In this document: piece after piece, positions 1 through 64,000 of the stretch
Layout of the letters: each line of letters starts with the position of its first letter
How positions within the stretch are numbered: the stretch's first letter is position 1
NCBI GenBank assembly: GCA_965645245.1
Contig: OZ287067.1
Location: forward strand, 62,001-126,000
Direction of reading: 5' to 3'
Origin: Massalongia carnosa
Taxonomy: Eukaryota
Length of the DNA: 64,000 nucleotides
Translations under genes and position numbers: made by a program
The notes under the pieces: model-generated
Told to the model about the DNA's origin: nothing
What the model saw: the letters and a program-made list of their open reading frames with translations, nothing else
Database searches by the model: none

Positions 1-269
1 CTAATCGTCGCCTCGCTTACCTCCGGGATCCGACTTGAAAAAATGTCGACCGCATTTTAGTCGGGGAAAGCGGTTGCTTCCCGGAATGCGGTTGCATCCC
101 CCCAAATTCAAATTTCTTCACCTTTTTTATTATTGACCAACAACCACATTGATTAAAAATCAGCCGATACCGTACATAGCTTGAAAATTATTTCTCCGAC
201 CCAACTGATCATCAATTCAAATTCTTTCCTCTCGAATCAATCCCCCAAACCAATCTCCGCTTTCGTTTC

Positions 270-3200
270 ATGGATAACGACGCCTCCCTTGTCTCCACTC
301 TCAACCCCATGGAAAGATTGGAAAAGGCGAAGGAATTTCTGACAAATCATCCCAAAGAAAATAAAACGACTGCAGCTAGAATATACAATATCAACGTCAA
401 AACTTTGACGTCTTCCATTCGTCGACCAGAAGGGAGGAAAAATGGAGGACAAAATCAGATACTGAGGGAGCATGAGGCAAGGTTAATTACTGGCTTTATT
501 AAGTCCTTACTGATGCATGGAATTCTTCCTACACATCAGATGGTTTTCAAGGCTATTGTAAGTCTGAAAAGGCCCATAACCCCCTCGAGTTAGGCCCGTC
601 AAGAAGATGGTTTCGGAGCTGGTGGAAATATAACAAACTTCATAAAATAAATACAAAACCACTAATAATTATTCGTTATGAAGCTGCCCAAGAATCAGAT
701 GTGATAGAATTGTTTGAAAGGTATAGAGAGGTGTTGAAAGAGTTGAAAATTCGAAAAAGTCGGAACATTTTGAATATTGATGAAGCTGGTTTTCGGGTTG
801 GATGCATGAGGGGTCAGGAAATAATTGTTCCTGAGGAAATCAAACAATTCTACGCCGTCAGCCCGGAAAATCGCAGATCTCCGACAGTTATTGAGACTAT
901 CAATGCTGCCGGCGACTATCCCCCCCTCCAATGATCATCGTACAGGGTCATGACATCATGGCCACATGGTTATTAGAAGGTGTGCCCGAGGGCACGTATG
1001 TCGTGCCCTCTAACAGTGGTTTTACATCTGATAAGATAGCAATTGAATATTTGAAGCATCTTATCAAACATACAAATGCAGGAACTGATGCGGAATGGCA
1101 ATTATTGCTGATAGATAATAATGGCAATTATACAACCCCTGAATTTTCACTTTTGGCCAATGAGAATCGCATTCGACCCTTTCCCTTTATACCGCATTTA
1201 ACTCATTGCAGGCAACCATTAGATGTGGGCGTATTTCAGCCTTATAACCATTGGCATTGCAAAGCTATTGAGGAAGTCGTTGCGTCGTCATTTGTCGAGT
1301 ATTCTCTGTCTCAATTTATACAGGACTTGACTAAAATCAGAAATCATACATTCAAGACTTCTACGATTCGGCATGCATTTGAAAAGTCGGGAATGTGGCC
1401 GATTGATCCAAAGGCATGCATTCGTCAGCTGAAAAATTTCAATCCTAATGATCCCAATGATTCATTAAACAGTCTGAATAATGAGCCCTCATTACCTCTA
1501 CCCCTACCTCGTCAAATCCAACCGACAAAAGTAGCTGACATTGAGTATGGTTTGAGTCAATGGGGACCGAAAATCAGAAACTCCATGCAATAGAGTGATC
1601 CCGCTCGGGCTGAGGAATGGGACTCATTTGTAGACAATACAAATGAAGTTGTTTCGAATGCGATTATCGATGGCACGGAGCTTAAAATGCATCGAGAATC
1701 GAGAAGAAGTCAGTTAAATAACAGACGAATGTCTCGTAAACGTCTGAGACCAGAAACCGGAAGACTGGGAATCACAGCGGAAGATGCAAAGCAGGCTTTA
1801 GCCATCAGACTACAACAGGATTAAGAGGCTGAGGAGAAACGAGCGAATAATAGCTTCATGAAGCTATGGCGAAAAGAAAGAGACGAAATGCATGTCAAGG
1901 GATTGGCTGCTCGAAAAGCAGAAAGCGATCGAGTTAAACAGCTGAAAGAAATGCAGAAAATGCACGGTCCCATTCCAATTAAGATGTATGAGAAGATTCC
2001 TGACCCCGAGGCATTATGGAAGGCCACGAATGAGGTATGGATAGCTGAGGAAGCGAAGAAGGAAATTAGAAAGAATCCGCGTGCCAATGTCAATGAGGAA
2101 GATGTCACGTTTATCGTAGATAGCATTGTGTAATGGGCTACGAGACCAGTAAGCTTATCACGAGCGACACTGATCTCGAAAGGGGAAATGCTCAGCGTGA
2201 GAGGAGGAAGATAGCTACTACGTGCTAGTCTCCGAGAGTATACGTGATCCAAAGAACTAATGGATGTGGAAGTGCTTAGTCCAAGAGATCTCGTCCGAGA
2301 CCCAAACGTAGGTTGTTCATAGAATAAAGACTAATTGCTAACGAATACTACAAGATTCGTTCTGATATTTATCCTACTCACCCCAAGCCTATAGCCTTGG
2401 GAGCCTTGGAACCTTAGGAGCCTTGCAAGCCTTGGGAGTCTTGCGAGCATTACAGCCTTGCAATCCACATCCGACTTTATCGCATTACATCCAACCATCC
2501 CTCAGGATCCATCCACGAACTCGGCGTTCGCTGGATCATCTAGTCAGCCTCGAGCAGCCTTCTAGATCTTCCCTTGCAAGGTAGAACAATTCTACCCCCG
2601 GCTAGATCCCTCACTACATGCCTCAGGCTATGTAGCTTCATTTCGCCGTCACCACTACCTAGTGATGGAAGGTTACCTCCGACTGAATACCTCGCTACAC
2701 TGCGGACCTGCCTCTAGACACAAGGTCTAGACAACGAGGTCATGTAGGTTCATTCAGCCGACATCACTACCAACGTAGTAATAAAGGTTGAAGCTGAAGT
2801 TTACACCGGGGAGCCTAGCTCAAGCTGCGTCCAGCGAGCCGTGCCTCCTGCTACCTCTCTTGATCCATCAAGAGATCCAGTAGCTCCGAGTAGGCCAGTA
2901 GATCCCATATAGAGCTCCTTGGCGTCTCCACAGGAGTCCGCCTTACACTCCATGGCAATCTACCACCACGGCCTCGACAGGTGTTTGATCTGTAAGTAGT
3001 CAAGAACGTGATAACAATAACTCCGAAGTTTCGGGGCAAGATGGCAGTGTGTCAGCCTCGACGGCTTATGCGACTTCGTACTACGGCATGGTCCACGCTA
3101 GTTAATCCCGCAACCGCCATAGGCGATCACGTATCCCTCTAGCGCCATCCGTATTACACACTGGTCATGGAGATAATTCAATCCTTCCAGATCTTCCAGA

Positions 3201-3309
3201 AGGAGAAACATGGCTACGAGATGATTTCGTATCTTTCGATTTGGAAGAATCATTGAAAGAATTCGATTCGGAAGCATCTTTTCAACCAGGAGATGCGAAT
3301 GATTGTTAG
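270..3309 (+). pseudogene. Fot1/pogo transposase (N-terminal HTH, DDE_1-type catalytic domain), broken by stops, frameshifts and a solo LTR
   Basis: ORF pieces 270-593, 701-934 (NIDEAGF), 931-1593 (LLIDN..., QPLDVGVF), 1858-2128; frame resumes after the LTR and ends at TAG 3307-3309. Confidence 0.9.
2129..3158 (+). mobile_element. ~1.03-kb solo LTR (family X, copy 1)
   Basis: TGTAAT...ATTACA ends; near-perfect 5-bp TSD CATTG/CACTG; near-identical inverted copy at 34499-35526; internal GAGCCTTG-type tandem repeats; strand is relative. Confidence 0.88.
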
Positions 3310-4194
3310 AATGGGGGGAATGCGTGGTATGCGGAGTAAGCAGAGAATCACGAGGGTCAGGGGGTCAGGGGAGTCAAGGAAAATGATTTTGACGACGGTG
3401 ATGATGACGGCGATGATTTTCAAGCTATGTACGGTATCGGCTGATTTTTAATTAATGTGGTTGTTGGTCGATGATCAAAAAGATGAAGAAATTTGAATTT
3501 GGGGGGATGCAACCGCTTTCCGGGATGCAACCGCTTTCCCCGACTAAAATGCGGTCGACATTTTTTCAAGTCGGATCCCGGAGGTAAGCGAGCCGACGAT
3601 TATCAAAGCTATCCAAATAGATGCAAGAAATCAAAACTCTAAGCATCATTGAGAAGCAGCATCAGTTGTCACGATAATATATCATAGCATGCTTTCGTAC
3701 TTTAATACTTGCTTATCTCCGTGATAGGCCCGGCTTAACTCTTTGGTCCTTCCATGATAGGAGCAGGTCCAGATTGGGACTGGCCTAGATTATCTGTATA
3801 TAGACGAGCTTGCTCGCATATCTCAATGGACATCCTTTTACGGAGGCGAATCTCAAAAGTAATGATAATACGCTAAAGACTAGCGCCGTAATTTAGATTT
3901 TCCATACCGAGCCATAAATTCTACCAACTATCTACAAATGCCATTACCATCCATCTAATCAACGTCTTTTTGGTCTGAAACTGGCTGCAGTACGAACCAC
4001 CTTTTGAATGCGTGGGGGAAGGTGATTTTTCGGAGATAAATGAGATGGTTCTATGTCACGTGAGGCCCCTGAGTCAAAGTAAATTAAGAATCACCCTCTG
4101 AAAATTCTTTCCTCATTCACTTCTTCTCACTCGGCCTCATCTATCTCACTGACTCGTCGTCGACCCCACGTTGTCTCGGTGCCCCTACCTCCCA

Positions 4195-5208
4195 ATGACG
4201 AACACCCGTTCCCAAAGCACCTTGATGGACGACATAGTCCCCGACCCCCAGGAGATTGTCGGATTGACGCAGGCCCAATCCAATCAAATCTTCGCCCTAC
4301 AAAAGAAGAAAGCCGAGGCGGAAGCGAAGGCGGCCGAGGCTGAGGCTAGAATTGCCGAGTCCAAGGCATTGGTCGCCGAGACGGAGGTGGAAAAAATGCA
4401 GCTAGAAATCGACTGCATGCGCCGAGAATCTGACGCCCGAATAGCGGCCGTCATTCCTGCTGGCAAGCCGAGTCGTGTCGTCGGCGATGACGACGAGGAC
4501 CTAGGTGAGATCCCTCTCGAAGTAAGAAGCATAGCACCCCGTTTCGCGGGCCTACCACAGGACGAGATCATCAAGATCTTTTCAAATAAATTCAAAGCCA
4601 TAAACCTCTCCCGCCTCCGACACATGCACGGCATGCAATACGAGTCATACAAGGATCAAGACCGCATCGGCATCGAAGACGGCGCCTTGAGGTTGAGAAA
4701 GGCATCCGGGACCTACAAAGATTTCGGAAAGACAGTTCATGACGTCCGGACCGAGAGCTTCATCAACTACACCTCGATCATGGTCAGTCTTTTCGGGAAA
4801 TCGAGTCAACAGCTTCACGCCACCATGTCGGCATTCCACGGAAAAATCCTCACGCTGGCCAAGGTGTACGAGTGGCAGGAAGCAGTCCTCCCCCTCGCCA
4901 TCGAAACCCACACCCACATCATCGCGTCTCAGCCATCCGACGCATCCCAATGGAAAATGCCCGACGAATTCCAAGCTCGATTCTGCACCCCCCTCACAGT
5001 CCTACGCCGTCGCCGCTCACGATCCCCGCCGTCCCGACGACCGACCCCGAGAGGAGACAGGGCCGAGAGGGCCGAGAAGGCAGCGGGGGAAATCTGCGAC
5101 AAGTACAACAGCGGCACCTGCACCTGGCCGTCGTGCTACCGACAGCACAAATGCAAATCGTGCGGCGCGGCTGGGCATGGCCAGAAGACATGCCCAACGA
5201 AGAAATAG
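4195..5208 (+). CDS. gag-like ORF1 of YR retrotransposon 1 (coiled coil, C-terminal Cys/His fingers)
   Basis: Open frame ending CDKYNSGTCTWPSCYRQHKCKSCGAAGHGQKTC; same finger layout as ORF 28361-29515. Confidence 0.8.
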   Translation: MTNTRSQSTLMDDIVPDPQEIVGLTQAQSNQIFALQKKKAEAEAKAAEAEARIAESKALVAETEVEKMQLEIDCMRRESDARIAAVIPAGKPSRVVGDDDEDLGEIPLEVRSIAPRFAGLPQDEIIKIFSNKFKAINLSRLRHMHGMQYESYKDQDRIGIEDGALRLRKASGTYKDFGKTVHDVRTESFINYTSIMVSLFGKSSQQLHATMSAFHGKILTLAKVYEWQEAVLPLAIETHTHIIASQPSDASQWKMPDEFQARFCTPLTVLRRRRSRSPPSRRPTPRGDRAERAEKAAGEICDKYNSGTCTWPSCYRQHKCKSCGAAGHGQKTCPTKK

Positions 5209-6959
5209 GGGGTTGGTGCAGGAGGCAGTAGAATAGCTTCAATAGCTGAATTCATGACGTCCCATCCCTGCTTACCTGCACCAATCAGACCAAATACAAT
5301 CCCTTCGTTTCAACTCGTAGACGCATCTCGTCAGCGTTTGAAAGACAGCCCATCTCCCCTCGTACCGTCCGCATGGGCAACCCTACTTCAAGAGTATCCG
5401 GGCCCCCTCCGAGTCCATCTGCCCATGATCCTTCGTTTCGGAGTACAAATCGGATACGAAGGCCCCACAGACATCCTTCGGATCGAAAAAAATCTGACAT
5501 CAGCGAGGACCCGGAAACGATCGAGAATAAGCTTCAAGAGGACCTCAGGAAGGGCCGAGTCAGACGAATAGCCGCCCCGAGTCAGCCATTTGTGGCCTCC
5601 CCCCTCGGCTTGGTCCCGAAACATGACGGAGGATGGCGACGCATTCATCATCTGTCTCATCCCAATCAAACATCAGTCAACGACAACATTCCAGAAGAGG
5701 CATCCAAATTACAATACGCCAGACTCGACGACATTATTCAATTGATTCTGTCAGAGGGCAAAGGTGCTGTCATAGTGAAAAGAGACGTCAAAGACGCCTT
5801 TCGAAACGTTCCCGTCGCACCTCATCATCAATGGCTTCTGGGTTTCGGATGGAATGACGAATTCTACACCGAGACATGCCTTTCGTTCGGACTGTCGACG
5901 GCCACGGCCCCGTTCATCTTCAATCTTTTTGCGGAAGGCTTTCATTGGATTTTGGAATCCTTTCTACAATGGAGATTACATCACTATCTAGACGACTTCG
6001 TTGCAATTTTCCCATCCGAGACATCGTCAGAACGATTGCACCAAGAAACAAAAGCCTACAACATTCTCACCGACATTCTCGGCATTCCGAGAAACGACTC
6101 AAAAGACGCCGAGGGAACGACAGCGACAGTCTTCGGACTCGAGGTCGACACCATCAACAGTCTTATTCGTCTGCCAGCGGACAAGCTGGAAAAAGCGAGA
6201 ATCATCACTAAAAAGGCACTAAACGAGACGACAATCAGCCTCGGCGACATGCAGTCAATAGCGGGCTTCCTAAGCTTCTGCGCACAGGCAGTCAAATTGG
6301 GCCGAGTCTTCTTACGATTATTCTGGAATTTTATAGCCTCATTTCCCTCGGGCAGTCATCGTCGGGTCAAAAGAAGAATTCCCACATGGGTCAGACAGGA
6401 TCTCATCTGGTGGAACAAACTTTTAGTGGACTTCAACGGTATTGTCTTCTTCGAGACGTCAACACGAGACACGATCAAGGTGCATACGGATGCATGCCTC
6501 ACGGGTCTCGGAGGCTATTTTCAACAAGACAACGAGCTCGTGAATCAAAAAAACGCATGTAGGGCCCGAGTCCTAGTCCTCAATCAGGAAGAAGCACCGA
6601 GCATAAACGTCAGAGAAGTCGAGGCTATCCTTCTAATCCTTCAGAAATGGGCGCCGACATGGCGACATCGACAGATCCTTGTCTTTACCGACAGCAACAC
6701 AACATACACAGGATTCACGAATCTAACCCTCAAAGGACCGGCCAACGCGCCTCTACGAGAAATACTGTCCATAGCTGCAAAGTGGGACATCGTACTACGT
6801 TGTCAATGGATCAGTGGCACTTCCAATGGACTAGCAGATGCCCTGTCACGTTTTGATGATGAAAGATTGGCTAACTTTTGCCCTCATTGGCAGAACCCAT
6901 ACAATTCGATGAACCTCCCTCCACCTACCTATCCTCCACATCAGGGTCAGCCCTGGTAA
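5209..6959 (+). pseudogene. Reverse transcriptase/RNase H of YR retrotransposon 1 (one frameshift near 5500)
   Basis: SPLGLVPK..GGWRRIHHLS, KRDVKDAFR, YLDDF, TDAC, N..ADALSR; N-terminal part lies in the gag frame. Confidence 0.88.
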
Positions 6960-8308
6960 AACGCCTCGTCTGGCACGGACACTCGGCGGACACGAGAAAA
7001 GGGTACGGGACGGCGATCGACTCATACGAGGCATTCTGCGCGACGACGGGACGCACGTCGTGGCCTGCAACAACCGAGTCCCTCGAGGAATGGCTAGCCG
7101 GTCGACTATACGGGGGCGGCACACCCAAGCAGGGAAAGATAAAACCAGAGACGGCAGCGAGCTACCTCGCCGGCCTCAGATCATACCATGTAGACCGTGT
7201 CAGATGGTAGGGGCTACCATCATGGGCATTCATCTAGTGCTTATCTTCGGCGACTCTACCACGGGGACCGAGATGACCTCCGGGGGCCGAGATTACCTCC
7301 GGGGACCGAGATTCAGTGGACCGGCTGACTCCTTATGAAAAGGGTCGCCGAAAGGTCTCCAATGTGACTGCTATATAATGAAGTAGATAGCTCACATATA
7401 ATCCATACCTTCAATGACAATCATGCTATTATACCTACACGTGAATTTTACTATTCATCAGACCGAGGATACGGCCTCACCCCATTCGAGGGGCCGAGAC
7501 TTCAATTGATGCTGAAAGGGGGAAAAAGGATCTTTTCTCAGACAAAAAGAAGACGCCTACCCATTTCAAAAGAATTACTGACAAATATCACCAGTATTCC
7601 CGCTCATTCGACCGAAGACCTCAACATCGACGCGACATTCAAAGTTGCATGGCAGGGTTCCTCAGACTCGGGGAAATCACCTACACTGTCGCCGATCGTA
7701 AGAAGACATCTTTTCAGAGATTGAAACCTACACGAGGTGACATCTCATTCGCCGAGAACGATCAATACGCGACATTACGTCTCAAAAGAAGCAAAACAGA
7801 CACAAATCACTCAGGAGTTCAGATAGTGCTGGCAGCGACCAATGAGAGCACTTGCCCCGTGACAGCACTACGGCGTCTTTTCAGAAATGATCCTCAGCCA
7901 TCTACATCCCCGCTTTTTCGTCTCGGCACCGCATTCACCAGAGCCTCCGTCATAGCATCCCTGAAAAAGAGACTGATAGCCGCCGGCATCAACGACTCGG
8001 CATACTCGGGACACAGCTTCAGAAAAGGAGCAGCACAACACGCCGCCGACCACGGGATGCTGGATGAGAGTATTCAGAGACTCGGAAGATGGTCATCAAA
8101 CGCGTTTCAGCTATACTTTCAGACGTCCCAGGCCTCACTATTCAATTTGAACCTCAGTTTTCAAAAAGGCATCCCTCTGGCAGTCCCACGTGCTGTCGTC
8201 GCCGAGACGAATCCTACAAACTCCTACCCCTACTCAATTGGGCATTCCATTGGGCGTACAGGTCAACCAGGGCATCGATCCGGAGCGCCGCCGGGCACCT
8301 CCATCTAG
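6878..8308 (+). pseudogene. Tyrosine recombinase of YR retrotransposon 1, interrupted by a solo LTR and a frameshift
   Basis: FLRLGE, SKTD, GHSFRKG, LGRWSS..F.LY motifs; frame continues across the GACCG TSD. Confidence 0.88.
7198..7460 (+). mobile_element. Solo LTR (family Y, copy 1, 263 bp)
   Basis: TG...CA ends; TSD GACCG; matches 42969-43212 except for one extra 19-bp tandem unit. Confidence 0.92.
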
Positions 8309-8544
8309 ATCATCGCCGTCGGGCACTGCCGTCGGGCATCATCTATCGGATCGTTGAGCGTCAGCAGACGCCTCGGGCCTAGAAGATGAGGTTCTCACCT
8401 CAGCACCGACCCCGAGTCACGTGCCTAGGCCTGCCCGGGCTGACCTGTGTCGTTCCCATGCCCAATCAAATTCAAGCATTCAAATCAATTCATCCAATTA
8501 AAAGCCCCCCCCAGCGCAAGCGAAGGTAACGGCACCGATAAGGG

Positions 8545-10074
8545 TCATAGAACGGCTCTTTTTCTCAATAAGGGGGGTGTCAATGGCTTCTGTGTAGGGG
8601 GCTCAGGGGTAACTGCCCTGACATTCAACGGGCTGGATGTATCATCATTTGATTGTCTGGATGATGGTCTCGTTGACGCCACAGAAGAAGAAGAAGAAGA
8701 AGAAGAAGCTGGTTTTGCTGTATTACTGAGCAATTCTTCCCTCAGCTGTTGAAGTCGCATTTTTCCTTCTTTGGTCCGTCCATCAACGTCCAAACGTCCT
8801 TCGAAATACTCATTTCCACCTTCCAATTCAATGACTTTTGCAATGTGACGTGGAATTCTTTCAATCCATGCCTGAATATTCTCCTGAAGTAGATCGTCCC
8901 AAGTGCGATGCCACATAGATTCAGCAATTAACCGAGAACTAGGAGGACTTTTGGCAGTTGTACGTCGCTTCATACAGGCCCAGCAGGGTTCAATCATGTT
9001 GAGATCAGGAGAATTTCCGGGCCATAAAAGACGCTCGATGCCATGACGAGAGAAGATGGGAATCTGATGCTTGGAAGCATGAGACGGAGCCTTATCTTCC
9101 CGTACGATCATTTCAGACAATCCGGCTTCTCTTCTTTTTGCATTGCATTGCTGAGCAAAAGGAATCAGTTTTGGCAGAAGTATGACGTTTTGATACCGCC
9201 ACCAATCAATGCCTCCTTTACCTTCTTTTCTGATCATCTTTCCATGTTCCTCATCCCATTTCCATTGCGGCATTTTTCCTGGTAAATTGCGAGTTGAAAG
9301 ACGTCTCATTCCATTGGTCAGCTCCCAATTTAATCTCTCACTGGCTTCCAATGCAGCATTCATCTCGTCAAGCTTGGTTTTGGCTTCCGCTTTTTCCGCT
9401 TTTGTCTCCGGTTTCCAGCAATGACATGGCCCCTTCCACTCGTAGGAAAAGCATCCCCAAAACATGAATTCATGAGCCCCATGCCACCTGGCACGTACGG
9501 TGGATTTGACTGGTCTTCTTCCTTCCTTGGTTGTACGCCAAATTTTGACAGCTCCGCGACGGTGACCAAGCACTATTGCTGTTTCATCTGACCAAATAAC
9601 CCGCTTCCAATCCTCCACGGTCCAGTCTTTATACAGGAGACAAAAAGCCAGTCTAGCCGCTTTCATTTCAGGAGTAAGCCCTGGTCTATACGACGGTTTG
9701 ACTTTTTTATAGCCTCTTTGTTTCAGGATTCTCCACACGGTGCATCTGGACAGTCCAACTTCTCTTGCCAACTGGGCACTGGGTTTTTCACGGGCGTATC
9801 TGTCTTTTATGACTAGATCAATGACTTCATCTTCTTTCTCAGTAGTAGCCTTTCTCGGTCGACCAGATTTTTCTTCATGACGGGCGTATTTATCAAACAC
9901 CTGCAAAGAAATGGCGGGATCAAATCCTCGATCCCTGGCAATGCGACGAATACGATAAATGTTGGGGACAGAATAACCTGTAGTAGCTGCAATAAATTCA
10001 ATTGAGGCCGGGGTGCAATAAGACAACGTCAAGACCTGAGCCCGCAAAGAAATATCAGCTGATTTATTGACCAT
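8545..10074 (-). CDS. Tc1 DD34E transposase (C-terminal tail probably cut by the YR insertion)
   Basis: GRPRK, WSDET, WGCF; D(34)E spacing in REDKAPSH...WPGNSPDLNMIE; open 509-aa frame. Confidence 0.92.
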   Translation of the reverse strand: MVNKSADISLRAQVLTLSYCTPASIEFIAATTGYSVPNIYRIRRIARDRGFDPAISLQVFDKYARHEEKSGRPRKATTEKEDEVIDLVIKDRYAREKPSAQLAREVGLSRCTVWRILKQRGYKKVKPSYRPGLTPEMKAARLAFCLLYKDWTVEDWKRVIWSDETAIVLGHRRGAVKIWRTTKEGRRPVKSTVRARWHGAHEFMFWGCFSYEWKGPCHCWKPETKAEKAEAKTKLDEMNAALEASERLNWELTNGMRRLSTRNLPGKMPQWKWDEEHGKMIRKEGKGGIDWWRYQNVILLPKLIPFAQQCNAKRREAGLSEMIVREDKAPSHASKHQIPIFSRHGIERLLWPGNSPDLNMIEPCWACMKRRTTAKSPPSSRLIAESMWHRTWDDLLQENIQAWIERIPRHIAKVIELEGGNEYFEGRLDVDGRTKEGKMRLQQLREELLSNTAKPASSSSSSSSVASTRPSSRQSNDDTSSPLNVRAVTPEPPTQKPLTPPLLRKRAVL

Positions 10075-10370
10075 GATGATGATTTGATCAAATGTTGGTT
10101 CGTAAATGATTTGGGATGAGAAAAGGGGAAAGAAAAGGGGAAAATTTGCTCGGTACGGAAAATTTAAATTACGGCACTAGCTTATAGCGTATTATCATTA
10201 CTTTTGAGATTCGCCTCTGTACACACCCTTATTATGATGATTACCTTTACAAATGGTAGCGCTGTCTCGCAGTACAATTGATTACTGTATAGATCACCAG
10301 GAGGAGTCCTCCACCAGAAGTAGCACTTCAACCAGTCTTCCTGCCAAAGCTCACCTCGGTTGAATTCACC

Positions 10371-13300
10371 GTGGCGAGGCCCAACCTGGCTTTCCAATTC
10401 ACCTCTGTTTCTCCTCCACAAGGTTCACCTCCACCTCTTTCAGAAGACCTTATTCTGTTAGCCTATCAATTCTTTCATTACCGCAAGGAATACGGCTTTA
10501 GCTCGGACATCCTTCCCATTGAACGAACCATTCAGTATATAGTCCACAGCTACAGAAATCCGGAGGAACCATCATCAGGCCTTGCCCTCCGATCAGGTCG
10601 TGCTAGATCTCAGGTCCCCGCTAATTACCCGTTTCGTTGGAAGTCAGACTCTGCGGCCCTTCGAAGGGTAGTTCTAAACTTTTCTGACCGAACAAGGAGT
10701 TTCCGAGAGACACCTCAGTTGCTACACTACCTCGACCTTGACCTTTCTCCTTCCGTAGGTAGCACCCCGGTCAGAGCCAATACACCAGTGGAGGAACCTA
10801 CCCCGGAAATCCGAGATCATCTACTTGGTCTTCTCACTGCCCCAAACACAAGACAGACCTCGGCCGACGTGGAGGTCGGAAGACCAGAAAGTTCCAGAAG
10901 TCATATCAATCAGCCCGCCGTTATCATGGATAATGCTGCCCTCCAAGCTATGATAGCCGCTGCCGTAGCAGATTACAACCGGCAAAACCCACCAGTGCGT
11001 GGACCGCCTGGTCCACCTGGTCCCCAAGGCCCCCAGCCAGAGGTCGATGGACCTGCACCAGGGCAACCAAGGTGGAATTCAGCAGACGTAGGTTTCTTTG
11101 ACCCCATGTACGATGATAAGTCTTCCAATACTGGAAGTTCCATTGAGCATGTTGGAAAAGACACATACTTTAGAGACGTTCATCTATTCATAGAAAGGGT
11201 AAAAGATATTTCCGCCATCAAGGGCGACCAGTTGATCAGAGAAAACCTGTTCACATGCCTTAGAGGCGTAGCTCTACAATGGTACACAGCCGAGCTATCT
11301 GACGAAGCTAAGCTTTTGGTAAGATATGGTCTTGGGGTTGATCATTGGACTACCCAGCTTCACAAGCGGTTCAAAGAGGCACCCAACGTCGCCATGGCGG
11401 CTGTAATCAAAGGTAAGTACACTATAGAAGATGCTCGTCAACATCGAGAGCCCAGAGAGTACGCTGCCACCATGCTTCGTGCAGCTAAATCGGCCGAACT
11501 TGGCTCCACCGCTAATCACATCTTCCTCATCTACAACGGCTTGGATGTGGAATTCCAGAGAGATCTTCCATTACCTAACGTAGCCACTGACTTAGATATT
11601 TTCCTTCGCTCCCTAGATGATCATAAACACATCTGGTGGCAACTAGCCTCTCGCCAGCAGAAAACGCCTGGATTCTCCAAACCTGATCGTACTTACGACA
11701 TCAGGCCTAACAACCGAATCAACAAGTCAGCTAGTAATTTCAACATCGGTCAACAAAGGCCTTTCTTTAGTAGTTCATCAGAAAGTTGGAACTACCAGCC
11801 CCGATCCGCCAACTGGCAGAATAGTCCCTCCTACAAACAATGGAATGGTCCTAACAATCAACAGCAGTTCCAGCAAGGTCCTACCTTACAACTCACCGGT
11901 CGAACCCCTCTCGCCATAACGGCTACACCCAACGCGTCAAACGCATCAGCTTCCTCATCAAAACCAGACCGTCCTGCACAGGGATATCCAAGGTCAAACT
12001 ACCGCAATCAAAAAGGAGGAAACAAACAAAATCAAGGTGGCTCTAGGAGGGCGTATCAGGCTTCAGTTGAAGACGACGAAGATCTGCAGGAGAGCCCCGG
12101 AACATCCTCAGTCGAGCCAGAGGACATGCCGGTAAATTTCGCTGGGTATGATGAGCATGGGAACGAGATGTTCTATGCAGAGCAGGATGCACCGGAGGAA
12201 TCCGAGGACTTCGCTTGGTTTGTCGGCATAGACTCTTCCTGCACCAACTGTCAGGAATCCTTTCCATCGAAGAAGAAACTACACAAACACCTTCGGTCTG
12301 GATGTTCCAGGACATCGCCTGCCTCAAAAACCTTGAAAAAATTTGCAAATTTCACTTCTAACAAACTGTCAGTTGACAAAGAGAATGAACACGGATCGAA
12401 CGTCTATGCTAATTCCGTAGCAGACACCACTACCACTACTCCTATCATAGTCACATCCAAGGCTTCTACAGAAAACCTCGGTTTTGGACTAGGCTTTCGT
12501 AACTGGAACTTCATCGAGGGAGCGGTAAAGTTTACCCCGGAAGGTCCATCCACCGATTGCTGTCTGGACACTGGTTGTGGTTCCACTTTGGGAGATCGAG
12601 AGTGGATTAGCAGAGACATTCCTAACGCTAAGGTTCATCTTATGGCAAATCCGCTACGAGTTCGAGGTATTGGTTCCAATACGCATGAAACAAAGGAGTA
12701 CATTTTGGTTCCATCCTACATGCCGGCCTCAAAGGCGTCCGATGGAACGTCGGTTCTGGCCTGTATCACCCGTGAAATCCACATAGTGGATGGTCTCAAG
12801 GCCAATATGCTGATCGGAAACGACGTACTTGGACCAGAAGAATTTGTTATTGATATAAACAAGAAAAAGGCTTACATCGGTAGCTGTGATGTAAACATCA
12901 GCCTTCAGGTCAGACCTCGTGGAACATTCATCAGAAAGACCTTTCGCACAAAGTCCGCTGTTACCGTCACCCCAGGTGCTGAGTTAAAAGTCCCTGTCAA
13001 CATGATCTTACCAGCAGACAGAGACTTTCTTTTTGAACCTACCGATAAAGCAAATGTAACTTTGTACTATCACCTCGTAGATGTACTCACTGCAGAAATC
13101 GTAGTCCGAAACGACTCGCCTATACCAGTGGAACTTCCAAGAAAATTCCGCCTCGGACAGGTCTCCGAGGTCCACTATAACGAATGTTTTCACATAGCTG
13201 ACAAAGACCTCGCCACCAAACCACCAAAGGCAAGTTGGTTCGAAAAAGCATTTACAGCAGCAGCATTTCTGACTGCTGTTACTATGGATCTACCTACTCC

Positions 13301-16300
13301 AAGTCTTTCATCGTTTCCCCTAGAAAATTCCATTAAGGTAGCTACCACAGCATCTTGCAACAAGTATGAGACCAAGCTAGCCAACGGTGTCATGACCTAT
13401 GGCGACACGATAGCCACCAGGGCCTATTCAGACCTGGTAGAGGAGTTTCCCTCACTATGGAAGGACGAAGGCTTCATTGATGTTCCTATGAACCAGTGGA
13501 TGAAGCTACCCCTTCGCGAGGATTGGCAGTCGAAGGTCTCTGGAAAATCCAAGGTCTATCCCCTGGGAATAGAAGACAGGGAAATAGTAGATAAAACCTT
13601 TGACGAAATGCATCGACAGGGACGATTAATATGGACCAATACGCATACTCCATTCAGCTACCCTGTTTTTGTCGTTTGGAAGAAAATCGGTGACGTCCGG
13701 AAAGGCCGTGCCGTCGTAGACATCAGAGGCCTGAATGATCTTCTGGTTCCTGATGCCTACCCGGTCCATCTACAAAGTGATGTCATAGCAGACCTTCGTG
13801 GATGTGCTCTCATTTCTGCCCTAGACGCGAATTCTTTCTTCTATCAATGGCGCGTTCATCCGGAAGACACATATAAGCAAACAATAGTCACTCACCGAGG
13901 TCAGGAGACCTTTTTGGTACCAGTGATGGGCAATCGCAACTCCATTGCTTATGTTCAAAGACAAATGGACACCATTCTTCGGGACTTCCGTGACTTTGTC
14001 AAAGCTTACATAGATGACGTGGTAGTAAGATCAACGTCCCTAGATGAGCATTTAATGCATCTTCGGAAAATCTTCTCCTTATTCGTGAAGCTTGGAATAT
14101 CCATCAAGCCCACCAAGGCTTTTTTAGGCTATTCAGACGTTGATCTTCTCGGGCAGAGGGTAAACTCCCTCGGCATGTCCACCTCCGAGGAGAAACTTCG
14201 CGCCATATCTCTGTTGAAGTTCCCAAGGCACTGATAGACTTAGAACATTACCTCGGTCTTACCGGCTATCTACGTTCTTTCATCTACTACTATGCAGGCA
14301 TAGCCCGCCCTCTACAAGACCTAAAAACGCACCTTCTAAGGGCATCTCCGAAAGGAGGTCAACAACGACGAAATTATACGTCTCGTACTAAGATAATCCC
14401 TACCGAAAAAGAGACTTCAGCGTTTATAACCCTTCAGAAGCTGCTTAGCAAACCCTCCATCCTCATTCATTTTAGTCCACACCGCATTCTCTGGATAGAC
14501 CTAGACGCCTCCAAAGATTTTGGGTATGGTGTTATAGTCTTCCATGTCAAATTCGGTGTTATAGTACCAATCGGAAAATGGCCTTCAAGAAATCAAATAG
14601 AACCCATCATGTTCCTTAGCCGTCTCCTTATGGCGGCTGAAAAGAACTACTGGCCTGCTGAACTAGAGATGGCAGGTCTAGTATGGACCATAAAAAAAGT
14701 CAGACACCTTGTCCAATCATCGGAGCATCCAACGATCGTTCAGACAGATCACTCCGCTATAATCGAAATCAGTAAGCAAAAGCTGATAACGGCCACTACA
14801 TCGACCATGAGAATGAACGTCCGATTGGTCAGAGCTTCTCAGTTTCTGAGTCAATTCCGACTCGACATCAGGCATAAACCAGGCAAAGAGCACATCATTC
14901 CTGATGCTCTTTCCCGACTAGCCAGCGCCAACGTGAGGCCTATCTTAGCCGATGATCACTCAGAGTTGGATGTCTTATACGTCTATAACACTACGGTCGT
15001 AGAAATGAGCAATGACTTCAGAAAACGTCTCATCGCCGGTTATTCTACAGATAAATTATGGATCAATATAATCCAAATGATAGACACTAACGATAAACTC
15101 GATGAGGATGCCGCTAAAATTCCTTTTGCCGGTCAAACACTATGGAAATTCCAGTCAATCCAGCTGAGATGAACTCAACTGAAAAATCAACTCAGGACAT
15201 TTTGCCAATTGGCAAAACAGACAAGGATCTCATCTATCACATATATAGATTCTCAGGTATCAGACGTCTCTGTATACCAGCCAGTTGTGTCAAAGACATA
15301 TTTGCTATAGCGCATGGAAATGGTCATCCTGGATTTGCCAGGTGCTATGAGATAGTTACTCGTTCATGGTACGTCAGGAGCCTGGTACGGACATTACGAG
15401 AGTACATACGACACTGTCCAGAGTATCTAGTACTTCAGACCAGAAGACATAAACCCTGGGGAAGTCTTCAGCCCATCGACAGCCCACCGGTTCCATTTCA
15501 TACTATTACTTTGGATTTTATCCTAGCACTTCCCATCACCAAGGAAGCATGGGACTCGATAATGTCTGTAACGGATAAATTTACCAAGCAAATAACCATG
15601 ATTCCTGGAAAGTCCACGTTCGGTGCAGTAAATTGGGCAGACCTTCTCTACGAACGTCTTTCTCTTATGAACTGGGGTCTGCCCAAGGTGATTATTACCG
15701 ATCGGGATCCAAAGTTCCTATCTGAGCTATGGAAGGCGATCTTTCATAGACTGGGTACTTCCCTACTCTATTCCACAGCTTATCATCCTCGGACGGATGG
15801 AAGTTCGGAACGAACGAATCAAACGGCGAAAATTGCCTTAAGTTTTCACATAAGCACCCTGGAGGCTCCAACTGACTGGCCAAAAGTCCTAGTTTCTATT
15901 CAGTCATCTCTGAACAACTCTTCATCTTCCACCACCGGAAAGACTCCTAATGAGCTAGCATTTGGATTTACTCCAAACACGGCCCTGGATCTTCTCAGGG
16001 ATGATGCCGAAATACAAATATCCGCAGTTAGAAATCAAGCTAGGGACGCTATCTCCTTTGCCAGTATGAATTATAAACGGCACTATGACCGCTTACATCA
16101 ACCTTTGTTCATGAAGGAGGGAGAATGGGCCCTGCTCAAGCTTCATAAGGGATATTCCATCCCCTCGACCACTGGAGTAACCAAGAAGCTCACTCAACAG
16201 TACGTAGGGCCTTTCAAGGTCTTACAGAAGGTCGGCCGCTTGGCTTGCCGCCTTGACGTCCCTCCCCACTGGAAGGTTCATCCTGTCTTCTCGGTAGCAC

Positions 16301-16857
16301 AGCTAGAGCCCTGTCCGCTACCAGCGACGGACCCGTTTGACCGTCCTAGGCCTGATCATCCACCCACCGTCTTCGTGGAAGGAGACACGGACTACCTCAA
16401 GTCTTACGAGATAGAAAGGATATTAAATAAACGTGTCGTCCGGAAAGGCCGCAGACAGTCCATACAGTACTTGGTAAAATGGAAGGGCTACGGACCCGAG
16501 TTCGATCAATGGTATAGCATCAAGGATCTTGACAATGCCAAGAAATTAGTCTATGACTACGAAAAGAGCATAGGGTCCACACTGTCCATTGACAGTCCAC
16601 CTGCGTCAACACCCTCCAGTACTGCGGTAGTTACCAAGGAAACACCTGCTATCACAGCACCAGCTGGTGAGGCAGTACAAATGTCAAAGGTGGCTCCCGC
16701 TGAAACGTCCACGACTGGTCCTACAAAGGTCACACCTGCTCCACAATCCGCCTCACTAACACCTACTACGGGAGCTATGGTACCCGCTACAATAGCAGTC
16801 GTGCCAGTAAAGAGGGGTCGTGGAAGACCCAGGAAAGATGGCAGAGTTAGTAAGTAA
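10371..16857 (+). pseudogene. Gypsy A gag-pol polyprotein (C2H2 finger, protease, RT, RNaseH, integrase, chromodomain, AT-hook); frameshifts near 14230 and 15150
   Basis: LDTGC protease; YIDD RT; DAS and ADALSR-like RNaseH; DFI..DRD..E integrase, GPF motif; YLVKWKGY chromodomain; KRGRGRPRK tail. Confidence 0.92.
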
Positions 16858-16903
16858 TAATATTGCTACGGGGTCGTAGCAGCTTTATTTGCTCGGGGGA
16901 AGT

Positions 16904-17107
16904 TGTCACGATAATATATCATAGCATGCTTTCGTACTCTAACGCTTGCTTATCTCCGTGATAGGCCCGGCTTAATTCTTTGGTCCTTCCATGATAGGAG
17001 CAGGTCCAGATTGGGACTAGTCTAGATTAGCTGTATATAGACGAGCTTGCTCGCATATCTCAATGGACATCCTTTTACACACCCTTATTATGATGATTAC
17101 CTTTACA
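16904..17107 (+). repeat. 3' LTR of Gypsy A
   Basis: Direct repeat of the reconstructed 5' LTR with about 7 substitutions. Confidence 0.93.
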
Positions 17108-17339
17108 TCAGTTCTTCCAGTCAAACAAATTGTGTCGTGACTAACTAGTCAAATGCTGCTCGAGATACAACAACATCAGGTTCTGAACATCAGACGGCCC
17201 ATTTCTGAAATGCTACTTTCGGGTTGAAAAATGCAGATGTGTTAAGACTCGTGGACTATGCTGAGTACGATATAATTAATTTTAACTATGGTTTCTTTTA
17301 CTATAACGGGCTTTATCATGATATGAAGACCAGCCGGTC

Positions 17340-17520
17340 ATGAATCACAACTGGCTTGCAGCGTTCAACACGAAGTAATCCTGAGCATGATCATGGTGCT
17401 AAATTGGTAGATCTGGAGGCACAAGATCAGCACGGGCGGACAGCGTTAATTTGAACAGCAGAACGAGAAGGTGGTGGAGATGTTGCTGGACAATGGCGCG
17501 GAGGTGAATGTTTAAGGTAG
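17340..17520 (+). pseudogene. Ankyrin-repeat relic (paralog of 52159-52437)
   Basis: GTAGATCTGGAGGCACAAGATCAGCAC...GTGGAGATGTTGCTGGAC shared with 52231-52323; stops and deletions. Confidence 0.7.
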
Positions 17521-17883
17521 AAGGTATGCCAACTTCTTGTTATTTGGAAGAGTTAGAGCACCTTGTTTAGGCCTCTCTGCTAACGCGGGCGAGTTCAAAA
17601 CCTAGGGGTAGTCGCGTGCGTCAGCGAGCTCGATCATTCTGTCATTCATGTTCTAAACTTTCAGCTTTGGACAAAATAAAAAGTAGTATTCTTACGCTGC
17701 TTTGTTCATCAAGCGCTCAGTAGATCAAGTTTCAAGGGTAATGAGATTTAGTTCTGAATTATATGAATCGCTTTAAGACTCCAATGAAAAACTCTCCATC
17801 TGCCACTCATTGAGAGCCTCAAGCGAAGACTCTGTATCAGGATGTTGAAGACCCAATTTGTGTCTTTGTAGCTGAAAACATTC

Positions 17884-20800
17884 TGTCAAATGTCAGCTAT
17901 ACTGGCATTAACCAACATTGGTCAACGGGCCCGTCACATGCCCGTCACATGACATTGCCACCGCGGCAAAGGTAAAAATTCTTCATCCCCCACATTCTTT
18001 CTTCCTTCGGAGACATCTCTTGATCTATCCCCTGGCGGCATACCTAGCTAGAAAATCATCTATAGATCAATGCCATTCATTTCACTTCATCTGGTCAAGA
18101 CGTAAATCATCTCAAGTGATCAGCAGGGCAAAAAGCCTCAGAGTTATGAGCCCGGATTCTTGCTTCCATCGTCTTGACCACTTCTTGAATCTTTAAAAAA
18201 GCCACCTTTTGGCACTTATTCAGAATCCATCACTTGGCACCTTCAGCATTTTTCGAAATCAGCCCTTTTTCTAAATACAGTATCAGCAATATCGGCATCG
18301 CCCAGAAAAATCGTCTTTGTAAAATCGGCCGACTGGAGAACATGGTTTTCCTTCATCCAGATAAAGGCAGAAAGTCTAGAAATTTGGGATGAGGTTAACC
18401 CGAATGAGCCATTTAAGGAGTCGTTAAAACGGCCAGAGATACCAAATTTTCCAATCTCGGAAATGATGCTGATGAAGTTGAGGCAGGAAAGTATCATATG
18501 CCTCAACTGAAAACTCAGCTATACAGATTAAAATTGAACGAATACAAAGTTCGAAAAGCAGCACTAACTGAGCTGACATCCAACATTCTAGAAAGTCTGT
18601 CGACCGAATACGGCGTTTATTTGGAAGACATAAACCAAAATAGAGGACATCCATGGAGAATACTGACGGCACTGAAGCAAAGAATTGCTCCATCTGATGC
18701 CGCCCAAATTCGGGACATTGAGACCAAATACAAGAAGCTCAAAAAGGGACCAGGAAATCAAAATTTGGAGACATACATCGAGCAGTGGCAGAGGACATAC
18801 ACTGACGCCATCAATAATAAGCTTTTTGAGGCAGAGGGGCAACGAGCTCATCGGTACTTTCTCATGGCCATTCGGGAAAAGGAGACTAACTTTACCGATA
18901 CCATGCTGATCAATCTAAATAGGGAGCCGGACATGGACTTCTATAAATTGCTGGAAGAATTCCGACAATTCGTCCGGTATCAAAAAGCTGAAAAAGGGGA
19001 GTCCCATTCCGCCTTTTCTGCTAATTCCAACCAGTCTTCCTCATCTAATCAGGGACCTACATTCAATGGTCAGCGACCGGCTAGACCACCTTGCATTTGC
19101 GGCAAAGATCATGCCCTCGGTTATTGCTGGTACCTAGTGCCTGACCATCCCCGCCGACCGCACAATTTCAAAACGAGTCCCGAAATCCAATCCCGAATCG
19201 ATGACGCTATGAAGGAGAAGGCATTCCGGGAGAAGGTGGAAAAATCCATACAAACCTGCAAAGAAAAAGCTAGGACTAGTCAGAATAATCAGGGGCAAAA
19301 GAATCAGGATCAGAAAGGGCAGAAAAATAACACGATACCGGAGGGTGGAAATGCCACCTTTGCAGCTTTTTGCAGCACTTCCTTTTCAGCGGCAAATAGC
19401 TTAGTCATCAAGGGGTCATGGATTCTAGATAATGGATCCAATCGGCACATTTGCAATGAGACCATGAAATCGCGTATAGTGAAGACGCGAGATGCATCAA
19501 AAGATGACTATTTGGCAGCCGGTGCCAACTACCTAAAAATTGAATTCTACGGAACCATCAGAATCAACATCCCTGCCCCATCTGGACCATGGATAATTTC
19601 ATTAGTCGACGTCGCCTACGTCCCTAGATTCATGACAAATGTCGTCGCTCAGCATTTATTCAATGTAAAAGGGGTACACTTTGACGATTGGAAAATGCAC
19701 CTGCATAGGGTAGGAAAGACTGTCGCATGGGTTAAACCACCAATTGGGCACTTCTTACTGGAAGACAACACTGAGGGGGTGTTCAATCAGTCATTTGCAA
19801 CAGGGCAAAATTCCGCTGCAGCTAAAGAGAAAGAAAATGTCAAATCTGCACCTTCCTATCAATGGCATCAGATGTTGGCACATGCGTCAAATGACGCCAT
19901 TCAGCATTTACAGGCATCAGCTGAGGGGGTGAAGATTGCTGATTCAGCAACTGCCCCTACAATTCCCAAAACCAATGAGTGCGCACATTCCAAAATGCAC
20001 CGAATCATCTCTAGGTCAGCGGAAAATGCCGAAACGGCAGCACTACCTTTTCATCGAATCACATACGACTTAATCCCATTGAACCCTGCCTATAATAAAG
20101 ATGAATGGGTCTCTCATTTCGCCTGCCATTGGACCGATTTTAACATGGTTTTTACTCATCTAAAGAAATCAGATGCGACGCGGATAGTAAAAGAGGCACT
20201 TAATTTGATCGAGACTAGATACAATGGAAAAGTAGTCTTCTTTCGGACTGACGGCGAGAAATCTTTGGGAGGTGATTTTCGAGAATTACTTATAGAAAAG
20301 GGGATTACTTACGAACCATCTGCACCTCATTCGCCGGAGCAGAATGGGCTTTCAGAAAGAGAAGGGGGAATTTTGACCCTAAAAGCACGTGCTATGCGGA
20401 TGGATGCAAATCTTCCTACATTTCTTTGGCCGGAAATTTTTCGGACTGCCGGCTATATAGCAAATCGGACTCCTATGGGAAAACATCAATGGAAAACGCC
20501 ATACCAGATGGTCTACATGACCCGTCCAAACTTAGCACATTTACACGTTTATGGCTGCAAAGCTTATGCCTTAAATAAGCAAATTTCGAAGAAGGAAAAG
20601 TTGAAAGAAAGAGCTCACATCGGACATTTGGTTGGTTATGATGCTCGCAACATTTTTCGCATTTGGATACCATCTCAGCGGAAGGTAATTCGGACTAGAG
20701 ACGTTATTTTCGATGACAGCACTAGATACGATCCTTATGACATAGATGTCATGCAGGCAATTTCCGAGCCAATGCTGCCATTACCAGACACGTTTGAAAT

Positions 20801-23183
20801 TCCGAATCTTCTTACTGATTTGGCGCGAATTACCGAGGTGGAATCAGATTTAGAAGATGAGATAAATCTGCATGCGGAGCAAAACCAGCAATCTATAGAA
20901 AAAGGGCAAATGCCAGCATCTGGCAATTCCCCAAATGACTCCGCAAATGACTCCGCATCACATGACTCAGCAAAAGGCAAAACACTCGAATATTTGCCAT
21001 CTCCCTTACCATCTGAAGCAACCCCGCCACCTGACCCTAAACCATCTCAAAAAGAGAAGAGGGTGATTGGTCTAGAATTGGACCAGGCAAATATCTTGCC
21101 TGAGGGGGTGAGACGGGAAAGAAAAGGCAGAAAACAGGCTTATTTCGCTGCCTTGAAAGATGCCGAAAATGGAGAAGTTATCTCCTTTCATTCCTCATTT
21201 GCAGCATTTGCAAAATCATCATTCTTTACTAAATTTCTCAGCATCGCCTACATAGAGATTCCCTACCTGCGGAACCAAAGCATTTCGGTCAAATGCTGAA
21301 ACATTCTCATTCCGCCGGATTTCAGGAAGCAATCAAAACGGAAATAAAAGCTTTGGAAGCAAAGGGCACTTGGAAAGAAATTCCTACAAATGAGGTTATT
21401 TCGAAAGATAATGTCATCATTCCTACTATGTGGATTTTCAAATATAAATTCGACGAAGAGGGATATTTGACCAAATACAAAGCTCGCTTAGTGGCTAGGG
21501 GTGATTTTCAGAAGACTGACCAAGACACCTACGCCGCCACTTTGGCAGCTCGCATTTTCCGAGCATTAATGGCAATTGTAGCAACATTCGGTTTGGAGAC
21601 GCGACAGTATGACGCCATAAATGCATTTGCCAATAGTCCTATAGATGAGCCCATCTATTGTAAGCCACCTGAGGGATGGCCAAAAGATAGCGGCATTTTG
21701 CTGCTTCTACAAAGGGCTCTGTATGGACTAAAACAATCTCCAGCCTTATGGTATCGTCTTTTATCGGAAGCACTAATCGGAATGAATTTTGAGCCGATAC
21801 CAGGAGCAGATTGTCTCTTCATCAGTCGGGACAAGCATTTGCTTCTTTTCTTCTTCGTAGATGACATCGTTCTTCTATACGATCGTCGTTGGACCAATCA
21901 AGCTGACGTTTTTCAGACGCAGCTATTTGACCGTTTTGAAATGCGACATTTAGGAGAATTAGAATGGTTCCTAGGAATTCAGATCTCTAGGAAACGCGAA
22001 ACCGGACTTTTATGGCTGTTTCAGCAGTCCTACATTGAAAAGATAATTTCAAAATTCAATGTCAGCATTAATCTAGAAAATAAGGGACCGGCGACACCTT
22101 TACCATACGGATCAGGAATGCAATTGGTCAGAAATTCTGGTCAGACTACAAATCAGGAAATCCATGCCTACCAGCAAATAGTTGGATCCATCAATTTCGC
22201 CGCAGTAATAACCCGCCCGGACGTCGCATTTGCAGCTTCCAAACTGTCGGAATTTCTAACCAACCCATCTAAATGCCATTCGGAAGCTGCCATTCGGACC
22301 CTGAAATATTTAGGGCATTCCAAAACATTGACCATTTGGTTTAACTCTTCTGATTTTTTCGGAAACTCTGACCATTCTTCTTCTGACCAAACCATCTTTT
22401 TAGCAAGCAGCGACGCCTCATTTGCCGATGACCCCGCGACCAGATATAGCTCCCAGGGATACGGATTCAAGCTATTTAGTGGAATGATAGATTGGAAGGC
22501 GTCAAAGCAGAAGACGGTCACCACTAGCAGTACGGAAGCGGAATTGCTCGCCATCTCATCGGCAGGAAAGGAGCTCATCTGGTGGACGCGTCTTTTTCAA
22601 GAGATAAAGCTAGATTTGCAGATGATGCCAAACATTCAATGCGACAATCGGCAGACAATCAGGGCACTGACGGAAAATAAACTGGTGACCAAGCTTCGCC
22701 ATGTCGACATCCATAAACATTGGCTACGCCAAGAAATTGCAAAGGATCGAATCAAAATTCAATAGGTGCCCACTGCCACAATTCTGGCAGATGGATTGAC
22801 GAAGGCATTGCCGCCTCAAAGGCATGCTTCATTTGTCAAATTACTAGGCCTGAAAGGGCAACATCATGAAGATATAAAAGAAGGATGATAAAGATCATTG
22901 CAGATGATCTTCATCAAGGGGGTGTGTCAAATGTCAGCTATACTGGCATTAATCAACATTGGTCAACGGGCCCGTCACATGCCCGTCACATGACATTGCC
23001 ACCGCGGCACAGGTAAAAATTCTTCATCCCCCACATTCTTTCTTCCTTCGGAGACATCTCTTGATCTATCCCCTGGCGGCATACCTAGCTAGAAAAGCAT
23101 CTATAGATCAATGCCATTCATTTCACTTCATCTGGTCAAGACGTAAATCATCTCAACTGATCATCAGGGCAAAAAGCCTCAGA
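17884..23183 (+). mobile_element. Ty1/Copia LTR retrotransposon A
   Basis: 259-bp LTRs (17884-18142, 22925-23183; about 5 differences); TSD CATTC; GTTATGAGCCC PBS-like motif; AAGGGGGTG PPT; PR-IN-RT-RH order. Confidence 0.95.
18289..22888 (+). pseudogene. Copia A gag-pol polyprotein (start apparently ATG>ATA, frameshifts, late TAG)
   Basis: WILDNGSNRHI protease; WHQMLAH, RTDGE, QNGLSER integrase; KARLVARG, FVDD RT; SDASFAD, TEAE RNaseH. Confidence 0.92.
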
Positions 23184-23876
23184 CATTCCTTTAGCAGTGA
23201 GAGAGCCTCATCATTGCGGCCTTGAGACTTCCACGTGAATGCAAGGTTGCTCATGCTAGTCAGCGTGTCTAGATGCTCCGCCCCTAGCACCCTCTTTCTC
23301 GTCTCCATCACTTGCACCTCCAGCTCTTCGGCCTCCGTCCATCGTCCTTGATTCCAATACGTCGACGCAAGATTGGCAATGCTAGTCAGCGTGTCTGGAT
23401 GCTCCGCCCCTAGCACCCTCTTTCTCGTCTCCATCACTTGCACCTCCAGCTCTTCGGCCTCCGTCCATCGTCCTTGATTCCAATACGTCAACGCAAGATT
23501 GGCCATGCCAGTCAGCGTGTCTGGATGCTCCGCCCCTAGCACCCTCTTTCTCGTCTCCATCACTTGCACCTGCAGCTCTTCGGCCTTTTTTCGTCGCCCT
23601 CCAGAGCTGGATGCTATGGCTAGCATAGTCATACTTTTCAATTTCTCTTCATCCTCTGGACCAAGCACTTTTTGCCTGAATCTTGTTCTGTTTTTCGTCA
23701 CATGAGCAATCATTCGAGTTTCTTTTTGACAGGTGATTTTTTTGGCTGTCAAGGACGAGGCCTGTCTCTGACATATTGTAACAGGGGTGGTAATAAGTCA
23801 CCCAAGCCACTGAGTCAAAAGGCTACTATGGTAGTTCTCCTATGGAGACACTACCGCTTATTACACTACATATAGG

Positions 23877-26800
23877 CGAGATGATTAGGGACTGTCCCCC
23901 CCCGATTGTCCCCCCCCCCCCCTCTGTGTAAATCTTTACTAGTAAACAGCCTTTTTACTACTCATCCAGGGTGCGTACAAGCTAGCAGTTACACTACGTA
24001 TTAATAACGTTGCTGTTACTGACTAAGTGTATTCCACACCTACAAATCTACCGATTGCGATGACTTCAACTCCAAAAACTCGTCAGCCAATTGCGATACA
24101 TCATCTTTTCTTGGCTTCATGGTTTAAGCCACCTTTCTCATCGCCGTTTCCTTTCTCGCTTGAGCCCTAGCCTGTTTGACTGATTTCTCGACTCTTTGCT
24201 GAGATTCCAACTCCAACTGAGCCTTTGATTTCTTCGCCACACCCCGAGACCTTCGCGTTGTTGCCGAGGAAGTAGGGAGAATTTGACTGGTGCGCACGTT
24301 TTGGCTAAGAATATAAAGAGATGGAGGCGGCGCTGCCTGAGGTAGGCCTTTTTGAATATGCTTGGCAAGCGCATCGTCAATATCTTCGATCAAATCCGAC
24401 GAGGCTTCTGATGTAAGAATAATATCATTTTCGTCATCCGAAGGAAGCATAGGATCCATAGAACGACCGAGAATGAGCTGAGTGCTTATATACTGCACCT
24501 CGTCATCATCGTCGGAGTCGATAGACGCGTTTTCGATTCTCTCCATAACTAAGTTTTCTCCTAAACCTATTGTACCCAATATTAGCCGACCCGAGCGCAA
24601 TAACTTTCCACCATCGTGAATTTTACCTTCAGTTTCACCTTCAACCTCATCGTCGCCCCCAGCACGCAATCTATTATATCTAAGCCTCCTCCCTTGTTCA
24701 ATAGAGTCCCTTCGCCTAGTACGTCGCTGTTCAGTTTCTCTAGCCTCAGCTGCCTCGCGACCACTGTAGGCACGTCGACGACTCCCTCCTTTCTTTTACT
24801 TGAGGTTTTCTTTGGGCCGAATTTCGTCGGGGAATGTGGTGGGGATGAGAGGTCTTACCAGCTCCTTCTTTTGCCATTTCTTATTGAAATTTTCAACGAT
24901 GTGAGCATGCTCGCGAGCGTACTCCTCCCTTCGATGAGAATCTTCTATTGATTGATGCAGGTCAATAGATTGATATGCCACAGAATGTAGCAAATCAATG
25001 CCCCCGCGGCGAAATCTATCCTCACTCAACACGCCTTCTTCGAGCTCGACCTCATCCTTATCCGCCTCAATCTCTCCCGTCCCTTCGACCTCATCGACGG
25101 TCTTTTTGACCTCGGGCTCCGAGCCGCGCGCGAAATCGAAGGTCATTTGCCAAGAGACCGCATAAGGTGGGCCATCAAAAAACCAGCGGGGGTGGATGAG
25201 GGAAACGGGAATAGGGACCGAGTCGATGATGCATTTATACAACCAGCATTTGCATGGGAGACCGATCCTTAAAGGCAACTCACAACCATAAACACAGCTT
25301 CCACCATCAGGGACAATAGAAAGGATTCGTTCAGCTAATGATTTGGCGGCATCGAGTTCTCTTGAAACGAGGCCAATGGCATGATGCGTAATTTTCCCAA
25401 TGAGTAACGTAAAAGCATTTCTATCGATCAATCTAGGATTGCGTATTCGCTGTTGATTGCATTAAATCTCCTGATCTAATTGTTTTTTCCGCACCTCATC
25501 ACATATTTTCTGCACCGATTGTCTTATAGGAGTATTTCTATTGGTCACATTTTTAACCAATGAATGTAGATCTTCTGAACGCTGTGTGCTGTGTGCGCCT
25601 AAATTAGGGAGTTTAGTAGTATATGCATGCACGAATTGAATTTCTTGACGTTGATAGAAATTCAAGAGATAATCCTGCGAAAGAGGTAGCGTTAGCAGTA
25701 GCCCTAACTCGCTTGAAATTTAATTTGATATATCACTACTAACCTTTTCTGCAGGATGTAGTTCATTCAGCAACTTTCATCGTCTCTCATCCAACTCATC
25801 AATAGTGGGGGATTTTATATAATCCCAAATCAGAGTCTCCAGCTTTTTGCGCACTTCTTGGGGATATTTTCCTACCCTGATCAGTCGTTTTTTTATTGCC
25901 TCGGCCGCATGCCACGTGCACAGCTGCAGAACGCATCTCACCTCGCCCGCTTTTATCGTTGATTGGTTTAGATTTTCGGCGACCTCTCTTGCAATGGTCA
26001 ATACAGCATCGAGATCAATTGCCGGAGCCTTAGCTTTTCTTTGCATGGCTACAGTCAACCCAGCTGTATAATCCCCGAGAATCACCCCAGGCCCGGGGCA
26101 ATAATCATGAAAAATCAACTCTTTCATACATTCGAAAATAAAAGTGAAACATTCGGCCGATTCGGAAGTTATATAGCAATAAGCGACGGGAAACGAAAGG
26201 TCGGTATTAGTGATTCCCACCAAAATGGATAAAGGCAAGTTCAATTTATTAGTATTGAACGTTGCATCCGTTTCTAATAAAAACCCACCCACGAAACGTC
26301 GAGGCAGCCTAATTTGCTCTGCATTGCAAAAAAAAAATTGTTCTATTACCCGTCTCTCACGCACATTATTCTTAACAATATATTTTTCCTTACACCGTAC
26401 ATGAAAGCCCCTGTCTTTCAACGAGCCCAAGGCAAAAACATGCTCTTCTTCAGGCGTGTGAGCTCACTCCGAATGAGCGAGATTATAATAATCGCTCCTC
26501 GACAGACGGAGTCCTTGGATTCCTAATATTCTCGCTGCTTGGCCATATTGGGTTGACGATGCACGGAGACTCTTCCCTTGATCTAGGGCATCTGTTCGAT
26601 CAGGGTCCCTACTATGATGTTCTCTGAATGCAAAGGGATCAGTGACCATCTCATGATTGTGCTCGGAGTTAGTGACTATTAGTCTCCATGTATTGTCTTT
26701 GTTTTTTTTGAGACGGAGGCGATAAGGGCACTCATTGAACGAAACTTTGGTATTGGCTCGCACCCGGTCTTCCTCCTCTACTTTTCTAGTGTTTCTGACT

Positions 26801-27373
26801 CTTTTGTGGTGGCGTGTGCAGTCTAATACAATTAAATGGTTTTTCTTATCGTGAGTTTCTGTGACCAACGCGAAGCCCTGGGTGAAGGCATAGTCTTGAA
26901 GACGAGTCTTTGCCTCCTCCCAAGACGAAAATAACTCATTCTCTTGCAGAGGGAGGAGGTGAAATAGGGGTAGAAGGGCAATGGCATGTTGCTTCCCTGC
27001 ATCCAAAGAAGTGGAATCGAACTCCATCGCGATGAGGAGTAGTAAAATATATAATATGAGGTATAGCAAAAGTGGAAGGGGAGATTTAGGGAGGGCAAAG
27101 GGTTAGGACAAGGGCAAGGGCAAATGGGAAGTGAGGGTGAGGGTGAGGGTGGGGGTGAGGGTATGCTTTATCAGACCGAGTAGGGTAATTATTAGTAGCA
27201 ATAACATGTCATACGATTTAAACCGAAAAGAGTTTAACGTGCTGTTGGCAGTTGCATTAGTTACTAGCTTGTTCGCACCCTGGATAAGCAGTGAAATAGC
27301 TGTTTACTAGCAAAGATTTACACAGGGAGGGGGGGGGGGGACGGTCGGGGGGGAATTGTCCCTAAGCACCTCG
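23877..27373 (-). mobile_element. Mutator-like (MULE) DNA transposon
   Basis: ~110-bp imperfect TIRs with poly-C/poly-G runs; 9-bp TSD ACATATAGG at 23868-23876 and 27374-27382. Confidence 0.94.
24124..27069 (-). pseudogene. MULE transposase (FAR1-like N-terminus, DDE domain, SWIM-like finger), interrupted
   Basis: HNHE, ETDATFNTNKLNLPL, QLCTWH, TQRSE, C..GC...IGLPCKC motifs across ORFs 26464-27069, 25777-26430, 25462-25665 and 24796-25431. Confidence 0.88.
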
Positions 27374-27936
27374 ACATATAGGTGCCCCACGCCGGGTACG
27401 TCACTGTACCTCCTTAGGCGCTCATGTATTGCGCCCGCTGGCTAGCAGTACTGAGTACCGCTGTAACACATATATAATATCCAGTTTGGTTGAATCCTCA
27501 GGATTATACCCATTGTCACGAGATTTCTTTCCATATGTTTGATGGAAGATGTGCTGATGCCGGTGATCTTTGCGATCTCTTTAGTACTGATGCCGGCCTC
27601 AGCTGAGCTTAAAGCTTGCAATCTGAGATCAGTTGGATTGCATAATTGCCTTTGAAGACATAATTTTAATTTAGTTATGTAAATAGCTTTAACAATTTCG
27701 TTTTTAGACGTTTACAATATTTGCAAATTCAAGCTATAAGGTAAAAATTAAGTAAAACTTGTAACGGTTCGACTATGCGTGGTGCGAACGGCAGGACCTA
27801 CAGCGAAAATAGCAGGAGTCGTAGTTATAGTAGAATAGAGCTTGGTCTGCGGACTAAGTATTGTGCTTTTTAGTCGGGAAGGACAGGTGGCGCAATGGTA
27901 GAAATCTATTCACTATCTCGCTTCGTCACAGAATAC

Positions 27937-28292
27937 CTAGTTCGGCTATGCTGAGAGCTAGTGCGTCGTTAATCGAGACAGCTCCCGCTTTGATTTCGGC
28001 ACCGCATGGATCTCTCGGACGGCATAGATGTCTCAGCACCATAAGGATGTCTCAGCACGGCATAGAGATCTTAGCACCGCATCGATCCTTCGGACGACAG
28101 TTAGGTTTCGGATTTGTGTATGCCTTGCTATGGGCCGCGTTGATGGGGCATACTGGGATGGTAGAGTAGGACAAGGAGAATAGGAAGAAGATATATAAAG
28201 AGGAGGTCCCAGACGGTATCCCTCATCATCTCACATCTCAAGACAATCAAAAAGCATAGCATTTTGATAGCACTGTTTGCAACGTTTTCTTT
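27937..28292 (+). repeat. Ngaro split direct repeat A1
   Basis: 356-bp match to 32333-32688. Confidence 0.92.
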
Positions 28293-28360
28293 TCACCCAA
28301 TTCAAATTTATACAACCACTACACTTAAATTTACTCTATTCAAATCCCTCTCCTCCAAAA

Positions 28361-29515
28361 ATGGCCACCCGCATCTCCAACAGAATCACCAAGCCTACCT
28401 CCCGCACACAAGGCAGCACTCTAGCCCGTACTAGAACTAGAGCTAGGGCAAATCTAGCCAACTCCAACCCAGACGTCGAAGTACCCGACTCACAAGACAG
28501 CACGGCAACCCTTCAAAGCCATCCTCAACCTTCTCCTCTTCCATCTTCAGCGTTTAATTCCTCCTCACAAGGGCCTGTTATACCGGAAACCCGTTCTCGC
28601 ACCCCTGATGACATTATTGAACTTAGAGCACAACGCGAAATGTCCCGCAGGGAAGCCGAGGAAAGAGAAAGAGTAAGTCTTAGGCGGGATATCGAAACCC
28701 AACAAGCACGTGCCCGAGACGTGGTCCCTGGGCCAGTAGCCTCAGCTCAACAGCCTTCCCTATTATTTCCGACATCATTTCCACCGCATCGACCAAACTC
28801 ATTGTATACAGAAGGTATGGATCCTCGTTTTGTTTCTCTTATGAACGAATATCCCACTATCAAGCCCATATGGATAAAGCAAATCTCCGAGAATACGTTT
28901 GACCCAATCAACATTACCAAGCTATGTACCGACATCGACGGAGTTCAAACCAACTCTAGATACGTCAAACTCGGAGAAGGTCTGGAAATCGCCACGAGAG
29001 AAGAAGATGGCTCCTTAAAAGATATCAAAGGGATAGTTCATTTGATACGATGTCTCGGGGTATATTGGATGATACTACTACACTTTGCACACCCCGGTCT
29101 CCAGATAAACCTGATGAGAGCCTTCATGGCTTATCAGGACCATCTTCTATCATTATACGCCTTCTACACCTGGGACTCGGTTCGCATCTTTCATTTGAAT
29201 TTCCACAAATCTCGAGCCTTTCGCGGGATTGACAACCCGGATGGATGGAAAGAAATGGACCATTCCTTGGAAAGGCATCTTGTGCGGAAACCGTCCGCTT
29301 ACTTTGCAAAACCGGACGATAATTCTACGGCTTTCAAAACCTCAGGCGAAAAGATTATCTGTAAGAAATACAACTATGGCAAAGACTGTCCCGTATATTG
29401 TAGATTCCAACATGTGTGTGAGAAATGTGGAAAGCAACATCGGGCGATGGACTGTACAAATGGAAAAAATCAACCCTCTAACCCAAATTCGATGCCTCTC
29501 CCATCAAGGCAATGA
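28361..29515 (+). CDS. Ngaro gag-like ORF1
   Basis: ATG at 28361; C-terminal CKKYNYGKDCPVYCRFQHVCEKCGKQHRAMDC fingers. Confidence 0.85.
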   Translation: MATRISNRITKPTSRTQGSTLARTRTRARANLANSNPDVEVPDSQDSTATLQSHPQPSPLPSSAFNSSSQGPVIPETRSRTPDDIIELRAQREMSRREAEERERVSLRRDIETQQARARDVVPGPVASAQQPSLLFPTSFPPHRPNSLYTEGMDPRFVSLMNEYPTIKPIWIKQISENTFDPINITKLCTDIDGVQTNSRYVKLGEGLEIATREEDGSLKDIKGIVHLIRCLGVYWMILLHFAHPGLQINLMRAFMAYQDHLLSLYAFYTWDSVRIFHLNFHKSRAFRGIDNPDGWKEMDHSLERHLVRKPSAYFAKPDDNSTAFKTSGEKIICKKYNYGKDCPVYCRFQHVCEKCGKQHRAMDCTNGKNQPSNPNSMPLPSRQ

Positions 29516-31132
29516 CTAACCGCCCCATTCTTATCCATCGCGGAGTCCTTTCCATACACCTTGACGGACAATCTAACAAAGATCCCACCGGGCCCATTGA
29601 AGAAAGAAGGCTGGGAGAAACATTTGGCCAATCACCCGGATCGCACTTACACACAAACAATTATCGATATCATCACCTACGGTGCCAAAGTTGGTTATAC
29701 AGGACCACATCAACTCATTATTAGCGATAATCTTGCCTCTGCAAATGAGGCACCGGAAGTTCTTACCAATGACCTCGAAGAACAAATAGCTAGTAATCGG
29801 TTGGAGAAAGTCAACAACATTCCTTCTTGCTTTATATGTTCCCCATTAGGCCTTGTACCAAAGGCTAACGGTGGTTGGCGGCGAATCCATCATCTATCGT
29901 ATCCGGAGAGTAGCTCAGTCAACGACCACATACCGGAAGACTGGGGCTCCCTGGAATATACCAGCTTCGACGAAGCCATTAGGTTGATTGAGCAACGCGG
30001 GCCAGGGTGTATTCTTATTAAAAGAGACTTTGCGGACGCTTTTCGCCACATACCAGTAGCAAAAAGCGATTGGTGGTTACTAGGTTTCAAGTGGCAGGAT
30101 TCCTTTTGGATGGATAAATACTTACCCTTTGGGCTGAGAACGTCGCCGTTCCTTTTTGATCTGTTCGCGAAGGGTATCAACTGGATATTGTACAACTGTG
30201 GTTGGAAAGACGCTATTCATTACTTGGATGATTTTTTAATAATAGTCAGCACCGGACCAGATGCTGAAAAGTTTGATCAAGTTTTCCACAACATTTGTAA
30301 AGATCTTGGCATGAAAATCAAGCTCGAAAAGAACAGAACTGGAACGACTTGCGATTTCCTCGGCATTGAAATCGATACCGCGCTCATGGAAGCACGCTTG
30401 CCTTCCGAAAAGTTACTAAAAGCAAAGACCCTAGTATCGGCAGCTTTGAATAAAAAAGCCATACCCAGGAAGGAACTCGACTCTCTTCTAGGATTCTTAT
30501 GCTTTGCAGCCAGAGTGGTAAAACCAGGAAGAGCCTTTCTACGCCGTCTTTTCAATGCTACGGCAAGCGTAACCTCTAAACTAATCCATCTTAACAAGGA
30601 CATGAGGGCTGATCTTCTATGGTGGCATCATTTCCTACCTAAATGGAATGGCATACATCTGCTCAACCGTACTAGACATACTATGAGAATATGGACAGAT
30701 GCGTCCGGCTCATATGGTATGGGCGGCTTTATCCTCAGCGAGGATCAAAATTTGCATAATATACAAGCAGCCCGGCAGGCTTTTAGCACACGCTTTACTA
30801 CGCGCCTTAGGGCAAAGCATATCAACGTCAAAGAAATGACAGCAATTCTTCAAGCTATGAAAAAGTGGCTACCTATATGCAAGGGTAGTCATTTAATCCT
30901 CTATTGTGATAGCTACGCTGTCACGAAAGGAGTGAATAAAACCTCTATACGAGGCCAAGCAATGCATGCCCTGCGGGCAATTACAATGCTAGCTGCATTA
31001 CATGATATCCAGATAGAAGCGCGATGGATATCATCCAAAGAAAATTATATTGCTGATCTCTTGTCTAGAGGACTTTTGAAGAAACTGGCTGACAAAATCC
31101 CTCAGTTTCAGGCTCTACCCTCAGCAATATAG
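29516..31132 (+). CDS. Ngaro reverse transcriptase/RNase H (in frame with gag after a TGA)
   Basis: SPLGLVPK, KRDFADAFR, LPFGLRTSP, YLDDF, WTDAS, NYIADLLSR; uninterrupted. Confidence 0.92.
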   Translation, partial: LTAPFLSIAESFPYTLTDNLTKIPPGPLKKEGWEKHLANHPDRTYTQTIIDIITYGAKVGYTGPHQLIISDNLASANEAPEVLTNDLEEQIASNRLEKVNNIPSCFICSPLGLVPKANGGWRRIHHLSYPESSSVNDHIPEDWGSLEYTSFDEAIRLIEQRGPGCILIKRDFADAFRHIPVAKSDWWLLGFKWQDSFWMDKYLPFGLRTSPFLFDLFAKGINWILYNCGWKDAIHYLDDFLIIVSTGPDAEKFDQVFHNICKDLGMKIKLEKNRTGTTCDFLGIEIDTALMEARLPSEKLLKAKTLVSAALNKKAIPRKELDSLLGFLCFAARVVKPGRAFLRRLFNATASVTSKLIHLNKDMRADLLWWHHFLPKWNGIHLLNRTRHTMRIWTDASGSYGMGGFILSEDQNLHNIQAARQAFSTRFTTRLRAKHINVKEMTAILQAMKKWLPICKGSHLILYCDSYAVTKGVNKTSIRGQAMHALRAITMLAALHDIQIEARWISSKENYIADLLSRGLLKKLADKIPQFQALPSAI

Positions 31133-32148
31133 GACGCGATCCACCCCCATCTTGGTACAGTGAGGTACCTCTAGACGAAATCGCAGCACGATACCTCTGG
31201 TGGGGCCTGGCCACTAAGATAAGATCTTTATACACAACGGCAAGAAAGGGATACGTTCTTTACTGTAGGGTAAACCTCAACGCGCCACCATTTCCAGCCA
31301 ACATCCGGACGCTGTCTTCGTGGATCGCAGCGTTGGGTGAACGACGCCTGCAACCAAAAACTATTAAAAGCTACTTGACGGGCATAAGATCATGCCAGAT
31401 AGATATGGGCCTCGGTAATCTCGACGTATTTCATCACCCGGTGTTAGATCGCATCCTTACTGGCATAAAGCGAAAGAACGGTGAAGCCGAGAAACGTGAA
31501 AGGTTACCAATTACTAGAGAGATCTTAATCAAATTGCTAAGTCGTCTTGATCAAACGAAAGAGAAAGGCGCAAATTTACATGCGGCGTACTGCTTAGCGT
31601 TTGCAGGCTTCTTACGAGCCGGAGAATTTACTTACACAACGCAAGATGTACTAGACCCAAGCTTTGATCAATGGCACCTCACCAGAAAATCTATTAGGTT
31701 CGAAGCAGATCACCTACAGCTCTCTCTACCAGTCTCCAAAACCGATCCCTTTCGCCGAGGCATAACACTGACAATTGCGGCTACCAACGATGTTGCTTGT
31801 GCACTAGCTTCTCTTACAAATTTATATAGGCGATTCCCAAGTTCTCCGGCCGCACCACTCTTTAAAAACGGTCAGTCCTTCACTCGAGACTACATTACAA
31901 CAGCGATGAAATCCACCTTAAGGAACTTGGGCTATATAGGAAATTTCTCTGGCCACTCGTTCAGAAGAGGTGTGGCAACAACAGCGCGACGGGCAGGACT
32001 CACCGAAGACGAGATTCAGATGCTAGGAAGATGGAAGTCAGACGCATACAAGCTTTACATACAAACCCACCCCACTTACCTTCTTAACGCCTCAAAACGC
32101 CTTCAAACATTACCCACGGAACCTCACAATCCAGTCACTAGGTCCTGA
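31093..32148 (+). CDS. Ngaro tyrosine recombinase (stop-to-stop frame overlapping the RT/RH end)
   Basis: FLRAGE, SKTD, GHSFRRG, LGRWKSDAYKLY motifs; frame open from 31093. Confidence 0.9.
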   Translation, partial: QNPSVSGSTLSNIGRDPPPSWYSEVPLDEIAARYLWWGLATKIRSLYTTARKGYVLYCRVNLNAPPFPANIRTLSSWIAALGERRLQPKTIKSYLTGIRSCQIDMGLGNLDVFHHPVLDRILTGIKRKNGEAEKRERLPITREILIKLLSRLDQTKEKGANLHAAYCLAFAGFLRAGEFTYTTQDVLDPSFDQWHLTRKSIRFEADHLQLSLPVSKTDPFRRGITLTIAATNDVACALASLTNLYRRFPSSPAAPLFKNGQSFTRDYITTAMKSTLRNLGYIGNFSGHSFRRGVATTARRAGLTEDEIQMLGRWKSDAYKLYIQTHPTYLLNASKRLQTLPTEPHNPVTRS

Positions 32149-32184
32149 ACAACACCGCAAGCGGGTCGTTCCATGTTGGGGATT

Positions 32185-32875
32185 GGGAGTCTGTTCACAG
32201 CCCAAGGCCTGCGAGAGGGTCTTACATTAGTAGACAGCAAGGCCCTTATCGAGTCCCCCTCTCGAGGCCGGGGGCTGTGAGCAATAGCCCAAACATACTT
32301 AGTAGCAATATAACGAGATTGACACGAACTAGCTAGTTCGGCTATGCTGAGAGCTAGTGCGTCGTTAATCGAGACAGCTCCCGCTTTGATTTCGGCACCG
32401 CATGGATCTCTCGGACGGCATAGATGTCTCAGCACCATAAGGATGTCTCAGCACGGCATAGAGATCTTAGCACCGCATCGATCCTTCGGACGACAGTTAG
32501 GTTTCGGATTTGTGTATGCCTTGCTATGGGCCGCGTTGATGGGGCATACTGGGATGGTAGAGTAGGACAAGGAGAATAGGAAGAAGATATATAAAGAGGA
32601 GGTCCCAGACGGTATCCCTCATCATCTCACATCTCAAGACAATCAAAAAGCATAGCATTTTGATAGCACTGTTTGCAACGTTTTCTTTCCCACCCACCCA
32701 CTCCAGTTCTTCTGTCGCTTAGATAGAGGGAGTCTGTTCACAGCCCAAGGCCTGCGAGAGGGTCTTACATTAGTAGACAGCAAGGCCCTTATCGAGTCCC
32801 CCTCTCGAGGCCGGGGGCTGTGAGCAATAGCCCAAACATACTTAGTAGCAATATAACGAGATTGACACGAACTAG
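32185..32875 (+). repeat. Ngaro 3' repeat block B1-A2-spacer-B2
   Basis: B1 and B2 are 148-bp direct repeats; A2 repeats A1. Confidence 0.92.
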
Positions 32876-33249
32876 TTAGTCATCAATCGGTGTACTAGTC
32901 GTGAGTTCGATTCCTGACCTGAGTTCCACGCTTTTTCGCCTTGCTTCGACGGACTAAAGCTAGGACGAAACGGGAAAGCGTTGGATGAAAACTCTCTACG
33001 GAGTAAGTCGGATCGGCGAGGGCGGTACGCTAAGAAGAGCCCATTCTTCGGGGCTAGCCGCAGCTAGACGGGCGGTAGTGAAAGTACTCAACCAAGCGTG
33101 GTGCGGACGGCAGGACCTACAGCGAACATAGTAGGAGTCCCAGTTGTAGTAGAATAGAGCTTGGTCTGCGGACTAAGTATTGTGCCTTTTGGTCGGGAAG
33201 GACAGGTGGCGCAATGGTAGAAATCTATTCACTATCTCGCTTCGTCACA

Positions 33250-33451
33250 CTATCGAGTACATGTGGAAAGGCTGTAAACAGAAGATCAAACGATATCTCG
33301 TTTAGTCACGAACGCAAGGAATATGTTTATAGCAGGAACGAACGAATGGAACGATTTAGTGCTGAAGAATAAGCATGTGAAATGGATCAAAACGATGCGG
33401 AATCGTTTTCGGGCTTTGATTAAAAATCACGGTTTTTTCACCAAATATTGA
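33250..33451 (+). pseudogene. C-terminal relic of a Tc1-type transposase
   Basis: IEYMWKGCK...EWNDL...WIKTMRNRFRALIKNHGFFTKY* resembles the Tc1 C-terminal pattern. Confidence 0.65.
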
Positions 33452-33609
33452 GTGTAAAATAAGCCTCAAATTATCAGATTTACTAGTTCATACATACATC
33501 TGACTTCGCTATCAATTGTAAAAATAAGCATGCTGAACTGAAGGTATAATATTTTTGTTGAAATAGGTATATGACTATGGCTATATGGCTATATGGCTTG
33601 CCTCAGTAC

Positions 33610-33761
33610 CTCAGACCTGCCTTGCCCTCGCCACAGCTAAACCTATTCAGATTAGTATATTATTATTAGTCTAAATCTAAGCTAGTTTAGTGAATAGTTT
33701 AACTATTTTGGGTTAAGACTCTGTTTAGCTTACTACGCATGCTTCGGGCGGCAGGTCTGAG
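33610..33761. repeat. Short inverted-repeat (MITE-like) structure
   Basis: CTCAGACCTGCC/GGCAGGTCTGAG arms plus inner AGCTAAAC/GTTTAGCT around an AT-rich core; no clear TSD. Confidence 0.45.
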
Positions 33762-34498
33762 TTCAAAACTCTGTAATTTTGCCAGGTTCGCGTTATTTTG
33801 GTGACAACACATGTAAAGTTCGTGCTTAAGATATAAAATCATCGTTTTTCACGTTCAGGACAGGATCAACGACAACACATGATAATTGTTATATAATACT
33901 TTATTGTCGCCGCTACTTTCAGATATGCTTTATTGAATACCCTAAAATTTAAACGCCCTGCATGCGTTGCGCGAATATCTTCCTCGTCGAGCAACATCGA
34001 CTCAAATTGTTTCTCAAATCCTGTAAGAGTCAGACCTGGCGATTATCAGACACCAGGCCTAGGGATATGTGACAATGTGAAGACACTAATGATTTGCTAT
34101 ACTAATATACTAAAAGAAGTATGTAGGTAAAGCGGAAGACTAATCGTTGAAGATTGCATCTCCCTCGAGCAGCCTCCTTATATACCCGGACCGAAGCCCT
34201 TGACCCTCTGGGCCCTTGATACTGTAACTATCTTGACCGCCCATTACTCCTACCGGATAAGCCGGCTAAACACTCTGCTGACTGCATCGTGGACACTGTG
34301 CTGACTGTATCGTAAACACTGTGCTGACTGTATCGTGGACATTGTGCTGACTGTATCGTACCATCCGCTCACTAGTCGTACGAGCATCCTCGTATATCTC
34401 GATCGCTCGTACTATACTCTCGGCAGTAGATACCAACCGCGTAACGCAGACCAACTGCTTTCCATATGACTAAGCCTAGCCGTAGAACTAAGCCCCGC

Positions 34499-35526
34499 TG
34501 TAATACGGATGGCGCTAGAGGGATACGTGATCGCCTATGGCGGTTGCGGGATTAACTAGCGTGGACCATGCCGTAGTACGAAGTCGCATAAGCCGTCGAG
34601 GCTGACACACTGCCATCTTGCCCCGAAACTTCGGAGTTATTGTTATCACGTTCTTGACTACTTACAGATCAAACACCTGTCGAGGCCGTGGTGGTAGATT
34701 GCCATGGAGTGTAAGGCGGACTCCTGTGGAGACGCCGAGGAACTCTATATGGAATCTACTGGCCTACTCGGAGCTACTGGATCTCTTGATGGTTCAAGAG
34801 AGGTAGCAGGAGGCACGGCTCGCTGGACGCAGCTTGAGCTGGGCTCCCCGGTGTAAACTTCAGCTTCAACCTTTATTACTACGTTGGTAGTGCTGTCGGC
34901 TGAATGAACCTACATGACCTCGTTGTCTAGACCTTGTGTCTAGAGGCAGGTCCGCAGTGTAGCGAGGTATTCAGTCGGAGGTAACCTTCCATCACTAGGT
35001 AGTGGTGACGGCGAAATGAAGCTACATAGCCTGAGGCATGTAGTGAGGGATCTAGCCGGGGGTAGAATTGTTCTACCTTGCAAGGGAAGATCTAGAAGGC
35101 TGCTCGAGGCTGACTAGATGATCCAGCGAACGCCGAGTTCGTGGATGGATCCTGAGGGATGGTTGGATGTAATGCGATAAAGTCGGATGTGGATTGCAAG
35201 GCTGTAATGCTCGCAAGACTCCCAAGGCTTGCAAGGCTCCTAAGGTTCCAAGGCTCCCAAGGCTATAGGCTTGGGGTGAGTAGGATAAATATCAGAACGA
35301 ATCTTGTAGTATTCGTTAGCAATTAGTCTTTATTCTATGAACAACCTACGTTTGGGTCTCGGACGAGATCTCTTGGTCTAAGCAATTCCACTACCTTTAG
35401 CTTTGGATCACATATACTCTCGGAGACTAGCACGTAGTAGCTATCTTCCTCCTCTCACGCTGAGCATTTCCCCTTTCGAGATCAGTGTCGCTCGTGATAA
35501 GCTTACTGGTCTCGTAGCCCATTACA
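34499..35526 (-). mobile_element. ~1.03-kb solo LTR (family X, copy 2) inside the Gypsy B 3' LTR
   Basis: Reverse complement of 2129-3158; perfect TSD CCCGC. Confidence 0.92.
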
Positions 35527-36046
35527 CCCGCTTAGTTAGCTTAGCCCTTATTCCTTCTATGCCCTGACAATTGCCTCCTCTCCTATAGTGCTGGTCCTCC
35601 AGCACGTACAGTACTCGAACGCGGAAGGGTGTGTGTAGGGACGTGATAGAAGATGTCGCGTAGATAGCAAGTTTGTTGTGTAGAAAGCGCGAATACCTGG
35701 CGCTTGACGTAGGTAGATGTAAATATCACTAGCTTCTCGGTAATGCTGGGTCGCCGATGCCGCTCCGAGCGCTAGAAGTAGCGGAGAAGGGGACGATGGC
35801 GATTATCAGCAGAGATCCGAGCTCGGTAACGCTAGCGTTGGTGGTTTGTTGATTTAGGTGAAGACGGTGAGGAGTACGAGATTGTTGTCTCCGAAACCTC
35901 CTCCAGCGAGAGTCTCAAGGAAGAAAAGGGTGATGAGGAGTCGGACGAGGAAGTAGAAGATACTGATGGTGATGATGAGGTGCCGGACGAGAAAGCAGAA
36001 GGTTCCGATGGTGATGAGATGGCGAATAAGAAGGGTTTCGCTGGAT

Positions 36047-39000
36047 TCAGCGAGTAACCTGTAGTTTCTTGATTCGCCTGCGCTTTGCTTTCGGCTTTGC
36101 ATCGAAATCCTGCTTCAGTTCTAAGGCTCCATCCAGATCTTTCTCTGGTACCCACTCATCATATTCTTCAGGGTATCCTACCCATTTTACCTTATAGAAT
36201 ATTTCCCCTTTCTCAGACCTTCTACCTATAATTTCTTCCACTTCCCATTCCTGTTCATCGTTAATAATTTCAGGTGGGGGTAGAAACGGTATATGCTCTT
36301 GACCATCTCTTCGCTTGTAAGGTTCTAGGTAAGAGACATGAAAGACCGGGTGAATTCTATAAGTCGTAGGAAGAGCAAGACGATACGCCTGCTTGCCGAC
36401 TGCTTCTAGAATGCGAAAAGGACCTAAAAACTTATGTGAAAGTTTCTTACTAGGCCTTTTTTGTTTTAGATTCTTGGCAGATAACATTACCAAGTCCCCT
36501 TCATTGAAATCTTTCTCAAGATGTTTCCTGTTGTAGTACTTGGCCTGCGCTTCGGATACGCTTTTCCAGCGTGCCTCTAAAGAATATCTGAACTCGTGTA
36601 ATTGCTTTACTCGTTCTTTCGCAGCGGGCACCCTCTCCACAGCGATGTCGTCCCCGACTTCGTAGCGAATCTCCGGGTTATAGCCGTACATACAATAAAA
36701 GGGGCTGCACCCAAGCGTACTTTGATAACTGACTTGGTAGAAAAATTGTGCTAGGGGCAATAGTGCCACCCAGTTGGATTGATTGTCAGTGCAGTAAACT
36801 CTCAAATAGTGTTCAAGGGTCTGGTTTTGTCGTTCGGTTTGGCCATCAGTTTGTGGGTGAAAGGCCGTGCTAAGCCGGCGTTTCGTCTTTAAATGAAAAC
36901 AAATTTCTGACCAGTACTCACTGGTAAAGACCGACCCTCTATCCGATACTATGCCCTCAGGAGCGCCGAACTGTAATACTACCGATTCAAACAGAATTTC
37001 TGCCAGGTCCAATGCATTGATTTTTTTCGTAACCGGGATGTATAGCGCCATTTTGGTATATCTATCCACAATTACTAGGCACGAGTCATAAACCCGGCCG
37101 AAACGCTTGCTAGGTGGAAACCCAGTTATGAAATCCATAGTGATTTCTTTCCAAGGACCGGAAGGACGTGGAAGCGATTGCATAACCCCGTAAGGTCGGT
37201 GCCTAGGCGCCTTCGTCCTTTGACAAATGTCGCAGGATTCCGTGTACTTCTTCACAGTCTTGTTAAGTCCTTTCCAATAGTATTTGCGGGTAAGCAACTC
37301 AGCTGTTTTCTCCGCACCAAAATGACCCGCGAGCTCGTCGTCATGATGACGCCGCAACAGCTCCGCACGAATAGATTCTTCATCGGGCACGTAAATTCTG
37401 CCACGATGATTGAGAAGATCATTGCTATCTATAGTCCAAATTGCTTCGGGGGAGCGACCACCCTTGCGCTTCAAAGACTTAGCAACGGTCTCTCGCCTGC
37501 TAGACACGAATGCGTCTTTCCCCTGTAGCGCCTTGATGAGTTCAAGCACTGACTTGGAAGCACTTTCCAAAGGCTTTTCTTCATCTGATAAGGCAATAGC
37601 TACAGCCCGGGGAATACATTGCGTCAAGCCGACTTCAAAAGTATCACTCTCTTCGTCAAGAGAAGTAATTGATTTAGAGGTTTCACCCTCTAAATTCTCC
37701 AGGGGTTCAATCCCGGACGAAGCTATCTTTGAGCGAAGATCATACCTAAGTGCGGCAAGCACCGTACGAATTCCCGGCGTATAACCTACGCATAAGGAAT
37801 CTATTTTGCTCAGCTTCTTTTGAAGAGTAGGCAACAATCTCGTCACCTCGGTGTTGATGCTCTGATAATCAGGGCGCCTAGACGGTGCATCGGCAGGATT
37901 GGTCTTTCCCGAGCGATGCATGATTACGAAATCATAAGCGGCTAATTTCATAGCCCATCGCGCTTGCCGACCACTCAACACCTTAATATTCATAAAACCC
38001 CTCAAATTGTTGTGGTCTGGCAGGACCTCAACGGGGTGCAGGCTACCCTCCAGGTAATGCCTCCAGTGTTTAAAACACATCACAATGGCCAGCAACTCTT
38101 GATCATGGGTTTCATAGTTGCGCTCGGCCGGTATCATCTTCCGCGAGTAGAAAGCGACGGGATGCCATTGCCCATCCTTCTGCAACTGGGAGATAATGCC
38201 AGAGATTCCGAAATCCGATGCATCGGTCTCTAGGCGAATGAGCAGTTCTGGATCGAAGTGAACCAAGATGGGCGCGCCCTGAAAGGCTTCTTTCAGCTTG
38301 CTAAACGCTTCCGCTCCTTCGGCCGTAAGATAAAAAGTACCCCTTTTTATCCCAGCCTGCATGCCTTTCAGCATGTCAGTCAATGGCCTAGTGATTTGAG
38401 AATAATGACGTATGAAACGTCGATAGAAATTGGCGAATCCTAGAAAGACCTGAATGTCTCGAAAGGACTGAAGTGCAGGCCAATCCCGCACGGTTTCAAC
38501 CCGGCGTGGATCCATGGAGATACCATCGCTGCTAATGATAAACCCTAGATATTCCACGGCCGGAGCAAAGAACTCGCACTTTTTAAGATTTGCATAGAGA
38601 TCGTGTTTCCTTAGACGACGTAACACCTCTTTAACATGCTCCACATGGCTGGTTCTATCTTTGGAAAATACCAATATATCGTCCAGATAGACTACGCAGA
38701 AAACATCCACGATCCCAGATAAAGCTTTATTGATGTAAGCTTGAAAAGTTGCAGGGGCGTTGGCTAATCCAAAAGGCATAACCATATACTCGTAGTGTCC
38801 GTAACGGGATCGAAATGCCGTCTTCCACTCGTCGCCCTTGCGGATTCGGAGACGATGATAAGCATCTCGCAAATCCATTTTGGTAAAATAGGAACACCCG
38901 TTTAACTGATCCAGTATCTGCGTGATAAGAGGGAGCGGATGACGATTCTTTTTGGTCACCTTATTCAATCCTCGATAGTCAACGCAGAGGCGCAGAGTAC

Positions 39001-39811
39001 CGTCCTTCTTAGGCACAAATAGTATTGGTGCACCTGCAGAACTGGTGGAGTGCCGGATCCAACCCTTCGCCAGGGCGTCGTCAAGATATTCCCGAAGAGT
39101 CTTAAGCTCCGTATTCGATAAGTTGTATAAAGGACCATAAGGTGGATCACCGCCTTCTAAATCGATAGCGTGGTCACAGTCCTTGTGCGTAGCTAATTGA
39201 TTGGCTCTGTCCTTAGAAAAAACATCCTGGAATTCAGCAAATTCCACAGGTATCCCCTGCGTTTCGTTGGTGTTCCGGCTGTTGTTCTCATCAACAGCGC
39301 CAACATTAACAGGTTGTCTTTCGGAAGAAGGTGCATTGGGTTGAGCCACTATAGCATAGAGTGGTGCCCCGGAATCCAGGGTCTTCGCAAACTGTTTAGG
39401 CTTGCACAACTCGAACATATCAGACTGAAAGCCATAACGCCAGCGCTTCGCTCCATAATCGATTACGATACCCAGCTGTTTGAGACCAGGGAGACCCAAC
39501 ACCAAGTCAGGGCCCTGTTTGTCAATTGCGTAAAACACGCTGGTAAAGGTGCGCTGTCGCTGCCAAGTATCCTCGAGAGCCATTACTACCTCATAAGCTC
39601 CATAGCAGTAAACCTCTTTACCATCCATGAATTGAGGAGCAGGTAGTTCGCTTTCAATAGGTCTAAGATCTGAAGCGACGGCGAATCCCTGATTAATCAC
39701 ATTAATCTCGGCTGCTCCATCAAGCAACACTGTCGCCGGGTATTTTTGGACTCCCCTCGTTATAGTCCCCTCAGGAATTAGGCTTGGCTCGCTTTCTACT
39801 GATCGTTTCCC
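36047..39811 (-). CDS. Gypsy B pol (PR, RT, RNaseH, IN, chromodomain), reached by a -1 frameshift
   Basis: [45 protein letters not shown]; frame open up to the GGGAAAC slippery site. Confidence 0.93.
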   Translation of the reverse strand, partial: GKRSVESEPSLIPEGTITRGVQKYPATVLLDGAAEINVINQGFAVASDLRPIESELPAPQFMDGKEVYCYGAYEVVMALEDTWQRQRTFTSVFYAIDKQGPDLVLGLPGLKQLGIVIDYGAKRWRYGFQSDMFELCKPKQFAKTLDSGAPLYAIVAQPNAPSSERQPVNVGAVDENNSRNTNETQGIPVEFAEFQDVFSKDRANQLATHKDCDHAIDLEGGDPPYGPLYNLSNTELKTLREYLDDALAKGWIRHSTSSAGAPILFVPKKDGTLRLCVDYRGLNKVTKKNRHPLPLITQILDQLNGCSYFTKMDLRDAYHRLRIRKGDEWKTAFRSRYGHYEYMVMPFGLANAPATFQAYINKALSGIVDVFCVVYLDDILVFSKDRTSHVEHVKEVLRRLRKHDLYANLKKCEFFAPAVEYLGFIISSDGISMDPRRVETVRDWPALQSFRDIQVFLGFANFYRRFIRHYSQITRPLTDMLKGMQAGIKRGTFYLTAEGAEAFSKLKEAFQGAPILVHFDPELLIRLETDASDFGISGIISQLQKDGQWHPVAFYSRKMIPAERNYETHDQELLAIVMCFKHWRHYLEGSLHPVEVLPDHNNLRGFMNIKVLSGRQARWAMKLAAYDFVIMHRSGKTNPADAPSRRPDYQSINTEVTRLLPTLQKKLSKIDSLCVGYTPGIRTVLAALRYDLRSKIASSGIEPLENLEGETSKSITSLDEESDTFEVGLTQCIPRAVAIALSDEEKPLESASKSVLELIKALQGKDAFVSSRRETVAKSLKRKGGRSPEAIWTIDSNDLLNHRGRIYVPDEESIRAELLRRHHDDELAGHFGAEKTAELLTRKYYWKGLNKTVKKYTESCDICQRTKAPRHRPYGVMQSLPRPSGPWKEITMDFITGFPPSKRFGRVYDSCLVIVDRYTKMALYIPVTKKINALDLAEILFESVVLQFGAPEGIVSDRGSVFTSEYWSEICFHLKTKRRLSTAFHPQTDGQTERQNQTLEHYLRVYCTDNQSNWVALLPLAQFFYQVSYQSTLGCSPFYCMYGYNPEIRYEVGDDIAVERVPAAKERVKQLHEFRYSLEARWKSVSEAQAKYYNRKHLEKDFNEGDLVMLSAKNLKQKRPSKKLSHKFLGPFRILEAVGKQAYRLALPTTYRIHPVFHVSYLEPYKRRDGQEHIPFLPPPEIINDEQEWEVEEIIGRRSEKGEIFYKVKWVGYPEEYDEWVPEKDLDGALELKQDFDAKPKAKRRRIKKLQVTR

Positions 39812-41037
39812 TCCATCGGTTGGCGAGCTTTCCGTGGAGGTTTGGCTTTTCCCGACTTTGCGACGGCGTTCACACCGTGCTTCGGCTCCTTGTCGTCTTT
39901 AGGAGGGTTGGGACACTTGTTGGCGTAGTGACCCTGTTCTCCGCAGCGATAACATGTCACCTCGTCGGTACTTTCCTTTGTCTCAGCATGCTTTCTTTTC
40001 TGACCCCTTTTACCGTCTTTCGTAGGTTTTGGTTTGTCAGTGTCCTTTATCTCCTCGTTCCTCTTATCTCTATGTGATTTAGTGCGAGGGGGGTGAGAAC
40101 CATTTGGACGCTCATGCTTCGACGTCGTTAAGACATCGTTTTCTCTTTTCTGATTGTTTTCCAGCCTACTGGCCAGAGTCACCAGAGCTTCTCTAGTCCT
40201 TGGAATATTCTGATAGTTGCCTATAGCTGCTCTAATAGACGGCCGCAACTAAGTAAACAGATGAGTCGCTCTTTGTTCTTCGGTATAGGAGGGCAACTGG
40301 TCCTCGAGGCTACTCAAGTGCGCCTCGAAAGCTCTTACCGTTTGCTTCTCTCCTTGCTTGGCTTCGGCAAATAATTGGGCCATATGCAGACCTCGATTAA
40401 CTGGGTCCTCGACAATATTTAACAAGAATTTCAAGTACTCTTCGAAGGTATAATTTTGCATTTCACCGTCTGCCTCATATCGATGCCAAGCTTCCTTAGG
40501 CTCCCCTTCCAGCGATTGCATTGCGAAAGCGATCTTGGATTCATCATCTGGGAAGTCCTCTTTTGCCACGCGAAACGCCACTCTGCAGTTCCGCTCATAA
40601 TCCAGATGTTCCTTGACCGTTTTTCCATGATAGGGACTGACTTTCTCGGGTCTAGCAGCGCGTCTCCTGTAAACAACAACAGGTACTGACTGGCTACTCG
40701 TCATCTCTACATTGTCGTCAGAACGAGGGTTAATGGCTCCTCTCATTACCGGTTCCTTGGATGATCCGGTAGGGTTTGGAGGTTTCGAAGGCTTTTGAGT
40801 TTGTTCTTGCAGTTGCTCAATACTGGCTTTCAAATTCCTTAGACGTACTTCCTTCTTAAGTTCGCTACGCCTGCGCTCAGCTTGCGCTATCTGTTCGTCC
40901 AACGTCAGGGGTTGAATGGGTTCGACTACTTTTTCCATTGGGGTCAGGGCTCCTCTTCCAGGGCCCTCAGAATCCGAAAGTTCTTCGATCCGCTCCTCCG
41001 GCATCATGGTATCAGAGGCAACTTCTTGCGCGGACAT
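39796..41037 (-). pseudogene. Gypsy B gag with CCHC knuckle and one internal TAG (40249-40251)
   Basis: ORFs 40249-41037 and 39796-40248 are in frame; CYRCGEQGHYANKC. Confidence 0.85.
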
Positions 41038-41832
41038 GGCGGGACGATAGTGTATAGAAGGTGTATAAATGTGTCAACGGATCGTCACTCCTTGAAGGAT
41101 AGAACGATTAGAATTGTAAGAGTCAGACCTGGCGATTATCAGACACCAGGCCTAGGGATATGTGACAATGTGAAGACACTAATAATTTGCTATACTAATA
41201 TACTAAAAGAAGTATGTAGGTAAAGCGGAAGACTAATCGTTGAAGATTGCATCTCCCTCGAGCAGCCTCCTTATATACCCGGACCGAAGCCCTTGACCCT
41301 CTGGGCCCTTGATACTGTAACTATCTTGACCGCCCATTACTCCTACCGGATAAGCCGGCTAAACACTCTGCTGACTGCATCGTGGACACTGTGCTGACTG
41401 TATCGTAAACACTGTGCTGACTGTATCGTGGACATTGTGCTGACTGTATCGTACCATCCGCTCACTAGTCGTACGAGCATCCTCGTATATCTCGATCGCT
41501 CGTACTATACTCTCGGCAGTAGATACCAACCGCGTAACGCAGACCAACTGCTTTCCATATGACTAAGCCTAGCCGTAGAACTAAGCCCCGCTTAGTTAGC
41601 TTAGCCCTTATTCCTTCTATGCCCTGACAAATCCCGACAACAGCACGACAATATTAAATTGAGGCTTGCTCTTCAAATCAACGGTCGGCACTTATATCAA
41701 TTATATTACGTTGACGGATCAAGTTATTGTAGTCCTTTAGGGCTCCGAACTCGAAACCCTAGTCGTCGTCCTTGCTAGCGTGCTTTTTGACAGTTCGAAA
41801 CTCGATCAAGATTGTAGCGCTATTACATCAAT

Positions 41833-42760
41833 ATGAACGACGCGATACATGCGTTGACTCTTGAGAAGATCGAGAGCGTTGTTGATCGTTATTTCGGATT
41901 TCGTCTAAAGAGGGCGCAGGTGGATGCGCTTCATCTTCTGTTGTGCGATAAGATAGATTTGATTTTGATAGCAAAAACAGGCTTCGGAAAAAGCATACTA
42001 TTTCAAGCTGCTCCATTGATGTTTTCGCCTTGCAAGTCAGTGTTGATAATCATGCCTTTGATTGCACTGGAGGAAGAGCAATGTGTGTGACGATGCGAGA
42101 TAGTGAATAGGTTTCTACCATTGCGCCACCTGTCCTTCCTGACCAGAAGGAACAATACTTTGTCCGCAGAACAAGCTCTATTCTACTATAACTGGGACTC
42201 CTGCTATGTTCGCTGTAGGTCCTGCCGTCCGCACCACGCTTGGTCGAACCGTTACAATGTGAAAAACTTACTCTTATCGACAACTTTCGACCCATAGTGT
42301 TGAACGGAGAAAATAACAACTCGTCTACCTTGACTGCTATTCGTCATAGTCGTTATACCCATGATAAGTCGAATAAATTTGTTTGTATACAAGTCAGCGC
42401 TCTAATTGTTACTTATAGTATTCACGAGTCCAGAAATAGCAACGTCGAAATTGTTTACCGAAATGGTTCTCAGTCATTCATCTTATATCTCAAATCTTTG
42501 TTTGTTGGCTATCGACGGGCAGCATCTGGTATCGGAATGGCGTGATTTTCGACCTGAATACTTCAATGGTCGAACCCGATTGCCGGATGGAATACCCTTT
42601 TTGGGAGAACGTTGGATGAAGACCTTGAACAGCGTCAGAAGTCAATGTGGGTTTCGTGATGAAACTCGACTTATCAAAACACCTCTTGATCGACCGAAGA
42701 TTTACATTCAAGTCAGTTCTTTGTTGAAATCACAAGCTGAAATGCTTGATCTTCAACAGT
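41833..42760 (+). pseudogene. RecQ-like SF2 helicase fragment (motifs I-III region), interrupted by a solo LTR and 3'-truncated
   Basis: AKTGFGKS, IIMPLIALEEEQ, FTSPE, LAIDGQH.VSEW.DFRPEY, LDRP; frame continues across TSD ATGTG. Confidence 0.8.
42086..42256. mobile_element. 171-bp solo LTR (same family as 27760-27930, inverted)
   Basis: TG...CA ends; perfect TSD ATGTG. Confidence 0.88.
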
Positions 42761-42968
42761 TCTGCTTTCGTCTTTCATCCGGTAACAAGGGTCTTCGGGA
42801 GTTCCCTCTTTTCGATGTGTTATACGTTCCGGACGGAGGCCTAAATCTCATTTCCCAAGGACAATTACAACGAGATGGATGTCCCCTGAAGATCGTACCA
42901 GAGGGAATTGAAATCGGGAACTATGGTATCACTGCTCGCCGCCAGGACAACAATCTGTATATCCTGAA

Positions 42969-43212
42969 TGTCAGATGGTAGGGGCTACCATCATGGGCAT
43001 TCATCTAGTGCTTATCTTCGGCGACTCTACCACGGGGACCGAGATGACCTCCGGGGACCGAGATTCAGTGGACCGGCTGACTCCTTATGAAAAGGGTCGC
43101 CGAAAGGTCTCCAATGTGACTGCTATATAATGAAGTAGATAGCTCACATATAATCCATACCTTCAATGACAATCATGCTATTATACCTACACGTGAATTT
43201 TACTATTCATCA
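42969..43212 (+). mobile_element. Solo LTR (family Y, copy 2, 244 bp)
   Basis: TG...CA ends; TSD CTGAA; matches 7198-7460. Confidence 0.92.
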
Positions 43213-43951
43213 CTGAACATGTGGAACGTCTCTGAAGCCGCTCTCGCTCTCGCTGCAATTAATAGCGAGGCGATAAAAATGTAGCACGCTCGTTTAGGCC
43301 ATCTTGGAAATCAAAACATTCTCAAGCTCGCTGGCATGTCAAAAGGAATGGACCTCACCAAGCCCCCGCCCCAAGACGCCTGTCCTCCGTGCGCCATCGC
43401 TCAGTCCTAAGTAGAACCACACCGGGCCCCCATCCAACCAGGCAAGCACCCGCTGGACTTAAATCACAGCGATGTCCAGGACCTTTCCCAGAAGCCTTGA
43501 ATGGCGCCAAATATTTGGTGACTTTTCTTTGCGATTTCGATAAACGGTCTCACGTCACTTTACTGCGCGTCAAAGGCAGAGTCCTTCAAGGCTTTAAAAA
43601 CTACAAGAAGCAAAACGAATATGGGGACAAACGAATTAAGCGCTTGCGATCGGACTGCGGGGGTGAGTATGACTCCAAAGACTTCGAGAATTTCATAAAC
43701 GAGCATGGCATTCAGTGGGAGCCTACCGTACCGGGAAATCCACCCATGAACGGGACAGCCGAGCGTCTTAGGTCAAACGCTTCACAAGTTAGCCAGCACT
43801 ATGCGAGAAGGCGCTAAACTTGACATCAAATATTGCGCTGAAATGGTTCTCACCGCCAACTACCTACGAAATCGACAACCAACTGCGGGACGCTCCATCA
43901 CCCCCTACGAGTCTCACACCGGCAGCCTACCAGAACTAGGACATCTAAGGA

Positions 43952-46900
43952 TGTTGAAACGCGCCTGGATAATGGGAGGCAGGTTGTCTGGGACGATAAA
44001 GGTACAAGAATAAGTGCTGAATAGCTGAATATTTATTATACCGAATAGCTACCTGATAACGACTGAATAGATAAAATACATGAGAAAGCAACGCCTTATT
44101 ATACCTAAAGAATATTACCCCTATTCGGCTTTGCTAACCGAACTTCGCAACTTTCGAATGTACGAAGCCGAAAGGATTGATAATCTGATGAGGCCATTGT
44201 CGCCATGTATGTCAAAATAGCTATAATAGCTTATTCATCTTCTCGCGGTTTATTATGCCGTAAAAGAGTGATTTGAAATCTCATCCCGCCACATTAGAAA
44301 TCGAACTCGTTAAATATTTTGCGATTACCCAATTGAGCTTAGCTAAAAATAGTTATGCGGGAATTCAAGAAAATGCGGCAACTTAGGAAATTCGCAACAC
44401 TCTCACTACTAAGTTGAATCAGCATTTTCACCCAAAAGAAAATCGAAATATAACAAAGCAATTCTTCGTGATGAATGCTTGTTGGCATGTGTTAGGCCCT
44501 CAAGCCTCAAAAATCTACCTCTTTCAGACCCAGTTTAGCCCGAAGCGGAACGAAGATATCCGGTTTGGTTGGTTTGGTCAAAATATCAGCAACCATCTCG
44601 CGTGTTGGAACGTACGAGGTTTTTACTAGACCGTCAGCGACTACTTCGCGAATATAGTGGTACTGGATGTCGATATGCTTGGTCCGACTATGGTGTTCAG
44701 GATTTTTGATGATATCGAGGGAACCCTGGTTGTCCCCAAAAAGCTGAATTGGCAAGTCGGATACGTGGCCGAAATTCAATTCTTTAATCCAACGCGTGGC
44801 CCATATAATGTTTTTGCTTGCCTGGCATAGAGCAATATATTCAGCCTCAGTGGTAGAGGAAGCAGTAGTCCTCTGCTTTTTACTTGCCCATGTAACTGAC
44901 GCATTGCCGATTAATAGTGTGTGCCCGTACGTTGATTTTCTATCAACAACATCATCCCCATAGGCCGCATCCGCATAACAAACTGGGTGCCCAGCTTTGC
45001 TGTGATCATACACAAGAGCTAGGTCAATTGTTCCTTTCAGATAGCGAAGGACCCTATCTAAGGCGATTCGATGCCGGAGCGAAGGATCCTGGCAATACTG
45101 GCTTAATTTGCAAACCGCAAAGGCTATATCCGGTCGTGTGCCTACCATGGCGTACATGAGGCTCCCGATTCGTTTCTGATACTCCAACTGGCTAGTGCGG
45201 ATTTCAGAATGATCAGAAGGAGTAAGGGCGTGTAAACCGTCGATAGGAGTAGAAACAGGATGGCAATCCTCCATGCCGAAATCACGGAGGAATTTTCTGA
45301 TGTAGGTTGATTGATCTATAGCCAATCGTTTCTTTTCTGTATCCCGTCTAATGCGAATGCCTAGTATAAAGGAGGCTTTTCCTATATCTTTCATTTTATA
45401 TTCAAGAAAAAGCTGTGCTTTTACAGCTTTGATTGATGCCATTGTTTTTGCGAAAATTAGTAAATCATCCACATATAATGCAATAATCACGTGGGTGGAT
45501 TTATTAAGGAACACACAGCTGTCTGATGTAGTAGGTGCAAACCCTATTGATTTCAGGTGTTTTTTCGCTTTTGTGTTCCATTCGCGACCTGATTGTTTCA
45601 GACCATATAAGGGTCGGAGTAGGTGTAAAACGAGATCCTCGTGCTTTTGATTATGAGGGATTTCGTAGCCCTGTGGAATTTCCATATAAATTGTTTCAGT
45701 AAGGTTGCCTTTCAAGTAGGCATCTGGCACATCCATTTGCTCTATTTCGAAACCAAAATACGCTGCAAATGCCATCAGCATCCGAAGAGATTCCAGTCTC
45801 AATGTAGGAGCAAAGTTTTCCTCGAAGTCTATCCCATAGACCTGAGTAAATCCTCTGGCAACGAGACGGGCCTTGTAGCGATCAATAAGGCCGGATACAG
45901 TATACTTCACCTTGAATACCCACTTAGAGGTGATGATATTCGAATCTTTAGAAGGTCTTTTGACTAGCTCCCAAGTGCTGTTTGCAATGAGTGCATTCAG
46001 CTGTTCCATAATAGCTATTTTCCATAGCCTATTTTCCGCGCATTTTATAGCTTCGCTATATGAGGATGGCTCGATTTTTCGTTCAAGGAGGTCAATAGCA
46101 TGCCGACCAGTTTCATTGTCATACCTGTATTTATCATATGATTTGGTCGTACAAGTACTGCGACGGGTAGGTTGGTTCTTGCTTGACTGGGTTGATGAAT
46201 CCTTTGTATTTGCATTTACATTAGCATTTCCCCTCCCTTTTGGTTTCGAAGCATCCGAAGGGTTTTGAGCAATAATATCAGGATTGTTTATTTGTTGTTC
46301 TTCAATTCTTAACTCGATATCTCTCACTGATTCATTGTTACCTTCTGAGCTTTCATCATTTTGAGATGTTTCCTGGTTCTGATTAACCGAGTTTTCAACC
46401 TCGTTATCGACATCGTCATCGCTGTCATCATTATTGTAGCTCGGTAGCATGGTTGTTGGTGTTTCTTCTAAATTTCGCAGTAAATTTCCTCCCGTCACGT
46501 GTTCCAAAAATTTCACTGAGGTATGCCACTGGATTTTCCGCGTGCTGGGATTATAAATTCGTGCTTGCTGATTCGAATGATAGCCAACGAAAATTCCTTG
46601 AAAAGATACTCGATCCAGCTTGGCCCGATTTTCACTAGGTATGTGCACATGGACCACACACCCAAAAGTTCGAATATGGCTGACGCTAGGTTTGCTGCCC
46701 TCCCACAACTCGTAAGGTGAGAGGTCATCGTGGCCGGCTGGCAGTAGGTTTCGTAAATAATTGGCTGTTTTGGCCGCCTCGGACCAAAAGTTCTGAGGTA
46801 ATTCAGACCAGACCAGCATTGCTCTGGTCATCTGAATAATAGTTCTATTGAAGCGTTCGGCCACCCCGTTTTCCTCGGGCGTGTAGGCCGTAGCATATTC

Positions 46901-49427
46901 CATCCGAATGCCTTCGGCGTGGATCTGTTTCTCAAACTTCTGATATTCTCTTGCGTTGTCGCATCGGTATATGGCTACCTTTTCACCTGATTGGAGGCCA
47001 ATTGCCGTCTGCCATTCGCTGATTTTCTGGTAAATCTCCTTTCGAGACTTCAAACAAATAAGCCAGGACTTCCTGGTAAGGTCATCAATAAGGGACACAA
47101 AGTATGCGTGTCCTTCGATGCTGCTAACTCGATATGGGCCCCAAATGTCGGTGTGGACCCTCCCTAGCCTTCTATCTGCACGCCTCGGGGTGCCTCTATT
47201 GACTATCCTAGTCAAATTTGAAAAATTGCAAGTGGTGCAATCCAGATTTTTGAGTGAAGGTAAGTCGATCTGATCTATATCCGTCACGTGGTAGGATAAT
47301 GCCCTAAGCCTCTTCGGGTTTACATGACCCATACGCGCATGCCACAGCGAATATAAGGCTAACTTTGAAGCATTCGTTAAAGATTTAATAGTCCCATTTT
47401 TCGATATGTTGAGCGATCCAGAGGCCTTCGAGGATTCATCAATAATTTTGCCCTGATTGACATCGATATGCTCCGCAGTTTCGACCTCGTCAAGAGTCGA
47501 AACGACTTTTTCATCCTCCTCTAGCGTAAAATTCTCATTGTCCGAAAAATCCTCCGTGGTCAAAAGTGCCACCTGAGAGTTATGCAAAAGATACATCTTC
47601 CCTTTCAGAACTCCGCGAGCCACCAAGGTACCTCGTCGCCGAATTTCTACTCCATGCTTCTTGAATAGAACACTGAATCCTTTTCGGTTGAGGGCTGAAA
47701 TAGAAAGCAGGTTTGCATCCAAATCCGGAACATGCAACACCTCTTTCATAATAATAGTCTGACCATCTAGATCAAACTTCACGTTGCCAATGCTTCGTGC
47801 ATGCAACTTCTCACCATTTGCTACTGTAATGGAGGTCTTCACAGCCTTCTTGCTGGTGAACATAGCTTCGTTCGGGGTCATATGTCTGCTAGCTCCAGAG
47901 TCAATGATCCAAGAAATGGGGTCGCCCTCATCGGTTTCCCGTGCCATCCATGCACTATCCGAGTTGCTGTCCCGTTCCTCATCTTCTTGTGCAGCACGTG
48001 CACTTCCTGACTTTCTCTTGGGTTTTTGCTGCGGCCTTTCTTCTGACTATCCTGACTGGTTTTGGCTTCTTCTTTTTCGTCGGGTCTAGTTTTATTGTTT
48101 TTCGCATATGCCTTGCCTTCATCAGTCGCAAGCCATTCGAAACACTTAACTTTGTAGTGTCCAGGTTTATCGCAGTGGAAACATTTCCTAACCTCATTGC
48201 CTTTTGCAAAGGCCTTATTTGCAATTTCCCCTTGATTGCCCTCGTCCTTTACCTTCTGCTCCACTAGCTTCAACCGCTCCTTCGTGTGAGCTAAGGTCAG
48301 CTCCCGCATGTCTTCCAGATGGTATTTGGCCATAGTATAGGCCTCGTGGTCCACTGAGTTGATAAGCGTGAGAGCAACGTCTAAATCGGTGGGGGCTTCC
48401 GTTTCCTTAATGTCTCGTATAATACTCTGTAGGCGAGATAATTCACTCGATATATCATCGATGGTCTCCGCTGACCCTGCCTTGTAGTTAAAGAATTTCC
48501 TCTTCAAGAAATTCAAACGGCCCTGACCCTGGGCCCCATGCACTTTTCTAAGTGCCTCCCACATGGCATGCGACGAGGCCAGCCCTTTCACGTGATTATG
48601 CTGAGCGTCGTCCATGTTGGTATAAATCCAGGCCTTTGCCTGAGCATCGTCGAATCTCCAGGCCTTGTAATCCACTGGCCTGATATTCACGTCTGGAAGA
48701 AGTTCAGAACCATTCACGATTGACCATAGCATTTTCGCATCCAGAAGGAGTTCCATGCCGTCGGCCCAGCTCTGGTAGTTATCCGAATTTAGGTGAGTTA
48801 CTTTTATCTCACCTTTCAAAATGGCTTTCGTATAAAGGCCAACTAACTTTGGGCCTCCAGGAATACTTTCCGGTGACGCTGGCCCTCCAGCGGAGTCAGG
48901 GGTAGGTGCATTGAAATTGCCAGACATGTTGACGATACGTAAACCCGATGGCAGCTAGGTGCTTGCCGGGCTCATAACCTGTTGAAACGCGCCTGGATAA
49001 TGGGAGGCAGGTTGTCTGGGACGATAAAGGTACAAGAATAAGTGCTGAATAGCTGAATATTTATTATACCGAATAGCTACCTGATAACGACTGAATAGAT
49101 AAAATACATGAGAAATCAACGCCTTATTATACCTAAAGAATATTACCCCTATTCGGCTTTGCTGACCGAACTTCGCAACTTTCGAATGTACGAAGCCGAA
49201 AGGATTGATAATCTGATGAGGCCATTGTCGCCATGTATGTCAAAATAGCTATAATAGCTTATTCATCTTCTCGCGGTTTATCATGCCGTAAAAGAGTGAT
49301 TTGAAATCTCATCCCGCCACATTAGAAATCGAACTCGTTAAATATTTTGCGATTACCCAATTGAGCTTAGCTAAAAATAGTTATGCGGGAATTCAAGAAA
49401 ATGCCGCAACTTAGGAAATTCGCAACA
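43952..49427 (-). mobile_element. Ty1/Copia LTR retrotransposon B
   Basis: 448-bp LTRs (43952-44399, 48980-49427); TSD AAGGA; GGTTATGAGCCC PBS-like motif on the minus strand. Confidence 0.95.
44507..48927 (-). pseudogene. Copia B gag-pol (one frameshift between gag 47878-48927 and pol 44507-47947)
   Basis: CFHCDKPGHYKVKC; WIIDSGASRHM; WHARMGH; ENGVAER; YVDD; ADAAY, KHIDIQYH. Confidence 0.9.
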
Positions 49428-52158
49428 AAGGATAGATAATAGGATAGACTGGCTATGCGCAAAATCGCAAGCCCTCCACCGGATGGAAGAAATTTCAGGA
49501 ACGAGCCACCAAATGTACTATAGTAGGATACGAAGGCGATCACATCTATCGAATGATAAATCCACGGGGCGCGGTCATGCGTTATTCCAATGTTCAGTGG
49601 ATAGATAACAATCCCCCAACTCCTCCTTCCTTATCATTCTCTCAAACTAAAAGAGCCCTACAGGTTGGACAGTCAGGACCGCCCACAAGAAAGCGAAAAA
49701 ATTACCCATCATACGGACGCCCCTCATACGGACTTAGTCGACGCTCATGAATCCATAGAATCAATTCCCACTGGACCTCTCCCACCAAACGCTAGACAAG
49801 AGGCATTGGCAAACCAACGGCACATTGAGCCTCGGTCCCAGGCAGATATTTTCTCTAAGCACCCAGAACTTCGTGCCCCCTCGCCTGACCCACTAGTTTT
49901 TTTGGCCCTTCTTGCTCGAGCCAATGACCCGGAGCCATACGAGCCTAGATCCTATAAACAGGCCGTAGACAGTCGGTAGGAAAAGGATTGGCGAAGGGCA
50001 ATGCAGGAAGAAATCGACTCTATCAACGAAAATAATACCTGGATCCTCACCTCCCTGCCCTCGGACCGCAAAGCCCGGCGAGGCAAATGGGTTTATAAAA
50101 TCAACTAGGCCCGGCTGGCGAGATTCTTCGTTACAAGGCTCGATGGGTGGTCAGAGGCTTTGAGCAAGTGAAAGCATTAACTACAATGAGACTTTTGCTT
50201 CAGTAGTGAAGCCAATGAGCTATAAAGCCATCGTCGCTATCGCTGCAGCTAATGACTGGGAAATTCACCAAATGGACGTAAAAACAGCCTTCTTGTACGG
50301 AAGAGTGGACGAGGAAATCTACGTGGAGCAACCAACCGGTCTGGATGACGGGTCAACGAGAGTTTGCAAGTTGAAGAAAGCTCTTTATGGCCTGAAACAG
50401 TTGTCTAGAATCTCGTATGAAACGATCACTATTTTTTTCAAGTCTCATGACTTCGTTCCAGTCAATGCCGACCTTAGCGTTTTCGTTAAAGAAGGGGTTA
50501 TCGTAGCCATTTATGTCGATGATTTAATCATCACTGGCCCTTCTTCTTCTTCCGAGATACAACGTGTCAAGAAACTGCTGAGCGACGAGTTCTCGATGTT
50601 TAATTTAGGGCCTATTAATTACTAGCTGGGCATGACGATAACTCGGGATCGGGCCAACAGGATTCTTCGCCTTGGTCAGCAGGCCTATCTGGAAAAAGTA
50701 CTACGCGACCATGGTATGTGGGACACTTAACCCTTGGCTACCCCGATGGATGGGCGACTGGAGGCTGCACCAGAGGGCCATCAGGCCACAGATGACTCTC
50801 GCCTCCGCCACCAATCAGCGGTAGGCTCTCTCATGTATGCTATGCTAGGCACCAGGCCTGACTTAGCCTACATCGTACCGGTGGTCAGCCGCCATGCCTC
50901 GAACCCGACCGACACGCACTGGAAGGCAGTCAAACGCATCTTTCGATACATCAAGGGCACTCTTCCGTTGCAGTTAACATACAAAGGTCGCCTACAACCC
51001 TTGAACTGTTACACTGACGCGGATTGGGCCAAAGATCATCATACCCGAAGGTCTACTACCTCTGGCTTCGTGTTTAATGTTGGTAGTGGCGCTATTAGCT
51101 TGTCTTCCAAACGACAACCGACCGTAGCCCTATCTTCATGCGAAGTCGAGTACATGGGTCAGACCCAAGCCACCAAGGAAGCCGCCTGGTTGTCTAGTCT
51201 TCTCGACCAACTCTCAACACCTCAAGTCCTTGGGAATAACTATATCCAAACCCAGAGCACCTCTGTAGCCCTTGCCTACTTGCCTATATCTTTCGCCCTA
51301 AACGCTATCATCATTCACTGCGACAATCAAGGAGCAATGGCTTTGGCCAAAAATCCCCAGGCACACGCGCGGAGCAAGCATATCGACATCCAATGGCACT
51401 ACCAAAGAGAGAAGATCGAAGACAAATCAGTGGAATTTCGCTATGTTCCTACCGAAGAGCAGGTAGCTGTCGGCCTAATCAAGGCCCTACCAAACGATAA
51501 ATTTGTTGTCTTTCGAAAGGCTTTAGGCTTAAAGTAAAACCAGAAGCCCTTTGTCGTAAAAATCCGACCTTAACCCCCGAAAAAAAAAGTATCACCCACA
51601 GCTAAGCCTGCGGGGGTGTTTTCGTACATCACCAGCAGCATTAGCCTGCGGAGTACACTGACTCACCTGCAGGTGATCCACTAGGAAGCATGATATTATA
51701 CTGGAGTATGTGGGAATTATTGAGTTTCTCTTTATCATGTGGGAGAGCTATTTCAGTGCCTGAGTGGGAGTGTTAGAATGTACAAATCAGGCTACTTCAT
51801 TTCAGCCGCACTCACCTTCTACCGCACGAGTATAGCGCACGCTAACTAATGGCTAGACGTATCGCTAGTCTAATACTAGGATACCGTACATTGTCTATAA
51901 ATCTAGCTATTCCCACTATATAGAACAAAAGCAAGCGTTCTATCCTCTATTGACTATATATTACTATACTGCCTTTTGATAACATCAGGTTCTGAACATC
52001 AGACGGCCCATTTCCGAAATGCTACTTATGCTACTTTCGGGTTGAAAGATGCAGATATGTCAAGGGACCGTGAACTAAGCCGAGGAGAAGATAATTAACC
52101 TCGACTACGATTTCCCTTACTGTGGCGGGCTTTATCACGATATGAAGATCAGCCGGTC

Positions 52159-52437
52159 ATGAATGACAACAGGCTTGCAGCGTTCAATGAACACGAAGTC
52201 ATCCTGAGAATGATCGAGGATGCTAAAGTGGTAGATCTGGAGGCACAAGATCAGCACTGGCGGACAGCGTTAATTTGGGCAGCAGAATTAGGGCACGAGA
52301 AGGTTGTGGAGATGTTGCTGGACAAGGGCGCGGAGGTGAATGCTCAAGGGAGAGGGTTTGACGACTTCCTACTATTTGGAACAGTTAGAGCGCACCGCTT
52401 AGGCCTCTCTGCTAACGCGGGCGAGTGTAAAACCTAG
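52159..52437 (+). pseudogene. Ankyrin-repeat fragment (probable tail of a lost ANK gene, possibly an NLR)
   Basis: DLEAQDQHWRTALIWAAELGHEKVVEMLLDKGAEVNAQG matches the ankyrin consensus. Confidence 0.75.
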
Positions 52438-52636
52438 GGGTAATCGCGTGCGTCAGCGAGCTCGATCATTCTGTCATTCACGTTCTAAACTTTCAGCTTT
52501 GGACAAAATAAAAAGTAGTATTCTTACACTGCCTTGTTCATCAACCGCTCAGAAGATCAGGTTAGGTTTCAAGGGTAATAGGATTTAGTTCTGAATTATA
52601 TGAATCGCTTTAAGACTCCAATGATAAACTCTCCAT

Positions 52637-54960
52637 CTACCACTCATTGGGATACTTAAGCGAAGACTCTGTATGAGAATGTTGAGGACCCAGCTTGTGT
52701 TTTTGGAGCTGAAAACATTCCTTTAGCAGTGAGAGAGCCTCATCATTGCGGCCTTGAGACTTCCACGTGAATGCAAGGTTGCTCATGCTAGTCAGCGTGG
52801 AAGGATGCTCCGCCCCTAGCACCCTCTTTCTCGTCTCCATCACTTGCACCTCCAGCTCTTCGGCCTCCGTCCATCGTCCTTGATTCCTGTACGTCGACGC
52901 AAGATTGGCCATGCTGAGCAGCGTGGAAGGATGCTCCGCCCCTAGCACCCTCGCACTCGTCTCCATCACTTGCACCTGCAGCTCTTTGGCCTCCGTCCAT
53001 CGTCCTTGATCCCTGTACGTCAACGCAAGATTGTTCATGCTAGTCAGCGTGGAAGGATGCTCCGCCCCTAGCACCCTCTTTCTCGTCTCCATCACTTGCA
53101 CCTGCAGCTCTTCGGCCTTCGTCCATCGTCCTTGTCCCTTGTATGCCAAGGCTAGCATAGCCATACTATTCAATGTCTCTTCATCCTCTGGACCAAGCAC
53201 TTTTTGCCTGGTTCTTTTTGCTTTTAGGGCCATTGTCGCTGCTTCAGCGTAACTCCCTTTCGCCCACGCATACCATGCAGCGTGATATAGTATCAAGGCC
53301 CAATCTTGTAATGAGCTTTCGACAGCTGGCTCCTGCGCTACTGCCGACTTTGCGTGAGGAAAAAGCGTTGGATACTTTGTCCAGTTCTCGTAATTTCCCG
53401 TCGGAAATACTGTACAGAGATTCTTGATGTATTGCTGCTTCCATCTTTCGAGCTGATTGGATGCTTCTAGCCACTTTCTGATCGCTTGCTGCACTAGCCC
53501 GTGCATCTCAAAGGTGGTTTCATCTATGCTGATGGTGATGAACGAGAAGTTTCTCAAGACAAGTATGTCGTCTTCAAACTCGTCGACGCTGGAATCGGAT
53601 ACGGTATCCTTATTGCTATCGTCTTCGTGGTCATCATCTTCGTCATTTCCAGCATTTTCTCCCGTATTTTCATTTCCTGCCTCGTTTTGTGTCTTGAGTA
53701 AAGCCTCAGGAATTCCCTGTCGATCGAAAAAGCTCATAAGCGACAGCAGATTAGCTGCCGAAGGCTTGATCTGATGAATATGATCAAACGATATTTGCCA
53801 GGTTATAATGATTGAATTTTTAGCATCCAGGTCCCTGCGAAGATGTCCCGCTTCGTGATTCAACAGACTAGTCTTTCTTTTATCATTTTTATAGAACTCT
53901 TTTATGTATTGTCGAACAGAATATCTTGGTACTCTTTGTCGAATGTATGCGGCCGCTTGAACGATGGCAAGCGGCATGACTTCGAGTGCTGCTGCTAGCT
54001 CAGCAGTATCATCTCTGTCCATCTGTTCTCCCAGCTTCTTTTCAAGGAGCGCTAGCGCATGTGTATCGTCCATCGGCTCAACCGGTATTATGTCTCTTTC
54101 TTCTGCTAGCCGCAATGCCACGCTTTTAGTCCGGGAGGTGATGAGAATCGAGCCGTTTCGACTCTGAGGTAGATATGCTAACAGTGATTGCGTGAGCCCG
54201 CTTCTAATGCCGCAATCCTGCGCCTTCTGGCCTGTAGCATGAGTTTCGAAAAGCACAGTAGCTTCGTCGGCATTGTCGAGGACCAGAGCCCACTTTCCGT
54301 TCTTTTCGTCGCGTAACCACTTGTCAACTAGCCGGAATATGTCCGCCTTTGGGTCCTCCCTGCCAGGAATCTTGACTTGCTCTGCAACATCCCGATAACC
54401 TTGCTCGATACGGGCTGCATTACTAGCGTGTATCCAGAACACCCACGTCGTCGGCAACTGCTCTCTGATTCGATAGCAGTACTCGATGGCAAGCTGCGAC
54501 TTTCTTTGCGAAAGTAAGCTATTAGAACTAGCCTGAGGCCCTTTGGCTTACCCAACGCCGCCTAGGCCGACAAGCGCTACCCTTGATGCTGGCGCGGAGC
54601 ACTTTTCGTGGATCTGATCAAGTAGCGTTCCGCGATCGACGAAATCAGGGTCGCGGGGGAAACGAACAGCAGATGATGGGCTTGGTGGGGTATCGGGTCT
54701 TTCTACAAACGCAGAATGCTATCAGCCTTGGCTCACAGGACGCTATATTATTGTGAATGGCGACTTGCCTGGATATTGAACAATATTGTTTGTCTGAGAG
54801 CCTAATCAGGATTTAGCATAAGATCAATATCGATGTGAACAGGACGCAAACCAATCACTTTCGCATAGCCTGAGACGTCACCGATCACAGTGCCTTGGTT
54901 GCCAGAAATCGTGCCAAAATCCTTCGTGCCTGTAGAGACTACTGGCGTGTTACCGGCCAT
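52637..54960 (-). CDS. Fungal NLR: short N-terminal putative amyloid motif + NB-ARC + TPR repeats; exons 54960-54852, 54801-54769, 54702-54552, 54503-52637 (719 aa)
   Basis: Manual splicing (GT-AG, GC-AG, GT-AG) gives an open frame with P-loop GLGGVGKS, Walker B LVLDNAD, ITSR, PLAI.QAAAYI, MHGLV and 42-aa TPR repeats. Confidence 0.9.
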
Positions 54961-55304
54961 TGCTGCGTCGGAAGATTGTAGACATTAGAGCTCGGAGCTA
55001 TATTGAATAAGACTTGAAAACCATTACCTTTACCGTGCTCAGGACCGCACCTAGGCTCGGCCGGAAACTCGACGCCCAAGACTTTCTAAAAGCACTGTTC
55101 ATCTCTAAGTATAAATATAGGCACGGACTCGCCGATGGAGGGCCCCCCGCCATCATGCGGGATAGATGGCTGATAGAGCCAAGGCTATACACGTGCTGAA
55201 GCGCCTGGTCTCTCCATGCAGGCGGTATCACAATTATCTCGCATAAGTCATAGTGCTAAATTTGAAGCACGACCCCTCTGTAGTATTGCGATGACAACGC
55301 CAGC

Positions 55305-56568
55305 ATGGCCGAACCGTACGGATTAGGCGACCCTCTTTGATTCTCCAGACGCGAATATAGAGTACGCACCAGATGTCATTTCTCGTCCGGGTTGCTTTGT
55401 ATTGACCCAACAGTATTGTCTTCGTCCACGGGCTCGGCGGCGACAGAGTGAAAACTTGGACATGGGAGGGTCGAGATAGATCGCTGTTGTGGCCGCAAGA
55501 TCTCTTACCTCAAGCCTGCCCAACAGCTCGCATCCTTCTTTTGGGTACAATGCGGACTTTGCTCACTTCTATCCGTTTGTTGGACCGAAATTCATCCCGG
55601 AGCATTTGACTATTGATGATCACGCGACTGCAATGTTTCAGAGCCTAATCAGTCTCCACGAGAAAACCAAAACTGTAGGAATCGGCGCACCCCTACCCTT
55701 TCCACCAGAAATATGCTAATAGGATGTCTATGTCCAGGCTGAACGGCCGATTATTTTCGTCTCGCACAGCCTAGGGGGTCTCGTGTGCGCCAATGCGTTG
55801 TCAAGGCACAATGGTACCGACATTGCTAGCACTACCCTCGTAGAGAGAACGATTGGAGTCGTCTTCCTTGGAACGTCCTTTGAGGGATCGTCAAAAGCAA
55901 AATGGGGAAGCAGGGCTCTACAGATACTGGGCTGGATAAGCACCACGCATAAGCAGGATATAAAGGAGCTTGAAGAGCGTTCGGCAAAGCTCATCAGCGT
56001 TAACGAGGCCTTTCAGAAATTCCTGAAAGCACGGGATCGTTCAGAATCAAGAGAGTTTGTGGAAGTAGCTTGTTTCTTTGAACAGTATGCTATGTATGAG
56101 GGAGGGACGAAGATGGGATTTATCGTGCCCAAGGAATCGGCTTGCCTGCCTGGTATCGATCCACAGTCGATCCAGGCGAACCATGTTGATATGTGCAAGT
56201 TTGAGGATGAAGACCGAGAGGGATACAAGAGAATTTCACAAAAGTTGGTTCAATGGATATCGGATCTTGATAGTCGATCCAAGGGGTCTGGAGAGGATCG
56301 CCAGGTCTGACATCTCTTTCGCGCGCTTGAAGTTAGCTGTAAATCAACAGAACCATTCGGTTCGTATGGGCGATGTTAACTTTAGGGGCAAAATCGATAA
56401 AAATCGAGGTGTGATTATGGGTCATGCAAATAGTACGGCCACAGAAGGGGTTAAAATATCTGGGAGTAGTATCACTGTAAGGATCACCTATCCTTTCGAT
56501 AGCGATGTACAAGCTGACAGAAAATAAAGAATACTTATCATGGCATTAACCCAAAAGACTCTGTGTAG
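55305..56568 (+). pseudogene. SesB-like alpha/beta-hydrolase with C-terminal putative amyloid motif; exons 55305-55361, 55414-55674, 55738-56304, 56351-56476, 56530-56568; two 1-bp frameshifts as sequenced
   Basis: DIVFVHGLGG, WPQDLLP, ARIL/FGYNAD, RPIIFVSHSLGGLV nucleophile elbow, FLGT.F.GS, NHVDMCKF; tail rich in G/N and beta-branched residues. Confidence 0.85.
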
Positions 56569-57199
56569 ACCGAGGGATAGGCAATCATTGCGGAGTAATT
56601 CTAGGAAACTATTCAGGGACATAAAATAATCAATTGACTTTTTGACGTCTTTCAAAACAAAGTTTTTTCGCGCAGTCATCAGCTTCGGGTGAAAGTTGAC
56701 TCCTTGTGAGACGTGAAGAGCTCGCATGACAAGAGTTCCAGGCTTCAAATATGCCGCAGCTAGAGGGGGCCTCTTAGCAGAGAATGCTTATCCAACTTAT
56801 GTCCGATCTCTGAATCCTGCCCTTGCTTCCGTAAGCACTTCAGAACGAAAGTCTGACAAGATCTCAAATCAATATTGAATGAATAAGCATCTTACTTCAT
56901 TGAGCTACGTAGATGCAATGATGGAGATTTTCAAAGACGTACAATCAGTGCTTACGCCTGTCGAGCCTTTGATAAAGTACGCTAAAATTGTAAAGCGATT
57001 GAGCATCACAATCGACGACATAGCTGAAGATGAGACGAGCAATTACAATACATCAAGTCCTGACATCTATTCCTATCATTTTCATTACGTCAGGTCAGTA
57101 CGTTGACATTATTGAGATTTGTTTCGACATTTCAAAGCCTTTAAGCAAGGACTGAGGTTGACAGAAAAACCTTCACTGATCTAAGTGATAATTGACTTG

Positions 57200-57487
57200 C
57201 GATTCACAGAGATGAAGTGCAAGCGACATCAAAAGAAGATCATGATCAAGCATTGCAGCTGCTGCTGAAGAAAAGAGCCGATGAGAACGCTCGAGGTGGA
57301 GCCATTGACGATGCAACTGCAGACGGCGTCATTTAATGATCATGATCGAGTGATGCAGATATCGCTCGACAAAGAGGCTAATCTCAACGCACAAAGTGAA
57401 GGCTGTGACTACACATTGTGGACGGCATCAGCGAAAGGTCATGATAAGGAGATGCAAATGTTACTTGCCGCTGGTGCAATAGGGTAG
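57200..57487 (+). pseudogene. Degenerate ankyrin-repeat relic
   Basis: LQTASFNDHDRVMQISLDKEANLNAQ...TLWTASAKGHDKEMQMLLAAGA. Confidence 0.65.
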
Positions 57488-57659
57488 AAACATAGCACCG
57501 ATGTGACGAGCTAACTACTGATCTAGTGATATAGTGACACGCGGTGAACAAAAAAATCCACACACCCGCTGATAAGCAAAAGATTCAAATTTGATAATTA
57601 TCGTCTAACCCGTTAAAACCCTCGCATTCTTGTCTATCTAGAGTTTGGCTGCTCCCTCC

Positions 57660-59029
57660 TATTCGCACCACGCTGGCGCCCTAGGGGATCAGGAACGCTT
57701 GGCTCAGAGGGCCCAGCTTGCTCGCTGAAATGCTGGCCCCTGGTGCGAGTGACAGAGAAACTCCCAAATCCCAAAACTGAATGGCCTGCTGGCAGTGCCG
57801 TTCCGACCGATGCTGGCCTGACTGATGCTGCTTCGACTAAGGCTCAACCGGGCGAGGATAAAGGGCGCTGAAAACGTATAGATGTGTTGAGAACTTAATC
57901 TAAACTAGACTGAATGTAAAGCTGGTATGCATTCGATTTCTATCGTCCAAGTTGCTATATTTCTTTAGAAAGTGCGTTTGTTTAGCTGTGGTTGCTGCTC
58001 TTCTTCTGAATGTCTGGAAAATTTTCATTTTATGCCTAGCTAATTAATATCTGATTGGAGCCGGATGATGAAATACTCTTTTATAACAGAGCCGTCTTTT
58101 GAATAAAATAAGAGGCCAGAAGAATGTCGTGGAAGTTGGATGAACAAGTTTCGGAGAGAGGAAATTGCGCAAGTTCCACCGTAAGCATTACGCCTTTTCT
58201 GACTCGATCAGTTTCGAAGCAAGAGCTTATTAAACCGAATTCCTGCTGCTTGTCTTATTAATTGTCATGACGCAAATTCAGGATTCTGAAAATCTTTATT
58301 TAAGCAGGTGAACTTTCCTGCTCGGAGAAAAGTTGCAAAAGTTAAACAGTAAGCGGCGCGTATCACTGCTTGTGATTCGACTGTTAAATCAAGCTGTGAC
58401 ACTAGTTGTAAAAGAAAATCCTTTGTGATAGGAAGACGCTCGCGATTGTCTTCTTCCCCTCGTCTTCTTCTGATGCCCGTGATCAGTCTCTGAAGTGAAG
58501 AATGATAAAAGATTGCCAGATCTTCCACACCAAAATCACTTAACATAGATGTAAGCCAGGCAAGGTAACCCTTGAGGGTTTTAAAGGCAATTTTCCGTTT
58601 GACTAGCTCGGTGATTTCTGAAGCTATTCTTTGCAAGATAACAGGAAAATAGGAAAAGATCTTGTTGACTTGACAATGAATCTCGTAGCTTCTTCTAGCT
58701 GAGGAATTAAAATCTCAAGTCTTGGTTGCTAAATCCAATCATATCAGATTGATTGACTCTTTGTCAAAAGAAGTCAATGAAGTTTGAGTGCAAAAGATTG
58801 GAGGATCATGAACAAAGGTGTTGCTAATGTCTGGAAATTAGAATACCTGTCAGCGATCTTTGGTATTTTTCCTCGAGACAACATGTCAATAGCAGCATTG
58901 TCTCTGGTGCTGATTCATCAAGGCTTAATCTTAATGTCATTCAAAGCGGCCAACAAGGCAATTGCTAAAGGGCATGTATAGTACTACCTCGAATAGAGGT
59001 TGTTTTTACTCCTATTGCAACAGCAAAAT
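57660..59029 (-). mobile_element. Heavily decayed Ngaro-type YR retrotransposon 3 (RNaseH end, YR, B-like 3' region), cut by the Gypsy C LTR
   Basis: RERLPITK, AAYCLTFATFLRAG.F, FRRRAATTA, KSNAYQLYIQ remnants homologous to 31093-32148; boundaries approximate. Confidence 0.72.
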
Positions 59030-62000
59030 TGTCACAATGAAGAACCAAATAGCTTCCTGTCAAGGACTGGGTTGGGAATTGAACTAATGTTCCTAGGAAT
59101 TGGATTGGATGATCAAGATGTCTTTATTAATGAGGCTATAGCTAGGAGGTGGTTTGCTATACAAGACGTCGGACGAGGAGTCAGCTATCTACTGGATATG
59201 TCCTCTTTTTATACCTGAGCCAGCCCCTTCTTTCTCATGTTTTACCTTCACCCTAGATGAGAGATTTGGGTGATGGTGGCGGCGATAAGGTGGAGCGATA
59301 AGTGGGCCAGTGGATGTGATCGTTCTAGCGATAAGAGGGTATAGTGGAGTGAGGAGATTGGTGGAGTGGAGAAAGGGGTTTATTCAGACTCATACCGAGG
59401 ATGAATCTGAATAGGCTTTCAGGTGGCTTTTACCTCGATCGCCGCTTGGCGGTTCGGGGTAATCAATTGGGTTTTAACTCGAACTTTATTTCATGACAGT
59501 AGCTCCCCCTTCGAAGGCTGAGCTCCTGCGATGCTGGTTCAGTCATGACACTGACATCGAGGAATGAGACAAGGGATTATGTGAGGCCATGGCATGAGGG
59601 TAAGCTTCATGAAATTCATCGATTGCTTGCTGACAATTGGTTAGCAGGTTAAAAGGTTCCCATGTCATAGGATGTCCTTCCCAATTCACAAGATATTTGA
59701 GGAGCGGTGGTTGATAACGTCGATCCGTCTTTGAGTTGAGAATACTGTTGACATACCACTCGCGTTGACCGTCTGTACCGACTATAGGGTTTCGAGGTTC
59801 GTGAAGTTGGCCAGGAAGAGGATCGTCTGCATCGTGCTGCAGAAGGTTGACATGAAAAACGGGATGAACTTGTAGCGTGTCGGGAAGTTCAAGCTGAACG
59901 ATAAGAGGATTGGAAAATACTTTGGTGACCCTATAGGGGCCGGCGTGTCGATCATTCAGTTTGGCTGCCGGTCGGGCTGTCTGAAAGTTTCGAGTATTTA
60001 ACCATACCATATCATCCACGAGATAGCGGGGGCACGGGCGACGATTCTCGTTAGCGGTGGCTTCGTAGGAGGCTTGTGCGATTAACATTTCGTCATGAAG
60101 ATGAGCATCTACATCCTTCATCTTATCCACGAACTGATTAGCGGCAACTAGGTTGGCTCTTCCTTGAGCGGTCAGATCATGGGGTAGAGGTTCTTCGGGC
60201 TCGAATCCTACTCGAGGATGTTGTCCGTGATTGGCTAGGAAGGGAGAAGCGAGGATACTGGAGGAGTCGGTGTTGTTGCTAGCGAATTCAGCACCTGGTA
60301 AGTACTGAGCCCAGTCGTCTTGCATATAATTGACATAGGCTCGAAGATAGTGCTCCATGGTCGCATTAGCCCTTTCGGTTTGGCCGTCGGTTTCAGGGTG
60401 AAAGCTGGTTGATAACCTAGCATCAATCTTAAGACGTTTACACATGAGTTCCCAGAAGTCGGAGGTGAACTGAGTGCCTCGATCGGAAGTCAAGGCGTCG
60501 GGGAGTCCATGTAATTTCCACACGTTCTGATAGAAGGAGCTGGCAGCTTCTTCTGCCTCCATGGAGGTGGTAGGGACAAAGTGTCGCATCTTGGAGAGAC
60601 GGTCGATGAAGACCAGAACATATCGATAGGTGACACCCATGAAGGTACTAGGAGGCAGTGGTCCTACATAGTCCATAGAGACATCACGCCATCGACGTTC
60701 AGGCGGGGATAGAGGGCGCAGCCAGCCTTGATATCGTTGACGGGACGGTTTGGATCGCTTACAGGTGTGACAGTTGCGAATGAATCTTTTTACGGTTTGA
60801 TGCATATTGGGCCACCAGTACGATCGACTAATCAACTCATAACACTTGGAGCGGCCAGGTTGACCACCCGCTACACTGTCGTGGGAATGCTGGATGAGAC
60901 GAAGTCTCAGGCGATCTGACTTGGGTACGTACTTGCGATCGCGAAAATAAAGAACTCCATCTCTATTCTCACACTCGGCTAGCTGAATTTTAGGATGATG
61001 ACGGACGTTGTCATGGAGTGCGTCTAGGATTTTTTATGCGACTTGATCTCGAAGTTGAGCCTGTTCCCATAACAGTTGAGTGGGGACATCTAGAGGGTCT
61101 TGATCGGGATCGACTTGATCGGTAGGTTGATCCAACTGGGGTTCGCCAGCTCGGTCGGGTTCGATGAACTCGGGATTGGGTTCAATGAACTCGGGGTCGG
61201 GTTCGATGAACGTAGGGGCTAGCATTATGGTGGAGAGGAAGCTTGCTGCAACTTTATCATCTAGGTTGTGAGTTTTCAGTATGGTTTGATGCTGGTATTT
61301 TTGTCTTTCGTCGGTTTCATCCCCTCTTTAGGGAGGTCTCCTGATCGACGAGTTAATGCATCTGGCTTTCCTCCAGCTTTTCCGGGTCGATAGACTATTT
61401 TAAAGTCAAAACGAGATAAGAATTCAGACCAACGGGCCTGTCTGCGATTGAGCTGCTTCGTGGAAGCGAAGTATTCCAAGTTTTTATGGTCTGAAATTAC
61501 GCTAATGGGAAAAGCAGAGCCTTCCAACTCGGGTCTCCATTCTTCAAAGCAACGGACTATGGCCATTAACTCTTTGTCGTAGATCTCGTAGTTGCATTCG
61601 GCCGGATTGTGTTTTTTGGAGAAGTAGGCGATGGGGCGCAGCACGTTTTCATCATCATATTGCGAGAGAATACCAGCGGAGACATAATCGGAAGCGTCAG
61701 TTTCGACGATGATGGGTTTGTCAGGGTTGAAATGCAGAAGCACTTTTTCGGAGGTAAAAGCCTTTTTGAGAGTATTGAAAGCTTGCTGACATCGATCAGT
61801 CCAGTTGAACTCGACTTCCTTCTTGGTTAGATTCGTTAGTAGACCGGCTATATTACTGAAGCCATAGATGAATCTTCTATAGAAGTTAGCGAATCCCAAA
61901 AAGCTTTGAACATCCCTCACGTTGATCGGGGTTGGCCAGTTGGTTACGGTTTCGACTTTGGCAGGATTCATTCTGATACCCTCGGTGGTTACGATTAATC

Positions 62001-64000
62001 CTAGATATGCAACTTCTTTAACATGGAATTTGGATTTGGTGATGTCGCATTGTAGCCCGTTTTCTATCAATTTGTTGAGAACTCTTCTGACATGGATCTC
62101 GTGTTCACCTTCGATTTCACTATAGATAAGGATATCATCGAGATAGGCTGTACAGAAATCGTCAAGAAATTCTCGAAGAATGTCGTTGATGAAATGTTGA
62201 AAAGAGGCGGGTCCGTTGCACAGACCGAAAGGCAAGACCAGGGATTCGAATAGGCCGAAACGAGTTCGAAAGGCGGTGAGTTCCTCATCCCCCTCTTTGA
62301 TTCGAAGGCGATTAAAGGCTGCAATGATATCTAACTTGGTGAATATCTTGGCCCTGGCTAATCGATGCAGGGTTTCAGCAATCAGGGGAAGTGGATATCG
62401 ATTTTTTACGGTGACTGCATTGAGACCTCGATAGTCCACGCAAAAGCGAAGTCCTCCTTCCGGCTTTTTTACGAACATAACAGGGGACGCGGCAGGCGAT
62501 TTGCTCGCTCGAATGAAACCTTTAGCCAGGTTCTCATCCAGATAGCGACGAAGTTCTTGAATCTCATCACGGCTCATGCCGTAAAGAGCTTGATTGGGTG
62601 CCTGAAAGCCTTCTTTTAGCTTGATGGCATGGTCATAGGGTCGATGATCGGCTAAGACGTCAGAGTCTTTTTTGGAAAAGGCGTGCAATAGGTCGTGGTA
62701 TTGCTTGGGAAGGAGGAGGGCTGGATCGACGTTTTTCTGCTTGCGATATTCGTCTAATTCTTGGGCGGTCACTGATGTCTGCAGTGTCAGGGCTTGGTTC
62801 ATGCGAAACAGGGCTAGATGAAGTTCCTTTTCACTAGGACTGTGACGCGGGTTGGGTTGATAGGTTGGTTTCGGTTTATTCAGACTACTATGGCGACTGA
62901 ATTCGGTTGCGGATTAGATTTCGGTTTTGGGTTCGGTTGGGGTCACTCCGAGGAAGCGATCGATTTCTTTCAAGGAGAGGCTAAACATCTCGTGGTTTTC
63001 TTTGCGTCCGAGACAATTGAAGTTCATGGCGCTTATCTCGCAGATGTCCATGACTGAGGGTTTGATTTTTTGCTGAGCGGCGTGTCTTTCGACCGAAGTT
63101 CGTTTGGAGGAGGGGCTTCGGTATCGAATTTTTGGTGGGTTGCCTTGTTCAATCGCTTTTTCAATGCGACTGACGTCTTTCATCTCCTCCTTCACGGAGG
63201 TCTCCTGGCCGACGTTTTTGGGCGTGATTGTGATTTTTGAGGTTTCAATTGAGGTTTCAATTGAGGCTGGATTTATTTCCTCGGATTTCCACACCTCCTG
63301 ACTTTCAGCAGGCGAAAGAAATTCTTCCTCAGTATGAGCTTGTACTTTGACCGGACGAGGAGAGCAGTGAGCGAGGCAGAAAGGAGACGCCAATGATTGA
63401 GAGTTGGTGTTGAAATCGATATGGGCTTGATGCCGACGCAGCCACGGGTGTCCGAGAACAATGGGGTATGTTTTCAATCCAGTTACGAAGAGAAACATTT
63501 TTCCGTGTGTCCGTTTAGATCCATGATTACTTCGGCCGCATGAGTGATGTTTCCAGTCAGGGCCGGTTGACCGTCAAAACCTTCGAGGCGTCGAGCGTAT
63601 TTCAGAGGATGAAGAGGGATTTGATTAGTTTGCGCGAATTTCTTGTCAATGAATGCATAGCCGGATGCACCACAGTCAATCAAACTAAGAGTTTGAATTC
63701 GAGATCTACCGAGACGTAAAGTACATGAAACCACTAAGTGGCTATCTCTAAACGCCTCTTCAGACTCAAATTGCTCCAAAGCGGTTGCTGCAGAAAAGCG
63801 AGTGTTTGATCGGAGGGGGGGAGAAAAAGAATTGGCTAGCAGACAAGAAGAAATGAGAAATGGTTCCTGCGCGCGACGATGCGCAGGACCTAGGCTTTTT
63901 TCGAGTCTTCGAGCTCGGAAATGGAGGTCGTATCTGATGAGCGAAGACTGGTTTTCTTATTAGGACAGTCGATGGCTGTCTTCCCCGGGTGTTTTTGCTT
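59030..64000 (-). mobile_element. Ty3/Gypsy chromovirus LTR retrotransposon C (continues beyond the window)
   Basis: Candidate 3' LTR 59030-59498 (TGTCA...TGACA) preceded on the minus strand by PPT AAGGGGGAG; pol domains; gag end at the window edge. Confidence 0.88.
59543..63890 (-). pseudogene. Gypsy C pol (PR, RT, RNaseH, IN, chromodomain) with several stops and frameshifts
   Basis: [45 protein letters not shown] across ORFs 63483-63779, 62914-63498, 61276-62802 and 59543-60835. Confidence 0.9.

Follow-up and report, generated by a model that had tools for sequence, protein, structure and literature searches.

A divergent NLR/SesB-like hydrolase locus in Massalongia carnosa and a candidate family of ~40-residue amyloid signaling motifs

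Results

The window, a 64,000-nucleotide stretch of the Massalongia carnosa assembly (GCA_965645245.1, contig OZ287067.1, positions 62,001 to 126,000; coordinates below count from its first letter), carries a head-to-head pair of genes encoding an NLR receptor and a SesB-like hydrolase. The locus lies in a transposon-rich region. Its features are as follows.

52637..54960, minus strand: NLR gene (NB-ARC/DUF7779/TPR_10), 719 aa, 4 exons, intact frame (spliced by coordinates; Pfam)
54852..54960, minus strand: NLR exon 1, receptor-side motif MAGNTPVVSTGTKDFGTISGNQGTVIGDVSGYAKVI(G) (coordinate splicing)
54802..54851, minus strand: NLR intron 1, 50 nt, GT-AG, skipped in an RNA contig (run X15, record 9)
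54769..54801, minus strand: NLR exon 2, (G)SQTNNIVQYP, with which the motif ends (coordinate splicing)
54703..54768, minus strand: putative NLR intron 2, 66 nt, GC-AG, donor GCAAGT (model only)
54552..54702, minus strand: NLR exon 3, ERPDTPP linker to the first part of Walker A (linker HMM, 81.4 bits)
54504..54551, minus strand: NLR intron 3, 48 nt, interrupting GLGGVG/KS; in the X15 RNA contig, 54552 joins exon-4 letters (loose end)
54961..55304, no strand: shared divergent intergenic region, 344 bp, between the ATGs at 54960 (minus) and 55305 (plus)
55305..56568, plus strand: SesB-like alpha/beta-hydrolase (DUF676/Abhydrolase_6 type), 5 exons; a pseudogene here
55326..55340, plus strand: frameshift 1, exon 1; relatives carry two more bases (X2 and X5, but not X1, have CC behind 55330)
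55532..55545, plus strand: frameshift 2, exon 2 (ARIL/SFGYN); relatives carry one more T (behind 55535 in X5, X15 RNA and a minor X1 contig, not X2)
56351..56476, plus strand: effector exon 4, effector-side motif NHSVRMGDVNFRGKIDKNRGVIMGHANSTATEGVKISGSSIT (57.4 bits with an effector HMM built without the window row)
56477..56529, plus strand: putative effector intron 4, 53 nt; homologues read on ...NTYHG[IV].P like the spliced model
56530..56568, plus strand: effector exon 5, NTYHGINPKDSV and TAG stop at 56566-56568 (translation of the model)

The spliced NLR protein opens MAGNTPVVSTGTKDFGTISGNQGTVIGDVSGYAKVIGSQTNNIVQYP-ERPDTPP, its first ~47 residues forming a G/V/N-rich motif, and ~90 residues precede the Walker A sequence GLGGVGKS that spans intron 3. 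Pfam assigned DUF7779, TPR_10 (E = 4.7 × 10−61), TPR_12, and weakly NB-ARC (E = 0.0019, short of the cutoff, which the homologues P0044 and P0077 exceed); the protein thus has a NOD-type P-loop module followed by TPR repeats. Its homologues are up to 92% identical. A Pfam scan of exons 1 and 3 gave no match at E ≤ 10. The protein thus lacks a folded N-terminal domain, in agreement with the initial annotation, which had described an NLR with only a motif ahead of ERPDTPP and had correctly placed the two ATGs 344 bp apart.

The proposed exons were compared with RNA from run X15, which derives from a relative ~90% alike. Introns 1 and 3 of the NLR were spliced there as modeled, and so were introns 1 to 3 of the effector. 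NLR intron 2, which was postulated because the frame otherwise meets an in-frame TAG, was retained in the only RNA contig available for it; translation of that transcript would end just past the motif. P0077 (VIASQTNNNFQYP) and P0176 (LIGSQTNYIAQHSG) also include the exon-2 segment in their gene models. Skipping exon 2 together with intron 2 would also keep the frame. Effector intron 4 lies outside the coverage of the X15 contigs; an RNA contig of depth 3 spans 56483-56580. The NLR RNA contig of the relative extends to at least 55135, into the intergenic region. The receptor-side copy of the motif sits in a separate 109-nt first exon; exon-1-only ORFs of relatives run into intron 1 past ...VIG, and P0001 to P0004, among the closest gene models, start downstream of Walker A.

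The divergent gene encodes a protein with the nucleophile elbow SHSLGG, and its exon 3 weakly matches DUF676 and Hydrolase_4 in Pfam. Forty-three hydrolase homologues were found, among them sigma-bearing relatives and a Nannizzia gypsea entry named "SesB protein." Fold, GxSxG elbow, and SesB homology all identify a SesB-like alpha/beta-hydrolase; its reading frame, however, is not intact. The protein had initially been given as ending at ...NTYH. Instead, it continues with GINPKDSV before the TAG at 56566-56568, and two frameshifts, near 55330 in exon 1 and 55535 in exon 2, had been missed. Among contigs from other runs, the CC behind 55330 is carried in X2 (69.2/69.2) and X5 (432/432) but not X1 (0/4543.7), while the T behind 55535 is carried in X5 (335.6/335.6), X15 RNA (16.6/16.6), and part of X1 (403.7/2982.6) but not X2 (0/62.2). 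In addition, the window hydrolase carries S in place of a P that is invariant across 26/26 homologues. Because related lichen-associated sequences lack the frameshifts and are transcribed and spliced, we conclude that the hydrolase is a decaying pseudogene in this genome; the NLR is intact. The initial proposal of a receptor-effector pair therefore holds for the layout, a divergent NLR and SesB-like gene with one motif family, but not for function: with its effector frameshifted twice, the pair cannot work here, and this copy of the hydrolase supports no claim of function.

Between the two motifs of the window itself, the match is modest (P ~ 0.01). Smith-Waterman alignment recovered the alignment first proposed by eye (13 identities in 40 columns; score, 40), against a mean of 24.7 ± 4.9 in 5000 shuffles, of which 0.96% reached 40 (0.58% when both sequences were shuffled). 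BLASTP reported no match between the two at E ≤ 100. At the family level, hhalign of 24 NLR-side against 33 effector-side instances scored 27.8 (P = 1.2 × 10−6; 27 columns) in that same register, a score reached by 0/200 column-shuffled controls (mean, 8.7; maximum, 15.2). With an HMM built from NLR instances only, 16 effector C termini (18.3 to 9.2 bits) outranked all 23,547 decoy ORF pieces (best, 8.1 bits). The NLR-side HMM placed the window effector exon second of 1974 window ORF pieces (11.6 bits; E = 0.018), the best non-self match; built without the window row, it gave window NLR exon 1 72.1 bits. In the opposite direction, the effector-only HMM scored the window NLR at 3.4 bits (E = 0.45; rank 12/121), below several PP-type paralogues, and P0077 at 3.1 bits, no better than such paralogues; only P0044 headed the list (7.8 bits; E = 0.019). 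At the profile level, the receptor-side consensus TG-K-F--IS-N-G-V[IVL]GD-SG-A-VIGSQTN and the hydrolase C-terminal consensus MGDVN[YF]---I-NN-GVVMGHA-STA-DGVRI-GS, each ~40 residues long, belong to one family.

This family recurs where a signaling motif had been expected, at NLR N termini and effector C termini. An exhaustive profile search of 1.84 billion representatives returned 26 matches (E ≤ 0.001), 24 of which have the receptor-side motif at or next to the start, although 20 of these 24 are exon-1-only ORF calls with the downstream gene out of view. All four full-length proteins with an N-terminal motif are NLRs: three of the NB-ARC/TPR kind (the window protein, P0077, and P0044) and P0176, an NPHP3_N (NACHT-type)/ankyrin receptor. 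A word-limited motif search found no NLR among its 18 matches. The effector-side motif follows a variable linker in 33 SesB-like homologues, whose genera we take to belong to the Dothideo-, Eurotio-, Sordario-, and Leotiomycetes, and also terminates the PNP_UDP phosphorylase P0165 (64 bits; E = 2 × 10−12), encoded on a contig equal in size to the one that, in this fungus, encodes a SesB-like protein with the motif. Among the lineages checked, the motif was found at least in Lecanoromycetes and Dothideomycetes. Judged by these sequences, the motif is modular, shared among NB-ARC/TPR and NACHT/ANK receptors and SesB-like and PNP_UDP effectors.

A motif-bearing NLR and effector were adjacent in just two cases, this locus and a relative's contig spanning both 5′ ends (X5 record 22); no second pair of this type was present in 80 metagenome loci. 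Lindgomyces ingoldianus has both an NLR, P0044 (..AISDNRGVVLGDASGHA..), and a hydrolase, P0125 (..KIENNQGVVMGHAYSTA..), which are not neighbors, since they lie on contigs of differing size. Another locus, L055, holds a head-to-head NB-ARC NLR/SesB-like pair sharing a different motif (13/27 identical by eye), which by its sequence offers a precedent for the architecture. Sharing of a motif between an NLR N terminus and a nearby effector C terminus, the generic mark of an amyloid signaling motif in the accounts of PMC9815663 and PMC12261475, is what the sequence presents here.

The shared module could instead be a conserved non-amyloid interaction or regulatory peptide (a docking strand or a membrane-binding or autoinhibitory tail), its likeness on the two partners reflecting heterotypic binding or nothing functional. 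The motifs contain several charged residues (K, D, R, and E), the similarity within the window pair is weak, and the amyloid reading draws on analogy with known systems. However, family-level similarity far exceeds that of the controls, and the module, invariably at a terminus and behind a variable linker, is common to two NLR classes and to enzymes of two unrelated folds. AlphaFold2 modeled the tail of the hydrolase P0121 (residues 290 to 344) at a pLDDT of 34 to 61 without regular secondary structure, whereas 10-residue blocks of the core mostly averaged 64 to 94, with dips to 43 to 56 at residues 72 to 82 and 157 to 180; the effector tail is thus conserved yet predicted to be unfolded. Sharing among such different partners, terminal position, linker, and disorder make up the known signature of amyloid signaling motifs as described in PMC5485727 and PMC9815663. 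We consider a non-amyloid peptide improbable.

We then compared the motif with described classes. The initial annotation had judged it unlike HET-s/HRAM, sigma, or PP. In support of this, neither window motif matched the Pfam HET-s, sigma (PF17106), or PP (PF17046, the PP model according to section 3.3 of PMC12261475) families at E ≤ 10. A local PP HMM found no match at either motif exon of the window and gave the effector-side family at most 5.5 bits (E = 20), against 35.6, 31.6, and 19.9 bits for true PP instances (loci L038, L040, and L057). The published patterns for PUASM (FxGxGxQxxGxGxF) and GDQN (GxGDQN), as printed in section 24 of PMC9815663 and section 3.3 of PMC12261475, occur in 0/24 NLR-side and 0/33 effector-side rows. 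These Pfam, local HMM, and pattern tests thus assigned the motif to none of PP, sigma, HET-s/HRAM, PUASM, and GDQN, the HET-s/HRAM comparison covering the Pfam profiles (PF11558 and related).

The judgment did not hold entirely for PP, since the effector HMM core NN-G-V-V-M-G-H--G-T and the PP core NN-G-[LF]-Q-[VA]-G---G can be aligned in the same register. This raises the alternative that the motif is a divergent PP/RHIM member, its central Gln having drifted to Val/Ile on both partners, and that the locus is an ordinary PP system of the PNT1/SBP type. Canonical PP motifs occupy the same place in 44/120 paralogous NLRs listed, and 3/33 effector-side rows read G-x-Q-x-G (G-V-Q-x-G) at the core with the downstream half still shared (2/33 with the stricter expression G.Q[LIVAG]G). 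Profile comparison by hhalign scored PP against the effector side at 14.8 (P = 0.0015) and against the NLR side at 14.2 (P = 0.0027), but these values fall inside the range of the shuffled controls noted above. Moreover, the core Q is present in 0/24 NLR-side versus 44/44 PP rows, the module is about twice the length of PP (17/18 aa in PMC3321046), and the PP profiles discriminate as described. Drift from PP is, in our estimate, unlikely; what the motif keeps is only a remote PP-like register (N-x-G-φ-x-φ-G) with V/I replacing the hallmark Q.

The motif might also be published already, as PF01048_015 ("PUASM 2") or one of the unassigned NLR-side motifs (NLR17/19/20/34) of Wojciechowski et al. 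2022 (PMC9815663). PF01048_015 is located at residues ~8 to 28 of NB-ARC(/TPR) NLRs and at PNP_UDP C termini (S5 and S1 Tables of that paper), and the window family likewise occurs on a PNP_UDP protein. The Fusarium N termini printed in S2 Data share the short elements VV-TG and IS--GN with the window motif; yet these 36-aa sequences (core ...YGSNVVTGISATGN...) lack TG-K-F, N-G-VV-GD-SG, and VIGSQTN and align by eye only with a 6-residue gap. Ten core strings from both sides are absent from the text-readable supplements, with GVVAG alone occurring once in an unrelated alignment, and the rows examined in the S5 Table pair SesB-like effectors only via PP-cluster and sigma-cluster motifs. This comparison covers printed N termini, table rows, and string searches, and leaves prior publication, in our view, a slim prospect.

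Discussion

Taken together, these data point, with a probability of roughly 0.6, to a divergent receptor/effector pair of the PNT1/SBP kind bearing a distinct, conserved, and modular motif family of ~40 residues that would act by amyloid templating. Most likely, the scheme is the known one of amyloid templating between NLR and effector, and the motif family is new. If the locus works as NWD2/HET-S and PNT1/HELLP/SBP do, binding of a ligand by the TPR array would oligomerize NB-ARC; the N-terminal modules, once clustered, would take a cross-beta fold; and this fold would template itself in the disordered tail of the effector, switching the enzyme on. Amyloid formation, templating, and activation are all inferred by analogy with these systems. 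A more specific version, to which we give slightly less than even odds, is that the family is an undescribed "Q-less" amyloid signaling motif of ~40 residues that has a Val/Ile ladder where PP/RHIM cores have a Gln ladder and is interchangeable among NB-ARC/TPR and NACHT/ANK receptors and SesB-like and PNP_UDP effectors.

PMC12261475 puts the number of amyloid signaling motif families associated with fungal NLRs at four to five (HRAM, PP, sigma, and PUASM 1-2) and also proposes a provisional GDQN motif. Every added family enlarges the sequence space known for templated cross-beta signaling, and this one, if real, would be a single module shared by two classes of receptor and two of enzyme. Because the PP/RHIM glycine register is kept with a hydrophobic residue at the hallmark Gln, the role of the Gln ladder becomes directly testable by cross-seeding. 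The family would have been overlooked because an intron cuts off the receptor-side exon in most gene models; since most of the closest models omit the 109-nt first exon, motifs of this kind may be undercounted in published NLR censuses. The locus is also a case of a receptor outliving its adjacent effector. With the neighboring hydrolase decaying, the intact receptor is either orphaned or signals to another copy.

Among known systems, NWD2/HET-S of Podospora anserina (PMC5485727, PMC4344463) is the model for the proposed mechanism, in which receptor oligomerization templates amyloid in the effector tail; its effector, unlike the SesB-like enzyme here, is the HeLo pore-former HET-S with two 21-aa repeats. 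PUASM, PF01048_015, and GDQN, in the accounts of PMC9815663 and PMC12261475, are likewise profile-defined and recently described motifs of NLR N termini and enzyme C termini, and PUASM, like the window family, can occur on a PNP_UDP phosphorylase. The sigma system sesA/sesB/het-eN of Nectria haematococca (PMC3321046) similarly has a SesB-type effector whose C-terminal motif is shared with the N terminus of the neighboring NLR, and in het-eN as in the window NLR a 5′ intron hides the receptor motif from ORF tracks. The sigma tails themselves (P0156 and P0160, flagged by PF17106; ...GGTQNISKGSG-HFPGA-FSG-V-FG) are unlike the window motif, and both C termini are absent from the NLR-HMM match list. 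PNT1/SBP/HELLP of Chaetomium globosum (PP; PMC5485727, PMC3321046) differs in several respects: the window showed no third gene of HeLo-like type, its effector gene is a pseudogene, and the window module is longer than PP and lacks its central Gln. As described in those papers, however, it too sets an NB-ARC/TPR receptor without an effector domain beside a SesB-like lipase, with a short G/N-rich motif at the receptor N terminus and the effector C terminus. The core register N-x-G-φ-x-φ-G-x-x-x-G is common to PP and the window motif, and true PP motifs occur on paralogues of the window NLR.

Structure of the gene pair

The initial annotation described an NLR gene and a SesB-like hydrolase gene (the effector) as a head-to-head pair sharing an amyloid-type motif. 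That observation stands, subject to corrections: the peptides, coordinates, and spacing it gave are correct except at the hydrolase C terminus, which was read too short and ends eight residues further on. Splicing by coordinates gave an NLR gene of four exons on the minus strand, from 54960 to 52637, with a product of 719 amino acids. The hydrolase is a five-exon plus-strand gene, and its ATG (55305) lies 344 bp from that of the NLR.

54960-54852, minus strand: NLR exon 1
54801-54769, minus strand: NLR exon 2
54702-54552, minus strand: NLR exon 3
54503-52637, minus strand: NLR exon 4
Between these exons, minus strand: NLR introns 1, 2, and 3, of 50, 66, and 48 nt
56351-56476, plus strand: effector exon 4, which carries the motif and reads NHSVRMGDVNFRGKIDKNRGVIMGHANSTATEGVKISGSSIT
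Ending with TAG at 56566-56568, plus strand: effector last exon, adding NTYHGINPKDSV before the stop

The NLR N terminus is MAGNTPVVSTGTKDFGTISGNQGTVIGDVSGYAKVIGSQTNNIVQYP; it is followed by an ERPDTPP linker, a Walker A motif interrupted by intron 3 (GLGGVG/KS), DUF7779, and five TPR_10 repeats. The Pfam NB-ARC match on the large exon is weak (E 0.0019), and the close homologues P0044 (Lindgomyces ingoldianus) and P0077 (Lobaria immixta) pass the NB-ARC cutoff. Omission of exon 2 would also keep the frame open (..KVI-ERPDTPP), much as in ..HIVARPETPP of P0044.

RNA contigs demonstrated transcription of the locus in a relative. The public RNA run X15, a lichen metatranscriptome, is ∼90% alike to the window and therefore represents a related fungus. 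A 1991-nt minus-strand contig from this run leaves out 54802-54851 (NLR intron 1) and passes from 54552 into the letters of exon 4, so that intron 3 is spliced; the 66-nt GC-AG intron 2 is retained, the contig being unbroken over 54552-54800. In a 1020-nt plus-strand contig, effector exon 1 continues directly at 55414, introns 2 and 3 are absent as modeled, and the sequence stops at 56462, short of intron 4. Two introns, NLR intron 2 and effector intron 4, are putative and were placed entirely by homology: the SQTN.. segment is present in P0077 and in P0176, a further NLR homologue, and effector homologues read on ..NTYHG[IV].P. A contig of X5, a run labeled as a DNA-type lichen metagenome, is without the 52-nt effector intron 1 (GT..AG; window 55361-55414; depth 88, shorter side 30); this contig may stem from RNA or from a processed copy, on evidence too thin to interpret.

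Lesions in the hydrolase gene

The hydrolase is a SesB-like/DUF676 alpha/beta-hydrolase with the nucleophile motif SHSLGG. Overlooked in the initial annotation, two frameshifts break the gene: one in exon 1, where MAEPYGLGDPL runs into a stop and FDSPDANI follows in the next frame, and one at ARIL/SFGYN. Contigs from four public runs were aligned to 54500-56600, among these runs X1, the best-matching run and perhaps the source data of the window itself. Because run contigs carry the bases in question, the window is short of two bases and of one base relative to intact relatives.

Bases absent from the window hydrolase gene, by sequencing run (value with the bases/total)
CC behind 55330: X1, 0/4543.7; X2, 69.2/69.2; X5, 432/432; X15 (RNA), no row
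T behind 55535: X1, 403.7/2982.6 (one minor contig); X2, 0/62.2; X5, 335.6/335.6; X15 (RNA), 16.6/16.6

Assembly error as the origin of the frameshifts was rejected in part: X1 agrees with the window at both sites, though perhaps as its source, and X2 has the deletion at 55535. Since X2 is a run of another study, the 55535 deletion is not an assembly slip; the lesion at 55330 was found in no sequence other than the window and X1. One minor X1 contig retains the T at 55535, a hint of a further copy or strain. The window hydrolase also has Ser (LGTSFEG) where Pro is invariant in 26/26 aligned homologues. Together, the two frameshifts and this substitution indicate that the effector is a decaying pseudogene in this genome. 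An alternative donor (55316 to 55414, from ATG 55305; MAEP-IVFVHG...) was rejected, as it avoids only the first frameshift, leaving the second, and drops the conserved GL-DPLFD-P-A--D segment. Unlike the neighboring hydrolase, the NLR frame is intact; given that no complete product can come from the adjacent effector gene here, the receptor would be orphaned or working on another copy.

Overlapping and extending beyond the effector last exon in another frame is an ORF piece at 56550-56621 (plus strand; ..VDRGIGNHCGVILGNYSGT, then a stop). Of the 1974 ORF pieces in the window, it ranked second for the effector HMM (9.8 bits, E 0.071) and third for the NLR HMM that leaves out the window row (8.4 bits, E 0.18), and is similar to Penicillium-type tails (..VDNRGITNHGVVTGNNYGT..). 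Either a remnant of another motif copy or chance may account for this piece. Contigs of relatives depart from the window sequence at 56569-56585.

A motif family shared by receptors and effectors

BLASTP of the two window motif exons against each other gave no alignment at E<=100, and Smith-Waterman alignment with shuffles was used instead. The two peptides share 13 identities in 40 columns and score 40, compared to 24.7 ± 4.9 in shuffles (p 0.006-0.01), suggesting a resemblance only modestly beyond chance. An HMM of 33 effector tails scored the window NLR at 3.4 bits, rank 12 of 121 NLR N termini and below several PP-type paralogues; because it fails to single out this NLR, the two window motifs are little evidence by themselves. 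With a receptor HMM built without the window row, the effector exon was the best of the window's 1974 ORF pieces after the NLR exon (11.6 bits, E 0.018). Complex prediction of the two motifs from two alignments scored 0.01, which counts neither for nor against binding. The case for a shared motif depends on the relatives.

On the effector side, 43 hydrolase homologues were found and the 34 of hydrolase size were aligned; 33 of these carry S[VI]-MGDVN[YF]---I-NN-GVVMGHA-STA-DGVRI-GS---Y behind a variable Gly/Lys-rich linker (P0153, whose motif is not alignable, was dropped, leaving 33 rows, with P0142 and P0150 as poor fits). On the receptor side, 44 of the 120 NLR homologues listed have a canonical PP motif, and P0077 and P0044 are the only ones among them with the motif found here. 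An exhaustive search of 1.84 billion representatives with a profile of the window NLR, P0077, and P0044 returned 26 proteins at E<=0.001. The motif is present in 24, and 17 of these 24 begin with it; the remaining two, which match part of the profile repeatedly, are a tape-measure protein of phage type (Pfam PhageMin_Tail) and one protein without a family match. As in the window, 20 of the 24 are ORF calls of 43-105 amino acids that end in ..VIG and then run into intron-like sequence. P0176, which is full length, combines NPHP3_N (NACHT-type), winged-helix, and ankyrin-repeat regions. A word-limited motif search gave 18 matches (17 hydrolases, one PNP_UDP protein, and no NLR), which is weak evidence given the word filter, and a protein search with the tail of the homologue P0125 gave no usable match.

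The receptor-side alignment comprised 24 rows: 21 of the 24 matches, with the degenerate P0186, P0189, and P0190 excluded, plus P0077, P0044, and the window. Compared by hhalign, it matched the 33 effector-side rows over 27 columns (score 27.8, P 1.2e-6) and recovered the register of the initial annotation; when the columns of the effector alignment were shuffled 200 times, scores were 8.7 ± 1.9 (maximum 15.2). In a noncircular ranking, a receptor-only HMM was run against 47 effector-homologue C termini and 23,547 six-frame ORF pieces of metagenome loci, and its top 16 matches were all effector tails (18.3-9.2 bits; best decoy, 8.1 bits).

The effector-side profile also matches the C terminus of P0165, a PNP_UDP phosphorylase from Zopfia rhizophila (64 bits, E 2e-12; ..HSIYVGDTIYHGPIDSNSGVVMGNAYTEARDGIRITGSTT..). 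The source contigs of P0165 and of the motif-bearing SesB-like P0151 from the same species are recorded at equal size; they appear to be one contig. The module thus terminates two unrelated enzyme folds and opens two NLR classes. In an AlphaFold2 model of the homologous hydrolase P0121, built on a 26-row alignment, 10-residue pLDDT block means in the hydrolase core were mostly 64-94, falling to 43-56 at residues 72-82 and 157-180; linker and motif (residues 290-344) had block means of 34-61, and regular secondary structure was absent from this monomer model.

Genomic surroundings and metagenome loci

The pair forms a ∼4-kb island amid LTR retrotransposons and DNA transposons. Mobile elements dominate window positions 1-64000, and several are interrupted by stops.

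10293-16857, 28271-32148, 36047-39898, 59543-62913: Gypsy-type elements
18417-22765, 44507-48954: Copia-type elements
50164-51537: degraded Copia-type element
Elsewhere in the window: DDE_1, Tc1-like DDE_3, and MULE transposases

Short ankyrin-repeat-like ORF pieces lie on either side of the pair, at 52099-52437 and 57196-57487 (both plus strand; ..ALIWAAELGHEKVVEMLLDKGAEVNAQG.. and ..TASAKGHDKEMQMLLAAGA..), and may be remnants of an ankyrin-repeat gene, conceivably an NLR, disrupted around it. At 23153-23797 (minus strand), a TPR_10-only fragment (E 3.3e-52) whose sequence closely matches the NLR C-terminal portion (52637-54547) looks like a truncated NLR duplicate; an NB-ARC part was not found upstream of it. 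A MULE transposase ORF lies in the same region (25777-26463).

Across 80 metagenome loci, most SesB-like relatives are fused to NB-ARC or have NB-ARC next to them on the same strand. Only L003 has an effector-side motif of this kind (30.2 bits), and no recognizable NLR was found beside that effector. Twelve loci (L010, L013, L017, L025, L030, L032, L038, L044, L045, L049, L056, and L067) have an NLR linker and P-loop downstream of the SesB-like domain on the same strand, an order indicating either SesB-NB-ARC receptors in one protein or tandem pairs; the two parts of L038 are separated by a PP motif (35.6 bits). At L055 (8700-11400), an NB-ARC NLR and a SesB-like hydrolase stand head to head and share another terminal motif (NLR, ..SFHNIGPVSAGIVQQGAGHAARDLYNG..; effector, ..TFNNSGLIEADVFQQGTGNAGRDFYQG..; 13/27 identical by eye).

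Comparison with known amyloid signaling systems

Neither motif exon matched a Pfam family at E<=10, which excludes HET-s, NACHT_sigma (PF17106), and PF17046, the last being really a PP model according to PMC12261475. A local PP HMM made from the 44 paralogous NLR N termini scored true PP instances (L038, L040, and L057) at 35.6, 31.6, and 19.9 bits but this effector family at no more than 5.5 bits; in the window it reached at most 6.3 bits and matched neither motif exon. The published PUASM and GDQN patterns matched no receptor- or effector-side row, and the sigma tails of more distant SesB homologues are plainly unlike this motif. For PF01048_015 ("PUASM 2"), the comparison was made by eye with its Fusarium NLR N termini in S2 Data of PMC9815663 (core ..YGSNVVTGISATGN..); these are without the conserved elements of the motif described here and alignable only with a six-residue gap. 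Ten strings from the motif core of both sides had no counterpart in the readable supplements of PMC9815663, bar one unrelated GVVAG, and no published report of the motif was found in the accessible later literature.

The proposal of a new or divergent class is favored by this lack of a match to HET-s, sigma, PP, PUASM, or GDQN and tempered by a remote likeness to PP: NN-G-V-V-M-G-H--G-T of the effector HMM aligns with NN-G-[LF]-Q-[VA]-G---G in PP paralogues. The hhalign scores against PP, 14.8 and 14.2 (P 1.5e-3 and 2.7e-3), are of a size that the highest-scoring shuffles also reach, and G-V-Q-x-G occurs in 3/33 effector rows. At the core position, 24/24 receptor rows have V or I and 44/44 PP rows have Q. 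From these sequences, we read the motif as a separate family with a hydrophobic core residue on both partners, possibly derived from PP.

The interpretation as an amyloid-signaling receptor-effector pair is supported in part. We estimate a probability of about 0.6 that the motif is an amyloid-type signaling module; that it is also truly undescribed falls somewhat short of an even chance. Most likely, the family is a new variant inside a known signaling scheme. On the model of NWD2/HET-S and PNT1/HELLP/SBP, sensing through the TPR repeats would be followed by NB-ARC oligomerization, clustered receptor N termini would take a cross-beta fold, and this fold would template the effector tail, activating the hydrolase. 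Known amyloid signaling motifs are, according to PMC5485727 and PMC9815663, strongly conserved yet unfolded, terminal, and transferable modules; conserved, predicted to be unfolded, terminal, and transferable itself, the module described here has their look.
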